From a bacterium (GTDB lineage Bacteria; Desulfobacterota; S145-22), in contig JALSPC010000016.1 of the NCBI GenBank assembly GCA_026986155.1, positions 1 through 60,791 on the forward strand: a stretch of DNA of 60,791 bases, in the 5' to 3' direction. Made by a program: the position numbers and the translations under genes. The notes beneath the pieces were generated by a model that saw only the letters and a list, made by a program, of their open reading frames with translations, did no database searches and had not been told where the DNA came from. This document shows positions 1 to 60,791 of this stretch, one piece after another (positions within the stretch are counted from its first letter, which is position 1; the number at the start of each line of letters is the position of its first letter).

Positions 1-609
1 GACAGCCCGCGCGACAGACAACTCCCAGTTGGAAGGATAGAGGTTCGTATGGATTGGGACATCGTCGGTATGCCCCTCGATCCTTACGTCAAAAGATGTT
101 TTCTTAATCACCTCTCCGATCCGGGCAAGTAAAGGCAGGCTTTCCGGTTTCAAGATCGCCCGTCCTGAATCGAATAAAAATCTCTCCCCTAACCTGACCA
201 GGAGATTTTTCCCTTCCATCCTCACCTGTATCTCCGAAAGAGTATATCCACTTTTCTTAATTGCCTCCCGAAGCCTTCGGGCCGCCTCATATCTTCCGGT
301 ACTCCCCATCCGAATTCTCGGCTTTCCAAAATTCAAAGCATCCCCAAAAGCCTCATTAACAAGCGTCCCTGGCAAAATTACCGCCATCGCCTTGAACTTT
401 TTCAACTCCTTGACCGATGACGGGGGATACGGGGCGGGGGAGGCGCCCATCTCAAGGGGGCCATAAGCCGCGTTAAAAAAACCAAATGCCTCTTTCACCG
501 CCTTGTCGTCCGCCGAGGACATGGTGAAAATTAAGACGAAGAACGTTAATAGCAGCGTCAACAGGTCCGAGAAGGAAATCATCCAGGCATTGGGATCAAT
601 ATCAGCCAT
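1..609 (-). CDS. motB: MotB-like flagellar stator protein, second paralog (C-terminus runs off the window)
   Basis: Absent from the ORF track because it has no stop codon inside the window. Translation from the ATG at 609 gives MADIDPNAWMISFSDLLTLLLTFFVLIFTMSS, a canonical MotB TM segment with Asp. It ends ...VRIEGHTDDVPIHTNLYPSNWELSVARAV, an OmpA/MotB motif. The frame is intact over 203 codons. Confidence 0.75.
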   Translation of the reverse strand, partial: MADIDPNAWMISFSDLLTLLLTFFVLIFTMSSADDKAVKEAFGFFNAAYGPLEMGASPAPYPPSSVKELKKFKAMAVILPGTLVNEAFGDALNFGKPRIRMGSTGRYEAARRLREAIKKSGYTLSEIQVRMEGKNLLVRLGERFLFDSGRAILKPESLPLLARIGEVIKKTSFDVRIEGHTDDVPIHTNLYPSNWELSVARAV

Positions 610-621
610 GTTAACCCCTTT

Positions 622-1362
622 TCACAAATAAGTCCCGAGAAAGATTACGTCGATTCTGCGATTGCGTGCCCTGTGTTCAGGGGTATCGTTGGATGCCACC
701 GGCCGGTAAGGACCATACCCAACGGCTGAGATCTTATCCGCGGCGATGTAACCTTTTTTAATGAGATACTTCAAGACATTAACCGCTCTTGCCACGGAAA
801 GTTCCCAATTGGAGGGGTATCTCTTTGTGTGAATCGGGACATTGTCCGTGTGCCCTTCTATCCGAACGGGACGTCCCGTTTTCTGAATTACCCGTCCCAA
901 CTCGTTCAGGATGGGAAACATCGCGGGCTCTATTTCGGCCTTTCCCGGTTTGAACAACACATCTCCTGTAAAGGCAACCTTCACTCCTTCTTTCGTTACG
1001 GAAATTTCCATTTTCTTCCCGAGGCCTTCCTCGAGGAAATGTCGTTCCATCCTTAAGAGGGACGCCTTGGCTGCCCTCAGCTGCCCCCCATCAAATGATC
1101 TTGAACTAATCATCTGACCAGAGGAACTTGGCACATTCGCGCCAGAGGGGCCGGATTTTCCTTCCCCTGCCATCGTCCCGCCGGGCATGGGGCCAAAACT
1201 GCCGATTAGAGAACCGAGGGCCTTTTTGACTCTTTTGGAATCAACGACCGCCAGCGAGCACATGACGATAAAAAACGCCAACAAAATCATGCTCAACGCC
1301 GTCATCATCACCACAAAGGGATCAGATTCGGGCTCTTCTTTTACTTTTTTCTTTCTCGCCAT
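622..1362 (-). CDS. motB: MotB-like OmpA-domain protein, first paralog, with a non-canonical TM segment
   Basis: 246 aa. C-terminal motif RIEGHTDNVPIHTKRYPSNWELSVARAV...NRRIDVIF. Single N-terminal TM segment FVVMMTALSMILLAFFIVM. The ATG lies 6 nt after the motA stop. Confidence 0.75.
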   Translation of the reverse strand: MARKKKVKEEPESDPFVVMMTALSMILLAFFIVMCSLAVVDSKRVKKALGSLIGSFGPMPGGTMAGEGKSGPSGANVPSSSGQMISSRSFDGGQLRAAKASLLRMERHFLEEGLGKKMEISVTKEGVKVAFTGDVLFKPGKAEIEPAMFPILNELGRVIQKTGRPVRIEGHTDNVPIHTKRYPSNWELSVARAVNVLKYLIKKGYIAADKISAVGYGPYRPVASNDTPEHRARNRRIDVIFLGTYL

Positions 1363-1368
1363 GACTCT

Positions 1369-2133
1369 TTATTCAAAACTTGATTTCCTGAGTTTGGGAG
1401 CCAGGAATGCGTGCAACTTCTGCTCCAATACTCTCGGATTATCGCCCGCCGTAATGGACAAAATTCCTTCCAATAACAGTTCCTTCGTCAAAATTTCCTC
1501 TTTACTCTTTCCCTTCAATTTTCCAGCTAATGGGGTAAAAACAAGATTTGCCAATATTGCCCCATAAAATGTTGTGAGTAGCGCCACGGCCATTGCCGGA
1601 CCGATGGAGCTCGGATCATCCATGTTCTGAAGCATTAGAACCAAACCAATCAAGGTTCCGATGAGTCCCAGCGCTGGCGCGAACGCGGACATGGTCATAC
1701 AGATATCCGCCCCGTCGCTATGTCTTTCCTCAATGTGTTCAATTTCCGTTTCGAGGATATTGCGTATAATTTGAGGCTCCAACCCGTCAATAGCCAACTG
1801 GATTCCCTTTTTTAAAAAATCATCATCGATATCATTCAAAGACGATTCAAGGGAAAGAATGCCATCTCTCCTGGATTTTCCCGCGAACTCCACAAGGATT
1901 TCGATCCACTTATCCGGATTCTGCGCCGCACCAAAAAAGGCATTCTTGATCACACCTATTAACCCCAAAACCTTGGGCAGGGAATAGTTAATCAGTGTGG
2001 CCCCGATCGTTCCTCCAACGACAATCAACAGAGAGGGAGGGTCAATAAATGTGGTCAAGCTCCCTCCTTGAAGGATGCCCGCCACGACCAAACCGAATGC
2101 CATAACAAATCCTATAAAGGTAGCTATGTCCAC
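1369..2133 (-). CDS. motA: Flagellar stator protein MotA
   Basis: 254 aa polytopic membrane protein. MotA/TolQ/ExbB channel signature GPAMAVALLTTFYGAILANLVFTPLAGKL. GTG start. Confidence 0.9.
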   Translation of the reverse strand: MDIATFIGFVMAFGLVVAGILQGGSLTTFIDPPSLLIVVGGTIGATLINYSLPKVLGLIGVIKNAFFGAAQNPDKWIEILVEFAGKSRRDGILSLESSLNDIDDDFLKKGIQLAIDGLEPQIIRNILETEIEHIEERHSDGADICMTMSAFAPALGLIGTLIGLVLMLQNMDDPSSIGPAMAVALLTTFYGAILANLVFTPLAGKLKGKSKEEILTKELLLEGILSITAGDNPRVLEQKLHAFLAPKLRKSSFE

Positions 2134-2171
2134 AAATTCACCCCACTAATGGTTTTTCGAGATTAATAAGC

Positions 2172-2186
2172 GCAAGTTTTATGCCA
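2172..2186 (-). promoter_or_regulatory. Sigma54 (-24/-12) promoter candidate for motA-motB-motB
   Basis: The minus strand reads TGGCATAAAACTTGC. This has GG-N10-GC spacing and matches the consensus TGGCAC-N5-TTGC. The element ends 39 nt upstream of the motA start. Confidence 0.5.
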
Positions 2187-2599
2187 AAAGTTTCTTTTCA
2201 TGCCTTCATGGCCGAGAAGACGCGCCTTTTTAAACCGGAAATGCTTACCGTGGCAGAACAATATAACTTATTGTTATTATGACATTATTTAATCTTAAAA
2301 AAACAAATAACTTGAAAGAAAAGAATGTAGAGCGTGAGTAGAGGATTTGAGGGATAGCTATCCTGCTATCCCCCCATCGAATTCAATGTCAAAGTTCCGA
2401 TAATGGAGTCAGTAGATTGACACCTTAACGTTTGACGGCTTCGAAAACATTCAATTTTGCGCCTGCCAATTCGTTGCACGCAGACTGGTCGCGCCGTATC
2501 CTTCGTCATTGCAGCGATCTTCACGAACGCTTCATTTCCTCTCGAATTGCGCTCCTTGATTTGAAGCTTTTTGCTTTGCAAATATGTCTAGCGAGATCA

Positions 2600-3871
2600 T
2601 CAGCGTTTTAGATTCACAAGATCAGCGAGCATTTCGTCGCTCGTCGTAATGATCTTGGAATTTGCCTGAAATCCCCTCTGCGTCGTGATCAGTTTGACAA
2701 ATTCAGCGGCGAGATCCACATTAGATTGTTCCAAAGCATTTGAGTGAATAGTCCCTACCCCTCCCGATCCAGGTTTATTGATGACGGGCTGTCCAGAAGA
2801 GTGTGATTCCGCGTAGAGATTTCCTCCCATCTTTGCCAATCCCCAGGGAGAAGCAAAATCAGCGAGCGCCAGTTGCGCAATTTGACGTGTCTGTCCGTTT
2901 GAAAAAAGACCCGTAACGACTCCCTCCAGGTCCACACTAACGCTCAGCAGGGAACCCGACTGGTAACCATCCTGATTTATCATGTTTGTAACGCTTGAGG
3001 AAGCAAACTGGGTTGACTGGTCGAGCCCCGTCCCGCCGCCGGCGGTTCCCGTGCCATAATCAAATGTTATGGGCTGCGGTGTCGTCGCACCGTCCGCAAT
3101 ATTCGTAAAATTTATCGGAGCCTCATTGTCCGTTGTCAAAGAACCATCCGAGCCAAATGTGAGATTCTGGCTGCCCGCTTCCTGAATTGTGTCCGTGCTG
3201 TCCGTATAAACGTAATGCGCCGTCCAGGCGTTGGTTCCCGTCTTAACAAAATAGATGGAAACCGGATGCGCTCCCCCCAAAGAATCGTATATTGTTACGG
3301 AAGTTGTGTAATTGTACATATCCGAACTCAACGTAGCGAGATTCCACGCGGTTGTCGGAACCTGCGAGTCCGCATCCAAGTTCACGGACAGATCAACTCC
3401 CGAGGTAATCTGAGGATTGGAAATCGATTTCGACAAATTTATATCACTCAAAGTCGTCGAAACATCTCCATTAGAATCTATGGAATACCCCTGCACAACT
3501 AAGTTTTCCGGATTAACCAGATAACCGTCATCATCAATGATAAACTGCCCCGCACGGGTATAATACTGGCCGCCATCCTCATTCCTGACGATAAAAAAGC
3601 CATTCCCGTCAATGGCCATATCCGTGGAACTTCCCGTAGTTTCAAAAGAGCCCTGAAGGAATTGCGTCTGGACAGCGTCCAACTTGACACCTCGTCCGAT
3701 CTGATTCATCCCGTTGGAACCGGTCAGGGTTTGACTTAGGATATCCGAGAATGCCGCCGTACTCCCTTTGAATCCAATAGTATTGACATTGGCGATATTG
3801 TTGCCGATGATTCCCATGGCTGCCCCATTGGCATCCAACCCACTGATTCCCGTCCAAAGCGAGGATAACAT
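2600..3871 (-). CDS. flgE: Flagellar hook protein FlgE
   Basis: 423 aa. N-terminus SLWTGISGLDANGAAMGIIGNNIANVNTIGFK. C-terminus ALEQSNVDLAAEFVKLITTQRGFQANSKII. A GGAGG SD precedes the ATG. Confidence 0.9.
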   Translation of the reverse strand: MLSSLWTGISGLDANGAAMGIIGNNIANVNTIGFKGSTAAFSDILSQTLTGSNGMNQIGRGVKLDAVQTQFLQGSFETTGSSTDMAIDGNGFFIVRNEDGGQYYTRAGQFIIDDDGYLVNPENLVVQGYSIDSNGDVSTTLSDINLSKSISNPQITSGVDLSVNLDADSQVPTTAWNLATLSSDMYNYTTSVTIYDSLGGAHPVSIYFVKTGTNAWTAHYVYTDSTDTIQEAGSQNLTFGSDGSLTTDNEAPINFTNIADGATTPQPITFDYGTGTAGGGTGLDQSTQFASSSVTNMINQDGYQSGSLLSVSVDLEGVVTGLFSNGQTRQIAQLALADFASPWGLAKMGGNLYAESHSSGQPVINKPGSGGVGTIHSNALEQSNVDLAAEFVKLITTQRGFQANSKIITTSDEMLADLVNLKR

Positions 3872-3883
3872 TGGTTTTTCCTC

Positions 3884-4639
3884 CTATGCGTCTTGTGTTG
3901 TTCCCGTTTCGTCAGTCCCATCCGTCTCGGATGTATCAGGCTGTGAAAGCGTAGGTTCCTCCTCTTGCCCGCTCTCATGTACCGAGATGACATCACTCAT
4001 GGAATATTTTCCATTGTCCGTAGTAAGATAGGGTTTCCCGTCCACAAACTCCACTCCTTTGACACGTCCAAGCACGAAGGTTGATGCGTTTACCGTGTTT
4101 CCATCCGGATCCTTTGCCACCACCTGAAAGCTGTAATTCCCATCTGGAAGTTGATTTCCGTCGTTATCTTTCCCATCCCATGTCACTTCATTGAAACCCG
4201 CGCCCTGAGCGCCTCCCGAAAGGGTTGCTACCTGGTCCCCGTTTTCGTTTCTAACGTAAATCGAAACGGATGACGCCTCGCCATCCAAGCTGTAAGCGAG
4301 TTTAACGGGGGCTCCTCCTTCAAGCGTCACCGTGTCCCCTTTCACCTTGATATCCTTTCCGATAAGGGAAATTGCCTGGGCGTTGTTTATCGAGGACTGA
4401 TAAAGCATAAGTTCGTCAAGGCTGTCGTTCATCTGGGTAAGTTGCTCCAGCTGGCTGAACTGTGCTAATTGCGCGGTGAAATCGGTCGAATCCATGGGAT
4501 TCAAAGGATCCTGATGCTGAATCTGCTGAACGAGAAGGTTTAAGAAATCATTTTTACCCAAACGGTTGAATCCCGCGCTTTGGGCCTTGTCACCTGCCCC
4601 CTGGGGATTCGAAGCTGCTACCGACGTGGTGGTAATCAT
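3884..4639 (-). CDS. flgD: Flagellar hook capping/assembly protein FlgD
   Basis: 251 aa. FlgD N-terminal motif NDFLNLLVQQIQHQDPLNPMD followed by an Ig-like FlgD domain. Confidence 0.9.
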   Translation of the reverse strand: MITTTSVAASNPQGAGDKAQSAGFNRLGKNDFLNLLVQQIQHQDPLNPMDSTDFTAQLAQFSQLEQLTQMNDSLDELMLYQSSINNAQAISLIGKDIKVKGDTVTLEGGAPVKLAYSLDGEASSVSIYVRNENGDQVATLSGGAQGAGFNEVTWDGKDNDGNQLPDGNYSFQVVAKDPDGNTVNASTFVLGRVKGVEFVDGKPYLTTDNGKYSMSDVISVHESGQEEEPTLSQPDTSETDGTDETGTTQDA

Positions 4640-4654
4640 AAGATTTTTCCCCCT

Positions 4655-6097
4655 TTACACAAAAACGTTGATACGGTCCACCGTTGAGATTGCCCGGGTC
4701 ATGATCCCTCCAGTGTCTCCCTCAACTACCGATGAACCCCCAATCGCGTTGATTATTTCTGTTTTTTCCCTTCCAGGACTCTTCCAAGGAGCTTCTTCAG
4801 AAAAATTCCGCGCCCCATCCCTAAAAGGCTGAAACCCTTGGGAGCTTCCCCCTCCCATCTGGATGGAGATATCATTCAATTTCAACCCTTGCAGCGTTAA
4901 TTGTGATCGCAATTCCGGCACCTGGTGCGTTAACAGTCCATGGGTCACGGGGTTATCCACCATAAAAACAGCCTGGACATGATGCCCTCGAATCACTAAC
5001 GATACGTTCACATGTCCAAGCTCGGGAGGCCGCAGGGCCAGCCGCATGCTATACTGACCATCCTGACGGTAGATGCTGACCGCCTGAACAATTTGATCAA
5101 CGACAGGAAAGGAGTTTTCCAAGCCTTTTTCAAGCCCATGTCCTGAAACCGCGCGCGGTTGATTCATGGCTTTCCCGAGGCCAATATGGGAGGCAAATGT
5201 CATGTTTCTCAAACCCATGTCACTTTTTTCAGTTCCTTTCCCGTTTTCCAATGAATCACGGGCTTCAAGCAGCCCTTTCAAAAAAGCGTTCAAATTCATC
5301 TTCCCCGGCTTCATGCCCATGAAAAACTTTAATGGATCATTCTCGGCATTTTTCGCCTCCATGTCTTCAAGTGCCGCCGTTAGCTCCACCTTCTTCCCAG
5401 CTTCATTTTTCAAATCAATCGTCAGTTTTCCGATTAAGGCGTCCAACGCATCATCAGATATAGGGGATTCATGGTCATCGAGCGATGCAACGACCGTTTT
5501 CTCTTCATCTCCCTTCCCCATGTTTTTCAAGGAAGAGCTCAATATCTTTTCCAAATCACTTACAACATCCCCAACCTCGTTTCCATCGCTTTTCACCCCA
5601 GACAATTCGTGAACAAGATCGAGAAGAAACGTTCCTGTGTCGTTCATATCATTCCCTGAGACCCCGGCCTGCTTCATGAAACCGATAATCTCGTTGAAGT
5701 CTTTGTTCCCCGTTTCCAACAAAAGACCCTTTTCGCTGGAAAACCAATCCCCAAGTTTTTCTTGAGATATCAAGCCGCTTTGGACTAGTTGTTGAAAGAT
5801 AAGATAGATATTTCGAGGAATCTTACGTTCAACTCTTTCCTCTTCCCTTTTCTCAGTTGGTGCCTGTTCTCTAGAGCTTGCGTTATTTTTCGAAGTATTT
5901 TCAGCTCTTCCATGTTCATTTCCCGATGTCTCTATCTCTTCCGCCAGCATATCTCGAAAATTTCTTTTCTCACCCTGAGGTTCAGAGGTTTCAGGGGCAT
6001 TATTCTTCAATCCACACTTATTTATGGCAACCATCTGAGCCTTATCCATTGAGCCGGCAAGATTTACCCCGGCTGGCACAAAAAAACCCAAATTCAT
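4655..6097 (-). CDS. fliK: Flagellar hook-length control protein FliK
   Basis: C-terminal Flg_hook domain RLALRPPELGHVNVSLVIRGHHVQAVFMVDNP...ELRSQL. I place the start at the ATG at 6097 (MNLGFFVP) because AAGGAGG lies 6 nt upstream. The track start at 6130 lacks an SD. Confidence 0.8.
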   Translation of the reverse strand: MNLGFFVPAGVNLAGSMDKAQMVAINKCGLKNNAPETSEPQGEKRNFRDMLAEEIETSGNEHGRAENTSKNNASSREQAPTEKREEERVERKIPRNIYLIFQQLVQSGLISQEKLGDWFSSEKGLLLETGNKDFNEIIGFMKQAGVSGNDMNDTGTFLLDLVHELSGVKSDGNEVGDVVSDLEKILSSSLKNMGKGDEEKTVVASLDDHESPISDDALDALIGKLTIDLKNEAGKKVELTAALEDMEAKNAENDPLKFFMGMKPGKMNLNAFLKGLLEARDSLENGKGTEKSDMGLRNMTFASHIGLGKAMNQPRAVSGHGLEKGLENSFPVVDQIVQAVSIYRQDGQYSMRLALRPPELGHVNVSLVIRGHHVQAVFMVDNPVTHGLLTHQVPELRSQLTLQGLKLNDISIQMGGGSSQGFQPFRDGARNFSEEAPWKSPGREKTEIINAIGGSSVVEGDTGGIMTRAISTVDRINVFV

Positions 6098-6126
6098 CGA
6101 AACCTCCTTTTTCCGGCAAATACAAA

Positions 6127-6140
6127 GCAACTTTCGTGCC
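6127..6140 (-). promoter_or_regulatory. Sigma54 (-24/-12) promoter candidate for fliK-flgD-flgE
   Basis: The minus strand reads GGCACGAAAGTTGC with exact GG-N10-GC spacing. It lies 30 nt upstream of the fliK ATG. Confidence 0.55.
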
Positions 6141-6316
6141 GCTATGACAGAGTCTGAATTTTAGTTATAATCTCAAGGTATTATACAAAAATTATCTTTC
6201 CGCGAATTAAGCGACAAGAGAAAAGATTGCCTTCAAAGGCTAAAATAAAGGAAAATTTTTCCAACCCCCACGGCCAACTGCAATACTATAATGCCCAGTA
6301 AAAACGGATTGTACGG

Positions 6317-6345
6317 TTGACAACGTATAGAGTGTCATCTATTAT
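6317..6345 (+). promoter_or_regulatory. Sigma70-type promoter candidate for the CBS/GlcD genes
   Basis: TTGACA, a 17-nt spacer, then TATTAT. It lies about 50 nt upstream of the 6398 start. Confidence 0.45.
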
Positions 6346-6397
6346 TTATAAACAAGAAACGCGTAACTTGTAACCACATAAAGAAGGAGATAGACCC

Positions 6398-7042
6398 ATG
6401 TCAATGCTCGTAAGTGACTGGATGCAGAAAGACGTAATTACAATAGACGCTCACGCGTCGGTTATCGACGCGGTGCACCTTCTCAAGGAGAAGAAGATTC
6501 GTCGACTCCCCGTCTTGAAAAACGGAAAACTTGTCGGTATTGTGACCGACAGAGATCTGAAGGATTTCACGCCATCAAAGGCGACGACCCTGGATATCTA
6601 TGAGCTTCGCTATCTCCTATCCAAGGCCTCGGTGGAAGAGGCCATGACGCCTAACCCCATCACGGTACCCTCCGACGTGCCAATCGAGAACGTGGCGCTT
6701 ATCATGCACGACAAGAAGATCAGCGGTCTTCCCGTCATGGACGGGGACGACCTGGTGGGAATCATCACGGAATCCGACGTCTTCGAGGTCCTGGTGGCCT
6801 TGACAGGGATAAAGCAGGGCGGTGTCCGCATTTGCCTACCCATCGAGGACAGGTCTGGCAGCGCCAAAGAGGTGGCGGATATCCTGCGAAAACACGGCGG
6901 GAAGATTGAGGCCATCCTCATCAACTACGAGGGTGTGGCACCGGGATACCGAGATCTCATCATGCGCTTCAAGGGGGGGGACACACAAGCCATCCTCAAA
7001 GAAATAAAAGAGAAATACCCTAACGTGTCGATCCACGAATAG
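6398..7042 (+). CDS. CBS-pair domain protein with an ACT-like C-terminal domain (AcuB-like)
   Basis: 214 aa. Two CBS repeats (IRRLPVLKNGKLVGIVTDRDL and ISGLPVMDGDDLVGIITESDV). An AAGGAG SD is present. Confidence 0.85.
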   Translation: MSMLVSDWMQKDVITIDAHASVIDAVHLLKEKKIRRLPVLKNGKLVGIVTDRDLKDFTPSKATTLDIYELRYLLSKASVEEAMTPNPITVPSDVPIENVALIMHDKKISGLPVMDGDDLVGIITESDVFEVLVALTGIKQGGVRICLPIEDRSGSAKEVADILRKHGGKIEAILINYEGVAPGYRDLIMRFKGGDTQAILKEIKEKYPNVSIHE

Positions 7043-7046
7043 CGGA

Positions 7047-8423
7047 ATGGCCCTCCCGGATTCCATCCTCCGTAGGCTTGAAGAGGTCGTGGATCCGGAC
7101 CGGATTTCTACCGGGGAATCCAATCTCTCCCTTCATGCCAAGGACGAGTCCTTTCACGAACCCCACCTCCCGGACGTTGTCATCTGGCCCAAGGACACGG
7201 AAGAGGTTAGCCGGATCGTGAGGATCTGCCACGACGCGAATATTCCCGTTACCCCTTGGGGTGCGGGGACGAGCCTGGAGGGCAACCCCATCCCCGTCAG
7301 GGGGGGTGTGGTTATCGATCTCCAGCAGATGAACGAAATCCTCGGCATCCGGGAAGACGACCTTCAGGTGGACGTTCAGGCGGGCGTCGTTTTCAAGGAT
7401 CTGAACAAGAAACTCGCCCGTTACGGACTCTTCTTTCCGCCGGACCCGGGGGCGTCCGCCACCATCGGAGGCATGGTGGCCAACAACGCCAGCGGGATCC
7501 GCGCCATCAAGTACGGCGCCACGAAGGATTTGATTCAGAAACTCACCGTCGTGCTGGCCGACGGGGAAATCATTCGACCCGGCACACTGGCCTTCAAGAC
7601 CTCGTCCGGCCTTGACCTCTGCCGTCTCTTTGCCGGCTCCGAGGGAATCCTCGGTATCATCACGGAAATCACCTTGCGGCTCGTGGGTATCCCCCCAGAA
7701 TTCCTCTCCGCCACCGTTTCCTTCCCCGACGCCGAATCGGCAACCCAAACCATCTCACAAATCATCCGAAGCGGCTTATCCCCGGCCGCCCTCGAGTTTC
7801 TTGGGATCAACTGCGTTCGTCTCGTCAATAAATACACGGAGGAATTCGATTTTCCGGAATCCCCCCTTGTTTTCATCGAGTTTCATGGAACCAACAAGGA
7901 GGGGCTAGCCATCGACCTGGACCTTGTCCGGGGGCTTTGCGAGGACAACGGCGCGACCCATTTCCAGGCGGGAATCGGCCGGCAGGCGCGCGCCAAACTC
8001 TGGCAGGCAAGGTATGACCTTCATGATTTTATCTTGAGAGAACACCCGGGACTGGAGCCCATGGCCATCGACACGGCCGTTCCCATTTCGAAACTTCCGG
8101 CGCTCGTCACATACGCGGAAAGGATTGCCCTGGAAAGTGATATCATTGGGTATGTTTTTGGCCACGCGGGAAGCGGCAACATCCACATGCCCATGATGGG
8201 TAATCCCCGTGACAAAACGTCATGGGACGTTCTCGAGGACATCAATCACCGACTCGTGGAATACGCCATCTCGCTTGGAGGGACTGCCACGGGAGAGCAC
8301 GGCGTCGGGATAGGGAAAATGCAGTTCATGGAAATGGAACACGGCACCAGCCTTAAGATCATGCGGCAAATTAAGCACCTATTCGATCCCAAAGGGATCC
8401 TGAATCCGGGAAAGATGTTTTAA
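7047..8423 (+). CDS. FAD-linked oxidase (GlcD / D-lactate dehydrogenase family)
   Basis: 458 aa. PCMH-type FAD-binding N-domain (VTPWGAGTSLEGN). C-terminal motif GGTATGEHGVGIGK...LFDPKGILNPGK. Confidence 0.85.
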   Translation: MALPDSILRRLEEVVDPDRISTGESNLSLHAKDESFHEPHLPDVVIWPKDTEEVSRIVRICHDANIPVTPWGAGTSLEGNPIPVRGGVVIDLQQMNEILGIREDDLQVDVQAGVVFKDLNKKLARYGLFFPPDPGASATIGGMVANNASGIRAIKYGATKDLIQKLTVVLADGEIIRPGTLAFKTSSGLDLCRLFAGSEGILGIITEITLRLVGIPPEFLSATVSFPDAESATQTISQIIRSGLSPAALEFLGINCVRLVNKYTEEFDFPESPLVFIEFHGTNKEGLAIDLDLVRGLCEDNGATHFQAGIGRQARAKLWQARYDLHDFILREHPGLEPMAIDTAVPISKLPALVTYAERIALESDIIGYVFGHAGSGNIHMPMMGNPRDKTSWDVLEDINHRLVEYAISLGGTATGEHGVGIGKMQFMEMEHGTSLKIMRQIKHLFDPKGILNPGKMF

Positions 8424-8764
8424 TGCGCCGAGTCGGAAGAACGCATGATCTTGCGACAAACTCCCCGATTCATCTGAACGAAACGTGTTGACACCAGAAA
8501 GCCGCCTCCGTTGGAAACGCTTTTTCGAGTCTTCAGAACCTCAAGCATGGCATTCATAACTTCATCTCCCATGCCGATTTCCACATCCAGCAGAGTACCT
8601 TTCCGGAGCCTCTTGCAAAGGTAGAGCATGACGCCCCCTTCCCCCACATTGACCGTCTTCCCAATGGAATGATCAAAGGGAATTTTGTCGCCCCTGTGAT
8701 AACAGGAAAACGCCACAAGATGCTCACTAAAAACCCGTCCCGATCTTCTTCTCTCTCTGTTCAT
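8420..8764 (-). CDS. PilZ-domain protein (putative c-di-GMP receptor)
   Basis: The RRRSGR motif near the N-terminus plus TVNVGEGG match the PilZ RxxxR ... D/NxSxxG pattern. The start could be 8764 (MNRE) or 8776. Confidence 0.65.
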   Translation of the reverse strand: MNRERRRSGRVFSEHLVAFSCYHRGDKIPFDHSIGKTVNVGEGGVMLYLCKRLRKGTLLDVEIGMGDEVMNAMLEVLKTRKSVSNGGGFLVSTRFVQMNRGVCRKIMRSSDSAH

Positions 8765-8947
8765 TTTATCCCCCAAAGAGAGTTAAGTTATTTCCCTTTT
8801 TAATAAAGCATGTTAAGAAATATATGTCAAGTTTATTTTAGAAAAAATTTGAAATATATTAAAATTATTTAGCAATATCATTATTGAGTTTAAAGCAAGG
8901 AAAATCCAAACACCGAGAATTTTTATAACTTATTAATATTATTGAAC

Positions 8948-8982
8948 ATAAAAATAAGGGGGCAGGTTCACCCCACCCCCTT
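8948..8982 (-). terminator. Rho-independent terminator after the octahaem cytochrome gene
   Basis: Minus-strand stem AAGGGGG / CCCCCTT followed by ATTTTTAT. Confidence 0.6.
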
Positions 8983-9013
8983 GAGCTCATGTTTAGAGCG
9001 CAAAATCAGCCAC

Positions 9014-10267
9014 TTACTTTTTCAACTTGGCGTTCAGTCTCATCTGCTTGGCCATTTCTTTCATCTCCACCAGGGTTTCCTTCAATTTTGCGTAGCCGTA
9101 CCACGTGGTATAATCCGGCATGACATGAAAGGCCGCCTGGTAGGTCTTCATACGGTAATCCATGAACATCTCATAGAGTTTTTCCTCGATCGGGGTGTTG
9201 ACCTCGTAGAACGTGAGGAGGTCGGGATACGGAAAGGTGGCTTGGTTGGTCTTCTTCTTGATGATGCCATCCTTGTAGAGTCCCGCCACAAGGTTGATGG
9301 CCTCCGCGAAAATCTTGTCCGCCGCCTTGATCATCTGGTCGGCGTTCTTCAGGTTTTCCTTAGCAAAATTGGAGGAATGGCATTTTTCACAAACCTTCAG
9401 CATCCTGTTCCTTTCCTTCTCCCAGCCTTCCTTGGTCAACCGGGCGAGGTTGGCCGCCTTGACCACGTCCAGACGCTTGGTCGGCTTTCCGTTCTTGTCC
9501 AAGACGCCCAGGGCTTGCAGGATCGTTACGCGGTATCCCATCCATTCCTTGTCGGACTCAGGCAGGCGCAGCGCGAGAAATCCCCACGCGGTCATCACCC
9601 GGTGATCGCCGTTGGCCATGTGGCAATCCTGGCAGGTGGGACCCCGGTGGGCCTTCCGGTCCGTCACGTAAGCGGCGCCGTGCTTGGAATGGAACCACAT
9701 CTCCCACTGGGCATGATCGAAACCGGTGTGACAGCTGTTGCACGCCTCGGGCTGCAAGGCCTCTTTTTTGGAAAAGGCGTGACGGGTGTGGCAGTTCTGG
9801 CAGTCCATCCCGTACTTGTAATATTTCCTTAAAGCATTGCCTCTAACCTTCTGATCCGTAATTCCAAGGTTGTGGCACCCATTGCACCCCTTCTGACCCG
9901 CGATGAAGGCCTTGGGTTGCTTGTGGGCGAAGCCGGGAAAGGCCATGACGGGAAGCAACCCCAGGGAATGTTTCCCGCTCATGTACTGCTTGACCTGCTT
10001 GCTGTGGCATTTCTTACACGTGCTGATGGTCGGCAGAACAGCCTTGCTGGCATCTGCCGCGCTCGTATGGGCCGTGCCGTGACAATCCGCGCAGGTTAGC
10101 TCTTCCGCCATTTTCCCGCGGTTGAAATCCTTCACAATGCCGGGGGTCACCTTGGCGTGACACGTCTCACACTTTGAAGGTTTCGCCATGGCGGGAGAGG
10201 CACCAAACCCCAGGACGGCAAACAAAAACCCCACCGCAACCAAAAGATAAATCCCTTTACGCACCAT
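9014..10267 (-). CDS. Octahaem c-type cytochrome, hydroxylamine-oxidoreductase (HAO) family-like
   Basis: 417 aa with a signal/anchor peptide. Eight CxxCH motifs: CETCH, CADCH, CKKCH, CNGCH, CQNCH, CNSCH, CQDCH, CEKCH. HAO-like context motifs MDCQNCHTRHAF, CNSCHTGFDHAQWEMWFHSKHG and CEKCHSSNFA. Confidence 0.8.
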   Translation of the reverse strand: MVRKGIYLLVAVGFLFAVLGFGASPAMAKPSKCETCHAKVTPGIVKDFNRGKMAEELTCADCHGTAHTSAADASKAVLPTISTCKKCHSKQVKQYMSGKHSLGLLPVMAFPGFAHKQPKAFIAGQKGCNGCHNLGITDQKVRGNALRKYYKYGMDCQNCHTRHAFSKKEALQPEACNSCHTGFDHAQWEMWFHSKHGAAYVTDRKAHRGPTCQDCHMANGDHRVMTAWGFLALRLPESDKEWMGYRVTILQALGVLDKNGKPTKRLDVVKAANLARLTKEGWEKERNRMLKVCEKCHSSNFAKENLKNADQMIKAADKIFAEAINLVAGLYKDGIIKKKTNQATFPYPDLLTFYEVNTPIEEKLYEMFMDYRMKTYQAAFHVMPDYTTWYGYAKLKETLVEMKEMAKQMRLNAKLKK

Positions 10268-10405
10268 ACAATCCTCCTTTCCTAAAAATGTTTTTTGGTT
10301 TCTTTATAAAGTTCCCGCTCCCATCAACTACCTTCCGGACATTATTAATAATCTTTAAACGCTAATAAGTCAAGTATTCTTTATAGAAATCAAACGCCAT
10401 TTCCC

Positions 10406-10419
10406 TTGACTTAAGTCAA
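10406..10419. promoter_or_regulatory. CRP/FNR-family binding-site candidate upstream of the octahaem cytochrome
   Basis: Perfect palindrome TTGACTTAAGTCAA, which fits TTGA-N6-TCAA. Its centre lies about 30 nt upstream of a minus-strand TATAAA hexamer at 10380..10385. That spacing fits a class II activation geometry. Confidence 0.45.
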
Positions 10420-10513
10420 TTTTTTCTATCCATAGAATATTATATTTTTAAATTTACAATTATAAGAGTAAGCATGGTAAATCTATCACAGAACTTAGAG
10501 CTTTTGTAAGACC

Positions 10514-10541
10514 TTGCATTTATCCCCAAAAGGTGTATTAT
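10514..10541 (+). promoter_or_regulatory. Sigma70-type promoter candidate for typA
   Basis: TTGCAT, a 16-nt spacer, then TATTAT. It lies about 47 nt upstream of the typA ATG. Confidence 0.35.
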
Positions 10542-10587
10542 CCAGCCTCCACGCATCAATCGAAATAAATTTCAAAGGACTCATCCC

Positions 10588-12447
10588 ATGCATTCCAAAA
10601 CCGTCACCAACAACGAGTTAAGAAATATCGCCATCATCGCCCACGTGGACCACGGGAAAACCACCCTGGTGGACGCCATGTTCCGCCAAAGCGGGCTGTT
10701 CCGCTCCAACCAGGTGGTGGATGAACGGCTCATGGACACCCTCGACCTGGAGCGGGAACGCGGCATCACTATCGCCGCCAAAAATTGTTCCGTCATCTGG
10801 GACAGTATCCGAATCAATATCATCGACACCCCGGGACACGCGGATTTCGGCGGGGAGGTGGAACGGGCCCTCTCCATGGCCGACGGGGCCATCCTTCTCG
10901 TGGATGCCTCGGAAGGTCCCCTACCCCAGACTCGCTTCGTCCTCGGCAAGGCCCTGGACGCCGGCCTGAAGATCATCGTGGTCATCAACAAGATAGACCG
11001 CCAGGACGCCCGGCCCAACGAGGTGCTCGACGAGATCTACGACTTGCTCATCGACCTAGACGCCACCGACGACCAGTTGGAGTTCCCCCTCCTCTACGCC
11101 GTCGGACGCGACGGCATCGCCAAAAAATCCCTGGAGGAGCCCGGAAAAACCCTCAACCCCCTCATGGAAACCATTCTGAAAGAGATCCCCGGTCCCGTAT
11201 ACACGCCGGGGACACCTTTTCAGATGCTCGTTTCGGACCTGGGTTACTCGGACTATCTGGGCCGCCTGGCCGTGGGAAAGATCTTCAACGGATCGGCGCG
11301 CGCGAAGGATAGCCTCGTCCGTCTTGGGGAAGACGGCCACACCACCCCCCTCAAGATTACCAGCCTCCAGGTTTACCGAGGGATGAAATTGAAGGAGGTG
11401 GAGGAGGTCCAGCCGGGGGACATCGTGGTCCTCTCCGGCATTGAAGACGTGAAGATCGGCGATACCATCTGCACCCAGGAGGCCCCCCGCGCCTTGCCCC
11501 GTATCCGCGTGGAGGAACCGACCGTCTCCATGAAGTTCACGGTGAACAATTCTCCCCTGAGCGGGAAGGAAGGCCCCTACGTGCAGGGGGGACGCATCCT
11601 CGAACGCCTTAAGAAAGAAACCCTCAGAAACGTCTCGATCCAGGTGGAGACAACGGACCGGCAGGACACCTTTATTGTCAAGGGCCGCGGCGAGTTTCAG
11701 CTCGCCATTCTCATCGAAACCATGCGGCGGGAGGGTTTCGAGTTCTGCGTGGGACGTCCCGAGGTCATCTTCAAGTTCAAGGACGAAAAGAAAATGGAAC
11801 CGATGGAACAAGTCCTCATCGACTGCGAGGAACGTTTCCTCGGGATCATCACGGAAAAACTCGCCCTCCGGAAGGGAAAGATGACCAACCTGGTGAACAA
11901 CGGCTCGGGCCGCATCCGTATTGAATTTTCCATTCCTTCCCGGGGGCTCATCGGGTACCGGGACGCGTTTTTAACCGACACCCGGGGAACCGGCATCCTG
12001 CACACCCTTTTCGACGGCTACGGGGAATACCAGGGAGACTATCCCAGCCGCTTCACCGGCTCCATCGTTGCGGACCGGAGCGGGCAGGCGGTTCCCTACG
12101 CCCTGTTCAACCTGGAACCGCGGGGACGGCTCTTCATCACGCCGGGTCAGCCCGTTTACGAGGGCATGATCATCGGAGAGCACAACCGCGGCAAAGACAT
12201 CGACGTGAACGCGTGCAAAGAGAAGAAATTGAGCAACATGCGCGCAGCCGGCCGGGACGCCAACATCATCCTCTCCAAGGTCACTCCGCTCACCCTGGAG
12301 CAGGCCATCGGTTTCATCCGGGAGGACGAATGGGTGGAGGTCACCCCCCGTTCCATCCGCCTCCGCAAGGTTATCCTTTCCGCGCAAAAACGCCATGCCC
12401 TCCGCGGGCTACAACTGAAAAAAGGGATCAGTAACCGGGCGGCGTGA
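10588..12447 (+). CDS. typA: Translational GTPase TypA/BipA
   Basis: 619 aa. G1 motif [34 protein letters not shown]. Confidence 0.95.
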
Positions 12448-12460
12448 AATCCAGCCCTTG

Positions 12461-12496
12461 AAAAACCCGGGGGCGGTTTCCCGCCCCCCCTTTTTT
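12461..12496. terminator. Bidirectional rho-independent terminator
   Basis: AAAAA, then stem CCCGGGGGCGG, loop tttc, stem CCGCCCCCCC, then TTTTTT. It sits between the convergent typA and the 58-aa ORF. Confidence 0.7.
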
Positions 12497-12507
12497 ACGC
12501 CGTCGAT

Positions 12508-12684
12508 CTAACTGGGCCTGGCCAGGGCGTACTCCAGCTCTGCGGGGCTCAACGTGGGATGGGTCACCCGCTTTTCCCGTTCCGGCGGCGTGTCACTGCG
12601 GGTCGTTTCCTCTTTTGCCATGGTTGCCTCCGCCAATTCCCTCTTCATCATTCCTGATTTCATCTCGTTTTGTCTTTCGGACAT
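12508..12684 (-). CDS. Hypothetical 58-aa protein downstream of the tandem attenuators
   Basis: Below the track length cutoff. SD AAGGAG lies 8 nt before the ATG. Translation: MSERQNEMKSGMMKRELAEATMAKEETTRSDTPPEREKRVTHPTLSPAELEYALARPS. I recognise no family. Confidence 0.4.
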   Translation of the reverse strand: MSERQNEMKSGMMKRELAEATMAKEETTRSDTPPEREKRVTHPTLSPAELEYALARPS

Positions 12685-12724
12685 CACTCTTTCTCCTTTT
12701 TAAATACTTTTTCATGTTGAAACG

Positions 12725-12769
12725 AAAAAAGCCGCGGGAAGAGAAGAAGATTCCTGCTCTCCCCGCGGC
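12725..12769 (-). terminator. Terminator of attenuator unit A
   Basis: Minus-strand stem GCCGCGGGGAGAG / CUCUUCCCGCGGC followed by UUUUUU. Confidence 0.65.
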
Positions 12770-12787
12770 TTACGCTCTGCGCACACC

Positions 12788-12880
12788 TTAGCCCGCGGGG
12801 GGACCTCTCCCGGTAAAAAAGTAAAAATAGGCGCAAGCTTTTTCCCTGCCCATGTCGATTCTCCCGTTACCTCTCATCAT
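12788..12880 (-). CDS. Leader peptide A, 30 aa, Phe/Tyr-rich
   Basis: SD GGGAGG lies 9 nt before the ATG. Translation: MMRGNGRIDMGREKACAYFYFFTGRGPPAG. The last four codons and the stop overlap the antiterminator arm CCCCGCGGGCU. Confidence 0.5.
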   Translation of the reverse strand: MMRGNGRIDMGREKACAYFYFFTGRGPPAG

Positions 12881-12909
12881 GCCTGTCATCCTCCCGTGAA
12901 ACTATCAAC

Positions 12910-12940
12910 AAAAAAGCCGTGAGCGCCTACCGCCCACGGC
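12910..12940 (-). terminator. Terminator of attenuator unit B
   Basis: Minus-strand stem GCCGUGGGCG / CGCUCACGGC followed by UUUUUU. Confidence 0.65.
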
Positions 12941-12969
12941 CTTGAACCTTCCTGTGTCATGAAGACCCC

Positions 12970-13062
12970 TCAAGCCATGGGCAGACCTCTCCCGGCGAAA
13001 AAGTAAAAAAAGCAATAGGCGCTTATGGAAACGTAACCTTTGGATTGCAAGATTGAAATCAT
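12970..13062 (-). CDS. Leader peptide B, 30 aa, Phe/Tyr-rich
   Basis: A GGAGG SD lies upstream. A GTG at 13065 is an alternative start. Translation: MISILQSKGYVSISAYCFFYFFAGRGLPMA. Same length as peptide A and aligns to it without gaps. Confidence 0.5.
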   Translation of the reverse strand: MISILQSKGYVSISAYCFFYFFAGRGLPMA

Positions 13063-13093
13063 CACTGTTCTCTTTTCCTCCGTTGTCATTTTA

Positions 13094-13122
13094 ACTCTAA
13101 ACCCTTTTTTACCGTATGTCAA
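13094..13122 (-). promoter_or_regulatory. Sigma70-type promoter candidate for the tandem attenuator transcript
   Basis: Minus strand: TTGACA, a 17-nt spacer, then TAGAGT. Confidence 0.45.
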
Positions 13123-13176
13123 GCCCAATTTTTCGCATAAAATATTCTCACCAGCGAATTTCTAAGAAAGAAGTTC

Positions 13177-13205
13177 TTGACACATACCACATAGTGGTAT
13201 ATTAA
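13177..13205 (+). promoter_or_regulatory. Sigma70-type promoter candidate with an embedded palindromic operator
   Basis: TTGACA, a 17-nt spacer, then TATTAA. The spacer carries ATACCAC-ATA-GTGGTAT at 13184..13200. Confidence 0.45.
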
Positions 13206-13591
13206 ATTAAAATAAATCAAATTTAGAAAACCAAGAAGAATTGTAACATATTTTATGGACAAGAAAATGCGGGAAGTGAATTATTGCACGTTCGGCCATT
13301 GTTTAAAAAAGAATCTATGACAGCTGCTGTATCTCGAAAACACCTGTTTGAAGCTTTGCATTCTAAAACTGCGCCTATCGCGCCTTCCCCCGGGCACCCT
13401 CTTTTTTTCACCATATTATATAAAAACATCCACATATTTGATGACGACGTTTCATTAGTTCCGAATACCAAGTCTCAGGGAATCTCTCTCTATCCCAGGA
13501 AATTACAACTGTACGGAGTACTCTCAAGAGGGGGCATTCCCCCGCTTTATAATTCTGAAATCCCTTATCCAAGAAAGGAGGTTCTGTTTTC

Positions 13592-14026
13592 ATGAACGCA
13601 TCAAGACGAAAATTTCTCGACGGTCTTCTGGGGCTTTTCAGCCTCGCCGGGTTGGCCGCCTTGGCCTATCCAATCCTCAGGTATATCACTCCCATAAAAA
13701 AGAGAGAGGACTCCACGTTATCCGTCGTCGCCTCCAAGATCAACGTGCTGACCCCCAACACAGGGAAATTGTTCAAGTTCGGCAGTAAACCCGGGATTCT
13801 CATCATGACCCCCGAAGGCAAGTACCGGGCATTCTCCGCCGTCTGCACGCACCTCGGCTGCATCGTCCAGTACAGCAGCAAGGATCAGCAGATCTGGTGC
13901 CCGTGCCACAACGGCTGGTTCGATCTCAACGGTCACGTCGTGTCCGGCCCACCCCCTCGTGACCTCGAGCGCTACACGGTCTTCATAAAAGGACAAGATA
14001 TCATCGTGAAAAAGGAGAAGGCATGA
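13592..14026 (+). CDS. Rieske [2Fe-2S] protein
   Basis: 144 aa. Tat-like SRRKFLD followed by a TM segment. Rieske boxes CTHLGC and CPCHNGWF. Confidence 0.9.
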   Translation: MNASRRKFLDGLLGLFSLAGLAALAYPILRYITPIKKREDSTLSVVASKINVLTPNTGKLFKFGSKPGILIMTPEGKYRAFSAVCTHLGCIVQYSSKDQQIWCPCHNGWFDLNGHVVSGPPPRDLERYTVFIKGQDIIVKKEKA

Positions 14027-15084
14027 TGAAGGAAAAGATGCTCAATTGGGTCGAAGAAAGGTTTGACCTGTCCGCGATCCGGCATTTGACAAGGGAAAAG
14101 ACGGTTCCCGTGCACAGGTACACTCCTTTCTATTACTTTGGCGGGCTCGCGCTATTCTTCTTCGTCGTCCAGATTGTCACCGGTATCCTCCTCATGTTGT
14201 ATTACAAGCCAACCGGAGAAAACGCTTACGAAAGTATCCGAACCATTATGACCCAGGTTCGTTTTGGCTGGCTGATTCGTTCCATCCACGTCTGGGGCAC
14301 AAACTTGATGATGCTGGCCGTTTTATTGCACACGTTTGCCAAGTATTTTTTGAAGGCATACAGAAAGCCGAGAGAGTTGACCTGGATCTCCGGTTTCTTT
14401 CTACTCGTCCTGGCGTTGGGCTTCAGTTTTACCGGCCACCCGCTTCCCTGGAACGAATTCGCCTACTTCGCAGCAAAGATTGGAACGGCAAGCATCGGAT
14501 CGGTCCCCCTCGTCGGTCCCTGGTTGCTGGAAGCCATCCGAGGCGGTCAAGGTGTCACGGGTAATACCATCAGCCGTCTTTTCGCCCTGCACGTGGTTGT
14601 TCTCCCCCTCGTAACGATCGGGCTCGTGATTCTCCATCTCCTCTTCGTTCAAATCCAGGGTTCGAGTGTACCCATAAAGGTCAAACCGGTTGGGGAAATT
14701 CCCTTTTTCCCCAATTTTTTTCTCCGAGACTTGAGGGTATGGATGGGAGCCCTGATCGTTCTCGTCGGCCTGGCGACCTTCATCCCAGCCGAACTCGGGA
14801 AAAAAGCCGCCCAGTTCGCCTCGGCCCCGGCCGGGTTAAAACCCGACTGGTATTTTCTCCCCATGTACCAGATCCTGAAATGGATACCTTCAACCATTCT
14901 GGGGATTTCCGGTGAATTGATCGGGATCGGGCTCATCAGCACCGGCGCTTTGTTGATCCTGGTGGTTCCTTTTCTCGACGTCAAGGCCTCCCGGGAGGAA
15001 GAATCAACCTGGTTTACCGTCATTGGGGTCTTCGTTCTCTTTGTCTTCATGCTGGCAATTACAATCTACGCGAAATTATACTGA
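14023..15084 (+). CDS. Cytochrome b (b6 plus subunit IV-like fusion)
   Basis: 353 aa. FYYFGGLALFFFVVQIVTGILLMLYYKP and RSIHVWGTNLMMLAVLLH (haem-ligand helices). PDWYFLPMYQILK. ATGA overlap with the Rieske gene. Confidence 0.9.
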   Translation: MMKEKMLNWVEERFDLSAIRHLTREKTVPVHRYTPFYYFGGLALFFFVVQIVTGILLMLYYKPTGENAYESIRTIMTQVRFGWLIRSIHVWGTNLMMLAVLLHTFAKYFLKAYRKPRELTWISGFFLLVLALGFSFTGHPLPWNEFAYFAAKIGTASIGSVPLVGPWLLEAIRGGQGVTGNTISRLFALHVVVLPLVTIGLVILHLLFVQIQGSSVPIKVKPVGEIPFFPNFFLRDLRVWMGALIVLVGLATFIPAELGKKAAQFASAPAGLKPDWYFLPMYQILKWIPSTILGISGELIGIGLISTGALLILVVPFLDVKASREEESTWFTVIGVFVLFVFMLAITIYAKLY

Positions 15085-15097
15085 TCGGAGGAGCAAG

Positions 15098-16348
15098 ATG
15101 AGAAAAATAATCACCATTATCCTGGTCTTCACAGCCCTCGCGGTTTACCAGAATGTTCACGCCGAGGAAACCTCCTGTCAGGCCTGCCACGCCAAACTGA
15201 ATGGGCGCTTGTCTGAACCTGTAACCCAATGGAAAAACAGCGTGCATCACCAGGCGGGGATAAGCTGTACGAATTGTCACGGGGGAGACCCGGCCGCCCG
15301 CAGTGAAAGCTCCGCCCATAATGAAAAGACGGGATGGATTGGAAAACCCGGCCCAATCAAGTCAGTAAGAATTTGTGGAAATTGTCATGGGAACGAGCTG
15401 TTCATGAAAAAGTTTGACCCCAACGCGCGAACGGACCAATTGAAAAATTACCTCACCTCGAACCACGGGATTAATATCATGTTTAAAAAGGACGGCAAGG
15501 GTGCAACCTGCGTCAGTTGCCACGGCGCCCATGATGTCCTCAAGGCAATGAACCCTCAATCTCACGTCTACCCCACCCGGGTCGTGGAAACCTGCGCAAA
15601 ATGCCACGCCGACAAAAAACTGATGGCGAAATACGGAATATCGGGGAATGAAGTCTCGGAATATAAAAAGAGTGTTCATGCCAAGGCGTTGTATGAAGGC
15701 CATGACCTCTTCGCTCCTACCTGTAATGACTGTCATGGAAACCACGGCGCCGTTCCCCCAAAGGCCGCTTCTATCGAGGACGTGTGCGGCTTATGCCATG
15801 CCTTGGATCAGAAACTTTTCAACGAAAGCCCCCACAAGGCATGGAAAGAGTCCGGTTTGAGAGGATGCATGGAATGCCACGGCAACCACGCCATTCTGAA
15901 ACCCACCGACGCCATGCTGGCTCCCGGCAAGGGTATCTGTCTCAAATGCCATGAAACGGGAGAAAAGGCATTGAAAACCATGAACACCATGTATTCGACG
16001 CTAACAGGGTTGAAAAGAAAAATGGAAAACACCAAGAAACTGGTCGACACCGCCTCGGAAAAGGGGATGCCGATGGACGACGCCCTGCTCATTCTCCAGG
16101 AAGCGAGAAACAGTTACATCAAGTCTCATACGGCCATTCACAAGTTCAACGCCGCCTACGTGCAGCAAACGGCCCAAGGGGCATTCAAAGAGGTGATCAA
16201 GGCCCAAAAAATCGCCCATGCCCGCATTGCTGAAATAAAAAAACGCCGTGCGTTTTTTTACTGGTTCGGCGCCGTCATCATCCTGTTGATCCTTCTTTTG
16301 AGCATCAAGATCCGCATCATGGTGAAAAAGAAGAAACGGCTCCCTTAG
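15098..16348 (+). CDS. Membrane-anchored nine-haem c-type cytochrome
   Basis: Start at MRKIITIILVF, with a GGAGGAG SD. The track start at 15023 overlaps cyt b. Nine CxxCH motifs. C-terminal TM segment FFYWFGAVIILLILLLSIKI. Confidence 0.85.
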   Translation: MRKIITIILVFTALAVYQNVHAEETSCQACHAKLNGRLSEPVTQWKNSVHHQAGISCTNCHGGDPAARSESSAHNEKTGWIGKPGPIKSVRICGNCHGNELFMKKFDPNARTDQLKNYLTSNHGINIMFKKDGKGATCVSCHGAHDVLKAMNPQSHVYPTRVVETCAKCHADKKLMAKYGISGNEVSEYKKSVHAKALYEGHDLFAPTCNDCHGNHGAVPPKAASIEDVCGLCHALDQKLFNESPHKAWKESGLRGCMECHGNHAILKPTDAMLAPGKGICLKCHETGEKALKTMNTMYSTLTGLKRKMENTKKLVDTASEKGMPMDDALLILQEARNSYIKSHTAIHKFNAAYVQQTAQGAFKEVIKAQKIAHARIAEIKKRRAFFYWFGAVIILLILLLSIKIRIMVKKKKRLP

Positions 16349-16492
16349 GAATTCTACCAGTGAGCGCATGCCCCCATCCCTGGAATCACTTGACCCCCCG
16401 TCCTTCCGCCTGTAGGATCGTGCCGAAAGTAACAGGCCTCTCACCATGCCTGGGGACACAACTCGCGGAGACGGCCCCATCGGAGAGAAAGA

Positions 16493-16888
16493 ATGAAAGC
16501 TGAAGAGTTCGCTGCCATACGCAAAAGGCTGGGCAAGACCCAGAAAAAGATGGCCGAACTATTAGGTGTCTCGGTCAAAGCAATTCACAGTTACGAACAG
16601 GGGTGGCGCAAGATCCCGGCGCACGTGGAAAGACAAGCCTTCCTCCTCTTTTCAAGGACACTGGAAGACAGCAAAACGACAAAACCTTGCTGGGTCATCA
16701 ATGAATGCCTCCCACACATGGATGAAAAATGCCCTGCCTGGGAATTCAGGTTTGGAACCCTTTGCTGGTTTATCAACGGGACAATCTGTGAAGGGAAGGT
16801 TCATGCCAACTGGAATGAAAAGATGGAAGTCTGCCGTAAATGCAAGGTCATGGCCCCCCTTTTATCCGAACTCAACTCCTCAACCTGA
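16493..16888 (+). CDS. XRE-family HTH regulator with a Cys/Trp-rich C-terminal domain
   Basis: 131 aa. HTH segment LGKTQKKMAELLGVSVKAIHSYEQG. C-terminal half has 7 Cys including PCWVINEC and LCWFINGTIC. It is possibly the domain annotated as two-CW, but I am not certain. Confidence 0.75.
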   Translation: MKAEEFAAIRKRLGKTQKKMAELLGVSVKAIHSYEQGWRKIPAHVERQAFLLFSRTLEDSKTTKPCWVINECLPHMDEKCPAWEFRFGTLCWFINGTICEGKVHANWNEKMEVCRKCKVMAPLLSELNSST

Positions 16889-16981
16889 TGAACCATGACA
16901 CCCTCCCGTGATCCTGGTCGGGACCCGGGGGCGAAACTTTTCTGAAAATTTGGATATCTGCTCCCTTACCATCATCCTTGC

Positions 16982-17011
16982 TTGACGATATATACCACAA
17001 TGTGGTATATA
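16982..17011 (+). promoter_or_regulatory. Sigma70-type promoter candidate for metYXW with an embedded palindromic operator
   Basis: TTGACG, a 17-18 nt spacer, then GTATAT or TATATA. The spacer carries the perfect palindrome ATATACCACA-A-TGTGGTATAT at 16990..17010. Confidence 0.5.
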
Positions 17012-17049
17012 TCCGGGCAAATTTTCAAATCAATGAAAGGAGAAAGCTA

Positions 17050-18339
17050 ATGGCGGACAATGGATACAGGTTTGACACGTTAACGATTCACGCAGGTTCC
17101 ACGATAGACGAGACCGGGGCTCGCGCGACACCTGTTTACCGAACCAGTTCTTACATGTTCAAGAACACCCAGCACGCGGCGGATCTCTTCGCCCTTAAAC
17201 AACCGGGAAACATCTATTCACGGATTATGAACCCCACCCACGACATCCTCGAAAAAAGAATGGCGGCCCTGGAGGGAGGCGCGGGAGCCTTGGCGACGGC
17301 TTCCGGCACCTCCGCCATTTTCTACACGGCCGTAAACATCTGCGGCATGGGGGATGAGATCGTCTCGGCGAACAACCTCTATGGGGGAACATACACCATG
17401 TTCGACGCTATTCTTCCTGAAATGGGAATCTCCACGAGATTCGTGGACCCCTCAGACCCGGCAAACTTCGAACACGCGATAAGGGAAAGAACACGAATGC
17501 TTTACGTCGAATCGATAGGAAATCCCGCCCTTGACGTGGCGGATATCGAAGCGGTTTCCGAAATAGCAAAAAAATACCATCTTCCCCTCGTGGTCGATTC
17601 CACCTTCACAACCCCGTACCTCCTCCGTCCCCTTGAATCCGGAGCCGATATCGTGGTTCACTCGCTGACAAAGTGGCTCGGGGGGCACGGCACGGGCATC
17701 GGGGGAATCGTGGTGGACGGCGGACATTTCGATTGGACCGACAAAAAATTCCGCCTCTACAACGACCCCGACCCTTCATACCACGATCTCCGGTGGGCCC
17801 ACGACCTGGATGATTCAACCCCCCTGGCATTCATCCTCCGCATGAGGCTCGTTCCCCTGAGAAACCTGGGCGCGTGCATCAGCCCGGACAACGCCTGGAT
17901 ATTTCTCCAGGGCATCGAGACGCTCCCCCTCAGGATGCAGCGCCATTGCGACAACGCCATGAAGGTTGCCGGGTTCCTGAAAAACCATCCCCGCGTGCGG
18001 TGGGTCCGGTATCCCGGTCTTGAGGATGATCCCGCCCATCCCGCGGCTTCCAGGCAGTTCAAAAACGGCTTCGGTGGCATGGTCGTCTTCGGCATCGAGG
18101 GAGGGAAGGCCGCCGGGGAAAGCTTCATCAACAATCTTCGTCTCATCTCCCACCTTGCCAACGTGGGAGACGCGAAGACCCTGGCCATTCACCCCGCCTC
18201 CACGACCCACTCGCAGCTATCCGAAGAGCAACAGCAGGGAAGCGGTATAACTCCGGATCTCATCAGGCTTTCCGTGGGGCTCGAATGCGTGGAAGACATC
18301 CTCGAAGACCTCGAACAGGCCCTGGGAAAAACGGATTGA
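17050..18339 (+). CDS. metY: O-acetylhomoserine sulfhydrylase
   Basis: Start at MADNGYRFDTLTIHAG with an AAAGGAG SD. PLP-lysine motif HSLTKWLGGHG. Confidence 0.9.
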   Translation: MADNGYRFDTLTIHAGSTIDETGARATPVYRTSSYMFKNTQHAADLFALKQPGNIYSRIMNPTHDILEKRMAALEGGAGALATASGTSAIFYTAVNICGMGDEIVSANNLYGGTYTMFDAILPEMGISTRFVDPSDPANFEHAIRERTRMLYVESIGNPALDVADIEAVSEIAKKYHLPLVVDSTFTTPYLLRPLESGADIVVHSLTKWLGGHGTGIGGIVVDGGHFDWTDKKFRLYNDPDPSYHDLRWAHDLDDSTPLAFILRMRLVPLRNLGACISPDNAWIFLQGIETLPLRMQRHCDNAMKVAGFLKNHPRVRWVRYPGLEDDPAHPAASRQFKNGFGGMVVFGIEGGKAAGESFINNLRLISHLANVGDAKTLAIHPASTTHSQLSEEQQQGSGITPDLIRLSVGLECVEDILEDLEQALGKTD

Positions 18340-18362
18340 ACACGCCCGGTCCAGTATGAACC

Positions 18363-19550
18363 ATGAGTGAATACATTGAGCACGATAAAAACGGCGTATC
18401 GGTCGGTGTTGTAGAAAAAAAGTTCTTCACCTTCGCCAAGCCTCCCGATGAAATATGTCTCGAAAGCGGTGCGAAACTCGGCCCTGTCACCCTCGCCTAC
18501 GAAACCTACGGCACCCTGAACGAGGATAAAAACAACGCGATCCTCATCTGTCACGCCCTTTCAGGGGATTCCCACGTGGCCGGGTATTACGCGCCAAGCG
18601 ACCCGAAGCCAGGATGGTGGGACATCATGGTTGGTCCCGGAAAGGGAATCGACACGGACAGGTATTTTGTCGTCTGCTCGAACATCCTGGGAAGCTGCAA
18701 GGGCTCGACGGGTCCGTGCTCCATCAATCCAAAAACGAACAGGCCGTACGGTCTCGACTTTCCCGTCATAACCATCGGGGACATGGTCAAGGCCCAGAAA
18801 AGGCTCATTGATCACCTCGGAATAAAGAAAATCCTTTCGATCATCGGTGGTTCCATAGGGGGGATGCAGGCGCTCGAGTGGAGCGTGAGATACCCCGAAG
18901 CCGTTGCCTCCACCGTTGCACTCGCGACGGCCACGAGGCATTCCGCGCTGGCCATCGCCTTCAACGAGGTGGCAAGGCAGGCCATCATGGCGGATCCCAG
19001 TTGGAAAGGGGGAAACTACTACGGGGGCCCCGGGCCGGACACGGGACTCACCGTGGCCAGGATGATCGGGCATATCACCTACCTTTCGGAAGAGGCCATG
19101 AGGGAGAAGTTCGGCCGGCGCCTACAGGGAAGGGAAAAATTCTCTTTCCGATTTGACGCCGATTTCCAAGTGGAAAGCTATCTCCGCCACCAGGGCAGCA
19201 AGTTCGTGGAGCGGTTCGATGCCAATTCCTTTCTCTACGTCACAAAGGCGGCCGATTACTACGACCTGCCCGGCCAGCACGGCTCGGGATCCCTGGTCCA
19301 CGCCTTTGCAAAGGCCAGGGCGAAGTTCCTGGTGGTCTCCTTCACGTCCGACTGGCTCTATCCTACCCGTCACTCGAGGACCATGGTACAGGCCCTCAAA
19401 AAGTGCGGCCGCGACGTAAGTTTCTGCGAAATCGAAGCAAAATGGGGACACGACGCCTTCCTCCTGCCCAATGACCGCCTGGCGGGCCTCCTCAGGGGGT
19501 TCCTGGCGCGCGTCTTTTTTGATGAAAGCAATGGAAAGAATGCGTTTTGA
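18363..19550 (+). CDS. metX: Homoserine O-acetyltransferase
   Basis: 395 aa. ILICHALSGDSHVAG. Nucleophile elbow GGSIGGMQALEW. Confidence 0.92.
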   Translation: MSEYIEHDKNGVSVGVVEKKFFTFAKPPDEICLESGAKLGPVTLAYETYGTLNEDKNNAILICHALSGDSHVAGYYAPSDPKPGWWDIMVGPGKGIDTDRYFVVCSNILGSCKGSTGPCSINPKTNRPYGLDFPVITIGDMVKAQKRLIDHLGIKKILSIIGGSIGGMQALEWSVRYPEAVASTVALATATRHSALAIAFNEVARQAIMADPSWKGGNYYGGPGPDTGLTVARMIGHITYLSEEAMREKFGRRLQGREKFSFRFDADFQVESYLRHQGSKFVERFDANSFLYVTKAADYYDLPGQHGSGSLVHAFAKARAKFLVVSFTSDWLYPTRHSRTMVQALKKCGRDVSFCEIEAKWGHDAFLLPNDRLAGLLRGFLARVFFDESNGKNAF

Positions 19551-20163
19551 CCTGGAAACCATCGCGTCCTTCATTGAGCCCGGCGCCACGGTTTTGGATC
19601 TCGGCTGCGGGGACGGTGACCTTCTCTACTTCCTGAAAAAAGAGAAGAAGATTGAGGGTATAGGCATCGAGAAAGATGAAGCGAAAGTCGCTCGTTGCAT
19701 CGAACGGGGGATTCCCGTGATTCATGGCGACATCAACAAAGAGATCCTCGACTACCCGGCCAACGCCTTTGACTATGTGATCTTGAGCCGAACGCTCCAG
19801 CAGGTATATGATCCGGCGGGACTCATTCATTCTATGCTGCGCGTGGGGAAAAAAGGAATCGTCAGTTTCCCCAATTTCGGCCACTGGCGCGTTCGCTGGC
19901 AGCTGCTTTATACGGGACACACTCCCGTCACGCGGCAGCTTCCCTACGAATGGCACGACACCCCGAACATCAGGGTTATTACGCTGAAGGATTTCCGAAA
20001 ATTTTCCAGAGACACGGGATTCCGAATCCTGAAAATTTCCGGACTCGTCATGGAGAAGGAGAACGCCGGGGGACGCGTAGTGAGATTTTTCCCAAACCTG
20101 CGGGCTGCCTACGGAATCTTTCTCATCGGGAAGAAACTTCCTTACGAGTCACCCGATAGTTAG
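19540..20163 (+). CDS. metW: Methionine biosynthesis protein MetW
   Basis: MRFDLETIASFIEPGATVLDLGCGDGDLL matches the usual MetW N-terminus. In-frame ATGs at 19522 and 19531 are alternatives. It overlaps the metX stop. Confidence 0.85.
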   Translation: MRFDLETIASFIEPGATVLDLGCGDGDLLYFLKKEKKIEGIGIEKDEAKVARCIERGIPVIHGDINKEILDYPANAFDYVILSRTLQQVYDPAGLIHSMLRVGKKGIVSFPNFGHWRVRWQLLYTGHTPVTRQLPYEWHDTPNIRVITLKDFRKFSRDTGFRILKISGLVMEKENAGGRVVRFFPNLRAAYGIFLIGKKLPYESPDS

Positions 20164-20204
20164 ATTCAATCTATCTGTCGGGGTACCCTAATCCCATGTT
20201 GACC

Positions 20205-21299
20205 TCAGCCGATGGCCTCTTCCGTGTCGGCGTCGAAGAAATGGAGGTTCTCAAGCCGGGCCTTGAGAAGGATGTCCTGCTTCGTCTTGACGCGGCTCTG
20301 GGGGGAGATGGAGGCCAAAAGGTCGCGTCCGCCCACGCGCACGTCCACGTAGATCTGGTTTCCCACGGGTTGGACCACCTCCACGAAGGCCGTGAAGGCA
20401 CCGGGGGCGTCGGGGAACTCAGTCTCCGAGAGGTCTTCCGGCCGCACGCCCAGGGTGATTTCCCTTCCCGCGTAGGGCGCGAGCGCCTCCCGTTTCTCCG
20501 CGGCGACGGGGAGCCTGAGTCCCTCGGTAATGACGAAAAGGTCCTCCCCTTCCTTCTCCACACGCACGCCCTCGATGAAGTTCATGGTGGGTGACCCGAT
20601 GAACCCGGCCACGAAACGGTTCACGGGATGCATGTAGATCTCGAGTGGTTCTCCCACCTGCTGGACCCGGCCGTCCTTCATGACGACGATACGGTCTCCC
20701 ATGGTCATGGCCTCGATCTGATCGTGAGTGACGTAGATACTCGTGGTTCCTATTTGTTCGTGAAGTTTCTTCAGCTCCAGGCGCATCTGGACCCTCAGTT
20801 TGGCGTCCAAATTGGAGAGGGGCTCGTCGAAGAGATAGACCTTGGGGGTTCGGACGATGGCCCGTCCCAGGGCCACGCGCTGGCGCTGCCCTCCCGAAAG
20901 CTCCTTAGGTTTCCTCTTGAGGAAATCGAGAATCCCCAGCATGGCGGCGGTCTCCCCGACCCGCCGGTCGATCTCGTCCTTGGGGACCTTCTTGAGCTTC
21001 AGCCCGAAGGCCATGTTCTGGTAGACGGACATGTGGGGATAGAGGGCGTAGTTCTGGAAGACCATGGCGATGTCCCGGTCCTTGGGAGGCACATGGTTGA
21101 CCTTCCGGTCGTCGATGAAGATCTCCCCGGAGGTGATGTCCTCCAGCCCGGCGATCATGCGCAGCGTTGTAGTCTTGCCGCATCCGCTGGGTCCCACGAA
21201 GACCATGAATTCCCCGTGCCGGATGGTCAGGGAGAAGTCATCCACGGCAACGACGTCCCCGAATTTCTTACCCACGTTCTTCAGAACCACTTCGGCCAT
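20205..21299 (-). CDS. Sugar ABC transporter ATP-binding protein (MalK/UgpC type)
   Basis: 364 aa. Walker A GPSGCGKTT. Signature LSGGQRQRVALGRA. C-terminal TOBE-like domain. Confidence 0.9.
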   Translation of the reverse strand: MAEVVLKNVGKKFGDVVAVDDFSLTIRHGEFMVFVGPSGCGKTTTLRMIAGLEDITSGEIFIDDRKVNHVPPKDRDIAMVFQNYALYPHMSVYQNMAFGLKLKKVPKDEIDRRVGETAAMLGILDFLKRKPKELSGGQRQRVALGRAIVRTPKVYLFDEPLSNLDAKLRVQMRLELKKLHEQIGTTSIYVTHDQIEAMTMGDRIVVMKDGRVQQVGEPLEIYMHPVNRFVAGFIGSPTMNFIEGVRVEKEGEDLFVITEGLRLPVAAEKREALAPYAGREITLGVRPEDLSETEFPDAPGAFTAFVEVVQPVGNQIYVDVRVGGRDLLASISPQSRVKTKQDILLKARLENLHFFDADTEEAIG

Positions 21300-21305
21300 A
21301 CGCAG

Positions 21306-22145
21306 CTACTCCTTCAACGCCCCGGTGATGCCCGCGACGTAGTATTCCACAAAGAATGAATAGACCAGCGCCACGGGGACGCTCCCGAAGAGGGCCCCCG
21401 CCATCAGGGGTCCCCAATGATAGACATCGCCCCGCACCAGCTCGGTGACAAGGCCCACCGAGACGGTCTTTTTCAAGCTCGAAGAGATGAAGGTGAGGGC
21501 GTAGAGATACTCGTTCCACGAGAGGGTGAAGGCAAAGATGCCGGCCGAGAGAATCCCCGGGAGGGAAAGGGGGATGATCACCCGCCAGAAAATCCACATG
21601 CGGCTTGCCCCGTCCATCATGGCGCACTCCTCCAGCTCCTTGGGAATGGAGTTGAAATAGCCCATCAAGAGCCAGGTGCAGAATGGGATGAGAAAGGTGG
21701 GATAGATGAGGGACAAGGCCCAGAGGGAATCCCACAGGTGGAGCTTGAAGATCATGGTGGCCAGGGGGATAAACAGGATGGTGGGCGGCACCAGGTAGCA
21801 AAAGAAGATGCCGATCCCCATCAGGTTGGACCCCTTGAAGCGGATCCGCTGGATGCCGTAGGCGGCAAGCAGGCTCGCCGAAAGGGAGATAACGGTCGAG
21901 GTAATGGCCACGAAAAAGGTATTGTAGAGCCAGCGAAGAAAGCGCGTCTCGAAAAAGAGGTGCTTCAGGTTGGCAAGCGACCAGGTATGAATGAGAAAGG
22001 GATTGAGCTTTAGGTTGTAGAGCTCCACGTCCGATTTGAAGGTGGTGGCGAACATCCAGTAGAACGGGAAGAGGAGGAAGACGAGGAACAAGAAGAGCGG
22101 GAGATAGAACCGGAAGAACTTTTCTCTCTGTTTTTGTGGCATCAT
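21306..22145 (-). CDS. Sugar ABC transporter permease (CUT1 family)
   Basis: True start at MMPQKQREKFF, in an ATGA overlap with the upstream permease. EAA loop ECAMMDGASRMWIFWRVIIPLSLP. The 93-aa N-terminal extension in the track is rejected. Confidence 0.85.
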   Translation of the reverse strand: MMPQKQREKFFRFYLPLFLFLVFLLFPFYWMFATTFKSDVELYNLKLNPFLIHTWSLANLKHLFFETRFLRWLYNTFFVAITSTVISLSASLLAAYGIQRIRFKGSNLMGIGIFFCYLVPPTILFIPLATMIFKLHLWDSLWALSLIYPTFLIPFCTWLLMGYFNSIPKELEECAMMDGASRMWIFWRVIIPLSLPGILSAGIFAFTLSWNEYLYALTFISSSLKKTVSVGLVTELVRGDVYHWGPLMAGALFGSVPVALVYSFFVEYYVAGITGALKE

Positions 22146-23062
22146 CACGCTTCCCGCTTGAGAAACTTTGAGGTTATGACGACGCTGATGAAGAGGACGG
22201 GAAAGATGAAGGCCGAAATGGCCGCCCCCTCGCCCAGGTGTCCCCCCGCGATGGCCCGCTGGAAGGAAAAGGTGCCGAAGATGTGGGTCGCGTTGTCGGG
22301 GCCTCCCCGGGTCATGATCCAGATAAGCTGGAAGTCCGCGAAGGTCCAGATGATGGAAAAGGTGGTGATCACCGCCAGGAGGGGCATGATGAGGGGCAGC
22401 GTGATGCTTTTGAATTTCACCCACGGGGTCGCCCCGTCAATGTCCGCCGCCTCGTACAAGGTCTGGTTGATGGTCTGGAGACCCGCCATCAGGCCGATGG
22501 TAAAGAAGGGAATCCCCCGCCAGATGTTGACGATGATGACCGATATCCTCGCGTTGACGGGACTTCCGAGAAAATCGATGGGATGGCTCATGAGGCCCAG
22601 ATGCATCAAGAGCCAGCTGATACAGGAAAAGTTCGAATCGAAGATCCACCAAAAGGCGATGGTGGACAGAGCGGTGGGGACGATCCATGGCAGCAGCACG
22701 ATAGCACGGATGAGCCCCTTCCCCTTGAAATCCTTATTCAGGACGATGGCCAGGCCAAACCCTAGAATCAGCTTGAAGAAGACGGCGACGACGGTGTAGA
22801 GCACCGTGTTGAACGCCGTCAGCCAGAAGACATCACTGTGGAACAGGTCGATGTAGTTTTCCAGCCCCACGAAGGAACCGGACCGCCCGATAATCGTGTT
22901 GGTGAAGGAAAGCCAGATTCCCAGGACGAAGGGATAGGCGAGGAGGAGAAGCAGGATGATGTCAGCGGGAAGGGTAAAGAGGAATCCCAAGACCCCCTTC
23001 CTCTGAAGCAGGCCGACGGGAGGGGCCTTCAGCGCCCCTCCCCCGGCGTTTCCCGATCGCAT
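22145..23062 (-). CDS. Sugar ABC transporter permease (CUT1 family)
   Basis: Start at MRSGNAGGG. EAA loop EAADIDGATPWVKFKSITLPLIMP. Confidence 0.85.
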   Translation of the reverse strand: MRSGNAGGGALKAPPVGLLQRKGVLGFLFTLPADIILLLLLAYPFVLGIWLSFTNTIIGRSGSFVGLENYIDLFHSDVFWLTAFNTVLYTVVAVFFKLILGFGLAIVLNKDFKGKGLIRAIVLLPWIVPTALSTIAFWWIFDSNFSCISWLLMHLGLMSHPIDFLGSPVNARISVIIVNIWRGIPFFTIGLMAGLQTINQTLYEAADIDGATPWVKFKSITLPLIMPLLAVITTFSIIWTFADFQLIWIMTRGGPDNATHIFGTFSFQRAIAGGHLGEGAAISAFIFPVLFISVVITSKFLKREA

Positions 23063-23096
23063 CACCCGCGTTCCTTCCCCGCCTGTCCCTTTACGC

Positions 23097-24461
23097 TCAG
23101 CGGTAGAATTTCTTGAGTTTTCTCTCTGCGGCGGCGGCGGCGGCCTTGGGGGACTTTCCACCCACACAGACATCCGCGAACATATCCACGATGACGTATT
23201 CGCTCATGGCCGCGGCGGAGGCCGGTCCCAGGGGTCCCGCGTAGCCGTTCCAGAGCATCCGTTTCACGCAGTCGCGATACGGGGTGATCCGCGGGTCCTT
23301 CTTCCAGGCGGGGAGATTGTAGTAGTCCTTGAGGGTTTGGGTGATGTATCCCCAGGTCTCGCTCTCCCATTTGCCGTACTGGGCCTTTTCGAACATGAAG
23401 GTGAGGTAGTGCTTGGCCGCGTTGGGCACAGGCGTGTGTTTGAAGATGAAGGCCTGGCTGATCATGGACAATTCCGCGGGATGGCCCACCGGCCCCACGG
23501 GAAAGTTCATGGTCATCAGGTCTTTGTTGATCTCTGGGAATTTCTTCCTGGAGGCGTAGAAGATGCTGTTCCCGTTGGATGTCACGGAAATCTGGCCCGA
23601 CAGGAAGGCCTTGTTGTTGTGGGGATCCAGCCACGAAGCCACGCCGGGGATCATGGTCTCGTAGAGTTCCTTCGCCGCGTCGAGCGCCTGGAGGGTCTCC
23701 TTGCTGTTGATGGCGATGGTCTTGCCGTCCTTTTCCACCGCCTTGCCGCCGAAGGACCAGAGCCACCAGTGGGTCCAGGTGTTTCCGTCACCGACGGCGT
23801 GTCCCAGGGCGAACCCCGTGGGATGTCCCTTCGCTTTCAGTTTTTTGCAGCACTTGATGAAGCCCTCGATATCCGAGGGGAGCTTCTCATAGCCCGCCTC
23901 CTTGACCCAGCTCACGCGGTAGTTGATGCAGATTCCCGCGCTGCCGATGGGAAGGGCGATCCACTTGTCCGTCCCGTAGAGTTTCCCATACATCTCGCAG
24001 ACGGGATACCATCCCCCGTACTTCTTGCCGAGGTAGGTGGCCACGTCGGAAACATCCAGGAGTTTGTCGGGATAGAGGTGGGGGTCATCATACCACCCGA
24101 GGACGATGTCGTGACCCGCGCCGACGGAGGCCTCCATGGCCGCTTTGGAACGAACGTCCTCCCAGGAGAGGTATTCCGTCACAACCTTGCCGCCCGTTTC
24201 CTTCTCCCACTTCTTCGTGTTGGCGTTCCAGATCTGCTCGTCGCTCTTGACAAACCCGGACCAGCGCAGGACCTTCACCACGGGGTTTTTCTCCAGTTTG
24301 AAGGTGGGGGCCTTCACCTCCGCCGCCAGGGCGGGATTCCACTGGAACAGGGAATCCATCGACAGGGTGGCCAGGCCGGCGCCCGCCAGTCCCGCGGCGG
24401 ATTTCTTGATGAAGTCCCTTCGACTGACTTTCTTCCCTTCCTTTTTCTTCCTCTCTGACAT
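23097..24461 (-). CDS. Extracellular solute-binding protein with a twin-arginine signal
   Basis: 454 aa. SRRDFIKKSAAGLAGAGLA Tat-type signal. SBP family 1-like. GGAGGG SD. Confidence 0.85.
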   Translation of the reverse strand: MSERKKKEGKKVSRRDFIKKSAAGLAGAGLATLSMDSLFQWNPALAAEVKAPTFKLEKNPVVKVLRWSGFVKSDEQIWNANTKKWEKETGGKVVTEYLSWEDVRSKAAMEASVGAGHDIVLGWYDDPHLYPDKLLDVSDVATYLGKKYGGWYPVCEMYGKLYGTDKWIALPIGSAGICINYRVSWVKEAGYEKLPSDIEGFIKCCKKLKAKGHPTGFALGHAVGDGNTWTHWWLWSFGGKAVEKDGKTIAINSKETLQALDAAKELYETMIPGVASWLDPHNNKAFLSGQISVTSNGNSIFYASRKKFPEINKDLMTMNFPVGPVGHPAELSMISQAFIFKHTPVPNAAKHYLTFMFEKAQYGKWESETWGYITQTLKDYYNLPAWKKDPRITPYRDCVKRMLWNGYAGPLGPASAAAMSEYVIVDMFADVCVGGKSPKAAAAAAERKLKKFYR

Positions 24462-24575
24462 ACAGCCCTCCTTTTCCTAAAGGTTCGTTCCTGGTTTATA
24501 TGTTTCCCATCAAAACCAGATTTATTTACAGAATACCAAAACCCCGTTTTATGTCAACAAGAATCGCGACCGCGG

Positions 24576-24604
24576 TTGAGAAGGACTCTCATGGCTGATA
24601 TAAT
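24576..24604 (+). promoter_or_regulatory. Sigma70-type promoter candidate for the moaD/thiS-like gene
   Basis: TTGAGA, a 17-nt spacer, then TATAAT. Confidence 0.4.
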
Positions 24605-24639
24605 TAAAATTATTTTAACGAAAAATTTGAGGAGGCGGC

Positions 24640-24879
24640 ATGAAGATAAGGGTCAAACTTTTCGCGACCTTTCAGGAATATCTCCCCGAGGGGGCCGGTC
24701 TGGACGGCGTCGAAATCGACGTGGAAGAGGGAACCACGCTCAAGGATATCTACAATATGTTCAAACTGCCGGAAAACGTGCAGAAAATCACCCTCGTGGA
24801 CGGCAAACACCAGAAGGAAGACTATACCGTCACCGAGGGCACCACGGTCAGTGTCTTCCCCCCCATCGCGGGAGGGTAG
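24640..24879 (+). CDS. MoaD/ThiS-family ubiquitin-like sulfur carrier
   Basis: 79 aa ending in PPIAGG (C-terminal Gly-Gly). GAGGAGG SD. Confidence 0.8.
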   Translation: MKIRVKLFATFQEYLPEGAGLDGVEIDVEEGTTLKDIYNMFKLPENVQKITLVDGKHQKEDYTVTEGTTVSVFPPIAGG

Positions 24880-24960
24880 ATTATTCAGCTTTAAGGCTGT
24901 AGGACAGCCGGTTTGCGGTCTCAAAGGTAGAAGTGTTTCGCGTTGAGATTAAGCCTACAA
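24877..24960. repeat. Degenerate copy of the intergenic palindromic repeat family
   Basis: Shares TAGATTxTT, AGGCTGTAGG and TAGAAGTGTTTYGC with the copies at 45158 and 51940. It fills the convergent moaD-like / mutL spacer. Confidence 0.35.
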
Positions 24961-24965
24961 GTCCA

Positions 24966-26756
24966 TCAACGCGCGAAAATCTTTTCCAGCTCCCTTATCG
25001 TGAGAAAATGAACAAAGGGACGGCCGTGGGGACAAGCGAGGGGAATGCCTTCCCGGATAACCTGATCCAACAGACTGTAGGCCTCGGGAACGGAGACTTC
25101 ATCCTGGCCACGGCTGGCGGCGTGGCAGGCAATGGTAGCCAAAAACCCATCCACACGATTGGAAAGCCCTTCCATGGTGGGGGTTTCCGAAAATTCTTGA
25201 AAAAGCTCCCGAACGAGGGATTCCGCTTCCTCTTGGTTCACCCACTCGGGGAGGGACGTGACGCGAAGAGTCCCTTCCCCGAAGGGTTCCAGGACAATTC
25301 CCATCTTCCGGAGAAGGGGATTGGAAAGGCGGTAGATCTCCGCTTCAGCCGCATCGATGGAAACGACCGCGGGCAGAAGGCAGCGCTGGGACGGCACGGA
25401 ATGGCCGTAGTGCCGCTTTAGGCGTTCGAAAATGAGACGTTCGTGGGCGGCGTGCTTGTCGACAATAAAGATTCCCCCGCCATAGGCAGCCACGACGTAG
25501 GTATTGACCACGACGCCCAGGATTCTATAATCCCGCGGGATCCCTTCCGGCTCATGGCCTGCGCGTTTAACTTGAGATGCCCCATCGAGATCCTCGCGGG
25601 TGCCGTAGCTTTCCAAAGGCGCCTCCAACACTTGGGGAACCAAACGATTCAGAAAATCCTCACCTTGTCCCCGTCTGTCTTTTTTGGTCACGTAACGGGC
25701 CGATGAGAACCGGAGACTGGGATTCGGGGGTTGGTATCTTTCCCCTAGAACCTCTTGAACCGGGTTGGGATGGACGGACAGGGCGGAGGCTATGGCCTTT
25801 TGCAGCCATCCCAGTATCTCGTATTCCTGAGTAAGGCGCACTTCGAACTTGGACGGGTGGACGTTTACGTCTACCAGCCCAGGCGGCAGGTCCAGGCACA
25901 GCACCCCGTCCGGGATATATCCCTTCGGCGCCACAGAACGATAGGCGCTCAAAACAGCGCGAAGGATCTTTCTGTCGGTAATCCAGCGCCGATTCAGGGA
26001 AAAGAAGATTCCCCGCCCCCGGTTCCGGACAAACGGGGGAACCGCAATCAACCCCCAAAGCCGCGCGCCGTTGAATTGCCCGTCCACCGGGACCATGGGC
26101 TGGTCCTGGATATCAGGCCAGATCTGCGTCAGTCTGTCTCCAACCTCCTCAACCACGGGAAGCGCCAAGACGCGCTTTCTCTCCTGAATGACCTCCATCT
26201 GAACCGGAAGGTTTACCAGACTCAGCGCATGTAAGACGCGAAACAGGTGAAATCCCTCCGTCCGGTCGGATTTGAGGAAACGTCGGCGCGCCGGGGTATT
26301 GTAAAAAAGGGTCCGGACACTTACGACTGTTCCAGGTGACATGCCGCAATCCCGGACTTGCCGGATCTTTCCTCCCTCAAGGGTGATTTCCGTTCCCGCC
26401 GCATCTTCCGGCCGCCGGGTCCGAATCGTCATGCGGGACACGGCGGCAATGCTAGGCAAGGCCTCACCCCGAAATCCGAGGGTGGAAACCCGGTGAATGT
26501 CCTCCGCTGATAATATTTTACTGGTAGCGTGCCGCTCGATACACAGGAGGGCGTCTGAACGGGACATGCCGCATCCGTCGTCCTCCACCTCGAGAAGGCG
26601 TTTCCCCATCTTTTCCAGGCGCAGGATGATACGGCGCGCTCCCGCGTCCAGAGAGTTCTCCATTAGCTCCTTCAACACCGACGCGGGACGCTGCACCACT
26701 TCACCCGCGGCGATTTTGTGAATGACCGCCTCGTCCAGAAGATGGATGCGTCCCAT
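24966..26756 (-). CDS. mutL: DNA mismatch repair protein MutL
   Basis: 596 aa. GHKL ATPase N-terminus IAAGEVVQRPASVLKELMENSLDAGA. C-terminal ACPHGRP motif. Confidence 0.95.
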   Translation of the reverse strand: MGRIHLLDEAVIHKIAAGEVVQRPASVLKELMENSLDAGARRIILRLEKMGKRLLEVEDDGCGMSRSDALLCIERHATSKILSAEDIHRVSTLGFRGEALPSIAAVSRMTIRTRRPEDAAGTEITLEGGKIRQVRDCGMSPGTVVSVRTLFYNTPARRRFLKSDRTEGFHLFRVLHALSLVNLPVQMEVIQERKRVLALPVVEEVGDRLTQIWPDIQDQPMVPVDGQFNGARLWGLIAVPPFVRNRGRGIFFSLNRRWITDRKILRAVLSAYRSVAPKGYIPDGVLCLDLPPGLVDVNVHPSKFEVRLTQEYEILGWLQKAIASALSVHPNPVQEVLGERYQPPNPSLRFSSARYVTKKDRRGQGEDFLNRLVPQVLEAPLESYGTREDLDGASQVKRAGHEPEGIPRDYRILGVVVNTYVVAAYGGGIFIVDKHAAHERLIFERLKRHYGHSVPSQRCLLPAVVSIDAAEAEIYRLSNPLLRKMGIVLEPFGEGTLRVTSLPEWVNQEEAESLVRELFQEFSETPTMEGLSNRVDGFLATIACHAASRGQDEVSVPEAYSLLDQVIREGIPLACPHGRPFVHFLTIRELEKIFAR

Positions 26757-26832
26757 AGCGTTTTTAAGGTATCACAACCGAGAATTGGACATCAAGGAAA
26801 AAGTCTGGACTCCAGTAATCGTTCCGGCCCAT

Positions 26833-26864
26833 AAAAAAGAGGGACGAATTGTTTTCGTCCCTCT
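26833..26864 (-). terminator. Rho-independent terminator closing the bamBCDEF-like operon
   Basis: Minus-strand stem AGAGGGACGA / TCGTCCCTCT followed by TTTTTT. Confidence 0.65.
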
Positions 26865-26885
26865 CTCCGCGTGCTTTCCTCTCGG

Positions 26886-27719
26886 TTACGATTCCTTCTT
26901 CGCCACAGCGCGCTGGTCGTCGGGCACGGGCGGCGGGACCGGCACACCCCCTTCAAGCTTGGTGACGGCGGAGAATCGCGGCGGGCAGACCTCGAGGCAG
27001 GTGCCGCAACGGATGCATTTCTCCTGGTCGATGATATGGATGACCTTCTTGTCCCCGTCGATGGCGTCCACGGGGCAGTTTCTCCTGCAGGTACCGCAGC
27101 CTTGGCACTTTTCCGGATCGATATAGTAGGAAGGTTTCTCGGTAAAGAGTTTCTCCACCTCCTCGCGCGTGTAGAGGGCGGCATACTCGTCGGTGTTCTC
27201 GAGGTGCTTCAGCAGTTTGTCCCGCTTGGCGATCTTGATGTAAGGGATGTTCTTGATCACGCCCTGAATTCTCGCCTCCAGGTCGTTTTCGCTCAGATCC
27301 TCGCTGGAGCCCAGGGGACCCAGATCCCGAACCGTCTTGGTAAAGGATGTCACTGTATCCGCGAAACGGATGCCCTCGGAGGCGGTAACCCACTGCAATT
27401 TCAGCCTGTCGGGATTTATCCCCGCGTATTCAAGGAGCCTTTTCGCCAGGCTCGCCATGCTGGCCGCGTTGTAGTTGCCCTCCGGAACGTAGTGGCACTC
27501 GCCCGGCCAGCAGCAACAGATGAGAACCCCGTCAGCACCTTTTTCAAAGGCCCGGAACACGAACGACAAGTCAACCCTTCCGCCGCACATGAGGCGGATG
27601 ATCCTAATCTCTGGGGGATACTGTAGCCGGGAAACTCCGGCTATATCGGCAGCGGCGTAGCCTCACCAGTGGCACAAGAAACTAATGATCTTCGGCTTGA
27701 ATCCAAAACCTGCGCTCAT
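26886..27719 (-). CDS. bamF: MvhD-like protein fused to a 2x[4Fe-4S] ferredoxin domain (BamF-like), with in-frame UGA read as selenocysteine
   Basis: The track shows only 26886..27590. The same frame is open up to the ATG at 27719 except for a TGA at 27663..27665. Translation: MSAGFGFKPKIISFLCHW-U-GYAAADIAGVSRLQYPPEIRIIRLMCGGRVD. The TGA sits at the second Cys of the MvhD CxWC motif. The C-terminus carries CQGCGTCRRNCP and CIRCGTCLEVCP. Confidence 0.8.
27617..27647 (-). other. SECIS-like hairpin candidate downstream of the bamF-like UGA
   Basis: The minus-strand RNA GAUAUAGCCGG-AGUUUC-CCGGCUA(CAG)UAUC forms an 11-bp stem with a 3-nt bulge. It starts 15 nt after the UGA. Confidence 0.4.
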
Positions 27720-27750
27720 TTGTGGTCTTCTCCTTTTCGTTCAACAGCGG

Positions 27751-30700
27751 CTACAAAATCTTTGAAACCGCCGCGTCAATCTCACTGATGACCTCTTCGT
27801 TGTTGTAATGCTTCAGGGAAATGGCCGCCGTCGGGCAGACCGCGTTGCATAATCCGCATCCCTTACAGAGGACGGGGTTGACTACCGCCTTTTCCCTTTT
27901 CCGTTTCTCCTCGAGCCGGATGGCCCCGTATGTGCAGGCCTCCGCGCACGCACCGCATCCCATGCACCGCTTCTCGTCCACCGTGCAGACGGCGCCGGAG
28001 ACCGTGACGATGTCGTGGGAGAGGAGAGTCAAGACACGCCCGGCCGCCCCGTAGGCCTGGTTGATCGATTCCTCGATGTGCTTGGGGTAGTGGGCGATGC
28101 CGCAGAGAAAGACGCCGTCCGTGGCGAAATCCACGGGCCGCAACTTGACGTGTGCTTCCTTGAAGAAGCCGTCCGGCCCCAGGGGAACCTTGAAGAGGTT
28201 GGCGATCTTCTGACTTTCCGGGGAGGGCACCACGGCGGCCGCCAGGCCGAGGATGTCGGCGTCGATGGCAATGTCCTTCCCCAGAATGGGATCATAGACG
28301 CCCACCCGCAGAACCTTCCTGCCCCCTTCCTCCACGGGCTGGACAATGGGGGCCTTTTCGGGCTCGTAGCGGATGAACTTGATGTCGTTCTCGGAGGCCT
28401 CGCGGTAGTAGTCCTCCTTGAAGCCGTAGGTTCGCATATCCCTGAAGAGGATGTAGATATCGGCCTGAGGATTGGCTCTTTTCAGGTTCAAGGCGTTCTT
28501 GACCGCGTGGCTGCAACAAACCCGGCTGCAGTAGTTCCTCTCCTCGTTCCGGCAACCCACGCACTGGATCATCACCACGTTTTCGGCGTTCATCACCGCC
28601 TCGTCGCCCTTGGCGATTTTCTCCTCCATCTCCAGGTAGGTGAGCACCTTGTCGTTCTCTCCGTAGAGATACTCGGAGGGGGTATATTCGTCGGCGCCGA
28701 TGGCGATAACCGTGGCCCCGTGTTCGATCTCGCGGGTCCAGCCGCCGGTATCAACGGTGGTTACGAAGTTCCCAATGTAGCCCCTTACTTCCGTGATGGC
28801 CGAGCCGGTCATGACATGAATGAGGGGATGGCTGTAAACCTTCCTGGCCAGGTCCCCGAGGTAGGTCTGAACGTCCATCCCTTCCAGGGTCCGGTAGAGT
28901 TTCCGCGCCATGCCGCCCAGCTCGGATTCCTTTTCAACGAGATAGACGTCATGTCCCTGATTGGCGATGGAAAGAGCGCAGGACATTCCCGCGACGCCCC
29001 CGCCCACCACCAGGGCGTTCTTGTTGACGGGCAGCTCAATCTCCTGGAGAGGCTCCAGGTGCGTGGCCCGGGCCACGGACATCCGGATGATATCCTTCGC
29101 CTTTTCGGTGGCCTCCTCCTTCTCCTTGGAATGGACCCACGAGTTGTGCTCTCGAATGTTGGCCATCTCGAGGAAATACTGGTTGAGGCCCGCCTCCCGG
29201 ACCGTGTCCCGAAAAAGGGGCTCCAGCGTCAGGGGGGAACAGGCCGCGATGACCACGCGATTGAGATTCTTCTCCTTGATGGTATCGGTAATCTCCTGGG
29301 CGGCGTTGGTGGCGCAAGAGAAGAGCTGCTCCATGGAGAAGACCACGTTGGGCAGCGTCCGCGAATACTCGACCACCGAGGGAACATCGACCACGCTGCC
29401 GATATTGGCGCCGCAATGGCAGACGAAGACCCCGATCCGCGGCTCCTCTTCCGCCACGTCACGCTCGACGGGATAAACCTTCTCGACGGTAAGTTTGGAC
29501 CGCCGCTTTTCGAGGAGTTCCCCGGTGAGGGAGCTGGCTCCGCTGGCGGAAAAGACCGACTCGGGAATGTCGATGGGTCCCTGGAAGGCGCCGCTCACGA
29601 AGATTCCGGGACGCGTGGTTTCGATGGGGAGGGCGGGATTGGTTTTGCAAAAGCCATGCTCGTTGAGTTCTATCCCGAACTTTTCGGCCAGTGCGTCCGC
29701 CCGCTTTGGGGGATCCAGGCCCACGGAGAGAACCACCAGGTCGAATTCCTCCTCTTTGACGCCCTCATCAGGCGTGGCGTAGCGGACAGTGACGTTCTTG
29801 GTCTCCGGGTCTTCCCCCCCCACGGAGACGTAGCTGCGGATGAAGCGAACCCCGGGAAGATCCGCCGTTCTCTGGTAATATCGCTCGAAATCCTTCCCAT
29901 AGGATCGGACGTCGTTGTGAAAGATGGTGCACTCGGCCTCTTCGTCATGCACCTTCATGAGGGTGGCCTGCTTCTGGGCGTAGGTGCAGCAGACGGTGGA
30001 GCAGTAGGTATTGCTCCCTTCTTGAACCTTCCGCGACCCCACGCACTGGATCCAGGCAACCTTCTTGGGATGTTTCTGGTCCGAGGGACGCAGGACCTCT
30101 CCCCGGTAAGGCCCCGTGGAGCAGGTGAGGCGCTCGAAGTCGAGGCTGGTCACCACGTTCTCATAGACCCCATAGCCGTAGTCCCTGCTCAGGCTGGGAT
30201 CGAAGGGCTCGAAGCCCGAGGCCAGGACCACCGCCCCCACGTTGACCTCCACCTTCTCCGGGGTCTGACTGAAATCAATGGCCTTGTTCTCACAGACACT
30301 CTGGCAGATGAGGCACTTCTCTTCCGTCAGGTAGATGCAGGCGTCGGGGTCCACGTAGGTGACCAGGGGAACGGCCTGCTCGAAGTAGATGTGGATGGCC
30401 TTGTTGTTGGACAAATCCTGGTTGTAGGGATCAGGGACCTGGATGGGACAATACCTCACGCAGGTGTTACAGCCCGTGCAGATGTCCTCGATGATGTAGC
30501 GGGGTTTCTTGACCAAGGTGACGTTGAAATCCCCCGCTTCCCCGTCAACCTGCTCGATTTCCGTGTAGGTTAAAACCTCGATGTTGGGATGCCGGCCGAC
30601 CTCGACCAGTTTGGGCGCCAGGATTCACGTGGAGCACTCGTTGGTCGGAAAGGTCTTGTCCAGCTGGGCCATGTGGCCGCCGATGGACGGGGCGCTTTCC

Positions 30701-30843
30701 ACCAGGTAAACCTTGAAGCCGGCGGCGGCCAGGTCGAGGGAGGCCTGCACCCCGCTGATTCCCCCGCCCACGACCATGACATCGCCAAAATTTCCCTCCA
30801 TGGGCATCGTCAAAGGCTGTCCTTTATCGAATTCTTTTTCCAT
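27751..30843 (-). CDS. bamE: Large HdrA-like flavo-FeS protein (BamE-like), with in-frame UGA read as selenocysteine
   Basis: Track ORFs 27751..30516 and 30625..30843 are in the same frame, giving 1031 codons in total. They are interrupted only by a TGA at 30625..30627. Context: [34 protein letters not shown], where HdrA normally has ...NDCSMC-ILAPK. Two GxGxxG sites ([32 protein letters not shown]). Four ferredoxin-type CxxCxxCxxxCP motifs. Confidence 0.8.
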
Positions 30844-32039
30844 TACGCGTTGACCTCACCGGTTTCTTCCGTTTCCTTTATCGCCTCCAGGATAACCTCG
30901 GTAATATCCTTGATCTTCAAGACATCATCGTATTCCATGGTGATGCGGCTGTCCTCGAAGTTGGTGATGCAGTAGGGACAGGCCGTCACCAGTTCCTCCG
31001 CCCCGGCATCCACCGCCTGCTTCAGCCGGATGTCTGAGAAACGCTCCCCCTTGGGGACCTCCATCCAGATCCTTCCCGCGCCGCCGCCGCAGCAGAGGGC
31101 GTCCTCGCGGGTTTCAGCCATCTCCACCAGTTCCAGGCCGTCAATCCGCGAGAGCACCTCCCGAGGCTCGTCGTAGATCCCATTGTGGCGGCCCAGGTAA
31201 CAGGGGTCGTGGTAGGTAATCTTCTTCGCGAATTTTCCGTCGATTTTCAGCCTTCCCGCCTCGATGAGCTCAAAGAGGAACTGCGTGATATGCACGATCT
31301 CGAAATGGACCATAAATTCGGGGTATTCATTCTTGAAGGTATGGTAACAATGGGGAGAAGAGACCAGGATACGCTTCACGCCGTGGTCGATGAAGGTCTT
31401 GATATTCGCCTTAGCCAGGGAAATGAACATCTCTTCGTCCCCCGTCTTGCGGATGCTCTCGCCGCAGCAGTTCTCTTCCTTCCCCAGGATGCCGAAGGAG
31501 ACGCCCGCCTTTTTGAGAATCTCCACGGTGGCTCGGGCCACCTTTTTCAGCCTCGGGTCGTAACTGGGATAGCATCCGGGGAAGTAGAGGATCTCCATGT
31601 CCTGCTCAAAGGGCTTTACCCCCAGGCCTTCCGCCCAGGCGGCGCGGTCTTCACGCTTCTCGTTGAGGGGATTGCCCTCTGCCAGGAGACTGGCCCGGAT
31701 CGACCGGATGGGTTGAACGGCCGAGGGGAAGGCCATGTATTCCGTAGCGACCCGCCTCAGCGCGATCACCGAATCAATCTGTCTCACGTCCCTCGGACAC
31801 CGCTGGGGGCACTTCCCGCAACTGGTGCACCGCCAGATATCTTCCGCCTCGATGTCGGTCATCCCGAACGTCGCTTCCCGCACGATCTTGCGCATGCTGA
31901 AGGTAATAACCTTGTTCCACGGGCAAACCGTATCGCACAACCCGCACTGGAAACACCGCTTGAAGGCGTCCCCGCCCTGTTCCTTTATGACCTCAACGAT
32001 TTCCTTGTAATCGGCAATATTCTCCACGGTCTCTACCAA
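30843..32039 (-). CDS. bamD: HdrD-like FeS protein with CCG domains (BamD-like)
   Basis: 398 aa. [13 protein letters not shown] and [16 protein letters not shown] motifs [10 protein letters not shown] and [12 protein letters not shown]. The start is uncertain: TTG at 32039 or GTG at 32027. Confidence 0.8.
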
Positions 32040-32054
32040 CCCTCTTTTTAAGGC

Positions 32055-32624
32055 TTAGACGGCCCCTTCTTCCTTTGCTGCCGCCATCCGGGCCAAGGTT
32101 TTCATCAGCTTATCCATACCATACTTGTCGATGAGCGCCTCGACGCCCAGCTCCAGGTCTTCCACTTTCACCTCTTCTTCCTCTTCCTCGACCTCCACTT
32201 CCACCTCTTCGTAGGTCAGGGCGTCGTCGATGCAGACCTGGACGCACATGGGTTCCTCCAGAGGAGGCTCCGTCTCGCACATGTCGCACTTGAGGGGCAG
32301 ACCGGAATCGGGTTCCTTGAAAAGGTCCCGGGAGGGGCAAGAGGCGCGGCAGAAGGCGCACTCGTCGTATTCCTGGCCGTTTAGGGTGTAGGTGTTGCGT
32401 CCCGCGCACTCGGCCGGGGTGTATTCTCCCGCGTAAACGGGGAGGTAGATGTTCCGGATGGGATCGTGGAACACGTGAATCCTGGCCCGGGCCGGGTTCA
32501 CGCTGCTGTATTTCGGCTCCGCATGGAAGGCGGCACAAATCGCCTCGCAGGCCCGGCAGCCGTTGCACTGATCCGCGTCAATCTTTATCCGCTTGATAAT
32601 CTTCGTTTTTTTCTTCTCCTTCAC
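32055..32624 (-). CDS. bamC: Poly-ferredoxin-like FeS subunit (BamC-like) with an acidic tail
   Basis: 189 aa. CNGCRACEAICAAFH, CAFCRASCPS, CDMCE...CVQVCIDDAL. C-terminal tail EVEVEVEEEEEEVKVEDLE. GTG start with an AGGAG SD. Confidence 0.8.
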   Translation of the reverse strand: MKEKKKTKIIKRIKIDADQCNGCRACEAICAAFHAEPKYSSVNPARARIHVFHDPIRNIYLPVYAGEYTPAECAGRNTYTLNGQEYDECAFCRASCPSRDLFKEPDSGLPLKCDMCETEPPLEEPMCVQVCIDDALTYEEVEVEVEEEEEEVKVEDLELGVEALIDKYGMDKLMKTLARMAAAKEEGAV

Positions 32625-32638
32625 GGCTCACTCCTACG

Positions 32639-34657
32639 CTAATTCTTCTCTTTTTCCCCGGACGCTTCGCTCGAAGAAGTCCCGTTCCCTTTCAGGACAC
32701 CACGTTTGATGAGGTCCTCCGCCACATATCCCAGGCCGAGACCTTCCAGTGTCTCCCTGGTAGGAACCCCATCCGTGTTCCAACCCTTGTACTTGTAATA
32801 TTCATCGAGGAGCTTCGCCTCGTATTCGGGAAACCGCTTCTTCCAGTGATCCTCGGGCGGCTTCTCGTCCGTCTTGCGCAATCCGCGCCGCAGGTTGATG
32901 GCCCGGACCAGGTTTCTTGTCCTTCGGGCTATCGTCCAGAGGCCGTCCTCGTCGATATCAAGTCCCGTGGCGTGGGAAATGATGACCGGCAGGTTATGGA
33001 TGTGGTAGGCGGGTTTCAGGGGAAAGGACGACAGTCCCGCGCAGAGGCCGAGGGTGTCATCGATGTAGTGCATCGTCTCCTGCCACTCCACCAACTCGCA
33101 GATGAGGTCGATGGGCGGCCAGAAGGGGAAGCGTTTTCCCTCCTCGCCCCATTCCATGATGAACTGCTTGAACTTCTCTTCCTTGCCCGTGGGAATCTGA
33201 ACCCAGTCCTTGATAAAATCCTCCTTCAGTTCCTTGGTGGGAAAGGGCGCCTGGGGCATCTGCCCCTCGATCTGGGTAATGTTGATCTTCTCCCCCGTGG
33301 ACCAGAGGATGTAGTAGATGGGGTTGAGCATCCCCAGCTTGATGGGAATCTGCTCGTGCTTCTTGATGGTGTTGTGGTCAAATTTTTCCGCCCCCTTCCC
33401 GATCTTCCGGGCGGCCCAATAGACGCCTTCCGCCAGGACATCGCCGATCCCTTCCCGGTGAACGATCTTGTCCAAGAGGTAGAAAAAGCGGTCCTCGTTC
33501 TTCTCGGGAAATCCCGGCAGGTCTTCATCCGTGAGGATACCGTTCTCGTAGAGCTCCACGGCAAAGGCCATGACCTGGGGCGCCGTGTAGCCGTCCACCC
33601 CGTATTCCTGGGCCAGCCCCGCGATCCGAAAACCGAATTCCAGGTCGTCCGCCATGGCCCCCATGACGTAGGTCAGCTTGGAGTAACACTTCATCATGTA
33701 CCGGTGGGTGGGCAGTTCCGGGTGAGGAACAATGGCCCCGCACCGCATGGGGCAGTTGTAACAACTTATCAGCCGCTCCACCGATCTGGACTGCACCTCA
33801 TGCCACCGTTTCTCCGTCTCCTCGGTCCAGAAATCCTTCCGGCGCACCCGGGCGTTTCCCCATGAGAAGCTGGTGGTGTGCCACTGCTCGTCGTTGATGG
33901 CCATCTCCTGGGGCGACCCGAGACCCGCCAGGATGGGCGGCACGCCCTTGATGGGGTTTTCCCTTCGGAACTCGATGTATTTCAGAATCTTGTCGCACTC
34001 CTCCCAGAACTCCGCTGGGTGGGCGATATTGAGGTCGTTCGTGCCCCTCACGGCGATGGCCTTCAGGCCCTTGCTGCCCATCACGGCGCCGATCCCGCCG
34101 CGGCTTGCGCTGGAGCGCTCGTGCTCGATGGAAGCATAATAGACCTGGTTTTCCCCCGCCAGGCCGATGGCGAGAATCCGGGCCCTCGGCTCCTTCAGTT
34201 CCTCCCGTATCAACTCCGCCGTTTCCAGCGCCCCCTTGCCATGGAGATGGCTGGCGTCGCGAATTTCAACGGTATCGTTGTCTATCCAGAGATAGACCAA
34301 ACCCGAGGCCTTTCCCCTGACGATGACCTTGTCGAAACCGGCGTATTTCAACTCCGGCGCCCAAAACCCGCCCATCATGGAAAAGGCCATCAGCCGGGTC
34401 TGGGGTGACAAGGTCGTCACGATGGTCCGGTTCGCCGAAGGCGCCAGCGTGCCTCCCAGGAGGCCCGAACTGAAGATGATGATGTTCTCCGGCGAAAGGG
34501 GATCCGTCTCCGGAGGAACACGGTCCCATAGGATCTTGGCGTTCGTCCCCAATCCTCCCAGGAAAAGCTCCGTGTCCCTTGGATCCGTCGCGACCTTCTC
34601 GATGTTCCCGTGCGTAAGGTCAACCTCTAAATTGAAACCTGTCTCTGTATACCTCAT
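32639..34657 (-). CDS. bamB: Aldehyde:ferredoxin oxidoreductase-family tungsten/molybdopterin enzyme (BamB-like)
   Basis: 672 aa. AOR N-terminal domain LFLGGLGTNAKILWD...IIIFSSGLLGGTLAPSANR. It is the first gene of a BCDEF-ordered operon. AGGAGG SD. Confidence 0.8.
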   Translation of the reverse strand: MRYTETGFNLEVDLTHGNIEKVATDPRDTELFLGGLGTNAKILWDRVPPETDPLSPENIIIFSSGLLGGTLAPSANRTIVTTLSPQTRLMAFSMMGGFWAPELKYAGFDKVIVRGKASGLVYLWIDNDTVEIRDASHLHGKGALETAELIREELKEPRARILAIGLAGENQVYYASIEHERSSASRGGIGAVMGSKGLKAIAVRGTNDLNIAHPAEFWEECDKILKYIEFRRENPIKGVPPILAGLGSPQEMAINDEQWHTTSFSWGNARVRRKDFWTEETEKRWHEVQSRSVERLISCYNCPMRCGAIVPHPELPTHRYMMKCYSKLTYVMGAMADDLEFGFRIAGLAQEYGVDGYTAPQVMAFAVELYENGILTDEDLPGFPEKNEDRFFYLLDKIVHREGIGDVLAEGVYWAARKIGKGAEKFDHNTIKKHEQIPIKLGMLNPIYYILWSTGEKINITQIEGQMPQAPFPTKELKEDFIKDWVQIPTGKEEKFKQFIMEWGEEGKRFPFWPPIDLICELVEWQETMHYIDDTLGLCAGLSSFPLKPAYHIHNLPVIISHATGLDIDEDGLWTIARRTRNLVRAINLRRGLRKTDEKPPEDHWKKRFPEYEAKLLDEYYKYKGWNTDGVPTRETLEGLGLGYVAEDLIKRGVLKGNGTSSSEASGEKEKN

Positions 34658-34791
34658 TTTCTTCCCTTTTATCCTCCTGAATTAGAATCCTCTCGCCGGG
34701 CGCGCCTCGCCCCGACCCTCCAACGAAAAACAGCCTTTACCTTGCGTCAAGGCTGAAATCTGCATTTTACCTGAGTCGTCTAATTGTGAAA

Positions 34792-34820
34792 TTTATAACT
34801 TTATCAAGCATACATGTCAA
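34792..34820 (-). promoter_or_regulatory. Sigma70-type promoter candidate for the bamB-like operon
   Basis: Minus strand: TTGACA, a 17-nt spacer, then TATAAA. It lies about 130 nt upstream of the ATG. Confidence 0.4.
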
Positions 34821-34993
34821 GAAAAAAATTGGACGCGCGTTCAAATTTCCGCTCCCGCCAACAAATCAAAAGCGGTATCCCAAGAAAAATAAAATATGAT
34901 AAGATGATAAATGAAAGGAGATCGCGGTATGAACATGAGACATCAAGGACGGTCAGGCAAGAATTGTATCATCCCTTCCGGTGAATTATCGTT

Positions 34994-35638
34994 ATGAATC
35001 GCGAAATGAAACTTATTGAGAACATTCGTCTCTGTCATCCAGACATTTATCAAGTCTCCGAATCGAGTCTCATCATTTTTTACCGGGAAATCCTGAAATG
35101 GAATAAAACCTTGAACCTTGTTTCACGAAAAGACCCGGAACGCGCGACCATGAGACTTATCATCGATTCCCTCTATCTAAGGCATGTCATTGAGGGCAAC
35201 GAAGTCATTCTCGATATCGGCGCCGGCGCGGGATTTCCAAGCATACCGCTTATGCTCTGCCATGACGCTTGCGAAATCGTCATGGCCGAATCGAGGAAAA
35301 AACGCGCCGCGTTTCTCCAACACATTATTTACTTGCTGAAGATAGACAATGCCTCCGTCGTCTGCGAAACCGTTTCCGAAGATTTCTTCAAAGATTACGA
35401 GTCGTTCGACATCATTTGGGCCAAGGCCGCCCTCCCCCTCAAACGCCTTTTTGTTTTGGGAAAAAGAGGTCTCAAAAAGGGCGGTAAATTAGTCTTTTTT
35501 CGATCTTTTGAGAAAAAAGACGAACGGGAAAGACTCCGTAGAGCGGCAACCGAACATGGATACACGCCGCCGTCACAAAATGTTTATAGTTGCCCCGATT
35601 TATATCTCACCCGCACGATTACCGTCTGCAGGCGATAA
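34994..35638 (+). CDS. rsmG: 16S rRNA (guanine527-N7)-methyltransferase RsmG
   Basis: 214 aa. WNKTLNLVS and SAM motif ILDIGAGAGFPSIPL. Confidence 0.85.
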   Translation: MNREMKLIENIRLCHPDIYQVSESSLIIFYREILKWNKTLNLVSRKDPERATMRLIIDSLYLRHVIEGNEVILDIGAGAGFPSIPLMLCHDACEIVMAESRKKRAAFLQHIIYLLKIDNASVVCETVSEDFFKDYESFDIIWAKAALPLKRLFVLGKRGLKKGGKLVFFRSFEKKDERERLRRAATEHGYTPPSQNVYSCPDLYLTRTITVCRR

Positions 35639-35716
35639 ATCACAACATCCTATGCCTCCCCCCCAAGACCCCTATCGATTCAAACAAAATCCAAAATCGT
35701 CTGAAAATTGCATGCC

Positions 35717-35745
35717 TTGACAAAAATTAATGGAATTGTTAGATA
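35717..35745 (+). promoter_or_regulatory. Sigma70-type promoter candidate
   Basis: TTGACA, a 17-nt spacer, then TAGATA. It lies upstream of the 35780 gene. Confidence 0.4.
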
Positions 35746-35779
35746 AATGAGAAGTTGAAAAGGTAAGCAGGAGGGTACC

Positions 35780-36232
35780 ATGGGGTTTGAGAACAACATC
35801 AAAAAAGGGGCGGAATCGGGAATCCAGGCCATTAAAGACGGCACCAACGTGGTTTTTTCCGAGGTCAGCAAACTTTTGAAAATCTCGGAGAAAAAAATTG
35901 ACATCAATAGCTTCAAGAAGAAGATAGAAAAAAATTACACCACCCTTGGAGAATTGGTTCATCGATACCTGACGGATGGCGTTACCAATCCTCTCGATCA
36001 GGCGGATGTCCGGGAGGTCCTCCAAAACATATACAATTACAATGAAAAGATACAAGAACTACAAAGCGAGATAGAAATCATCAAAAGCATGAAACCCATA
36101 TCCGCTGAAGATAATGGCAAGACGAATGAAGTTCAAGACAACGAAAACGCGGAAATGGAAGAACAAAAACTGAATGAAGAGGAGAAAACCACCGATAATC
36201 CGATGGAGAAACCGCCCGAAAAAGAAACGTAG
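35780..36232 (+). CDS. Hypothetical coiled-coil protein with an acidic tail
   Basis: 150 aa. GGAGGG SD. Heptad-like central part. C-terminus is rich in E, N and K. I recognise no family. Confidence 0.6.
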   Translation: MGFENNIKKGAESGIQAIKDGTNVVFSEVSKLLKISEKKIDINSFKKKIEKNYTTLGELVHRYLTDGVTNPLDQADVREVLQNIYNYNEKIQELQSEIEIIKSMKPISAEDNGKTNEVQDNENAEMEEQKLNEEEKTTDNPMEKPPEKET

Positions 36233-36249
36233 AATCCGGTAAGGTTATT

Positions 36250-37944
36250 ATGGAGGAAATAACAAAAAAAGAGCGGCGTGTGGGTGAGATTTTTCTCGAG
36301 CTGGGTCTCATCACGGGTGCCCAACTCAAACGCGCCATCGACCTTCAAAAAAAAGAAGCATGTTTCCTCGGTGAGGCCCTCATAAAAATTGGGGCTATAT
36401 CAAAAGACAAACTTTACTGGGTTCTCGCGGATCAATATAACCTTCCCTACATCAGCAATATCAACAGCGAGCTCATTGAGCCTGAAGCGCTCAAATCGAT
36501 ACCGGAAGAAATCGCGCGGGGATATTCCATTCTTCCCGTTCACAGCTCTGAGGACGAGCTTTCCATTGTCATCCACAACCCGACAAACACAGAAATCCTT
36601 GATACCATCAGAAAACTTACGGGGAAACACCTGAAAATCGCGATCAGCGATCGTGAAAGCATAAACGGGGCTTTAGATAATTTTTATGGCATCTCCCGGA
36701 TCCGACCCATTCCCGATAGGGGGTTGGACATTCGCTCGGACTATTTCGAAGGTTCCCAACTGACGCGGTGTATCAAGGACATCAGTGGCAGGGAGTTCCT
36801 GAACTTCATTCTCCTGTCGGCGGAATTGGAGGGCACGCCCTCCATCCATCTCGATATGGAAGGCAACGAATTCCTTGTCAAATTCCGTCTGGGAGAGAAA
36901 CTGTTCACAAAATTCCGGGGATCCCCCGAATGGCACGGTATTTTCCTTAACCAGTTAAAAATCCTCGCGAATCTCAAGAAGGCGGGAGACAACCTCATCA
37001 CGAAGGGCCGGTTCGAATACGAGGTGCAGGAAGAAAAAGTAACTTACCGGCTTACTATCATCAAGGGACTCACGGGAGAAAAAATCATTCTTCATCCCTT
37101 TCGGGGGCTTGGGGAGTTTCTCACGCTGGACGATTTGGGGATGAGAGAGGGACAGGTCAATCTCGTCAGAAACAGGGCCCAGATTCTTCCCGGCGTTGTC
37201 CTGCTCGTCACCCCGAATTTTGACGTGATTCCACGGACGATGTCGTGCCTCTTGACCAACATGAATCTGAAAAACGACAATGTTATCACCTTCGAACGTG
37301 AAATCTTCTTCAAGAATGACCATTTTCTTCAGATAGAAACCAAGGACTTTCCAAGCGAAAGACTTCTCGACACACTGTACGAGACCTCTTCCCTTGACGT
37401 GGATGTCCTGATGATCAATGACATCAAAAATACAAAGATCCTTGAAGAAGTTCTCAATATGGCATTGAGGATCCCCAAAATTTATGGCGCGATGATTCAG
37501 GAATCCATGCCTCGCACGCTTGAAACTCTTTTCAAGATAGGGGAGGATCCCACCTTGGCCTTCCTCAATACCAACCTCATCATTTTTCAGCAACCTGTTC
37601 CGTGCCTGTGTCCGTTCTGCAAAGAAGAAACAGCTCCGGATGGTTTCATTAATCTGATTCCTGAAGACGCCATGAAAGACATTACCTTTTATAAACCGGT
37701 AGGATGCGAGCGATGCAACCAAACAGGATATCAAAAAACCATCTCCTTTTTTGAGATTCTCCCCATCACCCACGAGGTGAGGGAATTCGCCTTCATGGAT
37801 CTTCCCGTCAAAGAAAAAACTAAAAAAATATACGAGATGATACATCCCAAGATTCCAGCATTCATTTTTGAATCTCTCGGAAAGGGTGAGATTTTCTGGG
37901 GCGACGTGAAGAGGATCATCGGAAACGCCCCGGCAGCTGAATAA
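36250..37944 (+). CDS. PilB/GspE-like protein with an MshEN-type N-domain and degenerate ATPase motifs
   Basis: 564 aa. N-terminal tandem 24-aa motifs RVGEIFLELGLITGAQLKRAIDLQ, spacer KKEAC, FLGEALIKIGAISKDKLYWVLADQ. The Walker A position reads LVTPNFDVIPRT. The Asp box reads ITFEREIF. The Walker B region reads DVDVLMINDIKN. The Cys cluster CLCPFC...GCERCNQTGYQ is retained. Confidence 0.8.
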   Translation: MEEITKKERRVGEIFLELGLITGAQLKRAIDLQKKEACFLGEALIKIGAISKDKLYWVLADQYNLPYISNINSELIEPEALKSIPEEIARGYSILPVHSSEDELSIVIHNPTNTEILDTIRKLTGKHLKIAISDRESINGALDNFYGISRIRPIPDRGLDIRSDYFEGSQLTRCIKDISGREFLNFILLSAELEGTPSIHLDMEGNEFLVKFRLGEKLFTKFRGSPEWHGIFLNQLKILANLKKAGDNLITKGRFEYEVQEEKVTYRLTIIKGLTGEKIILHPFRGLGEFLTLDDLGMREGQVNLVRNRAQILPGVVLLVTPNFDVIPRTMSCLLTNMNLKNDNVITFEREIFFKNDHFLQIETKDFPSERLLDTLYETSSLDVDVLMINDIKNTKILEEVLNMALRIPKIYGAMIQESMPRTLETLFKIGEDPTLAFLNTNLIIFQQPVPCLCPFCKEETAPDGFINLIPEDAMKDITFYKPVGCERCNQTGYQKTISFFEILPITHEVREFAFMDLPVKEKTKKIYEMIHPKIPAFIFESLGKGEIFWGDVKRIIGNAPAAE

Positions 37945-38013
37945 CCACCCCGCTTGCCATGCACAAAGCGAAGTTCATCCATTCGAAGGCGCCACATCGA
38001 GAGAACGCTTCCA

Positions 38014-38478
38014 ATGATCGAAAAAATCCCAGGGCGTTTCTACATCGATCCTACCGTCCGGCGGCTCGGCAAATGGCTGCGATATCTCGGCTTTGACGCC
38101 CCTTTTACCGGCCCACGAACCTCACCTCCTTTGGATGGTTATCTCATCACGAAAAGAAAGTCCGGGATCCAGCCCTCCCCCCGCGTTCTCTTTGTTCCTC
38201 ACGACCGCATCGAAAAACAGCTACCATGGTTTATCGAACGCTTCAAAGACGAAATAAACCCTGCCGTCTTGGGAAACCGATGCATTCGTTGCAACGAAAC
38301 GCTAATTGAAATACCAAAGGAAGATGTAATGAATCTCATCCCTGACTATGTTTTTCAAACACAAACCCACTTCAAAGAATGCCCAAGATGTCATAAGATC
38401 TACTGGAAAGGCTCACACGTGAGCAGAATGCGGGCATTTCTTGCGGGCATCTGTTCATCCATAGAGATAGATTCATGA
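38014..38478 (+). CDS. Mut7-C (DUF82) PIN-like RNase domain protein with a zinc ribbon
   Basis: Start at MIEKIPGRFYIDPTVRRLGKWLRYLGFD. C-terminal CIRCN...CPRCHKIYWKGSH. Confidence 0.75.
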   Translation: MIEKIPGRFYIDPTVRRLGKWLRYLGFDAPFTGPRTSPPLDGYLITKRKSGIQPSPRVLFVPHDRIEKQLPWFIERFKDEINPAVLGNRCIRCNETLIEIPKEDVMNLIPDYVFQTQTHFKECPRCHKIYWKGSHVSRMRAFLAGICSSIEIDS

Positions 38479-39032
38479 TCAGGATTACCGGTGGACGTTT
38501 CAAAGGGAGATCCATCAAGACCCCAAAAGGGAAAAAGGTGCGCCCCACCCGTTCCATGATTCGAGAGGCCATCTTTAACATGATTGGACCCCGGATCGTT
38601 GAGGCCACAGTTTTGGATCTTTTCTCCGGAAGCGGCCTGCTCGGCATCGAGGCGAAAAGCCGCGGGGCCGCCAAGGTTTTCTTCGTAGAGCAGAGCAGGA
38701 ATGTTTGTAAAATTCTCAGAGAAAATATCGCCTCACTCATGGAAGCCCCCGAAGATCCTGTCCTATGTCTGCCAGCATTGAAGGCGATAAAACTCCTCCA
38801 TCGGACAGGTGTACGGTTCGATCTCGTTTTGATGGATCCTCCCTATGCCCTGGAAACCGGCCCCATATTGAATGCCCTATCGGCAACTGGTATGTTAAAA
38901 CTTGAAGGATGGATCGTGATGGAAAGGGGAAAACTGTCGGCAAACGCCAAACTGCCGTCGGGGCTTGTGGAGATCAAGAGAAAAATATACGGGACGACGA
39001 CGATTTATGTCCTTGAAGCTCGTATCCATTAA
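38475..39032 (+). CDS. rsmD: 16S rRNA (guanine966-N2)-methyltransferase RsmD
   Basis: 185 aa. [32 protein letters not shown]. Confidence 0.85.
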
Positions 39033-39054
39033 TTCCAATCGAGCGAGGGGGAAA

Positions 39055-39543
39055 ATGATAAAAGCTATCTACCCAGGATCCTTCGATCCCATAACCTATG
39101 GACATCTTGACATCATCGAAAGAGGACTCGGGGTTTTCGACCATGTCGTCGTGGCCGTCGCCCACAACATCGAGAAAAGAGGACTTTTCAACCTCGAAGA
39201 GAGAAAGGCGCTTATTCAGGAAGCGGTAAGGGATCACAGTCGCGTGACGGTCGACAGTTTTGAAGGATTGCTGGTTGATTACGTGGAACGTGTGGGAGGA
39301 AACGTAATCATAAGGGGATTGCGCGCGACTTCGGATTTTGAATACGAATTTCACATGGCCTCCATCAACCGCCACCTGAACGAACGTTTTGACACCTTCT
39401 TTATGATGACCGCCAAGGATTACTTTTTCGTCAGTTCCCGGACCATCAAGGAAGTCGCCATGCTTGGGGGTAGCGTAAAGGGATTGGTCCCCGAAAATGT
39501 GGAAAGAGCCTTAAAGATTAAATTCAAGACGTTAGTGGACTAA
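39055..39543 (+). CDS. coaD: Phosphopantetheine adenylyltransferase
   Basis: Start at [21 protein letters not shown] with a GAGGGGG SD. The upstream extension in the track is rejected. Confidence 0.95.
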
Positions 39544-40806
39544 GGTGGAGACAAAGACGAACTCGATACCATTTTTTAGGTATCCCGGAAGGGCCTTTTT
39601 CAAAGCCAGGTAGGTGGCGCGGTGGGGATGCCCGATCCCCACTGCGTATCCCCGTTTCTTCGCTTCTTCGATGAGCCTGTCGAGCTGCTCTCTTATTTTC
39701 TGAACATCCCGGGTGTTGTCCAGGAACACGTCCCGTTTAACGGTGGGAATCCCGCATTCCCGCGCCACTTGATACCCGACTGATTTCCTGGACGTGCGGC
39801 TGTCGAGAAAAATTTTCTTTCTTTTTTTCAAAACCTCCATGACTATCTTCATTCCTCTCCGTTCACTGGTAAATCGGGACCCCATATGGTTGTTGATGCC
39901 GCACACCTCAGGAATTTGATCGAGATCTTGGTTAAGTTGTTTCACGAGCTCGCTCGAAGTCATACTCACATACAAAGCTCCAGTTCCAGGATCCTTCCCT
40001 TTTCCAGGATACCCTTCAGGCTCCATGGGAAGGTGCATGAGAATATCATATCCCTTCGACACGGCCTCCCTGGCGATCTCCCTGGCGTGTGGCGCGAAAG
40101 GAAATATGGAAAGCGTGACAGGAACGGGCAGATTGAGCAAGTCACGGGCAATGCCGAGATCGTTTCCGATATCATCAATGACGATAGCCACTCTGGGCTT
40201 TTTAACTTTCTCCCGCGGCGGCGGCTTCACTTCCTCGCGCTTCAAGGGTTTTCGGGCTGCTTCTGGATAAACGACGACCGGAGGCGGAATAAAGGCAAGA
40301 CGCCACGTCACACGCCTGCCACAAAGAATACTGAGGCTTCCATGCCTTTTCTTGACAATCTTGATCCCTTTGTAAAGATGGCCAAGTTCCTTTGAAAGCG
40401 CCCGATAAACCCTCTGGAATCCACGTTGATCAGCGCGCAGGGTAAACGAAGTCACACCACCCTGGGTTTTCCATCGAACATCGTTCTTGGAAAATCCATT
40501 CTGAAAAAGAATCCCTTGGATAATCGCGCCGATTTCTCTTTGATTCTGAAGGCATGAACGGCGCGCCTTAATTTCCCGGCCGTGATAGCGAAGGAATATC
40601 CATGATGTGGCGGCAAGAATAACGGCAAGTCCTGTAAGGATAAGCACGACATGTTTTAGCGTGAGAGATCGCTTGCGCTTTTTTTTCGCCGGCTTGCGAG
40701 ACCTTCGCGTAGAGGCCGGCTTAGACCCTTTTGCGCTGGATGTTCGCCTTTTATGAGATGAGCGCGTGGAAGATGATCGTCTCCCACGGGATATTTTTCG
40801 CGCCAT
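39532..40806 (-). CDS. Divergent polysaccharide deacetylase family protein (YibQ-like) with a basic N-tail and TM segment
   Basis: 424 aa. [11 protein letters not shown] and NNHMGSRFT motifs. Its 3' end overlaps coaD convergently by 12 nt. Confidence 0.8.
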
Positions 40807-40842
40807 AATCCTATATCAGAGTCTTTCTGATTTTTTCGACCC

Positions 40843-42198
40843 TCAATGGGCAGGCCGCCCAGCAATGCCCAGGATCCTGGCGCCTTTAAGGACCTCTATA
40901 GCCCGTTCAATGAGGGGATCTTTTGGAATCTTCGCCTGCGCTTCCCCCCCTTTTGTCTTCTCCCCCTCTTTCACCGCCTTGTTTTTGGCACCTTCCAGGT
41001 GATGCTCCAGGTCTTTTTCCTTGATAAAGGGGTGTTCCTTGACCTTTTCCTTCCCAGCCTGGAGCTCCGCCATTAAGATTTTCTGCGGCACAACGATATC
41101 CGGAGTAATGCCCTCCGCCTGGATGGATCGGCCGCTTGGGGTGTAATAAAGAGCCGTTGTCAACCTTAGACCGGACCCATCACTCAAAGGTATAATCGTC
41201 TGGACAGAACCTTTCCCAAAGGTCTGTTCTCCCATAATGACTCCCCTGTGGTGGTCCTGAATCGCCCCGGCCACAATCTCCGAGGCACTCGCGCTTCCCC
41301 CATTCGTCAAAACAACCAGAGGGTATGTCACAATCGTTGTCGAGGCCTTGGCCTGGAATGCGATATTGTCTCCTTCATCCCTTCCCTTTATGGAGACAAT
41401 GAGACCCTTGTCGATAAAACGATCCGCGATTTTTACCGCCTGATTGAGCAACCCGCCGGGATTATTTCTCAAATCGAGAACCATTCCCTCGATCTTATCC
41501 TGACTCTCCCTTTCAAGTTTCTCGACGGCATTGACAAAATCGCTGTCGGTTCTTTCCTGGAACTGCGAAATCCTGATATAGGCGTAATGGCCTTCGAAAA
41601 GTTTAGAGCGCACGCTTCGAATTTTAATAATGTCCCGAACAATGGTAAAATCTCTTGGACGCGTAAATCCTTTGCGCATGATGGTAATCGTAACCTTCGT
41701 TCCCTTCTTTCCGCGTAACTTCCGGACGGTATCCATCAAGGTCATGTTTTTCGTCGGTTTTCCTTCAATGGCGATGATCTGATCCCCCGCCTTGATGCCA
41801 GCCTTAAAAGCGGGTGTCCCCTCGATGGGAGAAATAACCGTCAACACACCGTTTTTCATGGTTATTTCGATTCCAAGCCCCCCGAAGCTACCTTTCGTTT
41901 CAACCTGCATCTCCTTGTACATCTTTGGCGTCATGAAAGAGGAATGCGGATCCAAAGAGCTCAACATCCCCTTGATGGCGCCATAGATTAATTTCTTGGT
42001 TTTTACGGGCCTGACATAATCCTTTTCAATAATGTGCAAAACATCCGTAAAAACCTTCAGGCTCTCATAAGGCTCCTTGTCTGTGGCAGCCCTGATATTG
42101 AGAAGACCACCCCCCAGCAACACGCCGGCCACGGCCACGACGATCAAAATCAGCGTCAATTTCCCGATTCCGGCAGGTCGATTCCTTTTCTTATCCAT
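40843..42198 (-). CDS. ctpA: Carboxy-terminal processing protease (S41 family)
   Basis: 451 aa. PDZ domain plus the S41 catalytic region VLTNGGSASASEIVAGAIQD. Confidence 0.92.
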   Translation of the reverse strand: MDKKRNRPAGIGKLTLILIVVAVAGVLLGGGLLNIRAATDKEPYESLKVFTDVLHIIEKDYVRPVKTKKLIYGAIKGMLSSLDPHSSFMTPKMYKEMQVETKGSFGGLGIEITMKNGVLTVISPIEGTPAFKAGIKAGDQIIAIEGKPTKNMTLMDTVRKLRGKKGTKVTITIMRKGFTRPRDFTIVRDIIKIRSVRSKLFEGHYAYIRISQFQERTDSDFVNAVEKLERESQDKIEGMVLDLRNNPGGLLNQAVKIADRFIDKGLIVSIKGRDEGDNIAFQAKASTTIVTYPLVVLTNGGSASASEIVAGAIQDHHRGVIMGEQTFGKGSVQTIIPLSDGSGLRLTTALYYTPSGRSIQAEGITPDIVVPQKILMAELQAGKEKVKEHPFIKEKDLEHHLEGAKNKAVKEGEKTKGGEAQAKIPKDPLIERAIEVLKGARILGIAGRPAH

Positions 42199-42464
42199 TC
42201 CCCGTATCTCCTCTAATTAAAGATCTCGCGATTCTTAAACGAGATTCTTAACATATCGCTGTGGAAAGTGCAATATTTCCAGAACGCGTGGAAATGCTCT
42301 TTCATGGTTTTTTTGGAAATGTTTCCCCATGGAAAAGGGAACCGAAAAGGCGTAAATCCATGCCATTGTCGAAAAGGATTGATAGAAGCAGGACACATCC
42401 ATGACAAAAATTCCACAGGGCAAAGAGATTCAGGCTCCGGGAGAAATTATCCTGCCTCGTCTTC

Positions 42465-42493
42465 TTGACAGTTCGGGAAAATTTTATTATAAG
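42465..42493 (+). promoter_or_regulatory. Sigma70-type promoter candidate for tRNA-Gly/tRNA-Cys
   Basis: TTGACA, a 17-nt spacer, then TATAAG. It ends 12 nt before the tRNA 5' end. Confidence 0.5.
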
Positions 42494-42505
42494 AGGATGT
42501 CAAAA

Positions 42506-42580
<75 letters not shown>

Positions 42581-42588
42581 TTTTTTTG

Positions 42589-42663
42589 GGCGGCATAGCC
42601 AAGTGGTAAGGCGACGGTCTGCAAAACCGTTATACACCGGTTCGAATCCGGTTGCCGCCTCCA
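42589..42663 (+). tRNA. tRNA-Cys (anticodon GCA)
   Basis: Acceptor stem GGCGGCA/TGCCGCC. Anticodon loop TCTGCAAAA. T-arm CCGGTTCGAATCCGG. CCA is encoded. Confidence 0.95.
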
Positions 42664-42701
42664 TCTTTTAATGGAAACCTTCCAATCTACTGGAAATTTC
42701 C

Positions 42702-42730
42702 TTGACAGCTCAGGTACTTGAAAATATAAG
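42702..42730 (+). promoter_or_regulatory. Sigma70-type promoter candidate for the CoA-transferase/apgM operon
   Basis: TTGACA, a 17-nt spacer, then TATAAG. Confidence 0.45.
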
Positions 42731-42766
42731 ATTTTAAACTATTCTATGTAAAGGAGGATATGCTGC

Positions 42767-43954
42767 ATGGGACTTTTCGATACCATCACCGTTTTGAGCC
42801 TTGAGCAAGCCACCGTCCTGCCGTTTCTCACCTACCGCCTGGCGCAGGAAGGGATGAACATCATCCGCCTGGAGCATCCCAAGTTCGGGGATCCCAACCG
42901 CTTTATCGGCTCCAACGTCCTCAATGAAGAGGGCATGAACACCTACTTCCTGCCCAATAACTGCGGCAAGAAGGCCATCACGCTGAACCTTCGGACGCCC
43001 GAGGGTCAGAAGATCCTGAGGGAACTCATCGAAGAACTGGACGTGGACATCTTTGCCTGCAACCAGCTCCCCCGCAACTATCCCAAGTTGGGCATTGGGT
43101 ATGAAACCCTGAAGAAGATAAAACCCGACCTTATCTGGGTGGGCATCACGGGTTTCGGCCCCGACTCCAACGAGGCCGCCTACGACCCCGTCCTGCAGGC
43201 CCGGTCCGGCATCATGGACCTGACGGGCGAGAAGGACGGAGATCCTCAGGTCTTCGGCGTGCCCATCGCCGACCTCGGCACCAGCGAACACGCCTTCGGG
43301 CAGGTGATGAAGGCCCTCTACAAACGAAACGTCACCGGCGAGGGAAGCCGCATCGACATGGTGATGTTCCTCAGCACCGTCTCCTGGCTGGTCAACCCCG
43401 TCATGCTGACCAAGGACTTCCACGAAAAGATCACCCGGCGGGGCAACACCCACCAGTTCTTCGCGCCGGTCTCCGTCTATCCCACCAGCGACGGCTACGT
43501 CTACATCGCTGTGGGCAACGACCGCCAGTGGGATACCTTCACCGATTTCCCCGAGTTCGCGCATCTGAAGAAACCGGAATACGAAAAGAACGCGGGGCGG
43601 ATCGCCGACGTGGAAAACCTCAACAAGGAAATCATCAAGGTCACAAAGACCTTTACCACAGACGAAATCATCCGGAAATTCACCGAGGCCACCATCCCTA
43701 TCTCCAAGGTCAACACCATGGAGGACGTGGTGGAGGATCCCATGATCAAAGATGCCATGATCACGGCCACCGACCCCCGCTCGGGCATGACGGTGCACCT
43801 GCCGCCTCCCGTGGCCAAGACGGACCACCTCGAGTCCCTTGGCTATTCCCTCTCCTTCCCGCCCCGGTTCGGGGAACACAACGAAGAGATCTACGGCATG
43901 CTGGGCTACGGCCCCGATGAGCTGAAGGAATTCAAGGAAAAGGGGATCATCTGA
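42767..43954 (+). CDS. Family III CoA-transferase (CaiB/BaiF family)
   Basis: 395 aa. N-terminus TVLSLEQATVLPFLTYRLAQEGMNIIRLEHPKFGDPNR. AAAGGAGG SD. Confidence 0.88.
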   Translation: MGLFDTITVLSLEQATVLPFLTYRLAQEGMNIIRLEHPKFGDPNRFIGSNVLNEEGMNTYFLPNNCGKKAITLNLRTPEGQKILRELIEELDVDIFACNQLPRNYPKLGIGYETLKKIKPDLIWVGITGFGPDSNEAAYDPVLQARSGIMDLTGEKDGDPQVFGVPIADLGTSEHAFGQVMKALYKRNVTGEGSRIDMVMFLSTVSWLVNPVMLTKDFHEKITRRGNTHQFFAPVSVYPTSDGYVYIAVGNDRQWDTFTDFPEFAHLKKPEYEKNAGRIADVENLNKEIIKVTKTFTTDEIIRKFTEATIPISKVNTMEDVVEDPMIKDAMITATDPRSGMTVHLPPPVAKTDHLESLGYSLSFPPRFGEHNEEIYGMLGYGPDELKEFKEKGII

Positions 43955-45153
43955 TGCACCCGGATATCCTGACTTCTCTCGTCACCAAGACGGACAGCAA
44001 GATCGTCCTCCTCGTCATGGACGGCGTGGGCGGGCTTCCCATTGATGGCAAAACGGAACTGGAGGCGGCAAACACGCCGAACCTGGACCGTCTGGTCGAG
44101 AAAAACGTCTGCGGGTTCACCGACTCCATCGAACGGGGGATCACCGCGGGCAGCGGACCCGGTCACCTCGGCCTGTTCGGATATGATCCCACGGAATACG
44201 AGATCGGACGCGGGGTCCTGGAGGCCTTGGGCGTGGGCCTGGAAATGACGCCGCGTGACGTGGCCGCCCGGGGAAACTTCGCCACCCGTGACGAAACATC
44301 CATCACGGACCGGCGGGCCGGCCGGATTCCCACCGCGCTGAACCAAAAGCTCTGCGCCAAGATCGCCGCGGCTATCCCGAAAGTCGACGGTGTGGAAATC
44401 ATCGTCCATTCTGGGATGGAACATCGCTTCGTCGTCCTCTTCCGGGGAGACGGACTGGACGGCAGGATCGCCGACGCGGATCCCCAGCAGGTGGGCCTCC
44501 CCCCCAAGCTGGCCACGGCCCTGGCCCCCGAGGCGGAACACACCGTCGAGATCGTCAACACCTTCATCCGGAAAGTGGAAGAGGTCCTGAAGGACGAGCA
44601 CCCCGCCAATACCATCCTGCTCAGGGGATTCGCCAAGTATCCCGACATCCCCAGCATGGAACAGCGCTTCGGCCTCACCCCGGCGGCCATCGCCACCTAC
44701 CCCATGTACCGGGGCCTCGCCAAGCTGGTGGGAATGACCCTGCTTGACACGGGAACGACCGTGGCGGACGAGATCCAAACCCTCGGGGAGCACTGGGACG
44801 CCTTCGATTTCTTCTTCGTCCACGTGAAGAAAACGGACAGTTACGGCGAGGACGGCAACTTCGAGAAAAAGGTCTCCGTCATTGAGGAGGTGGACCGGGC
44901 CATCCCCGATCTTCTCGCCTTGAAACCCGATGTTCTGGTTATCACGGCGGACCATTCTACCCCTTCCCTGTTGAAGGCCCACAGTTGGCATCCCAACCCG
45001 TTTCTCCTGGTCAACCGTTACATCCGCCCCGACGAAGTCACCCGTTTCAGCGAACGGGCCTTCGCCCACGGCGGGTTGGGCCGGTTTCCGGCGAAGGACG
45101 GTATCGCCCTGATGCTGGCGCACGCCCTGAAACTGAAAAAATTCGGGGCATAG
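43954..45153 (+). CDS. apgM: Cofactor-independent phosphoglycerate mutase, archaeal ApgM type
   Basis: 399 aa. IVLLVMDGVGGLP...ANTPNLDRL...ITADHSTP, placing it in the alkaline-phosphatase superfamily. ATGA-type overlap with the upstream gene. Confidence 0.85.
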   Translation: MHPDILTSLVTKTDSKIVLLVMDGVGGLPIDGKTELEAANTPNLDRLVEKNVCGFTDSIERGITAGSGPGHLGLFGYDPTEYEIGRGVLEALGVGLEMTPRDVAARGNFATRDETSITDRRAGRIPTALNQKLCAKIAAAIPKVDGVEIIVHSGMEHRFVVLFRGDGLDGRIADADPQQVGLPPKLATALAPEAEHTVEIVNTFIRKVEEVLKDEHPANTILLRGFAKYPDIPSMEQRFGLTPAAIATYPMYRGLAKLVGMTLLDTGTTVADEIQTLGEHWDAFDFFFVHVKKTDSYGEDGNFEKKVSVIEEVDRAIPDLLALKPDVLVITADHSTPSLLKAHSWHPNPFLLVNRYIRPDEVTRFSERAFAHGGLGRFPAKDGIALMLAHALKLKKFGA

Positions 45154-45157
45154 ATTG

Positions 45158-45268
45158 TTAGGTAGAAGGTAGAAGCCTGAAGGGCGACCGCTTCGCGGTC
45201 TTGAAGTCCGAAGTCTGAAGTGTGTTTTACTTCAGCCTTCAGTCTTCAGCCTTCCACCTTCTACCTAA
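45158..45268. repeat. Long palindromic intergenic repeat, copy 1
   Basis: Left arm: TTAGGTAGAAGGTAGAAG...GAAGTCCGAAGTCTGAAG, containing an inner hairpin GACCGC-TTC-GCGGTC. Right arm: CTTCAGCCTTCAGTCTTCAGCCTTCCACCTTCTACCTAA. Confidence 0.6.
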
Positions 45269-45299
45269 ACAAACGCCCGAACAGAAAGGAGGCCATCCA

Positions 45300-45752
45300 A
45301 TGTTCAAGAAGATACTCTTTTGCACGGACCTGTCGGAAAACAGCGATACCACCTTTCCCTACGCCCATGACCTGGCCAAGAAATACCAGGCCAAGCTCTA
45401 CATCGTCCACGTCATTGAACAGCCGCCGCAGACGGGATTCGTGGACCTCTACGTGACGGAAGATATTCGTGAAAAGATTAAGAAAGAACGGTCCGACTAC
45501 GTGAAGAACGAAATCGATTCCCGTTACATCTCCAAGATGGGGAATTTCACCGACTATGAGGTCGTCAGTCTGGAATCCTCCGAGGCTCCTTACTATCCCA
45601 TTCTCGAGATTGCCAGGGAGAAGGACGTGGACCTCATCGTGATGGGCACCCATGGCAGGACGGGTATCGAGAAGGCCATCTTCGGAAGTGTGGCCGAGCG
45701 GGTCTGCCGCCGGGCCCACTGCGCCGTCTTGACGATACGCGCGGAAAAATAA
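45300..45752 (+). CDS. Universal stress protein (UspA family)
   Basis: Start at MFKKILFCTDLSENSD with an AAAGGAGG SD. C-terminal motif LIVMGTHGRTGIEKAIFGSVAERV. The upstream extension in the track translates the repeat and is rejected. Confidence 0.85.
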   Translation: MFKKILFCTDLSENSDTTFPYAHDLAKKYQAKLYIVHVIEQPPQTGFVDLYVTEDIREKIKKERSDYVKNEIDSRYISKMGNFTDYEVVSLESSEAPYYPILEIAREKDVDLIVMGTHGRTGIEKAIFGSVAERVCRRAHCAVLTIRAEK

Positions 45753-45785
45753 ATCGGATTTGAAGGCCCAGTTCTCTGTCCGGTT

Positions 45786-45968
45786 GCTCGGTCTCCCTTC
45801 GGACGAGAATTCCTCCTGCCGCCAGGGCGCCGCGCGCGCCGGAGCGTGTCCGCAGGGTTTTCGCGAGCGGGATAAACAACCTCACCGCGGAGAACGGCTG
45901 CAACCTGGGAAAGCCCATGGTTTTCAGGGCGATGGGGGACCTCAATCTGATCCGGGACGAGTCCGAGC
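45786..45968 (+). promoter_or_regulatory. Candidate structured GC-rich 5' leader (possible riboswitch) of the FmdE-like gene
   Basis: The 243-nt spacer has no plausible ORF. There is long-range complementarity between GCTCGGTCTCCC (near 45787) and GGGACGAGTCCGAGC (near 45954). Internal hairpins include GGG-AAAG-CCC. Confidence 0.25.
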
Positions 45969-45995
45969 CGCTCAAAACAAGCGAGGGATAAATCC

Positions 45996-46589
45996 ATGAA
46001 ATATCCATCCTTTTTCGACGATATCGCGCCCATCCTGATCCGGGACGACCTAGCCCGGTTCGTCGGCGTCAACGACGACGGCGTCATAGAAATCACGTAC
46101 CTGGACATCGTGAAAATGGCGGGGCATAGCTGCGCCGTGGTCAGCGGGGCCTTTCTCTGCGCCCGCAAAGGGCTCCAGGCGCTCTACGGTGATGAAATTC
46201 CCCGGCGGGGGGAGATCCGGGTTGAGATTCGAAGGGCGCCCACGGCCGACAACGCGGGCGTGGTGGGATGCGTGCTCTCCAACATCACCGGCGCCACGAC
46301 CGACTACGGCTTTGGAGGGCTCGCGGGCGGCAAGTTCAACCGCCGGGACCTCCTGGTCTACGAAGCGCCTATCGAAACCGACATCCGGCTCACGCGGACC
46401 GACACCGGTAAACAGGTGGGCATCGACTACCGGCCGGGAAAGGTTGTCAACCCCGCCGAGCTCTTCCAAAACGCCTTTGGGCCGGACGCCACGCCGGAAG
46501 GGAAAGCGGCCTTCCCCAGGCTGTTCCAGAAAATGGTGAAAACCCTCTTCGACAACGCCGACACGGTCGTCGAGATCACCGGGGGCTGA
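45996..46589 (+). CDS. Hypothetical protein, possibly FmdE-domain-like
   Basis: 197 aa. GAGGGA SD. MAGHSCAVVSGAF resembles the GHxCPG region of FmdE-family proteins. The similarity is weak and judged by eye only. Confidence 0.5.
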   Translation: MKYPSFFDDIAPILIRDDLARFVGVNDDGVIEITYLDIVKMAGHSCAVVSGAFLCARKGLQALYGDEIPRRGEIRVEIRRAPTADNAGVVGCVLSNITGATTDYGFGGLAGGKFNRRDLLVYEAPIETDIRLTRTDTGKQVGIDYRPGKVVNPAELFQNAFGPDATPEGKAAFPRLFQKMVKTLFDNADTVVEITGG

Positions 46590-46609
46590 CACCTGTCTCG
46601 CGTTGCCCC

Positions 46610-46744
46610 ATGGCCATTCCCATCGACAAGATCGTCCGGTCGAGACGAAAAACCACCTCCCTCGAGGTGACGGAAGACGCCCTTCTCGTCGTCCGGGCCC
46701 CCTTCGGCCCGAGTGAAAGGGAGATCCGGGCGGCCGCCTTTTGA
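46610..46744 (+). pseudogene. N-terminal remnant of a DUF45/YgjP-type metal-dependent hydrolase gene
   Basis: 44-codon ORF: MAIPIDKIVRSRRKTTSLEVTEDALLVVRAPFGPSEREIRAAAF. This matches the usual DUF45 N-terminal pattern (RSxRRKT..i.v..dg.v.v.aP...s...i). The HExxH domain is absent and the ORF ends 14 nt before the xdhD-like stop. Confidence 0.45.
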
Positions 46745-46757
46745 ACCTGTGACCAAT

Positions 46758-49631
46758 CTATAACTTTCCAAGCTCTCTAAGCACGACCTCCGGCGTGATG
46801 GGCCAGTCGCGCAGCCAGATGCCGACGGCGTCATGGATGGCGCTGGCCACGGCGGGGGCAGCGCCGTTGACGCTGACCTCCGAGACCGACTTGGCGCCGA
46901 AGGGTCCGTAGGGGTCATCGGTGTAGATGAGAATGGCCCGCACGTCGTCCGGCAGGTCTCCCACCATGGGCACCCCGTAGGCCCGCAGGTCGGTGTTCAC
47001 CGGGCGCCCCTCGTCATCGTAAACGATTCCCTCGTACAGGGTGTGCCCGAGGGACTTCAGGATGGCGCCGTAGATCTGACCCTCGGCCAGCTCCGGGTTG
47101 ACGGGCATTCCCGCGTCCATGAGGGCGTAGTATTTTTGGACCCGGATGGCGCCGGTTCGGGTATTGACCGCCACCTGGGCGAAGTGGGCGCCGTAAGGAA
47201 AGGCGTACTTATCGGTGGTGAAGTGACCTTCCCCGATGAGCTGGCCGATGCCCGCGCCGGCCTGCGTGCGGCGGGCGATTTGTTCGTAGGTCAACGTCCC
47301 GGAGGGCCCCACCACCTTCCCCGGGTAGGCGATTTCGAGCGCCTCCACGGGGTCTCCGAGGAGAAGGGCGGCGGCTCGGAGGATCTTTTGCTTCATGTCC
47401 CGGGCGGCCAGCAGGGCGGCGCTGCCTGAGAAGAAGGTTCCGCTGGAGGCGAAGGCGCCGGAATCGAAGGGCGTGTTGTCCGTGTCCCCGGAGAGGATGC
47501 CCACGTTGGCCATGTCGGTGGCCAGGACCTCCGACACCATCTTGACGCAGACCGTGTCCAGCCCCGTTCCCAGGTCCGCCCCGCCGGTAAACAGCATGAA
47601 GGTCCCGTCTCCCAGCATCTTGAGGGTGGCGTTGGACTGGTCCAGGCCGGGCAGGCCCGACCCCTGTTGCACGATGGCAACCCCCTTGCCGATCTTCACG
47701 TCGGGGTCGTCGGCGGTCTCCCGTTTCCCCCACGCGATCATCCGAGCCCCTTGCTCGAGGGCGGGGCCGAGGCCGCAGCTCTCCACGGGCGCGGCGACGC
47801 CTTCCCGGCCCTCGCCGAGGCACTTCAGGATCTCCAGCATCACCCCTTCCCGGACCCGGTTCTTCTCGATGAACGCGAGGGGATCCATACCGAGGGCATC
47901 CGCCATCTCCGCGGCCGCCATCTGGAGGGCGAACGATCCCTTGGGGGCACCGTATCCCTGGTAGGCCCCCGTGGGGGAGATATTGGAATAGTAGACTGTG
48001 ACGTCGAATCGCACGTTGTCGCAAAGGAAGAGGGGCAGCGATTTGGAGCAGGCGTTCATGGGAACGGTCAGGGCGTGCGCCCCGTAAGGGCCCGTGTTGG
48101 CCTTCAGGTCCATGTAAACGGCGGTCAGCCTCCCGTCCCGCTTCGCCCCCAGCTTCACCCGGATCTTCATGGGTTTGCGGGTGCTGGCGGCGATGAATTC
48201 CTCTTTCCGCGTGTACTTGTAGAAGACGGGACGTCCCGTCTTGTAGGTGGCGTAGGCGCAGAGCTCCTCGAGGAGGATGTCCTGTTTCGAGCCGTAACCG
48301 CCCCCGACCCGCTCCTTGATGACCCGGATCCGGTTTTCCGGGATCCCGAGGACGGCGGCGGTGATGCGCCGCACGTGGAAGGGGACCTGGGTGGAGCAGT
48401 GCATGATCAACCGGTCTCCCTCCATTTTGGTGTAGACCACGTGCGTCTCCAGGGGGGTGCACTGGATGTGGGAGGCGGGGGCATAGGTTCGCTCGATGAC
48501 CACGTCGGCCTCCGCGAACCCCTTTTCTATGTCGCCGATGCCTCCCGTCACGCTGGCGGCGATGTTTCGGTGGGGATCCGCACCGATGAGGAACTGGTAG
48601 ATGATTTCTCCCTCCCTCGGGTCGAGGTCCCGGTTCATCTCCTCCAGCCCCTCCGGCGCGCCCGTGACGTAGGAGAGGCGCGAGTGGTGCACGATGGGGG
48701 CGTCCGGCGCCGCCGCTTCCTCGATGGTCAAAACGGGTTTCAGCACTTCGTAGTCCACCACGATCCGCGCGAGCGCCGCCTCTGCGGCCGCCTCGGTCTC
48801 CGCGACGACCGCGGCGACCCGGTCTCCCGCGTGCCTCACCTTCCGCCCCAGGAGACGCCGGTCGTAGGGCGACGGCTCGGGAAAACCCTGGCCCGCCTGG
48901 GTGTAGTAGACCTCCGGGGTGTTCTCGTAGGTGAAGATTTCCACCACGCCCGGAACACGCATGGCCTCTGTCGTGTCGATACGGTTGATATAGGCGTGGG
49001 CGTGGGGACTCCGCAGGACCCTCATCACGCAGGCGCCGGGCTCCACGCGGTCTTCCACGAAGACACGTTCTCCCCGGACCAGCCTCGCCCCGTCCACCTT
49101 CTTCTTGACCTTTCCCACGAAACGGAGGTCCTCCCGGAATTCCGGGGCGATCTTCGCGGCGTAGTCGGGGTCCTTCCGCCTCGCCGCGGCCAGTTCCACC
49201 GCCTGGAAAAACTGCTTGTATCCGCTGTCCCGGACGAAGAGAGAGGAAAGGGCGTCGGCGATCTCCTCCCGCGTTGGCTCGGGGGACCGGTTGAGCAGGT
49301 CGTCAATGAGGAGGGCCGCCGCCGGCATGTTGTAGCCCGATTGGACCACGCCCGCGTCTACCATGGCCGACTGGACGGGAGAGAGGACACCGTCCTTGGT
49401 CAGGGATTCCACGGTCCGGATCTCCCCGCCGTCGATCTGCGCCGCGATGAGTAGGGAGGCATAGGCAACCTTCCCGTTCAGGGAGATGACATCGGAACCC
49501 GCGAAGGCGTGCCCGTTGTCGCTGTCCCGGACCGAGGCGATGCCGAGGCGTTTCAGGAGGTTCTGGACGTTTTCACCGGGCTCCACGAGAACCTCCCGGG
49601 GCGTTCCGTTCAAAAGGAATTTTATCTTCAT
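46758..49631 (-). CDS. xdhD: XdhD/YgfN-like molybdopterin hydroxylase with a fused, cysteine-less 2Fe-2S-like N-domain
   Basis: 957 aa. The N-terminal 160 aa align to the Fer2/Fer2_2 fold (FLLNGTPREV...VVQSGYNMPAAALL...) but contain no Cys. The remainder is an aldehyde oxidase/XDH Mo-binding domain. Confidence 0.85.
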   Translation of the reverse strand: MKIKFLLNGTPREVLVEPGENVQNLLKRLGIASVRDSDNGHAFAGSDVISLNGKVAYASLLIAAQIDGGEIRTVESLTKDGVLSPVQSAMVDAGVVQSGYNMPAAALLIDDLLNRSPEPTREEIADALSSLFVRDSGYKQFFQAVELAAARRKDPDYAAKIAPEFREDLRFVGKVKKKVDGARLVRGERVFVEDRVEPGACVMRVLRSPHAHAYINRIDTTEAMRVPGVVEIFTYENTPEVYYTQAGQGFPEPSPYDRRLLGRKVRHAGDRVAAVVAETEAAAEAALARIVVDYEVLKPVLTIEEAAAPDAPIVHHSRLSYVTGAPEGLEEMNRDLDPREGEIIYQFLIGADPHRNIAASVTGGIGDIEKGFAEADVVIERTYAPASHIQCTPLETHVVYTKMEGDRLIMHCSTQVPFHVRRITAAVLGIPENRIRVIKERVGGGYGSKQDILLEELCAYATYKTGRPVFYKYTRKEEFIAASTRKPMKIRVKLGAKRDGRLTAVYMDLKANTGPYGAHALTVPMNACSKSLPLFLCDNVRFDVTVYYSNISPTGAYQGYGAPKGSFALQMAAAEMADALGMDPLAFIEKNRVREGVMLEILKCLGEGREGVAAPVESCGLGPALEQGARMIAWGKRETADDPDVKIGKGVAIVQQGSGLPGLDQSNATLKMLGDGTFMLFTGGADLGTGLDTVCVKMVSEVLATDMANVGILSGDTDNTPFDSGAFASSGTFFSGSAALLAARDMKQKILRAAALLLGDPVEALEIAYPGKVVGPSGTLTYEQIARRTQAGAGIGQLIGEGHFTTDKYAFPYGAHFAQVAVNTRTGAIRVQKYYALMDAGMPVNPELAEGQIYGAILKSLGHTLYEGIVYDDEGRPVNTDLRAYGVPMVGDLPDDVRAILIYTDDPYGPFGAKSVSEVSVNGAAPAVASAIHDAVGIWLRDWPITPEVVLRELGKL

Positions 49632-49634
49632 GGG

Positions 49635-50411
49635 TTACCCCCGTTGCTTTCTGCATGCCGTGACCGCGCGGGCCACCATGGTCGCCGTAATGTAACGCCG
49701 GTAGGCGGCGCTCTCTTTCAACCCCGCCGGGGGATCGATGGAGTCGAACACCGCGCGGAAAACCGTCGTCTCCGTCTCCAGGGCGCCGGAGACGACGCGC
49801 GCCTCCACCTCCCGCAGGCGCGTGACCTTTGGCGCCACGCAGCCCAGGGCGATGACGGCCTCGCCCTCTGCCACCCGGACACCGAGCGTCAGCGTGGGGA
49901 GGGCCGCGGAGGAACGGACCACCCGGTCCACCACGCAGGCGCCGCGGGTCTTTGGCAGACGCACCCGGGTGATGAGGGCGTCTTCCCCTCCCGTGATGTA
50001 GGCCTCCACGGAAAGGACGCCCCGCTCCACGGTCTCCACCTCCGCCCCGAGGGCGATGAGCGCGGGCAGGAGATAGGAATCCGTCCGGTTCGCCGCGATG
50101 TTTCCCCCCAGCGTCGCCATGTTCCGGACGCACCGGGCCGGGATCATGCTCGCCGCGCGCCTCAGGACCGCCGGGGCCTCCGGCGCGTCCACGAGATCCT
50201 GCAGGGTGATGCCGGCGCCGATCTCCCAACCGTTTTCCCGACGGGTCACGTCGTTGGGGAGAAGCCCCGCCAGGAGAACCGCCTTCGCTGGGTTCATGCC
50301 GGAGGGCGCCCAGTTGACCTGGGTTCCCCCGGCGAGATAGACGGCGCCTTCCCGCTCCTTGACGGCCACCGCTTCATCGGGTGAAGCGGGCCGGTAAACT
50401 TCCTCAATCAT
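49635..50411 (-). CDS. ygfM: FAD-binding subunit of a molybdenum hydroxylase (YgfM-like)
   Basis: 258 aa. YLAGGTQVNW and MATLGGNIA motifs of the CO-dehydrogenase flavoprotein fold. Its stop lies 3 nt before the xdhD-like start. Confidence 0.85.
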   Translation of the reverse strand: MIEEVYRPASPDEAVAVKEREGAVYLAGGTQVNWAPSGMNPAKAVLLAGLLPNDVTRRENGWEIGAGITLQDLVDAPEAPAVLRRAASMIPARCVRNMATLGGNIAANRTDSYLLPALIALGAEVETVERGVLSVEAYITGGEDALITRVRLPKTRGACVVDRVVRSSAALPTLTLGVRVAEGEAVIALGCVAPKVTRLREVEARVVSGALETETTVFRAVFDSIDPPAGLKESAAYRRYITATMVARAVTACRKQRG

Positions 50412-50555
50412 GGATGACTCCTTCTCAAGCCGAGGGTTTTCCCCCTTGGTCTTCAGCCGTTTTCACGTATTTTATCAACCTTAATCATTACCTGTCGTTT
50501 CCCAATGACAAAACCATTACGGATCACAGATCAGGCGTCACGGCCCTTAACACCC

Positions 50556-51917
50556 TTACCCCTCGATGATTCTCTTCGACACCGCGTTGCCCCTCCGGGC
50601 CAGGTCGTGCTCGTCGATGCCGACCAGCCGTCCCTCGTTCACCACCACCCGGCCGTTGACGAGGGTGTAGTCCGTGCCGTGGTCGTAGCCGGCGAAGAGG
50701 AGCGCCGCGAGGGGATCCGAGAGGGCGCCTGCATACTCAAGTCCCGCGACGTTGAAAACGGCGATGTCGGCCGCCCAGCCTTCCCGCAGCTCGCCCACCT
50801 TTTCGAAATTGAGGATGCGGGCGCCGTTGACGGTGGCCATCCGGTAGACGTCCATGGCTGTCACGGCGTCGCTGCCGTAGCGGACCCGCTGGAGCAAGAG
50901 GGCCTGTCGCATCTCCCCCAGCATGTCGGAGGTGTCGTTGGAGGCCGAGCCGTCCACCGCCAATCCCACGTTGATCCCCATGGGCAGCATCTCCGCCACG
51001 CGGCAGATCCCCGAGCCGAGCCGCATGTTGGACGACGGGCAGTGGGCGATGTGGGTCCCCGTTTCCTTCAGGCGTCGCAGCTCGCCGTCGTTGAAGAAGA
51101 TTCCGTGCGCGTAGAAGACATCGTCGCCGATGAATCCCGTGTCTTCCATCAGGTTGAGCGGGCGGCGCCCGTACATCTTGACGCAGAAGTCGTCCTCGTC
51201 CGAGGTCTCCGCCAGGTGGGTATGCAGCCGGACCCCGTGTTTCCGCGCGAGGGCCGCGGTCTGTTTCATCAAGGCCTCCGTGACGCTGAAGGGGCTGCAC
51301 GGCGCCAGGACGATCTTCCGCATGGAAAGCTCGGAGGGATCGTGGAAGCGCGCGATCACCCGCTCGCTGTCTTCCAGGATCTCCTCGTCGGTCTGCACCA
51401 CGCTGTCGGGGGGCAGACCGCCGTCCTTCTTGCTGAGGGACATGGAGCCCCGGGTGGGAGAGAAGCGCATCCCCAGTTTTTCCGCCGCCTCGAACTGGAG
51501 GGCCATGATGTCCCCCGTCACCCGGCGGGGATAGAGGTAGTGGTGGTCCGTGGAGGTGGTGCATCCCGTCTTCAACAGTTCCCCCATGGCGAGAAGGGAG
51601 CTCACGTAGACGGCCTCCTCGTCGATGTTTTTCCACACCTCGTAGAGATAGACCAGCCAGTCGAACAGCTTCGCGTTCTGCACGGCGGGGAGGTTCCGGG
51701 TCAGGGTCTGGTAGAAGTGATGGTGGGTGTTGACGAAGCCCGGCACCACCACGTGGGTGGAACAGTCGATGACCCGGTCGCCGTCGCCGGGGGTAAACGC
51801 AATGTCCGGGGCGATTCGCGCCACCCGGTTTTCCTTGATGAGAAGGTCCCAGCCCCGGCGGGGGGGTGCGTCCGTCGCGGTCATCAGGCAAAAACAGTCT
51901 TTGAGCAGGATGGCCAT
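50556..51917 (-). CDS. Amidohydrolase, 8-oxoguanine deaminase-like (TRZ/ATZ family)
   Basis: 453 aa. VVPGFVNTHHHFYQTLTRN, LFDWLVYLYEVW, TGCTTSTDHHY, HLAET. Confidence 0.85.
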   Translation of the reverse strand: MAILLKDCFCLMTATDAPPRRGWDLLIKENRVARIAPDIAFTPGDGDRVIDCSTHVVVPGFVNTHHHFYQTLTRNLPAVQNAKLFDWLVYLYEVWKNIDEEAVYVSSLLAMGELLKTGCTTSTDHHYLYPRRVTGDIMALQFEAAEKLGMRFSPTRGSMSLSKKDGGLPPDSVVQTDEEILEDSERVIARFHDPSELSMRKIVLAPCSPFSVTEALMKQTAALARKHGVRLHTHLAETSDEDDFCVKMYGRRPLNLMEDTGFIGDDVFYAHGIFFNDGELRRLKETGTHIAHCPSSNMRLGSGICRVAEMLPMGINVGLAVDGSASNDTSDMLGEMRQALLLQRVRYGSDAVTAMDVYRMATVNGARILNFEKVGELREGWAADIAVFNVAGLEYAGALSDPLAALLFAGYDHGTDYTLVNGRVVVNEGRLVGIDEHDLARRGNAVSKRIIEG

Positions 51918-51939
51918 TTTGTTATTCTCCTTGGTCAGT

Positions 51940-52134
51940 TTTCAGTCAGAAGGCCGGGGCTGACGCCCCTTTTTAGGCTGTAGGGCGGATGCTCTACAAC
52001 TTTGAAGACTGAAGATAAAAATAAAATTGGTCTGCCATACCCATACCAATAAACCTCCTTCTTCCCATTATCAACACCTAAGAGTAAGATACAAGATAGA
52101 AGTGTTTTGCTTCGGTCTTCAGCCTTCTACCTAA
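51940..52134. repeat. Palindromic intergenic repeat, copy 3 (composite, with a ~70-nt insert)
   Basis: Contains TTTCAGTCAGAAGGCC, the hairpin GGGGC-TGAC-GCCCC, TTTTTAGGCTGTAGG...GAAGACTGAAG, an insert, then GCTTCGGTCTTCAGCCTTCTACCTAA. It contains the TAG stop of the FAD-subunit gene. Confidence 0.5.
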
Positions 52135-52991
52135 ATTCCTTTCACCTTTTCCTTCAACCCCTCCAGAAAACTTTTGAGCAGGTTCAGGGCCACCGTCTTC
52201 CGGTAGGCCGCTGTGGACCGCTGGTCGTCAATGGGGACGATCAGGGCAGCGTAATCCTCGACGATGGACGGCGCCAGGGCCGTCACCTCCGCGAGCGTCT
52301 TTCCCGCCATCCGCTTTTCCGTCTCCGTGGACCGCACAACGGTCGGTCCCACCGCCCCGAAGCTGAGGGCCATGGCGTCCACGATCCCCTCCTTGACCTC
52401 TCCCACGGCGGCGAAGGAGAGCTTGGCCAGGGCGTTGGCCTTCCGGGTGCCCACCTTCCTGAAAACCTGGATGTTTGCCGCCCTCCGGGGAACCAGGACG
52501 GCGGTGACCAGTTCGTCCCTTCTCAGGACCGTGCGTCCCGGCCCGGTGATGAACGCGAGGATGGAAACCTCCCGGGTGCCGTCCACGCTGGTGAGTTCCA
52601 GCCGCGCGTCGAGGGCGTAGAGGGCGCAGATCCCGTCCCCGGCGGGAGAGGCGTTGCAGACGTTTCCCGCGAGGGTGGCCACGTTCCGGATGGCGGGGGC
52701 GGCGATGCCGCGCACCGCCTCGCGGAGAACCGCCGGGGTCTCCGGCCAGGCCGCGATGTCGGCAAGGGGGACCCCCGCCCCGATCCGCAGGGTTTCGCCC
52801 CGCCGTTCGAGGGTTTGCAGCTCCTTCAGGTGGGACAGGAAGAGGACGTCGCCGGGAAAGGCGGGCGGGAGCCCCGTCCAGTTCCGGTACTTGACCATCA
52901 GGTCCGTGCCCCCCGCGAGGGGCACGCAGGCCGTCTCTTTCCGAAGGCGGAGGGCCTCCGTCAGGTCCGCGGGTTTGAAGGCCCTTACCAT
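52131..52991 (-). CDS. Xanthine dehydrogenase-family FAD-binding subunit
   Basis: True start at MVRAFKPADLTEALRL. PLAGGTDLMV and ATLAGNVCNASPAGD motifs. The 117-aa Arg/Gly-rich extension in the track is rejected. Confidence 0.85.
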   Translation of the reverse strand: MVRAFKPADLTEALRLRKETACVPLAGGTDLMVKYRNWTGLPPAFPGDVLFLSHLKELQTLERRGETLRIGAGVPLADIAAWPETPAVLREAVRGIAAPAIRNVATLAGNVCNASPAGDGICALYALDARLELTSVDGTREVSILAFITGPGRTVLRRDELVTAVLVPRRAANIQVFRKVGTRKANALAKLSFAAVGEVKEGIVDAMALSFGAVGPTVVRSTETEKRMAGKTLAEVTALAPSIVEDYAALIVPIDDQRSTAAYRKTVALNLLKSFLEGLKEKVKGI

Positions 52992-53458
52992 GATCGCCTC
53001 CCCCGTTTCGCCGCCGCCCGGATGCCCGAGACGATCATGTCGTAGCCGGTGCACCGGCAGAGGTTGCCCGAGATGGCCTCCCGGATCTCCGTCTCCGTGG
53101 GACGGGGGTTTCCCCGGAGGAGAGAGGCCGCCGCCACGACCATGCCGGGCGTGCAGAACCCGCACTGCACCGCCCCCGCGTCCGCGAGGGCCTCGATGAT
53201 GTCTTGCCCCTCTTTCGTTCCGGCGATGCCCTCGATGGTCGTCACCTCGCGCCCCGCCACCACACCCACCGGGACCAGGCAGGTGTTCACCATGGCGCCG
53301 TCGAGCAGGGCCGCGCAGGCCCCGCACTCCCCCTCGCCGCACCCCTCCTTCGCCCCGGTCAGGCCGAAATCCTCCCGCAGCACGTCCAGGAGCCTCTTGA
53401 GGGGATCCCCCCGGTAGGTCACCGCTTTTCCGTTCAGCGTAAAATTAAATTCATTCAT
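52985..53458 (-). CDS. Xanthine dehydrogenase-family [2Fe-2S] small subunit
   Basis: 157 aa. CGEGECGACAALLDG, NTC, QCGFCTPGMVV, NLCRCTGY. Confidence 0.92.
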   Translation of the reverse strand: MNEFNFTLNGKAVTYRGDPLKRLLDVLREDFGLTGAKEGCGEGECGACAALLDGAMVNTCLVPVGVVAGREVTTIEGIAGTKEGQDIIEALADAGAVQCGFCTPGMVVAAASLLRGNPRPTETEIREAISGNLCRCTGYDMIVSGIRAAAKRGRRSW

Positions 53459-55610
53459 CTTGCAGGACCTCCATGATTTTTTCGGGTGTCACGGGGATCT
53501 CGTGAATCTTCCGGCCGATGAGGTGTCCCACCGCGTCCGCGTAGGCGGGCGCCGCCGCGTCGAACACCAGTTCCCCCGCCCCCTTGGCCCCGAACGGCCC
53601 GTAGGCGTAAGGGTTTTCCACGAACTCGCAGGCTACGGAGGGGAAATCCATGGCGGTTGGAATCGTGTAATCGGTGAGGGTATGCTGCCGGAAGCGGCCG
53701 TCGACCACCTCGCAGACCTCCATGGCGGCGTAGCCCAGGGCCTGGATGCCCCCGCCGGCCGCCTGGCCCGTCACGATTCGCGTGTCCATGGGCACGCCCA
53801 CGTCGTAAACCGTCCAGATGCCCGTCGTCTTCACCTCGTAGGTCACCGGGTCGAACGCCACCTCCACCACGTTCACCCCCCAGCCGTAGGAGGGATAGGC
53901 GTCCCCCTGGAGGGTGTCCTGGTCCCACGTGAGCCCCTCCGGGTGTCGGTATTGCTTCCGGACCCGGGTGCCGGGCCCTTCGCCCCAGCGGCGTTTTAGC
54001 TCCCGCGCGCATTGCTGGACGAGGTAGCCCACCACCATCGTGGAACGCGAAGCCACCGTGGGCCCCGAATCGGGAACCCGGTCGGTATCCGGGTTGTCGT
54101 AAACGATGTTATCCACCCCGCAATCCAGTTCCCGGGCGGCGATCTTGCGGAGCACCGTCTGGAGCCCCTGTCCCATCTCCACGGTGGAGACGTAGAGGGC
54201 GGCCCGGCCGTCGCTTAGACGTTCCATCTCCGCCACGGCCTTGATGATCTCCTGCTCTCCGTTGCCGGTGAACCCGCAGCCGTGGTTGACGAAGGCGATG
54301 CCGATCCCCTTGAGGGGGTCATCGTCGTAGGCCTTCACCTTCCGGCGGTATCCCGACATGGCGTCCACCTTTCGGAACATCTCGTTCAGGCGGATCTCGT
54401 CCTTCATGGCCGTGTTGGTGATGGTGGTGTCCCCGGTCTTGATGAAGTATTTTTGTTTGAACGAGCCGGGATCCATGCCCAGCTCCCGCGCCAGGTGGCT
54501 CATGTGAAGCTCGATGGCGAACAGCCCCTGGGGGGCGCCGAATCCCCTGAAGGCGTCCGACGGGAAGGTGTTCGTCGCCACCGCCCGTCCCCGGATGTGG
54601 ACGTTGGGGATGTTGTAGACTCCGATGCCGTGCAGGATGGCCCGCTGGAGGACGATGAGGCTGCTCGACGTGTATCCTCCCGCGTTGATGACGGTGTCGA
54701 TGTCCATCCCGATGATGGCGCCCGCCTCGTCGAGGGCGGTCCGGATGGTGACCCGGCTGGGGTGGCGCTTGCAGGTGAAACGGATGTCCTCCGCCCGCTC
54801 GAAGACGAGCCGGATGGGACGCCTGATCTTGTTCACGGCCACCGAGAGCACCGTGGCGATGACATCGGGAAAGTGTTCCTTCCCCCCGAAGGCCCCGCCG
54901 GTCGTCACCTGCCGGACGCGCACCGCCGGTTCGGGGATGCCGAGGGTATGTGCCACCGATTTGCGGATGTAAAAGGGACACTGGGCGGAGGCGTAGAGGG
55001 TGATCTTTCCGTCTTCCCAGGTGCCCACCATCCCCTGGGGCTCCAGGTAGAGGTGTTCCTGGAAGCCCGTTCGATAGGTGCCTTCCACGACCCGGGCGGC
55101 CCGGCGAAACGCCGCCTCCGGGTCCCCTTTGGTCAGGTGGTAGGTGCCGTAGAGGTTGTCGTCCCCCACGATAGGTCCGCCCTTGCAGGCAAGGCCCTCC
55201 TCGATGGTGAAGGCGGGCTCCAGCTCCTCGTAGGTGACCCGGATGCCGGAGAGGATCTCGAGAACCTTTTCCCGGTCGGGGCCGACCACCAGGCCGAGGG
55301 TCTCCCCCACGAAGCGCACCTCGTCTCGCGCGAAGACGGGCCAGTCGTCGGTTATCATCCGGATGCCGTTGCGGCCCCCCGCCGGGATGTCCCGGGCGTC
55401 CACGTAGGAGTAGCCTGCCGGGAGGTCCGGTACCTCGATGCCGAGGATCTTTGCCCGGGGCCGATCGGACCGGAGGAGGCGGGCGTGGAGAAGGCCCTCG
55501 AACGGATAGTCGGAGATATACCGCGCCTTCCCCGTCAGCTTCTCCATCGCGTCCACCCGGCGCACGGGGGCGCTGATGCCTGTTTCGTTTAATGTGTCTG
55601 ACTTATTCAT
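53451..55610 (-). CDS. Xanthine dehydrogenase-family molybdopterin-binding large subunit
   Basis: Start at MNKSDTLNETGISAPVRRVDAMEKLTGKARYISDY. The 34-aa extension in the track translates the repeat. Contains GGAFGGKE and C-terminal GAKGAGE motifs. Confidence 0.9.
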   Translation of the reverse strand: MNKSDTLNETGISAPVRRVDAMEKLTGKARYISDYPFEGLLHARLLRSDRPRAKILGIEVPDLPAGYSYVDARDIPAGGRNGIRMITDDWPVFARDEVRFVGETLGLVVGPDREKVLEILSGIRVTYEELEPAFTIEEGLACKGGPIVGDDNLYGTYHLTKGDPEAAFRRAARVVEGTYRTGFQEHLYLEPQGMVGTWEDGKITLYASAQCPFYIRKSVAHTLGIPEPAVRVRQVTTGGAFGGKEHFPDVIATVLSVAVNKIRRPIRLVFERAEDIRFTCKRHPSRVTIRTALDEAGAIIGMDIDTVINAGGYTSSSLIVLQRAILHGIGVYNIPNVHIRGRAVATNTFPSDAFRGFGAPQGLFAIELHMSHLARELGMDPGSFKQKYFIKTGDTTITNTAMKDEIRLNEMFRKVDAMSGYRRKVKAYDDDPLKGIGIAFVNHGCGFTGNGEQEIIKAVAEMERLSDGRAALYVSTVEMGQGLQTVLRKIAARELDCGVDNIVYDNPDTDRVPDSGPTVASRSTMVVGYLVQQCARELKRRWGEGPGTRVRKQYRHPEGLTWDQDTLQGDAYPSYGWGVNVVEVAFDPVTYEVKTTGIWTVYDVGVPMDTRIVTGQAAGGGIQALGYAAMEVCEVVDGRFRQHTLTDYTIPTAMDFPSVACEFVENPYAYGPFGAKGAGELVFDAAAPAYADAVGHLIGRKIHEIPVTPEKIMEVLQDE

Positions 55611-55680
55611 TTCGTCCCTTTGGTCTTTACCTCCAAAAGTTGCCCGGAAAACGGAACCCGTTCTCCTCGAAGTCCGTTTT

Positions 55681-55767
55681 TTAGGTAGAGGCTGAAGACT
55701 GAAGTAAACCACATTTCAGTCTTCGGACTTCGAGGGGCGCAAGCCCCGACCTTCTACCTTCTACCTA
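55681..55767. repeat. Long palindromic intergenic repeat, copy 2 (inverted relative to copy 1)
   Basis: TTAGGTAGAGGCTGAAGACTGAAG, a loop, then TTTCAGTCTTCGGACTTCGA, the hairpin GGGGC-GCAA-GCCCC, and GACCTTCTACCTTCTACCTA. It contains the TAG stop of the ygfK-like gene. Confidence 0.6.
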
Positions 55768-58700
55768 CCCCCTATCAAACGGTTGCCGTCCCTTCAACAG
55801 GCGGTAGAGAACCAGGGCCTCCGCCGCCGAGGAAAGATCCTTTTCCGTTTCGTCCGTCTTCCATTCCACGTTCTTGAAGGCGAGGGTCGCCGCGTCGTAG
55901 GTCGCCCGGACGTCCGGGTCCTCGAAGACGATGCCCGCGTCCGCCGTGTAGACCACGGCCGGTTTTCCGTCCGCCACGGTTTCCATCCGGCCGGGAACGG
56001 AGAAATAGACCCCCGTCCCGTGGGCCTCGAAGCTAACCCGGCTCAGGTGGACCTTCACCTTGTCCCGGTAGGGGGCGCCGGCTGTGGGGCAAAAGGTTTC
56101 GCAGTTGCCGCATTCATTGCAGAAGTCGGCGATGTTCACCACCTGGTAGGGCTGGGTCACCGCGAGGGCGCCCGTCTGGGCGGCCCGCGTCTCGCCCCCG
56201 TTCCGGGTCACCCGGAGCCGGGCCACGGTAACCGCCTCGGACGCCAGGGCCGCGTTGGCCCGGTTCGGACAGACGGTCACGCAGATGTTGCAGAAGAGGT
56301 CGCACTGGAGGCAGCGGGCGGCCTCCTGCTGGGCCTGGGCCTCTGTGAGGGATCCCGTGGAGAGGGAGAAGTCGAGAGCTTCCCCCTGGGCGGGGTGGGG
56401 GATCTCCGGGCCGTAGACCCGCCGGGCCTGCCGGACGCGGAGGGCCTTGAAATCGGGCCGGCGGTCTTCGGGCGGCGCGATTCCGCCCTCCGGGGAAACG
56501 CCGAGGTCCCGCATGATGGCCAGGGCGGCCTTCCGGCCGTCCCCGATGGCCTGCACGAGGGAGGCGGCACCGCGTAGGGCGTCGCCCCCGGCGAAGATCC
56601 CTTCCAGGGTCGTCCGGGTGGTAGCGGGGTCCGCCTTGAGGGGAACTTCCCCGAGAAAATCTGCCACGATCCGCTGACCCACCGCCACGATGACGCTGTC
56701 GGCGGGCATGGTGAAGGTCGCGCCATCCGTCTTGACGGGCCGCCGCCGGCCCGACGCGTCCGGTTCGCCGAGGCGCATGCGTGCCGCCTCGACCCCCGTT
56801 ACCTTGCCGCCTTCTCCGAGAATCCGTTCCGGGGCGGCCAGTTCCACGAGTCCGATCCCTTCCGCGATGGCCTCCCGGATCTCTTCCCGGTCCGCCGGCA
56901 TCTCCCGCCGGGTGCGGCGGTAGAGGAGGGAAACCTCTCCGTCGGGCCCCACGAGCCGGCGGGCCGCCCGGGCCGCGTCGATGGCGGCATTGCCGCCACC
57001 CACCACGAGGATCCGTCTTCCCAGATCGGGCGAGTTTCCCGCCCGCGCGGATCTCAGGAAGGTCAACTGGTCGAAACAGCCCTCGGCATCCTCACCCGGG
57101 ATGCCCAGTCTCACCGCCTCCTGCGCCCCCACGGCCACGTAAACGGCGTCGTGGGCCGCGCGGATCTCCCGGAACATCGCTTCATCCACCCGGGTCTCCG
57201 CGTGGAGGGAAACCCCGAGGGCCAGGATGTCCGCCACGTCTCCTTCCAGGCTCTCCTTGCTTAGGCGGAAGGAGGGGATGCAGCCGGCCGCCATCCCGCC
57301 GGGGACCGGCGCCGCCTCGTAGAGATCCACCTGGCATCCCGCCAGACGGAGGAAATAGGCGCAGGACAGACCGCTCGGCCCCGCGCCGATGACCGCGACC
57401 CGCTTGCCGTTTTCGGGACCGGGGCGCGCGGGAGACGCTCCCTTCCACGTTTCCGCCACGAAACGCTTGATCTCCCGGATGAGGACGGGGCGATCGTAGT
57501 TCATCCGGGTGCAACGGGACTGGCAGAGCCGGGTACAGACCATCCCCTGCACGGCCGGGAAGGGATTGGTGTCCAGGATGACGCGGTAGGCCTTGTCGAT
57601 CTCCCCCCGGGCCGCGTAATCGACGTATCGGGGGATGTCCTGATCGGCCGCGCAGGCGGTCTTGCAGGGGGCGTCCACGCAGTCGAACCGGGCGAGGAGG
57701 CGATCCGTCTTGATACCCTCGAAGGGGAAGGCCTCCTTCTTGTATCCCTCGCTCGCTACCACTCGGTCGGCATAGGCGTCGAGGTTCTTCAGGCGCGCCG
57801 CGGGAAGGTCGTCCACCCCGGCCCGTTTCGTCACGAGCTCGTCCAGGGAGCGGGCCCCCGCCTCGGCCATCCGTTCGCCCAGGACCTCCAGATACTGGGA
57901 GAGCCGCCCGTATCCCCCCGGCTTGAGGAGATCCGAGGAGATCGTGACGGGGCGGAGCCCGCAGGCGAGCACGTCGGTCACGTTGAAACAGTGAACGCCG
58001 GCGGAAAACGAAATATCGAGGGTCCCGCCGAACCGCGCCTGGAGGCGCCTTGCAAGGTTCACGCTGATGGGGTGGAGGGCCCGTCCGCTCATGTAGACCA
58101 TCTTCTCGTTCTTGGGGAGGTTCTGCCGCTCGTTGGCCGTCTCCAGGGTGTTGGTCAGCTTGAGGGAGAAGGTGACGCCTTTTCTCTTCGCCGCTGTCGT
58201 GAGGTTTTCGATGAGGGCCGCTCCGTCCTCGAAGGTGAGGTCGTGGCCGAAGGCCTCGTCGGGCACGGTGACGTCGTAGCCGAGGCGCGCGTTGAGAATC
58301 TCCCGCAGGGCTTCCGGCCCCAGCAGGGTGGGGTTCATCTTGATGGTGGTGTGGAATCCCCGCTGTTCGATGAAGTAGCGCCCGATCTTTTCCACCTCGT
58401 CCGGCGGGCAGCCGTGCATGGTGGAGACGGTGATGTTGTCGGACAGCCGGGCCGGGATGTCCAGGTCCTTCACCCGGGGATAGATCCGCGCGGCGCGTTC
58501 GAGCTTTTCGGAGAGCTCCCGTGAGCAGTCGGTCATGCGGTCGAAAAACCGCTGGACCGGCGGGCTCAGGATACCCTCCAGGTTGTAGCCGGCGCTCATG
58601 TTAAAGATGAAGCCGGGCCCCTCCGTCGCGCCCCATCCCAATCGGTCCCTCAGGATGTGCAGGAGGATGAAGGCGTTGAGATACTCGTTGAAGGATTCGT

Positions 58701-59055
58701 CGAGGCGCAGCTCCTGGGACCACTCGCAGTTGTAGCCCTCGTCGCGCATGTCGATGCAGGGCTTGGTCACGTCCAGGTCGTCCAGCACCTGGATGGTCTT
58801 CAGTTCGATATAGCGGGCCCCGCAGAGGTAGCCGGCCACGATGTTCTGGGCGAGTTGCGTGTGCGGCCCCGCCGCGATGCCGATGGGGGTCTCCAGGATC
58901 TTCCCGTAGCGCGCGAGGGTGAAAGGGGCATCGGCGGAGGGCTCGAAGAAAAGCTCCCGCGTCAAGCCGAAGATCTCTCCCCTTTCCTCCAGGTCCCGGA
59001 GGATCCATGGAAGCAGGGTGTCCAGGTCCGCGCAGATAAATTTGTCGTGTTTCAT
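55765..59055 (-). CDS. ygfK: YgfK-like multidomain oxidoreductase (DHOD/DPD-like barrel, GltD-like FAD/NAD(P) module, ferredoxin domain)
   Basis: 1096 aa. VAVIGAGPSGLSCAYFL and ILVVGGGNAAIDAARAA. C-terminal CLQCDLFCNICVTVCPNRA and CNECGNCETFCPTAGAP. Confidence 0.85.
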   Translation of the reverse strand: MKHDKFICADLDTLLPWILRDLEERGEIFGLTRELFFEPSADAPFTLARYGKILETPIGIAAGPHTQLAQNIVAGYLCGARYIELKTIQVLDDLDVTKPCIDMRDEGYNCEWSQELRLDESFNEYLNAFILLHILRDRLGWGATEGPGFIFNMSAGYNLEGILSPPVQRFFDRMTDCSRELSEKLERAARIYPRVKDLDIPARLSDNITVSTMHGCPPDEVEKIGRYFIEQRGFHTTIKMNPTLLGPEALREILNARLGYDVTVPDEAFGHDLTFEDGAALIENLTTAAKRKGVTFSLKLTNTLETANERQNLPKNEKMVYMSGRALHPISVNLARRLQARFGGTLDISFSAGVHCFNVTDVLACGLRPVTISSDLLKPGGYGRLSQYLEVLGERMAEAGARSLDELVTKRAGVDDLPAARLKNLDAYADRVVASEGYKKEAFPFEGIKTDRLLARFDCVDAPCKTACAADQDIPRYVDYAARGEIDKAYRVILDTNPFPAVQGMVCTRLCQSRCTRMNYDRPVLIREIKRFVAETWKGASPARPGPENGKRVAVIGAGPSGLSCAYFLRLAGCQVDLYEAAPVPGGMAAGCIPSFRLSKESLEGDVADILALGVSLHAETRVDEAMFREIRAAHDAVYVAVGAQEAVRLGIPGEDAEGCFDQLTFLRSARAGNSPDLGRRILVVGGGNAAIDAARAARRLVGPDGEVSLLYRRTRREMPADREEIREAIAEGIGLVELAAPERILGEGGKVTGVEAARMRLGEPDASGRRRPVKTDGATFTMPADSVIVAVGQRIVADFLGEVPLKADPATTRTTLEGIFAGGDALRGAASLVQAIGDGRKAALAIMRDLGVSPEGGIAPPEDRRPDFKALRVRQARRVYGPEIPHPAQGEALDFSLSTGSLTEAQAQQEAARCLQCDLFCNICVTVCPNRANAALASEAVTVARLRVTRNGGETRAAQTGALAVTQPYQVVNIADFCNECGNCETFCPTAGAPYRDKVKVHLSRVSFEAHGTGVYFSVPGRMETVADGKPAVVYTADAGIVFEDPDVRATYDAATLAFKNVEWKTDETEKDLSSAAEALVLYRLLKGRQPFDRG

Positions 59056-59085
59056 AGCGGTTTCCTTCGTTGGGATGGGATGATT

Positions 59086-60357
59086 CTACTGTTCACGCAG
59101 CCGCTCCCACAGCCGGCGCGCCTGTTCCCGGGCGTTGGCCAGGATGTCCGCCTCGTTGACCGTCACGACCCGGCCGTCCTCCACTACCAGGTGTCCCTGG
59201 GCGATGACGCTCCGCACGTGCGCGGCGTCGAGGCCGTAAATGAAGTGCCCGAGGGCGTTGTCCGAGGTGAGGTCGGTGGGGGTGTCGTAATCGAAGATGA
59301 CCAGGTTGTTAACCCCGTCCCCCGGGGCGCCCATGGCGGCGGTGAGCCGGTGGACGTTCCGGAAACGCCGGTAGGTTTCTTCCCACGAGATCCGTTCCGT
59401 CGCCTGGCCCGTGAGAAACACCGCCTTGGCACTGCGGAGCATGTCGCTATGCATTCCGTCCGTTCCCATCATGATGTTATCCCCCAGGTTCCGGTAGTCC
59501 CCCAGCCCAACGTTGTTGTTGAGGTTGCTCTCCGGGTTCTGCACCACCCACGCCCCCGATTCCCTGACGAGGCGCCGCTCTTCGGGATCCAGGTGGATGC
59601 AGTGGGCCAGGATGGTGTGTTTGCAGTCCAGGACGCCGGCGTCCGCGAAGCGGCAAACCACCCGCTTGCCGTAGGTCCGCACGCAGTGATCCTGGTCGGC
59701 CCCGTCCTCGGCCACGTGGACGTGGATGCCCGTTTCGTACCTTTTCGCCAGGGCCACGGCCCGCGCCAAGAGGGCGTCGTCCACCGTGAAGGAGGCGTGT
59801 AGCCCAACGTGTCCCTTGCGCCCGGAGGCCAGGTAGGCCTCCGTTTCCGCCAGGCCCGCCTCCGCGGGGCCCTCGCCGTCCCGGTTGGACAGCTCGTAGC
59901 AGAGGAGGTGCCCGATGCCGACCCGCTCGAAGGCCCCGGCGATGGTGGCAAGGCTTCCCTCGATGGCGAAGGGCGAGGCGTGGTGGTCGATGCAGAAGGT
60001 CACGCCGCGCTTGACCATGTGCACGGCCGCCGCCAGGGCGCTGGCCTCGATCATCTCCCGGTCCAGCCGCTTGTCGAGGCGCCACCAGATATATTCCAGG
60101 ACCTCGACGAAATTGGTGGGGATCACCGGCGGGGCCGGCATGCCCCGCGCCAGGGTCGAGTAGATGTGGTGATGCCCGCAGGCGAAGGCCCGCGTTACCA
60201 GGGCCCCCCGGCAGTCGATGACGCGGTCTCCGTTTTCCGGGACGGTCCCGGGGAAGGATACGCCCCCCGCGGGGCCCGCCTCGACAGCCATGTCCGTCCG
60301 CCGGACCTCGAGGGTTTCCGCGTCCAGGTAGGTCGCGTCTTTCAGATAGAGGGTCAT
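59086..60357 (-). CDS. ssnA: SsnA-like putative aminohydrolase
   Basis: True start at MTLYLKDATYLD, in an ATGA overlap with the upstream gene. AFACGHHHIYSTLARG, YIWWRLDKRLD and IDHHASP resemble E. coli SsnA. Confidence 0.85.
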   Translation of the reverse strand: MTLYLKDATYLDAETLEVRRTDMAVEAGPAGGVSFPGTVPENGDRVIDCRGALVTRAFACGHHHIYSTLARGMPAPPVIPTNFVEVLEYIWWRLDKRLDREMIEASALAAAVHMVKRGVTFCIDHHASPFAIEGSLATIAGAFERVGIGHLLCYELSNRDGEGPAEAGLAETEAYLASGRKGHVGLHASFTVDDALLARAVALAKRYETGIHVHVAEDGADQDHCVRTYGKRVVCRFADAGVLDCKHTILAHCIHLDPEERRLVRESGAWVVQNPESNLNNNVGLGDYRNLGDNIMMGTDGMHSDMLRSAKAVFLTGQATERISWEETYRRFRNVHRLTAAMGAPGDGVNNLVIFDYDTPTDLTSDNALGHFIYGLDAAHVRSVIAQGHLVVEDGRVVTVNEADILANAREQARRLWERLREQ

Positions 60358-60791
60358 GGGTTCTCCTTTTCGCCGGCCATGCGCCCGGCCGCCAGTTCCA
60401 CCGCGTCCACGATCTGTTGGTAGCCAGTGCAGCGGCAGAGGTTGCCCCGCAGCGCCCGGCGGATCTCTTCCCGGGTCGGGCGGGGATTCTGTGCGAGGAA
60501 GGCGTAGGTGGTCATCACCATCCCCGGGGTGCAGAAGCCGCACTGGATGGCCCCCGCTTCCACGAAGGCCTGCTGGATGGGGTGCAGGGTGCCGTCCTTG
60601 CCCGCCAAGCCCTCGATGGTCAGGACCTCCGCGCCCAGGACAGACGCCATCTTCAGCCGGCACGCGCGCCGGGAGACCCCGTCCACGACCACCGTGCAGG
60701 CCCCGCAAAGCCCCTTTCCGCAGCCGTTCTTGGCCCCCGTCAGATCGCGCCTTTCCCGCAAAAACCAGAGCAGGGTTTTCTCCAGGTCCTC
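60354..60791 (-). CDS. [2Fe-2S] small subunit of a molybdenum hydroxylase (N-terminus outside the window)
   Basis: The frame is open to the window edge (EDLEKTLLWFLRERRDLTGAKNGCGKGLCGACTVVVDG). CGFCTPGMVM and NLCRCTGY motifs. The track start at 60761 is a TTG artefact. Confidence 0.85.
   Translation of the reverse strand, partial: EDLEKTLLWFLRERRDLTGAKNGCGKGLCGACTVVVDGVSRRACRLKMASVLGAEVLTIEGLAGKDGTLHPIQQAFVEAGAIQCGFCTPGMVMTTYAFLAQNPRPTREEIRRALRGNLCRCTGYQQIVDAVELAAGRMAGEKENP

Follow-up and report, generated by a model that had tools for sequence, protein, structure and literature searches.

Two probable tandem Phe/Tyr-rich leader-peptide attenuators precede an orphan small open reading frame in uncultured bacteria

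An unannotated spacer of the window (the whole stretch of DNA analysed, 60,791 nucleotides) carries, on the minus strand, a sigma-70-type promoter, two short leader ORFs each followed by an intrinsic terminator, an orphan ORF and a final terminator (Table 1). Much of this had been proposed in a preliminary description made from the sequence: a TTGACA-N17-TAGAGT promoter, two consecutive units each made of a Shine-Dalgarno (SD) sequence, a 30-codon ORF and a strong intrinsic terminator, a core of the type [YF]FYFF[TA]GRGxP shared by the two peptides, and a 58-residue ORF as the sole downstream gene. All of these elements are present, and the architecture of two tandem attenuators is real. Promoter consensus matches were sought in the window alone among the loci; there the promoter was the one promoter-like site upstream of the three ORFs on this strand, and no second such site was found between the units or further downstream. 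Since the promoter lies upstream of unit B and none was found below it, the small ORF would be expressible only by read-through.

Table 1. Features of the locus in the window, in order of transcription
Feature	Coordinates	Strand	Remarks
Promoter, sigma-70-type, TTGACA-17-TAGAGT	13094..13122	minus	consensus scan
GGAGG of leader ORF B	13081..13077	minus	
Leader ORF B, 30 codons + TGA	12970..13062	minus	encodes MISILQSKGYVSISAYCFFYFFAGRGLPMA; frame kept in orthologues
Phe/Tyr block of leader B, Y-C-F-F-Y-F-F	13017..12997	minus	
Unit B antiterminator 5' arm, CUGCCCAUGGCUU	12972..12984	minus	codons L-P-M-A + first stop base; pairs with 12943..12931; in minimum-free-energy fold
Apical hairpin of unit B antiterminator, GUGUC-loop-GACAC in homologues	12945..12969	minus	95.6% paired, variable loops
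Unit B intrinsic terminator, 13-bp stem, loop GUAGG, U6	12910..12943	minus	-22.7 kcal/mol; hairpin 12943..12913
GGGAGG of leader ORF A	12895..12890	minus	
Leader ORF A, 30 codons + TAA	12788..12880	minus	encodes MMRGNGRIDMGREKACAYFYFFTGRGPPAG; third-position bias in orthologues
Phe/Tyr block of leader A, Y-F-Y-F-F	12829..12815	minus	
R-G-P-P codons AGA GGT CCC CCC of leader A	12797..12808	minus	on antiterminator arm
Unit A antiterminator 5' arm, GGUCCCCCCGCGGGCU	12790..12805	minus	codons G-P-P-A-G + first stop base; pairs with terminator 5' arm
Unit A intrinsic terminator, ~18-bp stem (12771..12754 with 12746..12729), U6 at 12730..12725	12725..12772	minus	inverted repeat; -32.5 to -36 kcal/mol
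Orphan ORF, 58 aa	12508..12684	minus	SD AAGGAG at 12698..12693
Final intrinsic terminator, 8-bp all-GC stem + U run	12461..12488	minus	bidirectional; common to convergent typA

Eight more distinct loci (L003, L004, L013, L014, L016, L018, L019 and L020) have this layout. The order of parts is the same in all nine: TTGACA-type promoter, leader ORF B with its terminator, leader ORF A with its terminator, an ORF of 56-64 codons and a final terminator. Each locus has two complete units, always B and then A, and TTGACA followed 16-17 nt on by a TAnnnT-like hexamer occupies the same place in the eight loci with upstream sequence. Between units the cores lie 177-187 nt apart (eight loci with both cores); in the window they form a 48-nt direct repeat, 77% identical at a distance of 182 nt, and the core pattern occurs there twice in 60.8 kb against none expected. 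The units are paralogues whose arm sequences have diverged with the pairing kept.

The real homologues were obtained through a profile search with the protein encoded by the small ORF, and not through DNA pattern scans. An exact-pattern scan of a genome collection returned two true loci and one chance match (L005, the tail of a terminator beside tRNA genes), and the seven matches from a metagenome collection were all due to chance. A search of related genomes for the mini-ORFs had been suggested at the outset, and it is these nine loci with their common layout that answer it. The carriers are a few uncultured bacteria, one locus being labelled Thermodesulfobacteriota, and the flanking genes vary (typA, nrdD, toxin-antitoxin genes, or liv transporter genes with a radical SAM gene). 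No Rfam family was matched in the window at the gathering threshold or in 12400-13600 at E <= 10, where only microRNA-like noise on the terminator hairpin appeared; within the same limits there was no covariance-model match to the amino-acid leader families (Phe, Trp, His, Leu and Thr leaders). A literature search for the leader peptide strings found nothing.

The small ORF defines a family with only nine members in protein libraries of 5.8 billion and 1.84 billion entries, and no Pfam family was matched. Its product begins MSE(K/R)Q, continues through a variable hydrophilic middle and ends in a near-invariant LSPxELEYALARPx. Many synonymous changes are found in this conserved C-terminus and, to judge from the sequences, the ORF is under purifying selection. 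Phe is absent from eight of the nine members. In an AlphaFold model of low overall confidence (pLDDT 64) a long, low-confidence N-terminal helix spans residues 3-21 and a short C-terminal helix residues 47-55 (pLDDT ~82). We picture the product as small, lacking Phe and largely disordered except for the conserved helix at its C-terminus. The ELEYALARP ending is reminiscent of the ssrA degradation tag (..ENYALAA). The possibility of a RiPP precursor, raised by the aromatic peptides and the LSxxELE motif, was discarded: a radical SAM/SPASM gene is adjacent in L019 only, and the radical SAM gene of L016 belongs to nrdD/nrdG. The regulated gene is not one for the biosynthesis, transport or charging of Phe or Tyr; the orphan ORF is the sole gene before the terminator and the neighbours differ between loci.

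Both leader ORFs are translated, as far as can be told from third-position bias between orthologues and the conserved length of unit A. Differences between the unit A copies of L003 and L004 fall on codon positions 1, 2 and 3 in the ratio 1:2:11, and those between the unit A core of L016 and the other loci in the ratio 1 : 3-4 : 7-9. GGAGG-like sites are found 6-14 nt upstream of the leader ORFs and the SD sequences are conserved. For unit B of the window the site is 14 nt from an ATG and 11 nt from an in-frame GTG, leaving the exact start codon uncertain; 14 nt is a long spacing, which counts against a working leader there. As the window locus illustrates, unannotated spacers can hold three real coding sequences.

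Every unit has four to nine Phe/Tyr codons within 5-11 consecutive positions, and the two units differ in how the block is kept. Leader B retains its reading frame, its Phe/Tyr-rich block and its stop codon in all nine loci, the block being conserved as composition (orders include FFYFF, FSFYFSFYYFF and YYYGFFTFF) and followed by GRGLP, GRSLP or GGGLP; a RAPP-like motif is absent. In unit A the block is kept as the sequence YFYF[FT], preceded by an N-terminal part of nearly conserved length and unconserved sequence: 18 codons stand ahead of FYFF in seven of the nine loci, 17 in L020 and 16 in L019, and no frameshifts are seen. These N-termini are short, basic and hydrophilic, MMIGHRRNGRIRDKEYG being an example, and by inspection contain neither signal peptide nor transmembrane segment. 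The stop codon of unit A, where present, lies two codons past R[G/A]PP and is TAA, TAG or TGA at the same place. It is missing nearby in four of the nine loci (L003, L016, L019 and L020), compared with a unit B stop present in all nine.

In every unit the last leader codons supply the 5' arm of an antiterminator hairpin, and this competes with the terminator. Judged from the transcript folded before arm 4 exists, the antiterminators fold at -20 to -34 kcal/mol and are as stable as the terminators, for which the comparison gave -22 to -32 kcal/mol. Over all folds the terminators, each followed by U5-U8, reach -22 to -36 kcal/mol. In nine of 11 units no more than 7 of 300 shuffled sequences were as stable as the antiterminator; for the window the figures are -28.6 kcal/mol with 1/300 for the unit B fragment and -26.8 kcal/mol with 7/300 for that of unit A. 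Across the nine loci 88.9% of cells in the unit A antiterminator are paired, compared with 32-50% in slid controls, and five compensatory pairs give a covariation score reached by none of 500 shuffles, although the loci come from few, probably related lineages and such counts are partly inherited. Synonymous sites take part in this covariation (GGA/GGU with U/A). The unit B antiterminator is paired in 92.7% of cells, against 31-56% with the partner slid, and the unit B terminator in 100%; the apical hairpin of the unit B antiterminator is weaker in the window than in the homologues. A 1:2 (pause or anti-antiterminator) hairpin is significant in five of eight unit B copies, with a dG of -18 to -21 that no more than 5 of 300 shuffled sequences equalled. 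It is absent from unit B of the window, L016 and L020; among unit A copies that of the window alone was tested, and none was found.

The preliminary description had paired the ORF ends with the 5' half of each terminator stem and noted compensatory change between units. The pairing holds in both, with arms that reach further 5' than described, as far as the GGU Gly codon, and the alternative pairings are conserved across the loci (89-93% paired), the compensatory pairs being those of unit A. The last Phe codon had been placed about 14 nt upstream of the arm; it does lie upstream, at a distance of 9-13 nt depending on the arm start taken. With the A site of the ribosome on the last aromatic codon, pairing in most unit A copies begins at exactly the first base that the ribosome no longer covers. 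The comparison with pheL/trpL geometry is supported for two ribosome-dependent attenuators in series, with Phe/Tyr blocks placed to free the arm, but not for masking at the stop of unit A, which is lacking in four of the nine loci, whereas R[G/A]PP is kept in all nine.

When the positions under a ribosome were masked before folding, a check suggested at the outset, several unit B copies switched as expected. At equilibrium, for unit B of L003, L004 and L013, the terminator had a probability of 0.0-0.2 with the ribosome at the first aromatic codons and of 0.9-1.0 with the ribosome at the stop. For most unit A copies, however, the terminator dominated wherever the ribosome was placed, so any antitermination there must be kinetic, dependent on folding order. 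For this reason the assessment of the antiterminators rests on the fold that precedes synthesis of arm 4.

Two further conserved elements lie within the leaders. After the Phe/Tyr block, the Gly-Arg-Gly tract GGGAGRGG is conserved in both units with Arg always AGR and never CGN; the classical model does not predict such a tract, and its conservation could reflect a function at the RNA level or in the nascent chain. In unit A the tetrapeptide R[G/A]PP is invariant (RGPP in eight loci, RAPP in L016) despite synonymous variation in its codons (AGA/AGG, GGT/GGA, CCC/CCA/CCT/CCG). RGPP and RAPP have been described as the most robust, EF-P-refractory ribosome-arrest motifs, and RGPP as the most under-represented tetrapeptide in proteomes (PMC12992588). 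When ribosomes stall on polyproline ahead of an intrinsic terminator, termination is promoted (PMC5021804). From these published properties, arrest at RGPP in leader A may be inferred. The Pro codons also suit the pairing of a C-rich arm with the G-rich terminator stem, and RNA pairing alone could favour Pro-Pro, although in unit B Leu-Pro suffices.

We think it probable, with some reserve, that the locus is one transcription unit of ~650 nt in which two ribosome-mediated attenuators in series gate the small ORF. Lacking its own promoter, the small ORF would be made only when RNA polymerase passes both internal terminators. In each gate the last four to five leader codons would serve as the antiterminator 5' arm, and the antiterminator 3' arm would be the terminator 5' arm. 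An undelayed ribosome would cover the antiterminator arm while the polymerase makes the terminator, and transcription would end. A ribosome delayed at the Phe/Tyr block upstream of the arm, as when charged tRNA-Phe or tRNA-Tyr is low, would let the antiterminator form first and so permit read-through; charging of these tRNAs is the signal that we infer. The regulated gene not being an aromatic amino-acid gene, the choice of this signal has no pathway logic.

The two gates would differ in what keeps the ribosome on the arm. For unit B this would be the conserved stop codon, with the 1:2 hairpin as a back-up in the five of eight copies that have it. For unit A it would be the invariant RGPP/RAPP: a ribosome whose P site holds the first Pro codon would cover the whole arm; on this proposal the nearby stop of unit A is dispensable because the arrest motif would hold the ribosome there. 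Two gates in series would multiply repression, giving a very low basal level and a steep response. More tentatively, unit A may be the first arrest peptide of the RAPP/RGPP class to be wired to an intrinsic terminator, the arrested ribosome locking the gate off and a stall at the upstream Phe/Tyr codons being its only opener; together with the stop-codon gate B it would then constitute a double-locked switch whose output, a small protein without Phe that represents a new family, appears only during aromatic amino-acid starvation or translational distress.

Several of these features might be read instead as those of nascent-chain arrest sensors, the aromatic block and G-R-G-x-P acting in the exit tunnel as in SecM, ApdA or TnaC, with some signal, be it a small molecule, a factor or ribosome state, strengthening or relieving the arrest, and the position or duration of the stall choosing between terminator and antiterminator. 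Such a reading would account for an invariant RGPP/RAPP beside a dispensable stop in unit A, for an aromatic block 5-9 residues before the P-site Pro and hence within tunnel range, for the conservation of that block in unit A as a sequence and not merely a composition, and for the GRG segment in both units; RGPP can also arrest ribosomes whatever the varying sequence N-terminal to it, and uORFs with RAPP/RGPP are found ahead of functionally diverse genes (PMC12992588). Unit B, however, has no RAPP-like motif and yet keeps an aromatic block and a strictly conserved stop, the variable aromatic order there being what is expected of codon-count sensors and not of tunnel-contact motifs. Moreover, a ribosome stalled at RGPP would sit over the antiterminator arm and could favour termination only. 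An inducer would have to prevent the arrest, and we know of no published example of this for this EF-P-refractory motif. The signal peptide or hydrophobic N-terminus of most RAPP-class peptides is also lacking by inspection. We regard tunnel sensing as unlikely.

The locus could also be an operon of three independent small-protein genes whose partial terminators grade expression (B > A > small ORF), the pairing of ORF ends with terminators being incidental. All three ORFs are indeed conserved with SD-like sequences, a terminator follows each, and peptides B and A both keep their C-terminal halves at the amino-acid level. What makes this highly improbable is that the pairing of arm 2 with arm 3 is as stable as the terminator, far beyond shuffled sequences, and in unit A covaries at synonymous sites too; the N-terminal halves of the leader peptides are free to vary, a hydrophobic stretch as short as that of the peptides (5-11 residues) could not form a membrane helix, and terminators as strong as these (-22 to -36 kcal/mol, U6-U8), if unregulated, would leave the last and best-conserved gene almost silent. 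Still harder to credit is a tandem cis-regulatory RNA, riboswitch-like or protein-binding, in which a hairpin of the U-rich tract with GGGAGRGG is the site for a ligand or protein and the ORFs are incidental. In its favour, the paralogous units share a core that is conserved as nucleotide sequence, and the constant AGR keeps the purine tract able to pair with the U-rich tract. This hairpin is 94% paired, but slid registers reach 52-85%, which is indistinguishable from composition, and it was rejected as a specific structure. Nor was any Rfam family found even at E <= 10. The coding signature of the ORFs, the near-constant and frameshift-free length of unit A, the interchange of its stop codons at one place and the conserved SD sequences likewise argue against incidental ORFs. 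The resemblance of CCGGGAGAGGUC in this tract to the PyrR-site motif was unsupported by the Rfam scan.

The E. coli leader peptides pheM and pheL are precedents for the reading that we favour. The pheL-pheA and pheM-pheST attenuators of Gammaproteobacteria, of the trpL class, likewise rely on a short translated leader carrying consecutive Phe (and Tyr) codons, on an intrinsic terminator and on an antiterminator 5' arm covered by the ribosome finishing the leader; five of the eight unit B copies have a 1:2 hairpin of the trpL kind as well. No relationship in sequence or Rfam family links those leaders to the present units. They differ further in that here two complete gates stand in series before an orphan protein of 56-64 residues instead of a biosynthetic enzyme or tRNA synthetase, that in unit A a terminal arrest motif would take over the role of the stop, that a Gly-Arg-Gly purine tract follows the regulatory codons, and that the hosts are uncultured bacteria, one of the loci bearing the Thermodesulfobacteriota label.

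Tandem leader ORFs are known from Salmonella mgtCBR, where mgtM and mgtP each control alternative stem-loops and transcription into the coding region and mgtP senses the charging of a specific tRNA through a codon cluster (PMC3641672). There, as here, two leader ORFs in one leader RNA, each with its own alternative structures, govern the same coding region. The mgtCBR ORFs are however unrelated to each other, reading ATP and proline, whereas the present units are paralogous, contain the same Phe/Tyr block and each have a canonical terminator with U-tract; mgtM and mgtP show no sequence homology to our leaders. The RAPP/RGPP arrest peptides (ApdA, ApdP, ApcA and SecM-like peptides, and uORFs of Streptomyces lividans; PMC12992588, PMC10951233) resemble leader A as small upstream ORFs with R-(A/G)-P-P near the C-terminus and a co-directional downstream gene, and a switch between RGPP and RAPP among homologues is seen in both. 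They are mostly secreted or membrane proteins, in contrast to leader A, which looks cytosolic and has 28-30 residues up to the motif; here, moreover, the motif lies on an antiterminator arm, and arrest is predicted to enforce termination, not to induce expression. The main survey of the class (PMC12992588) mentions neither terminators nor attenuation. In the msrD leader, MsrDL, a ribosome stall on a short leader ORF also selects between terminator and antiterminator (10.1101/2021.11.29.470318). That stall is drug-dependent and induces read-through, unlike the present leaders, in which the candidate inducing stall is at Phe/Tyr codons and a stall at RGPP is predicted to repress.

Published RAPP-class peptides are described as regulating downstream genes through arrest (PMC12992588). 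That R[G/A]PP lies on the antiterminator arm suggests another use for strong, EF-P-refractory arrest motifs: the ribosome that they detain would physically mask an RNA switch. The system is compact, at ~650 nt, makes clear mutational predictions and could be moved into a laboratory host. To our knowledge, leader-peptide attenuation is known almost only before genes for amino-acid biosynthesis and tRNA synthetases. Here a doubled attenuation apparatus would serve just one orphan small protein, which implies that these little-studied bacteria have a small-protein effector triggered by starvation.

The core shared by the two units, B and A, is covered by a 48-nt direct repeat (77% identity, spacing 182 nt in the window), and a scan of the window for the core pattern gave two occurrences in 60.8 kb against an expectation of zero. 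The preliminary description, comprising a promoter, two units of leader ORF plus terminator and a small ORF, proved accurate, with terminators and ORFs all recovered. Rfam scans of the window and of the spacer gave no family match for the module. An in-frame ATG at 13087-13089 (minus strand), 4 nt past the -10 hexamer, would make a 39-residue peptide B, and a start there would mean a leaderless or near-leaderless mRNA; in one homologous locus (L016) an ATG is likewise found immediately after the -10 box.

Components of the two-unit module and of the spacer that contains it in the window
Feature	Position	Strand	Details
Spacer	12448-13591		between typA/bipA (+, 10588-12447) and Rieske/cytochrome b operon (+, from 13592)
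Promoter-like site	13122..13094	-	TTGACA-17-TAGAGT; promoter scan
ORF B	13062..12970	-	peptide MISILQSKGYVSISAYCFFYFFAGRGLPMA
Unit B terminator	12943..12910	-	13-bp + U6
ORF A	12880..12788	-	peptide MMRGNGRIDMGREKACAYFYFFTGRGPPAG
Unit A terminator	~12772..12725	-	~18-bp + U6
Small ORF	12684..12508	-	58 aa; well-placed AAGGAG
Bidirectional terminator	12488..12469		all-GC; common to small ORF and typA

Beyond the spacer, a multihaem c-type cytochrome comes after the Rieske/cytochrome b pair (13592-16348, plus strand) and another multihaem cytochrome gene lies past typA (9014-10267), a complement consistent with metal or sulfur respiration in a member of the Thermodesulfobacteriota. At 42506-42660 (plus strand) two tRNA genes lie side by side, each scoring 72 bits against the Rfam tRNA model.

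Searches for relatives, which the preliminary description had proposed for the mini-ORFs, revealed the two-unit layout in eight further distinct loci. When 185,579 species genomes were scanned for the pattern, two matches proved to be true homologues: L003, found in a MAG, and L004, found in an uncultured Thermodesulfobacteriota bacterium. Each has both units and a homologous small ORF. A metagenome pattern scan gave chance matches only. Profile searches with the small ORF, through 5.8 billion proteins and then all of 1.84 billion cluster representatives, found just nine members, a tiny orphan family, whose contigs yielded L013, L014, L016 (identical to L015 and L017), L018, L019 and L020. All nine distinct loci share the order unit B, unit A, small ORF, terminator, with exactly two units, B always before A, and a core-to-core distance of 177-187 nt in the eight loci having both cores in sequence. 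A perfect TTGACA promoter lies 5' of unit B in 8/8 loci with upstream sequence, L014 beginning inside unit B. The module is autonomous, since flanking genes vary among loci: typA is convergent in the window and L018, and the neighbours are nrdD in L016, toxin-antitoxin genes in L020 and liv transporter plus radical SAM genes in L019.

The convergent typA/bipA, which encodes a ribosome-associated GTPase, is the neighbour in the window and L018 among the loci with enough flank (6217-8076, minus strand, in L018). In L019 the liv-type ABC transporter is followed by a gene with a radical SAM/SPASM domain and by a 59-aa ORF (4267-5585), both directly 5' of the module and on its strand; the radical SAM adjacency is found in this locus only and is thus probably coincidental. 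A run of N marking a scaffold gap in L018 (5802-5901) falls within the unit A terminator, the sequence of which is duplicated on either side, probably an artefact of assembling the hairpin.

The pattern of substitution indicates that the leaders are translated. Between L003 and L004, changes in unit A at codon positions 1, 2 and 3 stand at 1:2:11, with nine synonymous and four non-synonymous codon differences; by our own binomial calculation the chance of at least 11 of 14 changes at third positions is about 7e-4. For the core of unit A in the divergent L016, compared with the other loci, the corresponding figures are 1 : 3-4 : 7-9, and the sequence YFYFF-x-G-R-(G/A)-P-P is kept despite TAC/TAT, TTT/TTC, AGA/AGG and CCC/CCG swaps. 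The N-terminal sequence of unit A varies freely, the codons ahead of FYFF numbering 18 in seven of the nine loci, 17 in L020 and 16 in L019. Its stop, when present, is TAA, TAG or TGA at one fixed codon, and GGAGG-like sites lie 5' of every ORF.

RNA alternatives were assessed by folding, for each unit, the stretch that begins with the first base exposed when a ribosome occupies the last aromatic codon and ends at the terminator loop, the transcript present before the terminator 3' arm is synthesised. Arm 2 (last leader codons) pairs with arm 3 (terminator 5' arm), with a small apical hairpin in between, and in most unit A copies this antiterminator starts at that first free base, in a GGU Gly codon. 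Antiterminator energies of -20 to -34 kcal/mol compare with -22 to -32 for the terminators, and the fold was matched by no more than 7 of 300 shuffles in nine of 11 units. Comparison of the paralogous units bears out the earlier claim that their arms differ yet keep the pairing. Covariation, suggested at the same time as a check, is seen in unit A, where 88.9% of cells in the nine-locus alignment are paired (32-50% with the partner slid), five pairs have changes at both sides and none of 500 shuffles attains the observed pairing or covariation score. For example, Gly is encoded by GGA in L003 and L020 and by the synonymous GGU elsewhere, with U versus A in arm 3 to match. The unit B arms are near-invariant (92.7% paired, terminator 100%) and show little covariation. 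The antiterminator and terminator are real alternatives.

Equilibrium folding with the ribosome footprint masked, also foreseen in the preliminary description, gave classical behaviour for unit B of L003, L004 and L013, where the terminator forms with a probability of 0.0-0.2 when the ribosome stands on the first aromatic codons and of 0.9-1.0 when it has reached the stop. For most copies of unit A, the terminator dominates at any ribosome position, so that antitermination there would have to be kinetic, as is generally assumed for attenuators. A trpL-type 1:2 hairpin (CAUGGG with palindromic arm GCCCAUGGGC) is significant in five of eight unit B copies, is absent from that of the window and was not seen in the sole unit A copy tested, also the window's. 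In the window's unit B only, CCAUAAGCGCCUA (13016-13028, minus strand, within codons S-I-S-A-Y) pairs with the terminator loop and 3' arm (12917-12929), making the antiterminated form the minimum-free-energy fold of the untranslated RNA; no such pairing with the terminator was found in the homologues.

The suggestion that a ribosome at the stop codon masks the arm suits unit B, whose stop is kept in 9/9 loci, better than unit A, where it is missing in four of nine (L003, L020, L016 and L019; for L016 in three independent assemblies) and the ORF continues into or through the terminator. In L003 (439-635) it ends at a TGA overlapping the small ORF start (ATGTCTGA), and in L020 (about 3325-3509), with the same CGA-for-stop change, 5' of the small ORF's SD. 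Two codons before the normal stop position, unit A always carries a motif that persists through synonymous variation, R-A-P-P in L016 and R-G-P-P in the other eight loci; unit B has GRGLP, GRSLP or GGGLP instead. Of the arrest motifs, RAPP and RGPP are reported to be the most versatile and robust, effective in varied N-terminal contexts and not relieved by EF-P; in many phyla RGPP is more under-represented than any other tetrapeptide, and such motifs occur near the C-termini of small uORFs 5' of diverse genes (Fujiwara et al., EMBO J 2025, PMC12992588). If the P site holds R-G-P and the A site Pro, and the ribosome covers -12 to +15 nt, the computed footprint of an RGPP-arrested ribosome in the window is 12812..12785. 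This covers the entire antiterminator arm (12805..12790), so that an arrested ribosome would release arm 3 to the terminator, in agreement with the premature termination caused by polyproline stalls upstream of intrinsic terminators (PMC5021804). Arrest, which we infer here, would explain why unit A alone can dispense with its stop. Pairing with the G-rich terminator stem requires a C-rich arm, which by itself favours Pro codons; unit B, however, achieves equal pairing with Leu-Pro.

Both units also keep a Gly-Arg-Gly segment, GGGAGRGG, after the Phe/Tyr block (12985-12993 and 12803-12811, minus strand). Wherever this segment encodes Arg (16 GRG positions), the codon is AGA or AGG and never CGN, although other Arg codons of the leaders and of the small ORF do include CGN. 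This purine tract resembles an SD and can pair, in no specific register, with the U-rich stretch of Phe codons; its contribution may be a pause, a weak structure of the 1:2 type or contacts in the tunnel.

We envisage one promoter serving two gates in series. At each, timely translation to the leader end would place the ribosome on arm 2 and let the terminator form, while delay at the Phe/Tyr block, the presumed response to the signal, would leave arm 2 free, so that the antiterminator forms first and transcription proceeds. The ribosome would be parked by the stop codon in unit B, with the 1:2 hairpin as back-up in most copies, and by RGPP/RAPP in unit A, and the two gates would multiply repression. 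What the sequences themselves show is the arrangement of the parts and its conservation, the signature of translation, the alternative pairings with their covariation, and the geometry; which signal is sensed, that the ribosome arrests at this site and what the protein does are inferred. Leaders acting as arrest-peptide sensors of some non-charging signal seem unlikely, given that unit B is without the motif and its aromatic order is variable. Still harder to sustain would be three independent small genes with partial terminators, since the antiterminator covaries and the terminators are strong, and least credible of all is a riboswitch-like RNA with incidental ORFs, against which the coding signature of the ORFs speaks.

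The presumed target of these two gates, 56-64 aa long, begins with MSE(K/R)Q, evolves fast in its hydrophilic middle and ends in a near-invariant C-terminus, LSPxELEYALARPx. That C-terminus is conserved across many synonymous changes (Leu TTG/CTA/CTG/CTT, Arg AGG/CGT/CGA/CGG, Pro CCC/CCG/CCA), so this is a real protein under purifying selection. Its ELEYALARPx loosely resembles the ssrA degradation tag, ..ENYALAA. Pfam gave no family match, and AlphaFold modelled the protein with low confidence (pLDDT 64), placing a C-terminal helix at residues 47-55. The protein contains no Trp, one or two Tyr and, in eight of nine members, no Phe. Near-absence of Phe would suit a protein made while Phe is scarce, but the argument is weak, since Phe is rare in hydrophilic disordered proteins anyway.

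A literature search for the leader peptide strings matched no paper, and the words 'terminator' and 'attenuation' are absent from PMC12992588. Judged by sequence, the module lies outside every described family. It would work like the pheL, pheM and trpL attenuators, and mgtCBR provides a precedent for the tandem layout (PMC3641672). It departs from the leader-peptide attenuator class in one usual feature, since the regulated gene is not an amino-acid gene, and it adds a feature not described for that class or for RAPP peptides.

Follow-up and report, generated by a model that had tools for sequence, protein, structure and literature searches.

How is the metYXW operon controlled when its leader is short and the gene directly upstream of it encodes a putative DNA-binding protein with many Cys residues? 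The question is raised by a stretch of bacterial DNA of 60,791 nt (GCA_026986155.1 JALSPC010000016.1:1-60791), referred to here as the window, in which metY, metX and metW lie directly downstream of the regulator gene on the same strand. metY (17050-18339, plus strand) encodes O-acetylhomoserine sulfhydrylase, or homocysteine synthase (PF01053, E 3e-136; TIGR01326, 609 bits). It is followed by metX, the gene for homoserine O-acetyltransferase (18363-19550, plus strand; NF001209, 548 bits), and by metW (19471-20163, plus strand), which is given here as its longest ORF and has its MetW domain from residue 25 (PF07021, E 5e-70; TIGR02081, 238 bits). The metY ATG at 17050 leaves a leader of about 30-40 nt. 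A permissive Rfam search (cmscan, E ≤ 1) found no SAM or SAH riboswitch in 11000-23000, and its lone match, a chance one to a snoRNA, lies elsewhere. Both results bear out an earlier, sequence-only reading of this DNA, which had described a short metY leader without a SAM riboswitch and had looked instead to a palindrome in the promoter. The answer developed below is that the regulator very probably switches off metYXW, and the promoter of nearby respiratory genes, from this palindrome, judging from where it lies and how it is conserved.

The palindrome in the metY promoter spacer is real, and it is longer than the 10+10 nt first claimed. Predicted operator O2 (16988-17012) is a perfect 12+1+12 inverted repeat with the core ATACCACAATGTGGTAT at 16992-17008. 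It coincides with promoter P2 of metYXW (16982-17011, plus strand), which consists of a -35 hexamer TTGACG (16982-16987), an 18-nt spacer and a -10 hexamer TATATA (17006-17011). A second predicted operator, O1 (13184-13200; ATACCACATAGTGGTAT), is a perfect 7-N3-7 palindrome in the spacer of promoter P1 (13177-13205, plus strand; -35 TTGACA at 13177-13182, 17-nt spacer, -10 TATTAA at 13200-13205), which faces a Rieske/cytochrome b operon. The conserved motif, ATACCAC-N3-GTGGTAT, is 17 bp long and occurs in perfect form twice in the 2.68-Mb genome, each time within 3.8 kb of the regulator gene. O1 and O2 are also the only matches in that genome at one mismatch or fewer, and the reversed control pattern has none. 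A weight matrix derived from the sites of other species ranks O2 first (34.2) and O1 second (30.1) in the genome; the next site scores 20.4 and all others fall below 16. The site at 20.4 is the only further candidate (G000:C154:7473) and precedes a truncated ATPase-like ORF; the same scan found no site at any other methionine or cysteine gene of this genome. Outside it, the O2 core recurs identically before the regulator genes of five loci (L014, L018, L020, L022 and L023).

A simple sigma-70 consensus scanner lists neither P1 nor P2, the -10 hexamer of each having A as its last base. Their assignment as promoters is accordingly based on a reading of the sequence together with an architecture that is conserved in other genomes. 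Upstream of the regulator gene, a consensus scan does report a promoter-like site (TTGACC-17-TAGGAT, 16390-16418, plus strand; 9/12 matches), which holds no operator and so looks unregulated. The regulator's own 145-nt upstream region (16349-16492) contains no palindrome at three mismatches or fewer.

The regulator gene (16493-16888, plus strand) encodes a protein of 131 aa with an XRE helix-turn-helix (HTH) at residues 8-42 and a two-CW domain at residues 65-120. That the gene upstream of metY encodes an HTH protein had been proposed before, and the match to Pfam HTH_3 (PF01381) over residues 8-42 is above the cutoff (29.2 bits against 23). The Cys strings claimed for it, PCWVINEC, LCWFINGTIC and CRKC, all occur exactly in the translation, which has seven Cys in total (C66, C72, C80, C91, C99, C114 and C117). 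Residues 65-120 match NCBIfam NF045718, 'two_CW_domain', at 42.8 bits against a cutoff of 35. An AlphaFold2 model of the full-length protein is confident (pLDDT 93, pTM 0.86), and its residues 1-58 can be overlaid on numerous XRE structures (Foldseek, VIA; Z 6-9, rmsd 1-2 Å). The fold is the five-helix one of the Cro/cI type, the matched span being 52-58 residues (Foldseek, VIA).

Homologues of the regulator are numerous. They form 2,868 clusters at E ≤ 1e-3, more than 100 of which are 57-70% identical to it over at least 92% of its length, and 295 representatives in a 50%-identity library at E ≤ 1e-10. Most come from Desulfobacterota MAGs, they are restricted to genomes of anaerobes, and several paralogues per genome are often seen. 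The regulator is a member of a large, uncharacterised family of one-component regulators in which an XRE HTH is followed by a two-CW domain with seven Cys. A literature search found no paper on the two-CW domain or on an XRE/two-CW regulator, and no characterised member of the family. A toxin-antitoxin identity of the MqsA/HigA/HipB kind was considered and rejected: the HTH scores are below threshold, there is no partner gene and the neighbours are a cytochrome gene and metY.

Does the palindrome belong to this regulator? Co-occurrence and phylogenetic footprinting had been suggested as a way to find out, and both support the pairing strongly. The comparison set consists of 80 loci from other species around regulator homologues (57-70% identity; 664 kb in all). 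The motif occurs there 15 times without a mismatch, 47 times with one at most and 78 times with two at most, against 0, 0 and 2 for the reversed control. A site scoring at least 14 on the weight matrix lies within 350 nt upstream of the regulator start in 59/80 loci, mostly at -47 to -135. The other 21 of the 80 homologous loci lack a site at this threshold, and part of the family may therefore rely on different operators. Where sites could be aligned (43 of them) the layout is the same, with a TTGACA-like hexamer ending 1-5 nt before the palindrome, TATnnn starting at its last three bases and spacers of 17-18 nt.

The pairing also extends to whole genomes. Among the 30 nearest genomes an orthologue of the regulator is present in one (G018), and a site lies 50 nt upstream of it. 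In a sample of 151 genomes from the phylum, sites are found in 15/22 regulator-positive and 19/129 regulator-negative genomes (Fisher p 6e-7, a value that relatedness inflates, kin not being independent), and every perfect site in the sample belongs to a regulator-positive genome. That the regulator pairs with an ATACCAC-N3-GTGGTAT operator is thus well supported on comparative grounds, and footprinting lends strong support to the earlier proposal that the adjacent XRE/Cys-rich protein would control metYXW through the promoter palindrome. The usual operator of the family lies before the regulator gene itself, in an autoregulatory layout. The layout of the window is rarer: no operator belongs to the regulator gene itself, one is private to metY and a second precedes a respiratory operon.

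The genes that accompany the regulator elsewhere indicate what it controls. Its neighbours in the 80 loci include metX (29/80), metY (28/80) and metW (22/80), and the order regulator-metY-metX-metW, with metY adjacent, is seen in 25/80. The commonest gene order continues beyond metW, with a cysE-like (serine acetyltransferase-like) gene and cysK. Sulfate-reducing bacteria of various kinds combine the regulator, the palindrome and this target operon. In 24/25 loci where metY comes straight after the regulator, it lacks a separate operator and is served by the one upstream of the regulator. Private operators directly before metY are found in four loci (L004, L006, L024 and L069), and the window has its site between regulator and metY in common with L004. 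Other loci add a NifS cysteine desulfurase, a TusA/YedF-like protein, a LarE-like sulfur transferase, a MOSC protein and MnmA, and one (G144) adds a ThiF-family enzyme, a PLP enzyme and a ThiI-like protein. Five carrier genomes were also scanned in full and had only 0-4 sites each; the further targets there are a mixed group made up of a multihaem cytochrome, a DsrE-like protein, a chemoreceptor and an alcohol dehydrogenase. The core function of the predicted regulon is control of the incorporation of reduced sulfur into homocysteine and cysteine.

The module does not look native to this lineage. DNA similarity to relatives stops at about 13013 and resumes at 20209, and the block between (about 13014-20208) has no DNA counterpart in four genomes of the same genus and one of the same family; typA and the adjacent attenuator region do have counterparts. 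The same-genus and same-family genomes contain no regulator, no motif and no orthologue of metY (best 33-36%) or of the cytochrome b gene (37-38%). GC content is 0.51 in 13.5-17 kb and about 0.59 in the flanks. MetY, MetX and MetW are 80%, 80% and 72% identical to their counterparts in an uncultured Desulfobacteraceae MAG (L006) and 80%, 79% and 68% identical to those in L004, and these two loci share the private metY operator with the window. The regulated module was probably acquired as a unit from a Desulfobacteraceae-like donor, a reading suggested by the missing same-genus counterpart and by the Desulfobacteraceae affinity of the closest Met proteins (about 80%). Direct repeats were looked for at the borders of the island and not found. 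Nor was an exact empty site found in the relatives, where contigs break near typA or diverge, and this fragmentation of the MAGs weakens the argument.

The second operator, O1, is harder to place. Downstream of P1 there is an AT-rich leader of about 390 nt (13206-13591, plus strand) with a 21-aa ORF (13256-13321) and a T-run near 13398-13407. It is followed on the plus strand by genes for a Rieske [2Fe-2S] protein (13592-14026; PF00355, E 7e-13), a cytochrome b of the b6 plus subunit IV type (14023-15084; PF00033/PF13631/PF00032) and a multihaem cytochrome c (15023-16348; Cytochrom_c3_2, Cytochrome_C7 and Paired_CXXCH_1), the last given as its longest ORF, so that its true start may be later. 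The RNA of the leader folds no better than shuffled sequences (z 0.68). A 103-aa ORF in the leader was rejected as a gene, since it belongs to no family and looks non-coding.

The sequence-only reading had linked the 13.2-kb locus to the same regulator. A perfect site is really there. However, the link does not extend to other genomes: 17 metagenome loci with homologous Rieske/cytochrome b operons (43-51% identity) have neither a site nor a regulator. The Rieske/cytochrome b operon was rejected on this evidence as a recurrent target, and the O1 link is therefore lineage-specific. Control of the Rieske operon through O1 would then be a genome-specific extension of the regulon, and an uncertain one, because a 390-nt leader with a T-run intervenes and because the homologous operons lack the site. 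Elsewhere (L112, from a different genome) a multihaem cytochrome gene does have a site in front of it, which leaves room for cytochromes as real, if infrequent, targets.

What if O1 is not about respiration at all? It might be the ancestral promoter of the regulator gene, stranded when a cassette of Rieske, cytochrome b and cytochrome c genes was inserted, in which case there would be no physiological coupling between respiration and sulfur. The family does place its operator directly upstream of the regulator gene in most loci, that position is empty here and the nearest operator upstream precedes a cassette that looks inserted. The 17 homologous operons without a site fit as well. However, apart from the motif, P1 has no demonstrable homology to the promoters of the L004 and L006 regulator genes, a search for flanking repeats returned none and the L112 cytochrome gene has a site too. 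Moreover, even a relic O1 would confer regulation. This history is a real possibility, though one that we lean against. In the preferred reading, in which O1 is an operator in use, the bound regulator would shut off the promoter that points into the Rieske, cytochrome b and multihaem cytochrome genes, and transcripts reading through from P1 may extend into the regulator gene; the regulator would then again control itself, as is usual in the family.

What the regulator responds to has to be sought in its two-CW domain. Across 26 sequences, none of the seven Cys varies, and neither does the Trp of either CW pair (C66-W67 and C91-W92). Three of these aligned copies do not belong to XRE proteins: two are in histidine kinases, between HAMP and HisKA, and one is in a 133-aa ORF without a Pfam match. 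The domain is also found at the C-terminus of a chemoreceptor, and two longer proteins, a sigma-54 activator and a 751-aa PAS kinase, begin with the XRE HTH and two-CW domain together. These fusions were found by other routes than a word-based search for longer fused forms, which returned none. Reuse in kinases, a chemoreceptor and a sigma-54 activator therefore suggests a general cytoplasmic input module. Its fold has no recognisable relatives so far. Foldseek/PDB and VIA-wide searches with the full model match the HTH only, and a domain-only AlphaFold model (pLDDT 51) is too poor for a fold search. PDB-sequence profile searches and permissive Pfam searches gave nothing meaningful, the ESM Atlas gave no usable match, and neither a Pfam family nor a solved structure was found for the domain.

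The seven invariant Cys and the reuse of the domain are compatible with a redox or metal/Fe-S signal. We infer that the two-CW domain ligates a cofactor, most likely Fe-S and otherwise Zn, that would report the sufficiency of sulfur, thiols or redox state. A Cys-ligated cofactor is favoured because IscR-type logic provides an analogy and because the regulon handles sulfur. The domain might instead hold only a structural Zn for dimerisation, and the signal might be a metabolite of the pathway that acts as co-repressor or inducer (SAM, SAH, homocysteine, O-acetylhomoserine, cysteine or sulfide). After all, Zn is typically ligated by CxxC pairs, of which C114-x2-C117 is one, the genes controlled are biosynthetic and the known methionine repressors sense pathway metabolites (PMC4239095). 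However, seven invariant Cys exceed the needs of one Zn site, and a domain through which kinases, a chemoreceptor and a sigma-54 activator receive their input looks more like a general sensor than a means of dimerisation, so this explanation is unlikely. If the domain does carry a sensory cofactor, the loaded regulator would bind DNA and repress sulfur assimilation, and loss or modification of the cofactor would release the DNA.

How would binding act on transcription? Most likely, a dimer of the regulator binds ATACCAC-N3-GTGGTAT, whose half-sites are one helical turn apart. The operator fills the spacer between -35 and -10 and extends into the start of the -10 hexamer, and a protein bound in this position should therefore block RNA polymerase. 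Repression by promoter occlusion is the best-supported mechanism, inferred from the position of the site. Through O2, it would shut off metYXW, and with it the synthesis of homocysteine directly from sulfide. A spacer-bound protein with a Cys-rich, putative cofactor domain also calls to mind SoxR, and the same pair might work as a MerR/SoxR-style activator that remodels the promoter when its cofactor changes and turns metYXW on; there is even a faint match to the MerR HTH (PF00376, 17.2 bits). However, that score is below the 28.2 cutoff and the fold is XRE/Cro-like. In addition, the spacers here and in relatives are 17-18 nt rather than the overlong 19-20 nt that MerR-type activation needs, and the near-consensus -35 hexamers should make the promoters active unaided. 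Activation is accordingly very unlikely.

Still less probable, and hardly to be credited, is that some other factor binds the palindrome beside a coincidental XRE gene, or that the palindrome acts as an RNA hairpin: the pairing does rest on sequence and comparative genomics, and sites could be shared or exchanged among the several paralogues of a genome, but site and regulator co-localise in 59 species-level loci with 0 control matches, sites correlate genome-wide with the presence of the regulator, a site upstream of the -10 hexamer is for the most part not transcribed and a 7-bp stem rich in A/U and closed by a 3-nt loop would be a weak one.

Taken together, these observations make it likely that an XRE/two-CW protein represses metYXW, as well as P1, through a 17-bp operator, under the control of a sensor with a Cys-ligated cofactor, and that regulator, operators and metYXW would constitute a portable module of Desulfobacteraceae-like origin. 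A much broader proposal can be put forward tentatively, as something possible but somewhat doubtful. The two-CW domain would be an unrecognised Cys-ligated sensor of anaerobes (Fe-S or persulfide-reactive), and its fusion to an XRE HTH would be the master repressor of reduced-sulfur incorporation throughout the Desulfobacterota (metYXW, cysEK, NifS, TusA and ThiF/ThiI-type carriers). The whole would travel horizontally as a self-regulating cassette, which here might have taken on the Rieske/cytochrome b operon and so tied electron transport to sulfur status.

The locus matters because it speaks to a gap in what is known of sulfate reducers. Surveys of delta-proteobacteria have described S-box riboswitches in Geobacter and Desulfuromonas and SahR in Desulfovibrionales and Desulfuromonadales (PMC545781, PMC4239095). 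Their coverage is that of the Desulfovibrionales and Desulfuromonadales, and they do not mention an XRE/two-CW regulator (PMC4239095, PMC545781). Control of methionine and cysteine synthesis by direct sulfhydrylation in sulfate reducers of the Desulfobacterales type is absent from the published surveys (PMC4239095, PMC545781). What can now be defined for them is a regulator family with thousands of members, a sharp 17-bp operator, a conserved geometry suited to repression and a coherent regulon for sulfur assimilation. The regulator is an XRE-type repressor, as predicted from its sites, with an uncharacterised and widely reused Cys-rich sensor, and its regulon is not described in the literature searched. 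Once identified, the cofactor and signal of the two-CW domain would explain the input module of many signalling proteins of anaerobes. In the window itself the module appears as a unit that can be transferred, and a respiratory operon is, unusually, preceded by a second operator.

Known systems resemble this one in single features. IscR, SoxR, FNR, WhiB-like proteins and persulfide sensors such as SqrR/CstR/FisR let a Cys-bound cofactor or reactive thiols gate DNA binding, and the genes they target handle sulfur or Fe-S. This is an analogy only, since these Fe-S and thiol sensors have no sequence relationship and no detectable fold relationship to the two-CW regulator. The antitoxin MqsA also combines an XRE HTH with a Cys-containing metal domain, but its Zn domain is N-terminal, so that the order is reversed. 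MqsA-type models score over the HTH of the regulator only (PF15731, 21.4 bits against a cutoff of 30; TIGR03830, 29.1 against 61.8), no toxin gene lies near the regulator and the operator differs. Phage repressors of the XRE/Cro-cI type and the C proteins of restriction-modification systems (434 repressor, P22 c2, C.AhdI and C.BclI) share the N-terminal five-helix HTH fold. They sit over a promoter as dimers on a short palindrome and are autoregulatory. In contrast to the regulator, they have no Cys-rich C-terminal sensor, and their targets are lysogeny or restriction-modification genes rather than biosynthetic ones.

The regulators that do the same job are built differently. MetJ is a ribbon-helix-helix protein, MetR belongs to the LysR family, SahR and SamR to the ArsR family and McbR to the TetR family. 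MetJ senses SAM, SahR and McbR sense SAH and MetR senses homocysteine (PMC4239095). Together with the SAM-I, SAM-II and SAH riboswitches, MetJ, MetR, SahR/SamR and McbR exert feedback control over genes of the metX/metY type (PMC4239095, PMC545781), whereas the window has a different protein fold, a different operator and no RNA element. The closest counterparts are the regulator-metYXW-cysEK operons of other Desulfobacterota, also headed by XRE/two-CW (NF045718) regulators. Compared with these, the window has no operator directly before the regulator gene but one reserved for metY and an extra one before the Rieske/cytochrome b operon, and its module is absent from the relatives of its host lineage. 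What the window shares with them is the pair of domains, the operator core, the position of the operator in the promoter spacer and the adjacent metYXW genes.

Both operators of the window lie in a 7.2-kb block (13014-20208) that contains O1, the Rieske, cytochrome b and cytochrome c genes, the regulator gene, O2 and metYXW. Five related genomes contain no DNA that corresponds to this block, and its left half is lower in GC (0.51). Flanking direct repeats, an integrase or a tRNA were not seen. O1, the operator ahead of the Rieske/cytochrome b operon, is followed by an AT-rich leader of 390 nt (13206-13591). This holds a 21-aa ORF, MDKKMREVNYCTFGHCLKKNL (13256-13321), followed by a run of Ts at about 13398-13407 and, at 13530-13543, a small GC hairpin. 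The leader has no significant overall RNA structure and may be a separate short transcript. Further along, an A-tract/T-tract hairpin, AAAAAAACGCCGTGCGTTTTTTT (16238-16260), lies within the multihaem cytochrome ORF near its 3' end, about 90 nt ahead of the stop codon. It resembles a bidirectional terminator.

Operator-like sites also occur outside the window. The third-ranked match in the same genome (G000:C154:7473-7493, equivalent to L127:2974-2994; weight-matrix score 20.4) is TTATACTACGTGGTAGTATAA, a perfect ATACTAC-N3-GTAGTAT variant. An ORF starting with MEELFHRFNPWW begins 55 nt downstream and is truncated by the contig end. In another carrier genome (L112, G035:C36:294187-297203) a TATATA box and the operator-like site, ATCCCACATGGTGGTAT, overlap, and about 180 nt downstream is the gene for a 231-aa multihaem cytochrome c. 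This site hints that cytochromes are occasional members of the regulon. At two loci of strain M19 (L115 and L117, G031), extra half-site-like repeats adjoin the operator core (e.g., ATACCACTTTGTGGTGTACTACGTTGTATAGCGACACAAAGTAGTAT), which suggests that some targets have tandem or composite operators. The targets here are a 487-aa ORF that matches no Pfam family and a gene for a chemoreceptor.

Members of the regulator family also occur in other settings. At L147 (G144:C212:4000-9000) one operator separates the regulator gene from a divergent ThiF-family gene, and a second precedes genes for a 409-aa PLP enzyme, with a zinc-ribbon-like segment at its N-terminus, and a ThiI-like PP-loop protein. 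This looks like sulfur incorporation via a sulfur-carrier protein, controlled by the same regulator. At L146:990-3245 (G123:C15), a 751-aa PAS-PAS-histidine kinase has a regulator homologue (HTH plus two-CW, 51% identity) as its N-terminal part, and the kinase gene is followed by one for a response regulator. The same fusion is present in two other genomes (G058 and G093). A kinase with a fused DNA-binding domain is an unusual architecture.

Follow-up and report, generated by a model that had tools for sequence, protein, structure and literature searches.

The DNA analysed here (the window, 60,791 nucleotides of contig JALSPC010000016.1 from assembly GCA_026986155.1, GTDB lineage Bacteria; Desulfobacterota; S145-22) carries a bamBCDEF operon that probably encodes the only class II benzoyl-CoA reductase of its genome, in a short form that would be fed by reduced ferredoxin alone. 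To judge from their sequences, none of the subunits BamB to BamF is disrupted, and all are close relatives of those of the Geobacter enzyme. The absence of bamGHI is systematic and not local to this operon. We infer that a ferredoxin domain at the C-terminal end of BamF may replace BamGHI as the electron entry port. Class II benzoyl-CoA reductases are tungsten and selenium enzymes of strict anaerobes that reduce the aromatic ring without ATP.

The operon and its subunits

The five genes are intact and run in one direction on the minus strand from a promoter to a terminator, beyond which lies mutL. The features are as follows.

34792..34820, minus strand: sigma70-like promoter, found by direct reading (TTGACA at 34820-34815, 17-nt spacer, TATAAA at 34797-34792)
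34726..34755, minus strand: terminator-like leader hairpin (CAGCCTT, 11-nt loop, AAGGCTG, then TTTTT)
32639..34657, minus strand: bamB, 672 aa, tungsten-pterin AOR-family catalytic subunit (Pfam AFOR_N and AFOR_C)
32055..32624, minus strand: bamC, 189 aa, Fe-S electron-transfer subunit (239 bits to BamC 4z3w_E, residues 4-180)
30843..32039, minus strand: bamD, 398 aa, HdrD-like, with a 2x[4Fe-4S] domain and two CCG domains
27751..30843, minus strand: bamE, 1030 aa, fused double HdrA flavoprotein with a C-terminal 2x[4Fe-4S] domain
26886-27719, minus strand: bamF, 277 aa, with an FlpD/MvhD domain at residues 11-134 and two Fer4 motifs at 198-246
27132..27719, minus strand: bamF part 1 (aa 1-196), MvhD/FlpD [2Fe-2S] adaptor with Sec19 and a helical linker, common to long-form BamF
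26886..27131, minus strand: bamF part 2 (aa 197-277), clostridial-type 2x[4Fe-4S] ferredoxin domain with a Pro-rich tail
26833..26864, minus strand: intrinsic terminator closing the operon (15-bp stem and U-run, -24.5 kcal/mol, z = -3.7)
24966-26756: mutL (MutL_C, DNA_mis_repair and HATPase domains), following the terminator

The original prediction of a bamBCDEF-type class II reductase operon was correct. Its gene order and all five product sizes agree with the sequence, mutL past the operon end was confirmed by domain content, and the sigma70-type promoter and strong terminator were both verified by direct reading and folding of the sequence. The output of a promoter and terminator scan had omitted both sites, because the scan accepts a -10 element only with T as its sixth letter and the T-run of the terminator overlaps its stem. 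Of five related upstream regions, four keep the promoter (L020, L022, L023 and, partly, L021). The stem and T-run of the leader hairpin are common to L020-L023, and at the corresponding position of L024 a different hairpin precedes a T-run; the hairpin in the 5' leader of bamB is a possible attenuator. An Rfam scan of positions 26500-35200 (E<=1) returned three sub-threshold chance matches only, with no riboswitch in the bamB leader.

BamB aligned over residues 1-656 with BamB of G. metallireducens (4z3w_A) at 1033 bits, with 433 of the 656 aligned columns identical (~66%), against 219 bits for the AOR of P. furiosus. It falls in the BamB clade rather than among generic AORs, its gene adjoins bamC, and it is single-copy in the genome, where the other AOR paralogs reach at most 44% identity to it and over partial length only. 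The active-site residues are present, the alignment retaining the motifs YMMKC, QWH and PQE as the equivalents of Cys322, His260 and Glu251. In Geobacter BamB we take Cys322 to be the tungsten ligand and the His260/Glu251 pair to belong to the active site, roles reportedly described by Weinert et al. in 2015.

The first CCG domain of BamD has HCYH at its end in place of CxxC, and the stop codon of bamD overlaps the ATG of bamE by one base. The HdrD-like BamD, the double-HdrA BamE and the MvhD-like selenoprotein BamF have the domain content expected for a class II reductase.

Both in-frame TGA codons of the operon encode selenocysteine. The TGA at 30625-30627 in bamE specifies Sec73 of a CxxU motif (context NECSTU), and the one at 27663-27665 in bamF specifies Sec19 (context CHWUGY). 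Across related loci, the Sec73 position is TGA in 55 of 68 and Cys in 13 of 68, and the Sec19 position is mostly TGA with a few Cys. We read both codons as selenocysteine because of this alternation of TGA and Cys and because the genome encodes tRNA-Sec and SelB, above the NCBIfam cut-off.

The ferredoxin end of BamF and the short form

BamF had previously been labelled an MvhD-ferredoxin protein with Sec; these domains were confirmed, and what the label overlooked is the ferredoxin end as a candidate replacement of BamGHI. Residues 1-194 share 43-52% identity with long-form BamF, and the predicted model of part 1 matched MvhD chains with TM scores of 0.88-0.93. The predicted model of part 2 has a ferredoxin fold, and eight Cys are invariant in the fused domain (n=28 short-form BamFs). 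Over 66 aa, this domain is 60-73% identical to the C-terminus of BamH from long-form loci. Its best non-self match in its own genome, among 61 ferredoxin-like hits, is the C-terminus of a HydB-like protein on contig C47.

In Geobacter, the C-terminal domain of BamH (clusters H1/H2) is assigned as the acceptor of external reduced ferredoxin, and a winged-helix element of BamF docks BamI (bioRxiv 10.64898/2026.04.10.717634). The long-form BamF of locus L045 has an ArsR-type wHTH end (HTH_5 at 204-243), in agreement with this docking element, and the window BamF has no winged helix. The long-form BamF and BamH references used here come from related loci; chains of the Geobacter holo-complex were not among the PDB matches, by sequence or by fold, to BamF and the C47 NuoF.

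We use "short-form Bam" as a working label, not as the name of a family, for loci with a BamF of ~275-285 aa that carries two Cx2Cx2Cx3CP motifs after residue ~195 and with bamGHI absent downstream, all of which hold for the window operon. Among 80 related loci, 35 are short-form in addition to the window. Long-form loci number 21 and encode a 255-aa BamF that lacks the Cys motifs and has a winged-helix end, followed by bamG, bamH and bamI. One locus fits neither form. Clustering of neighbouring genes found no conserved substitute module beside bamF in short-form loci.

A tree of BamB from the related loci interleaves the two forms and forces at least six switches between them. The forms are likewise interleaved in a tree of BamF residues 1-194, with at least four switches forced. 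The long-form locus L045 and the short-form locus L088 pair as sisters in each tree, and some BamBs from short and long operons are near-identical. In a sample of 401 genomes of the phylum, ~75 BamF matches extend through the ferredoxin domain, whereas ~65 end at residue ~194 (counted from the table). BamB was present and single-copy in all eight family relatives searched, and the family relatives in which BamF was seen are all short form.

Genome context and competing explanations

The original prediction that BamGHI is not encoded in cis was borne out, mutL following the terminator after bamF; a NuoE/F/G-like gene was not found elsewhere in the window either. With a MAG of 93% completeness in 197 contigs, a copy of bamGHI may have been missed. 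Complex1_51K (NuoF-type) genes number only three in the genome, on C47, on C141 and, as a 459-aa gene, on C77. The C141 cluster reads CooS-NuoE-NuoF-NuoG-like and the C47 cluster OFOR-NuoE-NuoF-flavodoxin, cluster types known as Codh-Bfu and Por-Bfu, respectively (Schut et al. 2022, PMC9304861).

The search of the genome for pathway genes that had been proposed as a check gave a divided answer, with bamA (571 bits) and bamQ (479 bits) above curated equivalog cut-offs and the best candidate for dienoyl-CoA hydratase (BamR/Dch) below its own (159 bits vs 292). Both bamA and bamQ are specific to the benzoyl-CoA pathway. Their neighbours are a glutaryl-CoA dehydrogenase-like gene, EtfAB and a membrane protein with NarI-like, Fe-S and 2xCCG domains. 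The best benzoate-CoA ligase match reached 272 bits against the TIGR02262 cut-off of 375. The operon had been expected to be something else if its AOR-family protein fell in a non-BamB clade and the genome had no aromatic-CoA genes; the protein is in the BamB clade, and the genome encodes bamA and bamQ. The genome search found none of the class I reductase subunits at the NCBIfam cut-off. Two candidates for a class I enzyme were rejected: a BcrAD-type ATPase on C149 stands alone with a crotonase adjoining, and an HGD-D pair on C136 best fits HadBC, far under the BcrB/C cut-offs.

Thus, the earlier interpretation stands as to a class II bamBCDEF without bamGHI in cis, but neither of the two explanations it offered for the missing genes fits best. 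One was that the partner is encoded elsewhere, in which case an NADH/ferredoxin module, either the OFOR-linked set on C47 or the CooS-linked set on C141, would dock in trans on the ferredoxin domain of BamF. We regard this as quite unlikely, although the C47 NuoE shares 45-56% identity with long-form BamG and the C47 NuoF 57-66% with long-form BamH, C141 encodes a BamI-like protein with 2Fe-2S and 2x[4Fe-4S] domains, and five family relatives retain both sets. For the sulfate-reducing strain NaphS2, a 2010 paper reported a bamB-F cluster (NPH_7171-7176) with bamG-I-like genes located elsewhere (PMC2988823), and therefore supply in trans is possible in principle. However, the C47 and C141 sets belong to cluster types of their own, tied to OFOR and CooS genes, and no BamI-like gene adjoins the C47 set. 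The high identity of the C47 set to BamG and BamH is explained by Por- and Bam-linked BfuB sharing a single BfuB clade (PMC9304861). Furthermore, short-form BamF, unlike its long-form counterpart, has no wHTH end and with it no winged helix for docking BamI, and the fusion and bamGHI occur together in none of the related loci, which argues for replacement rather than relocation.

The other explanation was a paralog with a different substrate. More broadly, a BamB-type enzyme might act on a substituted or otherwise different aryl-CoA or enoyl-CoA, or it might, like its counterparts in fermenting syntrophs, work mainly towards aromatisation by oxidising dienoyl-CoA. In Geobacter, the paralog BamB2, itself uncharacterised, is 66% identical to the characterised BamB (PMC1924859), the same level as the window BamB, and the identity of the substrate is therefore taken from genome context. 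A different role would also accord with the ligase and hydratase scores below their cut-offs, with the observation that the Geobacter enzyme in vitro also transfers electrons from dienoyl-CoA to ETF, and with a search of the genome for dsrA, which was not found, so that the bacterium may live by fermentation or in syntrophy. It nevertheless appears unlikely, since BamB is single-copy with its catalytic residues conserved, bamA and bamQ exceed equivalog cut-offs, and the BamBs of short and full operons are intermixed. It is very improbable that what is left here is a full bamBCDEFGHI operon in decay, encoding no functional enzyme. Three of the eight canonical subunits are indeed absent, but the five frames are open save for the two conserved Sec codons, for which the machinery is present, and the operon is kept in all eight family relatives searched, with BamB identities of 70-91%. 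The invariant Cys of the fusion domain and the intact promoter and terminator also speak against decay.

Proposed electron path and its meaning

In a ferredoxin-fed short form, the fused domain of BamF would take electrons from reduced ferredoxin, or straight from a ferredoxin-reducing enzyme, and the [2Fe-2S] cluster and Sec19 of BamF would pass them on to the bifurcating FAD of BamE. From BamE, one low-potential electron would travel via BamC to the tungsten site of BamB, where benzoyl-CoA would be reduced to dienoyl-CoA, and one high-potential electron via BamD to ETF. ETF would in turn deliver to the membrane ETF:quinone oxidoreductase that is putatively encoded beside bamQ and bamA. NADH would have no part as a donor, and the complex would bypass the HydBC-type confurcation that the Geobacter enzyme carries out; without an NADH-binding subunit, that step is impossible within the complex. 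If ferredoxin were the only donor, each of the four electrons entering per ring would have to be of low potential, which is costly. Whether the short form would be self-sufficient on ferredoxin alone, a single HdrA-type bifurcation being enough for ring reduction, we consider evenly balanced on the present comparisons.

The predicted complex resembles the Geobacter Bam enzyme in its B-C-D-E-F order, in the scores of BamB and BamC, in an HdrD-like BamD, a double-HdrA BamE and an MvhD-like BamF with Sec at CxWU, and in the ETF and membrane ETF:quinone-type oxidoreductase also encoded in the genome. It differs in that BamG, BamH and BamI are absent, that BamF has a BamH-like 2x[4Fe-4S] end instead of the long-form ArsR-type wHTH, and that BamE has Sec, not Cys, as the second residue of the CxxC/U motif. 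NaphS2, a deltaproteobacterial-type anaerobe, likewise has a cluster layout of bamBCDEF without bamGHI in cis, but a separate bamG-I-like cluster was reported for it (PMC2988823), whereas the only HydBC-like modules here are tied to OFOR/CODH genes. In our literature search, the NaphS2 genome paper was the only one pairing BamF with a ferredoxin-domain description, and the BamF-ferredoxin fusion is not discussed in it (PMC2988823).

The methanogen complexes MvhAGD-HdrABC and FdhAB-MvhD-HdrABC (5ODC, 7BKB) share with the short form the MvhD-type adaptor (47% identity), the HdrA FAD and an HdrBC/D-type high-potential branch. In contrast to these, the low-potential branch here would reduce aryl-CoA at tungsten rather than ferredoxin, the donor would be neither a hydrogenase nor a formate dehydrogenase, and the adaptor has its own fused ferredoxin domain. 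The Por-Bfu and Codh-Bfu systems (PMC9304861) are represented by the two HydBC-like sets of the genome, and the fusion domain of BamF resembles the C-terminal domain of BfuB. The sets found here, however, lie on other contigs, unlinked to the bam operon.

Few reactions in biology run at a potential as low as the one catalysed by class II benzoyl-CoA reductase. In the 2026 cryo-EM model of the Geobacter enzyme, two flavin-based modules in series account for it, and the short form would be a natural version without the first of them. It is about as common as the long form in the phylum sample and the only version seen in a whole family of small-genome bacteria. It gives a direct test of the need for the first module, and its five subunits would be a simpler target for expression and structure solving. 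Surveys that score the completeness of bamB to bamI would wrongly assign such organisms a partial pathway. If the proposal is true, HydBC-type confurcation would serve as an optional economiser, repeatedly gained and lost, and not as a mechanistic requirement.

The bamBCDEF operon and its products

Gene and domain analysis confirmed a tightly packed five-gene operon on the minus strand (26886-34657), with the product sizes originally predicted:

34820-34792, minus: promoter-like TTGACA-17-TATAAA upstream of bamB, kept in close relatives
32639-34657, minus: bamB, 672 aa; both AOR-family Pfam domains
32055-32624, minus: bamC, 189 aa; small Fe-S protein
30843-32039, minus: bamD, 398 aa; dicluster domain and two CCG domains
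27751-30843, minus: bamE, 1030 aa; two HdrA-like halves and a C-terminal 2x[4Fe-4S] domain
26886-27719, minus: bamF, 277 aa; MvhD/FlpD domain, helical linker, two Fer4 motifs
26833-26864, minus: terminator, 15-bp hairpin and U-run (z = -3.7)

The sigma70-type promoter and the strong terminator of the original prediction were both recovered, with mutL next after the latter; a promoter/terminator scan listed neither, purely owing to its own rules. The leader between promoter and bamB contains a terminator-like hairpin (34726-34755, minus; CAGCCTT/AAGGCTG, then TTTTT) about 70 nt 5' of the start codon, which matched no Rfam family. Its stem and T-run are kept in four related loci, and locus L024 has a longer, different hairpin ahead of a T-run in the same place; the element may be a transcription attenuator.

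The host genome is a 2.68-Mb MAG of 197 contigs (93% complete), in which BamB is single-copy, as in all eight same-family relatives searched. BamB aligned end to end with the G. metallireducens BamB crystal structure (4z3w_A; 1033 bits; 433/656 columns, about 66% identity), the second-best PDB match being P. furiosus AOR at 219 bits, and BamC matched 4z3w_E with 239 bits. In the alignment to 4z3w_A, the equivalents of the tungsten ligand Cys322 and of His260/Glu251, with residue roles as reported by Weinert et al. 2015, are all kept. Other AOR-family genes of the genome are at most 44% identical to BamB, over partial length only, so that the protein is of BamB type, as proposed, rather than a member of another AOR clade. 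Identity alone does not fix its substrate, because the uncharacterised Geobacter paralog BamB2 is likewise 66% identical to BamB1 (PMC1924859). The genome holds about nine AOR-family tungsten-enzyme genes beyond BamB (contigs C68, C184 twice, C90, C47, C22, C117, C129 and C53), unusually many for 2.7 Mb.

Selenocysteine in the HdrA-like and MvhD-like products is well supported. The single in-frame TGA of bamE (30625-30627) lies within NECSTU, and that of bamF (27663-27665) within CHWUGY. In 55 of 68 related loci the BamE codon is TGA, and in the other 13 it encodes Cys. The BamF position shows the same alternation, and the genome encodes tRNA-Sec and an above-cut-off SelB. Among the fetched loci, the BamE residues after Sec read IL(A/S)PK and those after Cys IESPKF, a correlated change beside the redox-active CxxC/U pair.

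Two forms of the bam locus

Scanning one genome per species yielded 551 BamB relatives, of which we fetched the best 80, the closest being from uncultured Thermodesulfobacteriota, and typed them by the genes after bamE; the untyped remainder are cut by contig ends. Among these 80, the short form occurs in 35 loci besides the window; here BamF measures about 275-285 aa (L071: 255 aa), carries a pair of Cx2Cx2Cx3C motifs and is followed by no NuoE/F/G-like genes. The long form occurs in 21, with a 255-aa BamF lacking these motifs, followed by bamG (about 152 aa), bamH (about 641 aa) and bamI (about 204 aa). No typed locus combines the fusion with bamGHI. The absence of bamGHI in cis, correctly noted for the window from the terminator and mutL after bamF, is therefore a systematic architecture extending beyond this locus. 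The sole typed locus of neither form, L083 (Thermodesulfobacteriota MAG220), has bamE directly after BamB, no bamC match, a marginal bamD-like match (54 bits), and a 261-aa BamF without ferredoxin motifs or bamGHI behind it.

In an evenly drawn phylum sample, 114 of 401 genomes had a BamF-like match; by hand count, typed by match extent alone, about 75 matches cover the ferredoxin domain and about 65 end near residue 194, and several single genomes hold both types. All family matches found in this sample were full-length short-form. A GNAT acetyltransferase gene (about 150 aa), reminiscent of Geobacter bamK, accompanies the bam genes of 18 typed loci (e.g., L025:9392-9838), mostly just 5' of bamB on the same strand and in a few downstream (e.g., L088:10024-10476); the window has none, the upstream neighbor of its operon being rsmG on the opposite strand.

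The two BamF types align over residues 1-194 (43-52% identity) and diverge beyond, where the long form continues into a winged helix of ArsR type (HTH_5 at 204-243) and the short form into a ferredoxin domain. According to a 2026 cryo-EM preprint on the Geobacter complex (10.64898/2026.04.10.717634), a winged helix of BamF contacts BamI, BamGHI is the confurcating input for NADH and reduced ferredoxin, and external reduced ferredoxin is accepted by the C-terminal domain of BamH (clusters H1/H2). It is with this very end of long-form BamH that the domain fused to the window's BamF shares 60-73% identity over 66 residues. When the fused domain was compared with 61 ferredoxin-like stretches from the same genome, it scored highest, self excluded, against the C-terminus of a HydB-like protein encoded on contig C47 (65% identity, 88 bits; runner-up 65 bits). 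The AlphaFold model, derived from 28 short-form BamF sequences (pLDDT 88.8), combines an N-terminal MvhD fold (TM 0.88-0.93 against chains of 5ODC, 8RVU and 7BKB) with five helices followed by a clostridial ferredoxin fold.

Source of electrons without BamGHI

The original prediction explained the missing module by a paralogous enzyme with another substrate or by a partner encoded elsewhere. When BamB of the window was placed in a tree with those of the 80 loci, short forms interleaved with long ones, and well-supported branches force at least six switches; a tree of BamF residues 1-194 forces at least four, and in both trees the long-form L045 is sister to the short-form L088. The input module has therefore been swapped repeatedly around an unchanged catalytic core, which argues against a distinct paralog specialised for another substrate.

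A partner acting in trans is possible but less likely. The whole genome (93%-complete MAG) holds three Complex1_51K genes, two of them in HydBC-like (Bfu-type) sets kept across the family:

C141 (L101:6211-11099), plus: CooS-NuoE-NuoF-NuoG-N-terminal-like cluster, CooS-type CO dehydrogenase first
C47 (L102:7292-13959), minus: OFOR(alpha, beta, gamma)-NuoE-NuoF-flavodoxin cluster, OFOR being a three-subunit 2-oxoacid:ferredoxin oxidoreductase
C77: Complex1_51K gene, 459 aa

The two HydBC-like sets are the candidate partners, each tied to its CooS or OFOR cluster. The C47 NuoE and NuoF are 45-56% and 57-66% identical to long-form BamG and BamH, a likeness that is expected without any Bam role because Por- and Bam-linked BfuB share a clade and Por-Bfu and Codh-Bfu clusters are described (Schut et al., PMC9304861). 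What makes this reading the weaker one is that no BamI-like gene adjoins the C47 set and that the window's BamF lacks the BamI-docking helix.

We instead propose direct input through BamF. Reduced ferredoxin, or a ferredoxin-reducing enzyme, would reduce the fused 2x[4Fe-4S] domain, and electrons would pass via the BamF [2Fe-2S] cluster, Sec19 and the CxxU pair of BamE to that subunit's bifurcating FAD. One very-low-potential electron would then reach the BamB tungsten site by way of BamC, and the second would go through BamD to ETF and then a membrane oxidoreductase. Unlike in the Geobacter complex, where BamGHI confurcates with NADH, HydBC-type NADH confurcation would have no part in this route.

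Pathway context and implications

In the proposed genome check for further bam genes, bamA/Oah (571 bits) and bamQ/Had (479 bits) exceed their equivalog cut-offs and are adjacent on C173. The dienoyl-CoA hydratase model, like that for benzoate-CoA ligase, gave only sub-cut-off matches in this 93%-complete MAG. Around them lies one cluster:

C173, about 11200-19998 (L103), minus: EtfB, EtfA, 665-aa membrane protein (NarI-like, Fe-S and 2xCCG), Desulfococcus-type glutaryl-CoA dehydrogenase-like gene (419 bits, below the 470 cut-off), bamQ, bamA

The 665-aa protein is ETF:quinone-oxidoreductase-like. Its pairing with ETF is that of the high-potential exit from BamD proposed for Geobacter, namely ETF and ETF:menaquinone-oxidoreductase (10.64898/2026.04.10.717634). 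No class I reductase subunit reached its cut-off in the genome, and dsrA was not found there. The single HGD-D pair (C136:2711-5111, L113) was rejected as a class I reductase, its best fit being HadBC of the 2-hydroxyacyl-CoA dehydratase family; it has no adjoining activator ATPase, and BcrAD-type ATPases lie away from it on C149, C17 and C126.

The Bam enzyme family is already well known, and a bamB-F cluster apart from bamG-I was reported in NaphS2 in 2010 (PMC2988823). In the literature our search covered, which takes in the key papers only in part, we found no description of the BamF-ferredoxin fusion as counterpart of absent BamGHI. New here are the finding that the short form is kept throughout the family, its repeated interchange with the long form in trees of BamB and BamF, a tally of HydBC-like sets across the genome, a conserved leader hairpin of terminator type ahead of bamB, and the ETF/EMO/bamQ/bamA cluster, which ties ring-cleavage genes to the reductase's proposed high-potential exit route.

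Follow-up and report, generated by a model that had tools for sequence, protein, structure and literature searches.

In Geobacter metallireducens, BamE (Gmet_2084) is part of the 1-MDa Bam[(BC)2DEFGHI]2 complex, in which its Cys59-Cys62 pair adjoins cluster E3 and its Lys280 is located at N5 of the bifurcating FAD; the BamF of this organism has Sec19 (bioRxiv 10.64898/2026.04.10.717634). A Sec-containing BamE with a SECIS has been reported for Desulfococcus multivorans (dmul_C24500/10; PMC5109826), and lists of selenoprotein families include HdrA with the motif CxxU (COG1148; PMC9312934, PMC1794560). Methanococcus maripaludis HdrA has Sec at position 197, and this residue is bonded to the adjacent Cys as a selenylsulfide, which is located between the N-terminal cluster and the FAD (PMC13518236). 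Two descriptions of this position have been published: in the crystal structure of HdrA from M. wolfeii, the N-terminal [4Fe-4S] cluster of one HdrA has Cys197 of its partner as a ligand (PMC9012536); in the 2026 cryo-EM structures, residue 197 belongs to a redox-active pair (Cys-Cys or Cys-Sec) that swings beside the N-terminal cluster (PMC13518236; bioRxiv 10.64898/2026.04.10.717634). Sec at the BamE site is already known; the finding that we describe is correct but ordinary, that is, nothing in it is categorically new.

The window (the whole stretch of 60,791 nucleotides that was analysed) contains two minus-strand ORFs, 30625..30843 and 27751..30516, in one common frame. From 30843 to 27751 the sole interruption of this frame is a TGA at residue 73 (30627..30625), and translation through the TGA yields a protein of 1030 aa; the ATG start codon (30843..30841) overlaps the stop codon of bamD as TAATG, and the gene ends with TAG (27753..27751). 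From sequence comparisons, we consider it very probable that the product of this gene is BamE, a fused double HdrA with Sec at the UGA that serves as the electron-bifurcating flavoprotein of a class II benzoyl-CoA reductase (Table 1).

Table 1. Features of the predicted selenoprotein gene and its neighbours (positions in the window).
Feature	Position	Strand	Evidence
bamE, 1030-aa fused double-HdrA flavo-iron-sulfur protein, one predicted Sec (U73)	27751..30843	minus	frame, HdrA matches, orthologues
UGA codon, predicted to be read as selenocysteine, residue 73, second position of C70-S-T-U73	30625..30627	minus	alignment to Cys197 of 5ODC_A; conservation
Cys70 codon (TGC)	30634..30636	minus	corresponds to HdrA Cys194 and Geobacter BamE Cys59
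SECIS hairpin CUGGUCG-AGGU-CGGCCGG, 7 bp with 4-nt GGU-containing loop	30592..30609	minus	folding, synonymous constraint, covariation
Lys291 codon	29971..29973	minus	offset of 11 to Geobacter BamE Lys280; alignment
bamF, MvhD-like fused to 2x[4Fe-4S] ferredoxin domain	26886..27719	minus	second in-frame UGA (U19) with hairpin downstream; Geobacter BamF has Sec19
bamD, HdrD/TfrB-like, 2x[4Fe-4S] and CCG domains	30843..32039	minus	TfrB 176 bits; HdrC, HdrB partial
bamC, iron-sulfur electron-transfer subunit	32055..32624	minus	239.5 bits to 4Z3W_E
bamB, tungsten-pterin catalytic subunit of class II benzoyl-CoA reductase	32639..34657	minus	1032.7 bits, full length, 4Z3W_A

In a profile match, residues 23-391 of BamE correspond to chain residues 147-510 of HdrA (5ODC_A), with residues 466-630 and 886-1023 corresponding to HdrA residues 2-166 and 510-647, respectively; because BamE matches HdrA in three stretches, we assign it as a fused double HdrA. 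The fusion is approximately 1000 aa long and has four ferredoxin-type Cys motifs; only its first thioredoxin reductase (TrxR)-like unit keeps the Cys pair (here CxxU), and the second has no Cys at the pair site. The original prediction had proposed that one protein spans the UGA and that it has the double-HdrA architecture of BamE. The single frame, the HdrA matches on both sides of the UGA and the conservation of the TGA agree with the first proposal, and the three HdrA stretches and the bamB-C-D-E-F operon in which the gene is found agree with the second. The NCBIfam scores are below the thresholds of the models, both for HdrA2 (965 bits; model cut-off 1100) and for HdrA (768 bits; equivalog cut-off 1400); judged by its sequence, the protein is HdrA-like, not a methanogen-type HdrA (i.e., a subunit of CoB-CoM heterodisulfide reductase). 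Archaeal HdrA consists of one unit (about 650 aa), forms dimers and has its SECIS in the 3' UTR, whereas the present BamE has two units that are fused and permuted, a bacterial in-frame SECIS, and a ring reductase as its partner rather than HdrBC with heterodisulfide.

The locus shares with that of Geobacter the fused double HdrA, the Lys of the bifurcating FAD in the first TrxR-like domain, the BamB, BamC, BamD and BamF neighbours, and Sec19 in BamF; the gene for the last has a second in-frame UGA (U19, 27665..27663) with a hairpin downstream (at about 27643..27624). However, bamGHI (the NuoEFG/HydABC-like module) is absent from the locus, where mutL follows bamF, and the NuoF-like genes are all located elsewhere, on contigs C77, C141 and C47; thus, the complex differs from that of Geobacter. 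The BamF proteins also differ: that of Geobacter has Rossmann and wHTH domains, whereas the one encoded here ends in a 2x[4Fe-4S] ferredoxin domain. From its gene content, the operon would encode a tungsten-dependent, ATP-independent class II benzoyl-CoA reductase; the predicted function is bifurcating reduction of benzoyl-CoA, in which both the substrate and the electron donor are putative.

The UGA falls on the second Cys of the conserved CxxC motif of HdrA, which belongs to the TrxR-like FAD domain: HdrA positions 194 and 197 (5ODC_A) are the aligned counterparts of C70 and U73, and the alignment of U73 with residue 197 is exact within the motif FPTxDCSxC/U-ILAPK (Sec in M. maripaludis; Cys in M. 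thermolithotrophicus and M. wolfeii, PDB 5ODC). The original prediction placed the stop on a Cys that is a cluster ligand; the position is indeed that of Cys197, a ligand in the M. wolfeii crystal (PMC9012536), but the role as ligand is only one of the two published descriptions. The present Sec73 corresponds to Cys62 in the Geobacter BamE, an equivalence that is based on a constant offset of 11 residues, seen also for K291 and Lys280; by this analogy, K291 would be located beside N5 of the bifurcating FAD. The locus resembles bamE of D. multivorans in that two annotated ORFs surround an in-frame UGA with a SECIS after it and the genome, from a sulfate reducer of the Desulfobacterota, has selA, selB and selD. 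The position of Sec is probably also the same, as judged from the TGA in nearly all close orthologues, including those in Desulfobacteraceae MAGs.

The original prediction had reported that no convincing SECIS could be seen by eye and had left this point open; synonymous constraint and covariation identify a hairpin (30609..30592) directly 3' of the UGA that is conserved beyond the needs of the protein. The distance downstream from the UGA is 15 nt to its base and 22 nt to its loop, and the minimal hairpin has a folding energy of -10.2 kcal/mol (z = -2.7). Nothing else stands out from folding downstream of the UGA: when the whole 48-71 nt after the UGA are folded as a unit, the result is no better than shuffled sequences (z = +0.55 to +0.82). 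Codons 79-85, which encode the hairpin, are under the strongest synonymous-site constraint in the gene (entropy 0.149, rank 1 of 581 windows). In the orthologue alignment, 99.3% of the cells of the hairpin are paired, with compensatory changes at two pairs (19/36, C-G to A-U; 25/30, G-C to C-G and A-U) and a U.G pair (23/32) that changes to U-A or C-G; most Sec sequences have the identical hairpin, and the covariation comes from few lineages. The observed covariation score was reached by none of 500 shuffles, and slid registers collapse; at the same site the Sec forms fold with -10.8 ± 1.3 kcal/mol and the Cys forms with -5.2 ± 3.1 kcal/mol and no common hairpin, both the shuffle test and this comparison being made irrespective of phylogenetic relatedness. 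We rejected an extended alternative from the minimum free energy fold of the 48-mer (GCC 12-14 with GGC 35-37) because column 12 varies freely; the change from C19-G36 to A19-U36 also fits the simple 7-bp hairpin better. Rfam gave no match to a SECIS family in the whole window at the gathering threshold, and at a permissive E-value for 30540-30660 the only match was a chance one to a miRNA (E = 3).

A GGU-containing apical loop and the spacing of the hairpin are typical of SECIS elements that bind SelB (e.g., the fdhF element of E. coli and the model used by bSECISearch). The fdhF SECIS is a short GC-rich hairpin in the coding sequence, just 3' of the UGA, with GGU in its apical loop; the present hairpin is likewise GC-rich, in frame and has GGU in its apical loop, but it differs in its 7-bp stem, 4-nt loop, 15-nt spacer and lack of a bulged U.

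The Sec machinery, whose absence would have spoken against Sec according to the original prediction, is complete: the genome contains selA (615 bits), selB (357 bits) and selD (376 bits, itself with one TGA), and the tRNA-Sec gene (selC) is located on contig C58. The inserted residue is not distinguished by sequence analysis alone; we considered whether a near-cognate or suppressor tRNA inserts Cys or Trp at the UGA, constitutively or under selenium limitation, with the hairpin as a mere stimulator of read-through. The presence of the entire selA/selB/selC/selD set and the SelB-type loop and spacing make this very unlikely. In addition, the site is the known position of Sec in HdrA (PMC13518236, PMC9312934).

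About 77 of the 80 closest GTDB orthologues have TGA at this codon, as do all relatives from the same genus and the same family; the orthologues with TGA are from Thermodesulfobacteriota, Syntrophus, Syntrophorhabdus, Bacillota and Chloroflexota, and BamE orthologues with 66-89% identity have one TGA each. In total, 83 distinct orthologous sequences keep the TGA; 12 homologues with TGC or TGT have Cys at the aligned position, as do solved HdrA structures, and the Cys-codon homologues are continuous through the site. On both sides of the TGA the codons evolve as coding sequence: codons 74-78 and 86-109 are conserved at the protein level while their synonymous sites vary freely (normalised codon entropy 0.72-0.83, as elsewhere in the gene), and apart from the TGA the gene is intact and evolves under purifying selection.

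These observations bear on an ordinary reading of the UGA as a stop, in which a 72-aa N-terminal peptide is followed by a separate 921-aa protein that restarts at the TTG at 30516 (MVKKPRY). Translation with Table 11 yields exactly these two ORFs, and TGA is the commonest ordinary stop codon of the organism (678 of 1532 long ORFs), which also implies that the genetic code is not reassigned. However, a stop would sever the FAD-binding Rossmann fold (GGGISG...CxxU) from the rest of its domain and would leave codons 74-109 untranslated despite their conservation as protein; the hairpin with its compensatory changes and the continuity of the Cys-codon homologues also argue against it, and we give it even less credence than insertion of Cys or Trp. 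That the TGA results from faulty sequencing or assembly, or that a mutation has recently inactivated the gene, is conceivable in a fragmented MAG of 197 contigs but is effectively refuted by the many genomes that share the TGA, by the intact remainder of the gene and by contigs of two sequencing runs from different studies that are identical across the TGA, although one of these runs may be the sample behind the assembly of the window, so their support is not fully independent. We are therefore highly confident, from sequence and comparative evidence, that the apparent stop inside bamE truly encodes selenocysteine and is served by a conserved RNA hairpin of its own; for this organism, represented by an uncultured MAG, the incorporation of selenium is a prediction.

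By the standard bacterial mechanism, SelB with Sec-tRNA(Sec) would decode the UGA as selenocysteine after recruitment by the mRNA hairpin within the coding sequence, 15 nt downstream. Sec73, with Cys70 as its presumed selenenylsulfide partner, would form the redox-active pair of the first TrxR-like domain in its CxxU version; by homology to HdrA and Geobacter BamE, the pair would be placed where low-potential electrons leave the bifurcating FAD. The pair may cycle between selenol/thiol and selenenylsulfide, a chemistry assigned by analogy, or may transiently ligate a [4Fe-4S] cluster, the one in the internal N-terminal-like domain (approximately residues 466-600); in both cases, electrons would pass from the pair towards BamC and BamB. 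A bolder proposal, which we regard as unlikely, is that in BamE of the Sec type, the majority form, the Sec73 selenolate does more than stand in for Cys and directly ligates this cluster in one conformational state, like Cys197 in the HdrA crystal structure, and that the SECIS and the bam cassette have spread horizontally across at least four phyla; if true, an iron-sulfur cluster with a selenium ligand would be part of the electron path with the lowest potential known in biology.

Annotations should treat bamE, both here and in most orthologues, as a gene for one selenoprotein (here of 1030 aa); with the split call (a 72-aa fragment and a truncated 921-aa gene), metagenome surveys of the anaerobic degradation of aromatics miss a complete operon for a class II benzoyl-CoA reductase. 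Two results go beyond the literature that we found: the closest BamE orthologues, in the proportion given above, apparently use Sec and not Cys, unlike the Geobacter model enzyme, and the putative SECIS of bamE is defined with comparative support. Both bear on the part played by the Cys/Sec pair beside the bifurcating flavin, a question raised by the 2026 structures. As a separate observation, the near-invariant hairpin also fixes the peptide LVEVGRH.

The bamE reading frame is interrupted only by the TGA at residue 73 (U73), and the two table-11 ORFs in which the original prediction saw a single protein (30625..30843 and 27751..30516) correspond exactly to its two parts; we confirm that observation, and the evidence that follows supports its interpretation as selenocysteine (Sec). 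The bamE ATG overlaps the stop codon of the upstream bamD (TAATG at 30841-30845), which suggests translational coupling; the alignment with more distant orthologues begins only at residue 16-18, and in these lineages translation may start at Met13 or Met15.

Features of the bamE locus and segments of BamE matched to M. thermolithotrophicus HdrA (5ODC_A)
Feature	Position	Strand	Description
bamE	30843 (ATG) to 27753..27751 (TAG)	-	1030 residues when TGA is read through
In-frame TGA of bamE	30627..30625	-	residue 73
Predicted SECIS hairpin	30609..30592	-	CUGGUCG-AGGU-CGGCCGG; 7 bp, tetraloop containing GGU; codons 79-85 (LVEVGRH)
bamB		same as bamE	1032.7 bits, full length, to G. metallireducens benzoyl-CoA reductase 4Z3W_A
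bamC		same as bamE	239.5 bits to 4Z3W_E
bamD		same as bamE	HdrD/TfrB-like
bamF	26886-27719	-	MvhD-ferredoxin fusion downstream of bamE; UGA at 27663-27665 (residue 19)
BamE segment	residues 23-391		5ODC_A chain 147-510
BamE segment	residues 466-630		5ODC_A chain 2-166
BamE segment	residues 886-1023		5ODC_A chain 510-647

The genome contains the complete Sec machinery, that is, selA (615 bits), selB (357 bits), selD (376 bits; locus L010, contig C17, 1590-2513, minus strand), and tRNA-Sec(UCA) (contig C58). Because selD carries one in-frame TGA of its own, its product is predicted to be a Sec-containing selenophosphate synthetase. TGA is not reassigned in this genome, as it is the commonest stop codon (ending 678 of 1532 long ORFs). 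Nor is the TGA a sequencing or assembly error; contigs from runs belonging to two separate studies have the same sequence across the UGA, one of these runs possibly being the source sample of the window itself.

Among 40 relatives examined, bamE has exactly one TGA in every genome of the same genus and family and in most orthologues with at least 66% identity. The best 80 loci in GTDB species genomes come, among others, from Syntrophus buswellii, Syntrophorhabdus, Desulfomonile, and Desulfatirhabdium as well as Thermincola, Desulfotomaculum, Dehalococcoidia, and Anaerolineae; TGA is found at the U73 codon in all 61 loci identified by a first motif search and in 18 of the remaining 19, the last having Cys. 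Three Cys forms are known in the BamE clade (L026, L027, and L057), reading CSMC-IESPKFIEC where the Sec forms have a CS(T/M)-type motif. If the gene were instead expressed as two polypeptides, the second restarting at the TTG at 30516 (MVKKPRY), codons 74-109 would be untranslated; however, codons 74-78 and 86-109 evolve as coding sequence, with amino-acid conservation of 0.94 and 0.83 and synonymous sites that vary freely (normalised codon entropy of 0.72 and 0.83, respectively, vs 0.82 for the rest of the gene), so translation runs past the UGA.

The original prediction had found no convincing SECIS by eye and proposed computational folding. Folds of 48-71 nt blocks after the UGA are indeed unremarkable (z = +0.55 to +0.82), but comparative data locate a hairpin with its base 15 nt and its loop 22 nt downstream of the UGA; this minimal hairpin folds with −10.2 kcal/mol (z = −2.7, 95% of the ensemble). 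Its codons have a normalised synonymous entropy of 0.149 (median 0.82), rank 1 of the 581 seven-codon windows in bamE, and the nine next-lowest windows all overlap or adjoin it. In a covariation test with 63 distinct orthologous sequences and 500 shuffles, 99.3% of cells are paired, falling to 1-58% once the register is slid. Pair 19/36 changes from C-G to A-U in five sequences, pair 25/30 from G-C to C-G in three and to A-U in two, and pair 23/32 from U.G to U-A or C-G in 12. The observed score was reached by 0 of the 500 shuffles, a control that ignores phylogeny, and only a few lineages contribute to the covariation because the hairpin is identical in most Sec sequences. The G-to-C flip in pair 25/30 replaces E by Q, and a synonymous change from GUC to GUG compensates for it, so the constrained object is the RNA, not the peptide. 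At the same site, Sec forms fold with −10.8 ± 1.3 kcal/mol (83 distinct sequences) vs −5.2 ± 3.1 kcal/mol for 12 Cys homologues, which have no common hairpin (Mann-Whitney p = 5e-9, uncorrected for relatedness). No Rfam model matches the bamE hairpin. As judged from the synonymous constraint and covariation, the SECIS point is resolved in favor of Sec.

Two double HdrA paralogues have related features. The Cys-type L038 (47% identity) still has AAACUGGUCGAGGCCGGCCGUCAC after its TGC codon, close to the Sec-type hairpin; this may be a remnant SECIS left by Sec-to-Cys conversion. In the more distant Sec-type L036 (50% identity), the hairpin has another sequence (GAGGCC-GGUC-GGUCUC, −8.5 kcal/mol) and lies 6 nt further downstream; its position relative to the UGA is thus roughly retained, its sequence not.

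The two flavin modules originally proposed were recovered by Pfam as FAD/NAD Rossmann modules (residues about 20-450 and 605-885), with 4Fe-4S dicluster domains at the C-terminus. The top NCBIfam models, HdrA2 (965 bits) and HdrA (768 bits), each match in three stretches, both below the equivalog cut-off. With its three-piece match to 5ODC_A, BamE is a permuted, fused double HdrA. The neighboring genes match BamB, BamC, BamD, and BamF, and we therefore assign the gene, by homology, as bamE in an operon (bamBCDEF) for a tungsten-dependent benzoyl-CoA reductase of class II.

In a gap-free alignment with 5ODC HdrA, U73 corresponds to Cys197 and C70 to Cys194. The original placement of the UGA on a cluster-ligand Cys agrees with the M. 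wolfeii crystal structure, in which Cys197 of one HdrA protomer ligates the N-terminal [4Fe-4S] cluster of its partner protomer (PMC9012536), but cryo-EM makes this residue half of a redox pair: in M. maripaludis HdrA it is Sec197, with density for a Se-S bridge to the adjacent Cys, located between FAD and cluster A3 (PMC13518236). Fused and tandem HdrAs retain Cys197 in one unit only (PMC9012536); likewise, the second HdrA unit of BamE has no Cys at the positions matching C70/U73. The relay proposed for the low-potential electron in Geobacter BamE is a disulfide between Cys59 and Cys62 that forms in 'state 2', at a distance of 3.4 Å to cluster E3 and 13.3 Å to the bifurcating FAD; Lys280 is located at FAD N5 (bioRxiv 10.64898/2026.04.10.717634). 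An offset of 11 residues relates C59/C62 to C70/U73 and Lys280 to K291. By homology, Sec73/Cys70 would be a CxxU version of this relay.

HdrA has long been listed as a selenoprotein family in bacteria and archaea, with the motif CxxU (PMC1794560, PMC9312934), and a Sec-encoding bamE with a SECIS was already reported in Desulfococcus multivorans (PMC5109826); thus, the present bamE is a further member of a described kind. The increment is twofold: among the closest BamE orthologues, Sec predominates rather than being the exception, whereas the Geobacter model BamE has Cys at this site; and the BamE SECIS is explicitly defined with comparative support.

The operon ends at bamF; bamGHI are absent at the locus (24966-27590), as mutL comes right after bamF. 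Three NuoF/HydB-like (PF01512) genes are located elsewhere in the genome (contigs C77, C141, and C47). The bamF UGA (FLCHW-U-GYAAAD) coincides in position with Sec19 of Geobacter BamF (bioRxiv 10.64898/2026.04.10.717634), and the hairpin (A/U)AGCCGG-AGUUUC-CCGGCU(A) lies downstream of it at about 27624-27643 (minus strand; 51-nt fold, −17.5 kcal/mol, z = −1.9); unlike Geobacter BamF, the protein has a 2x[4Fe-4S] ferredoxin domain at its C-terminus.

The nearest public relatives (86-87% identity) are uncultured Thermodesulfobacteriota MAGs, and the sequence is found in runs from hydrothermal-vent metagenomes. In one of these (X3), the FPTN-CS-U-SECIS stretch (30581-30680) shows an increase in contig word-depth from about 30 to about 670, and in many wetland and sediment runs (X7-X20) no more than about 7% of the sampled words are present; both probably reflect near-invariant SECIS and motif words common to many organisms.
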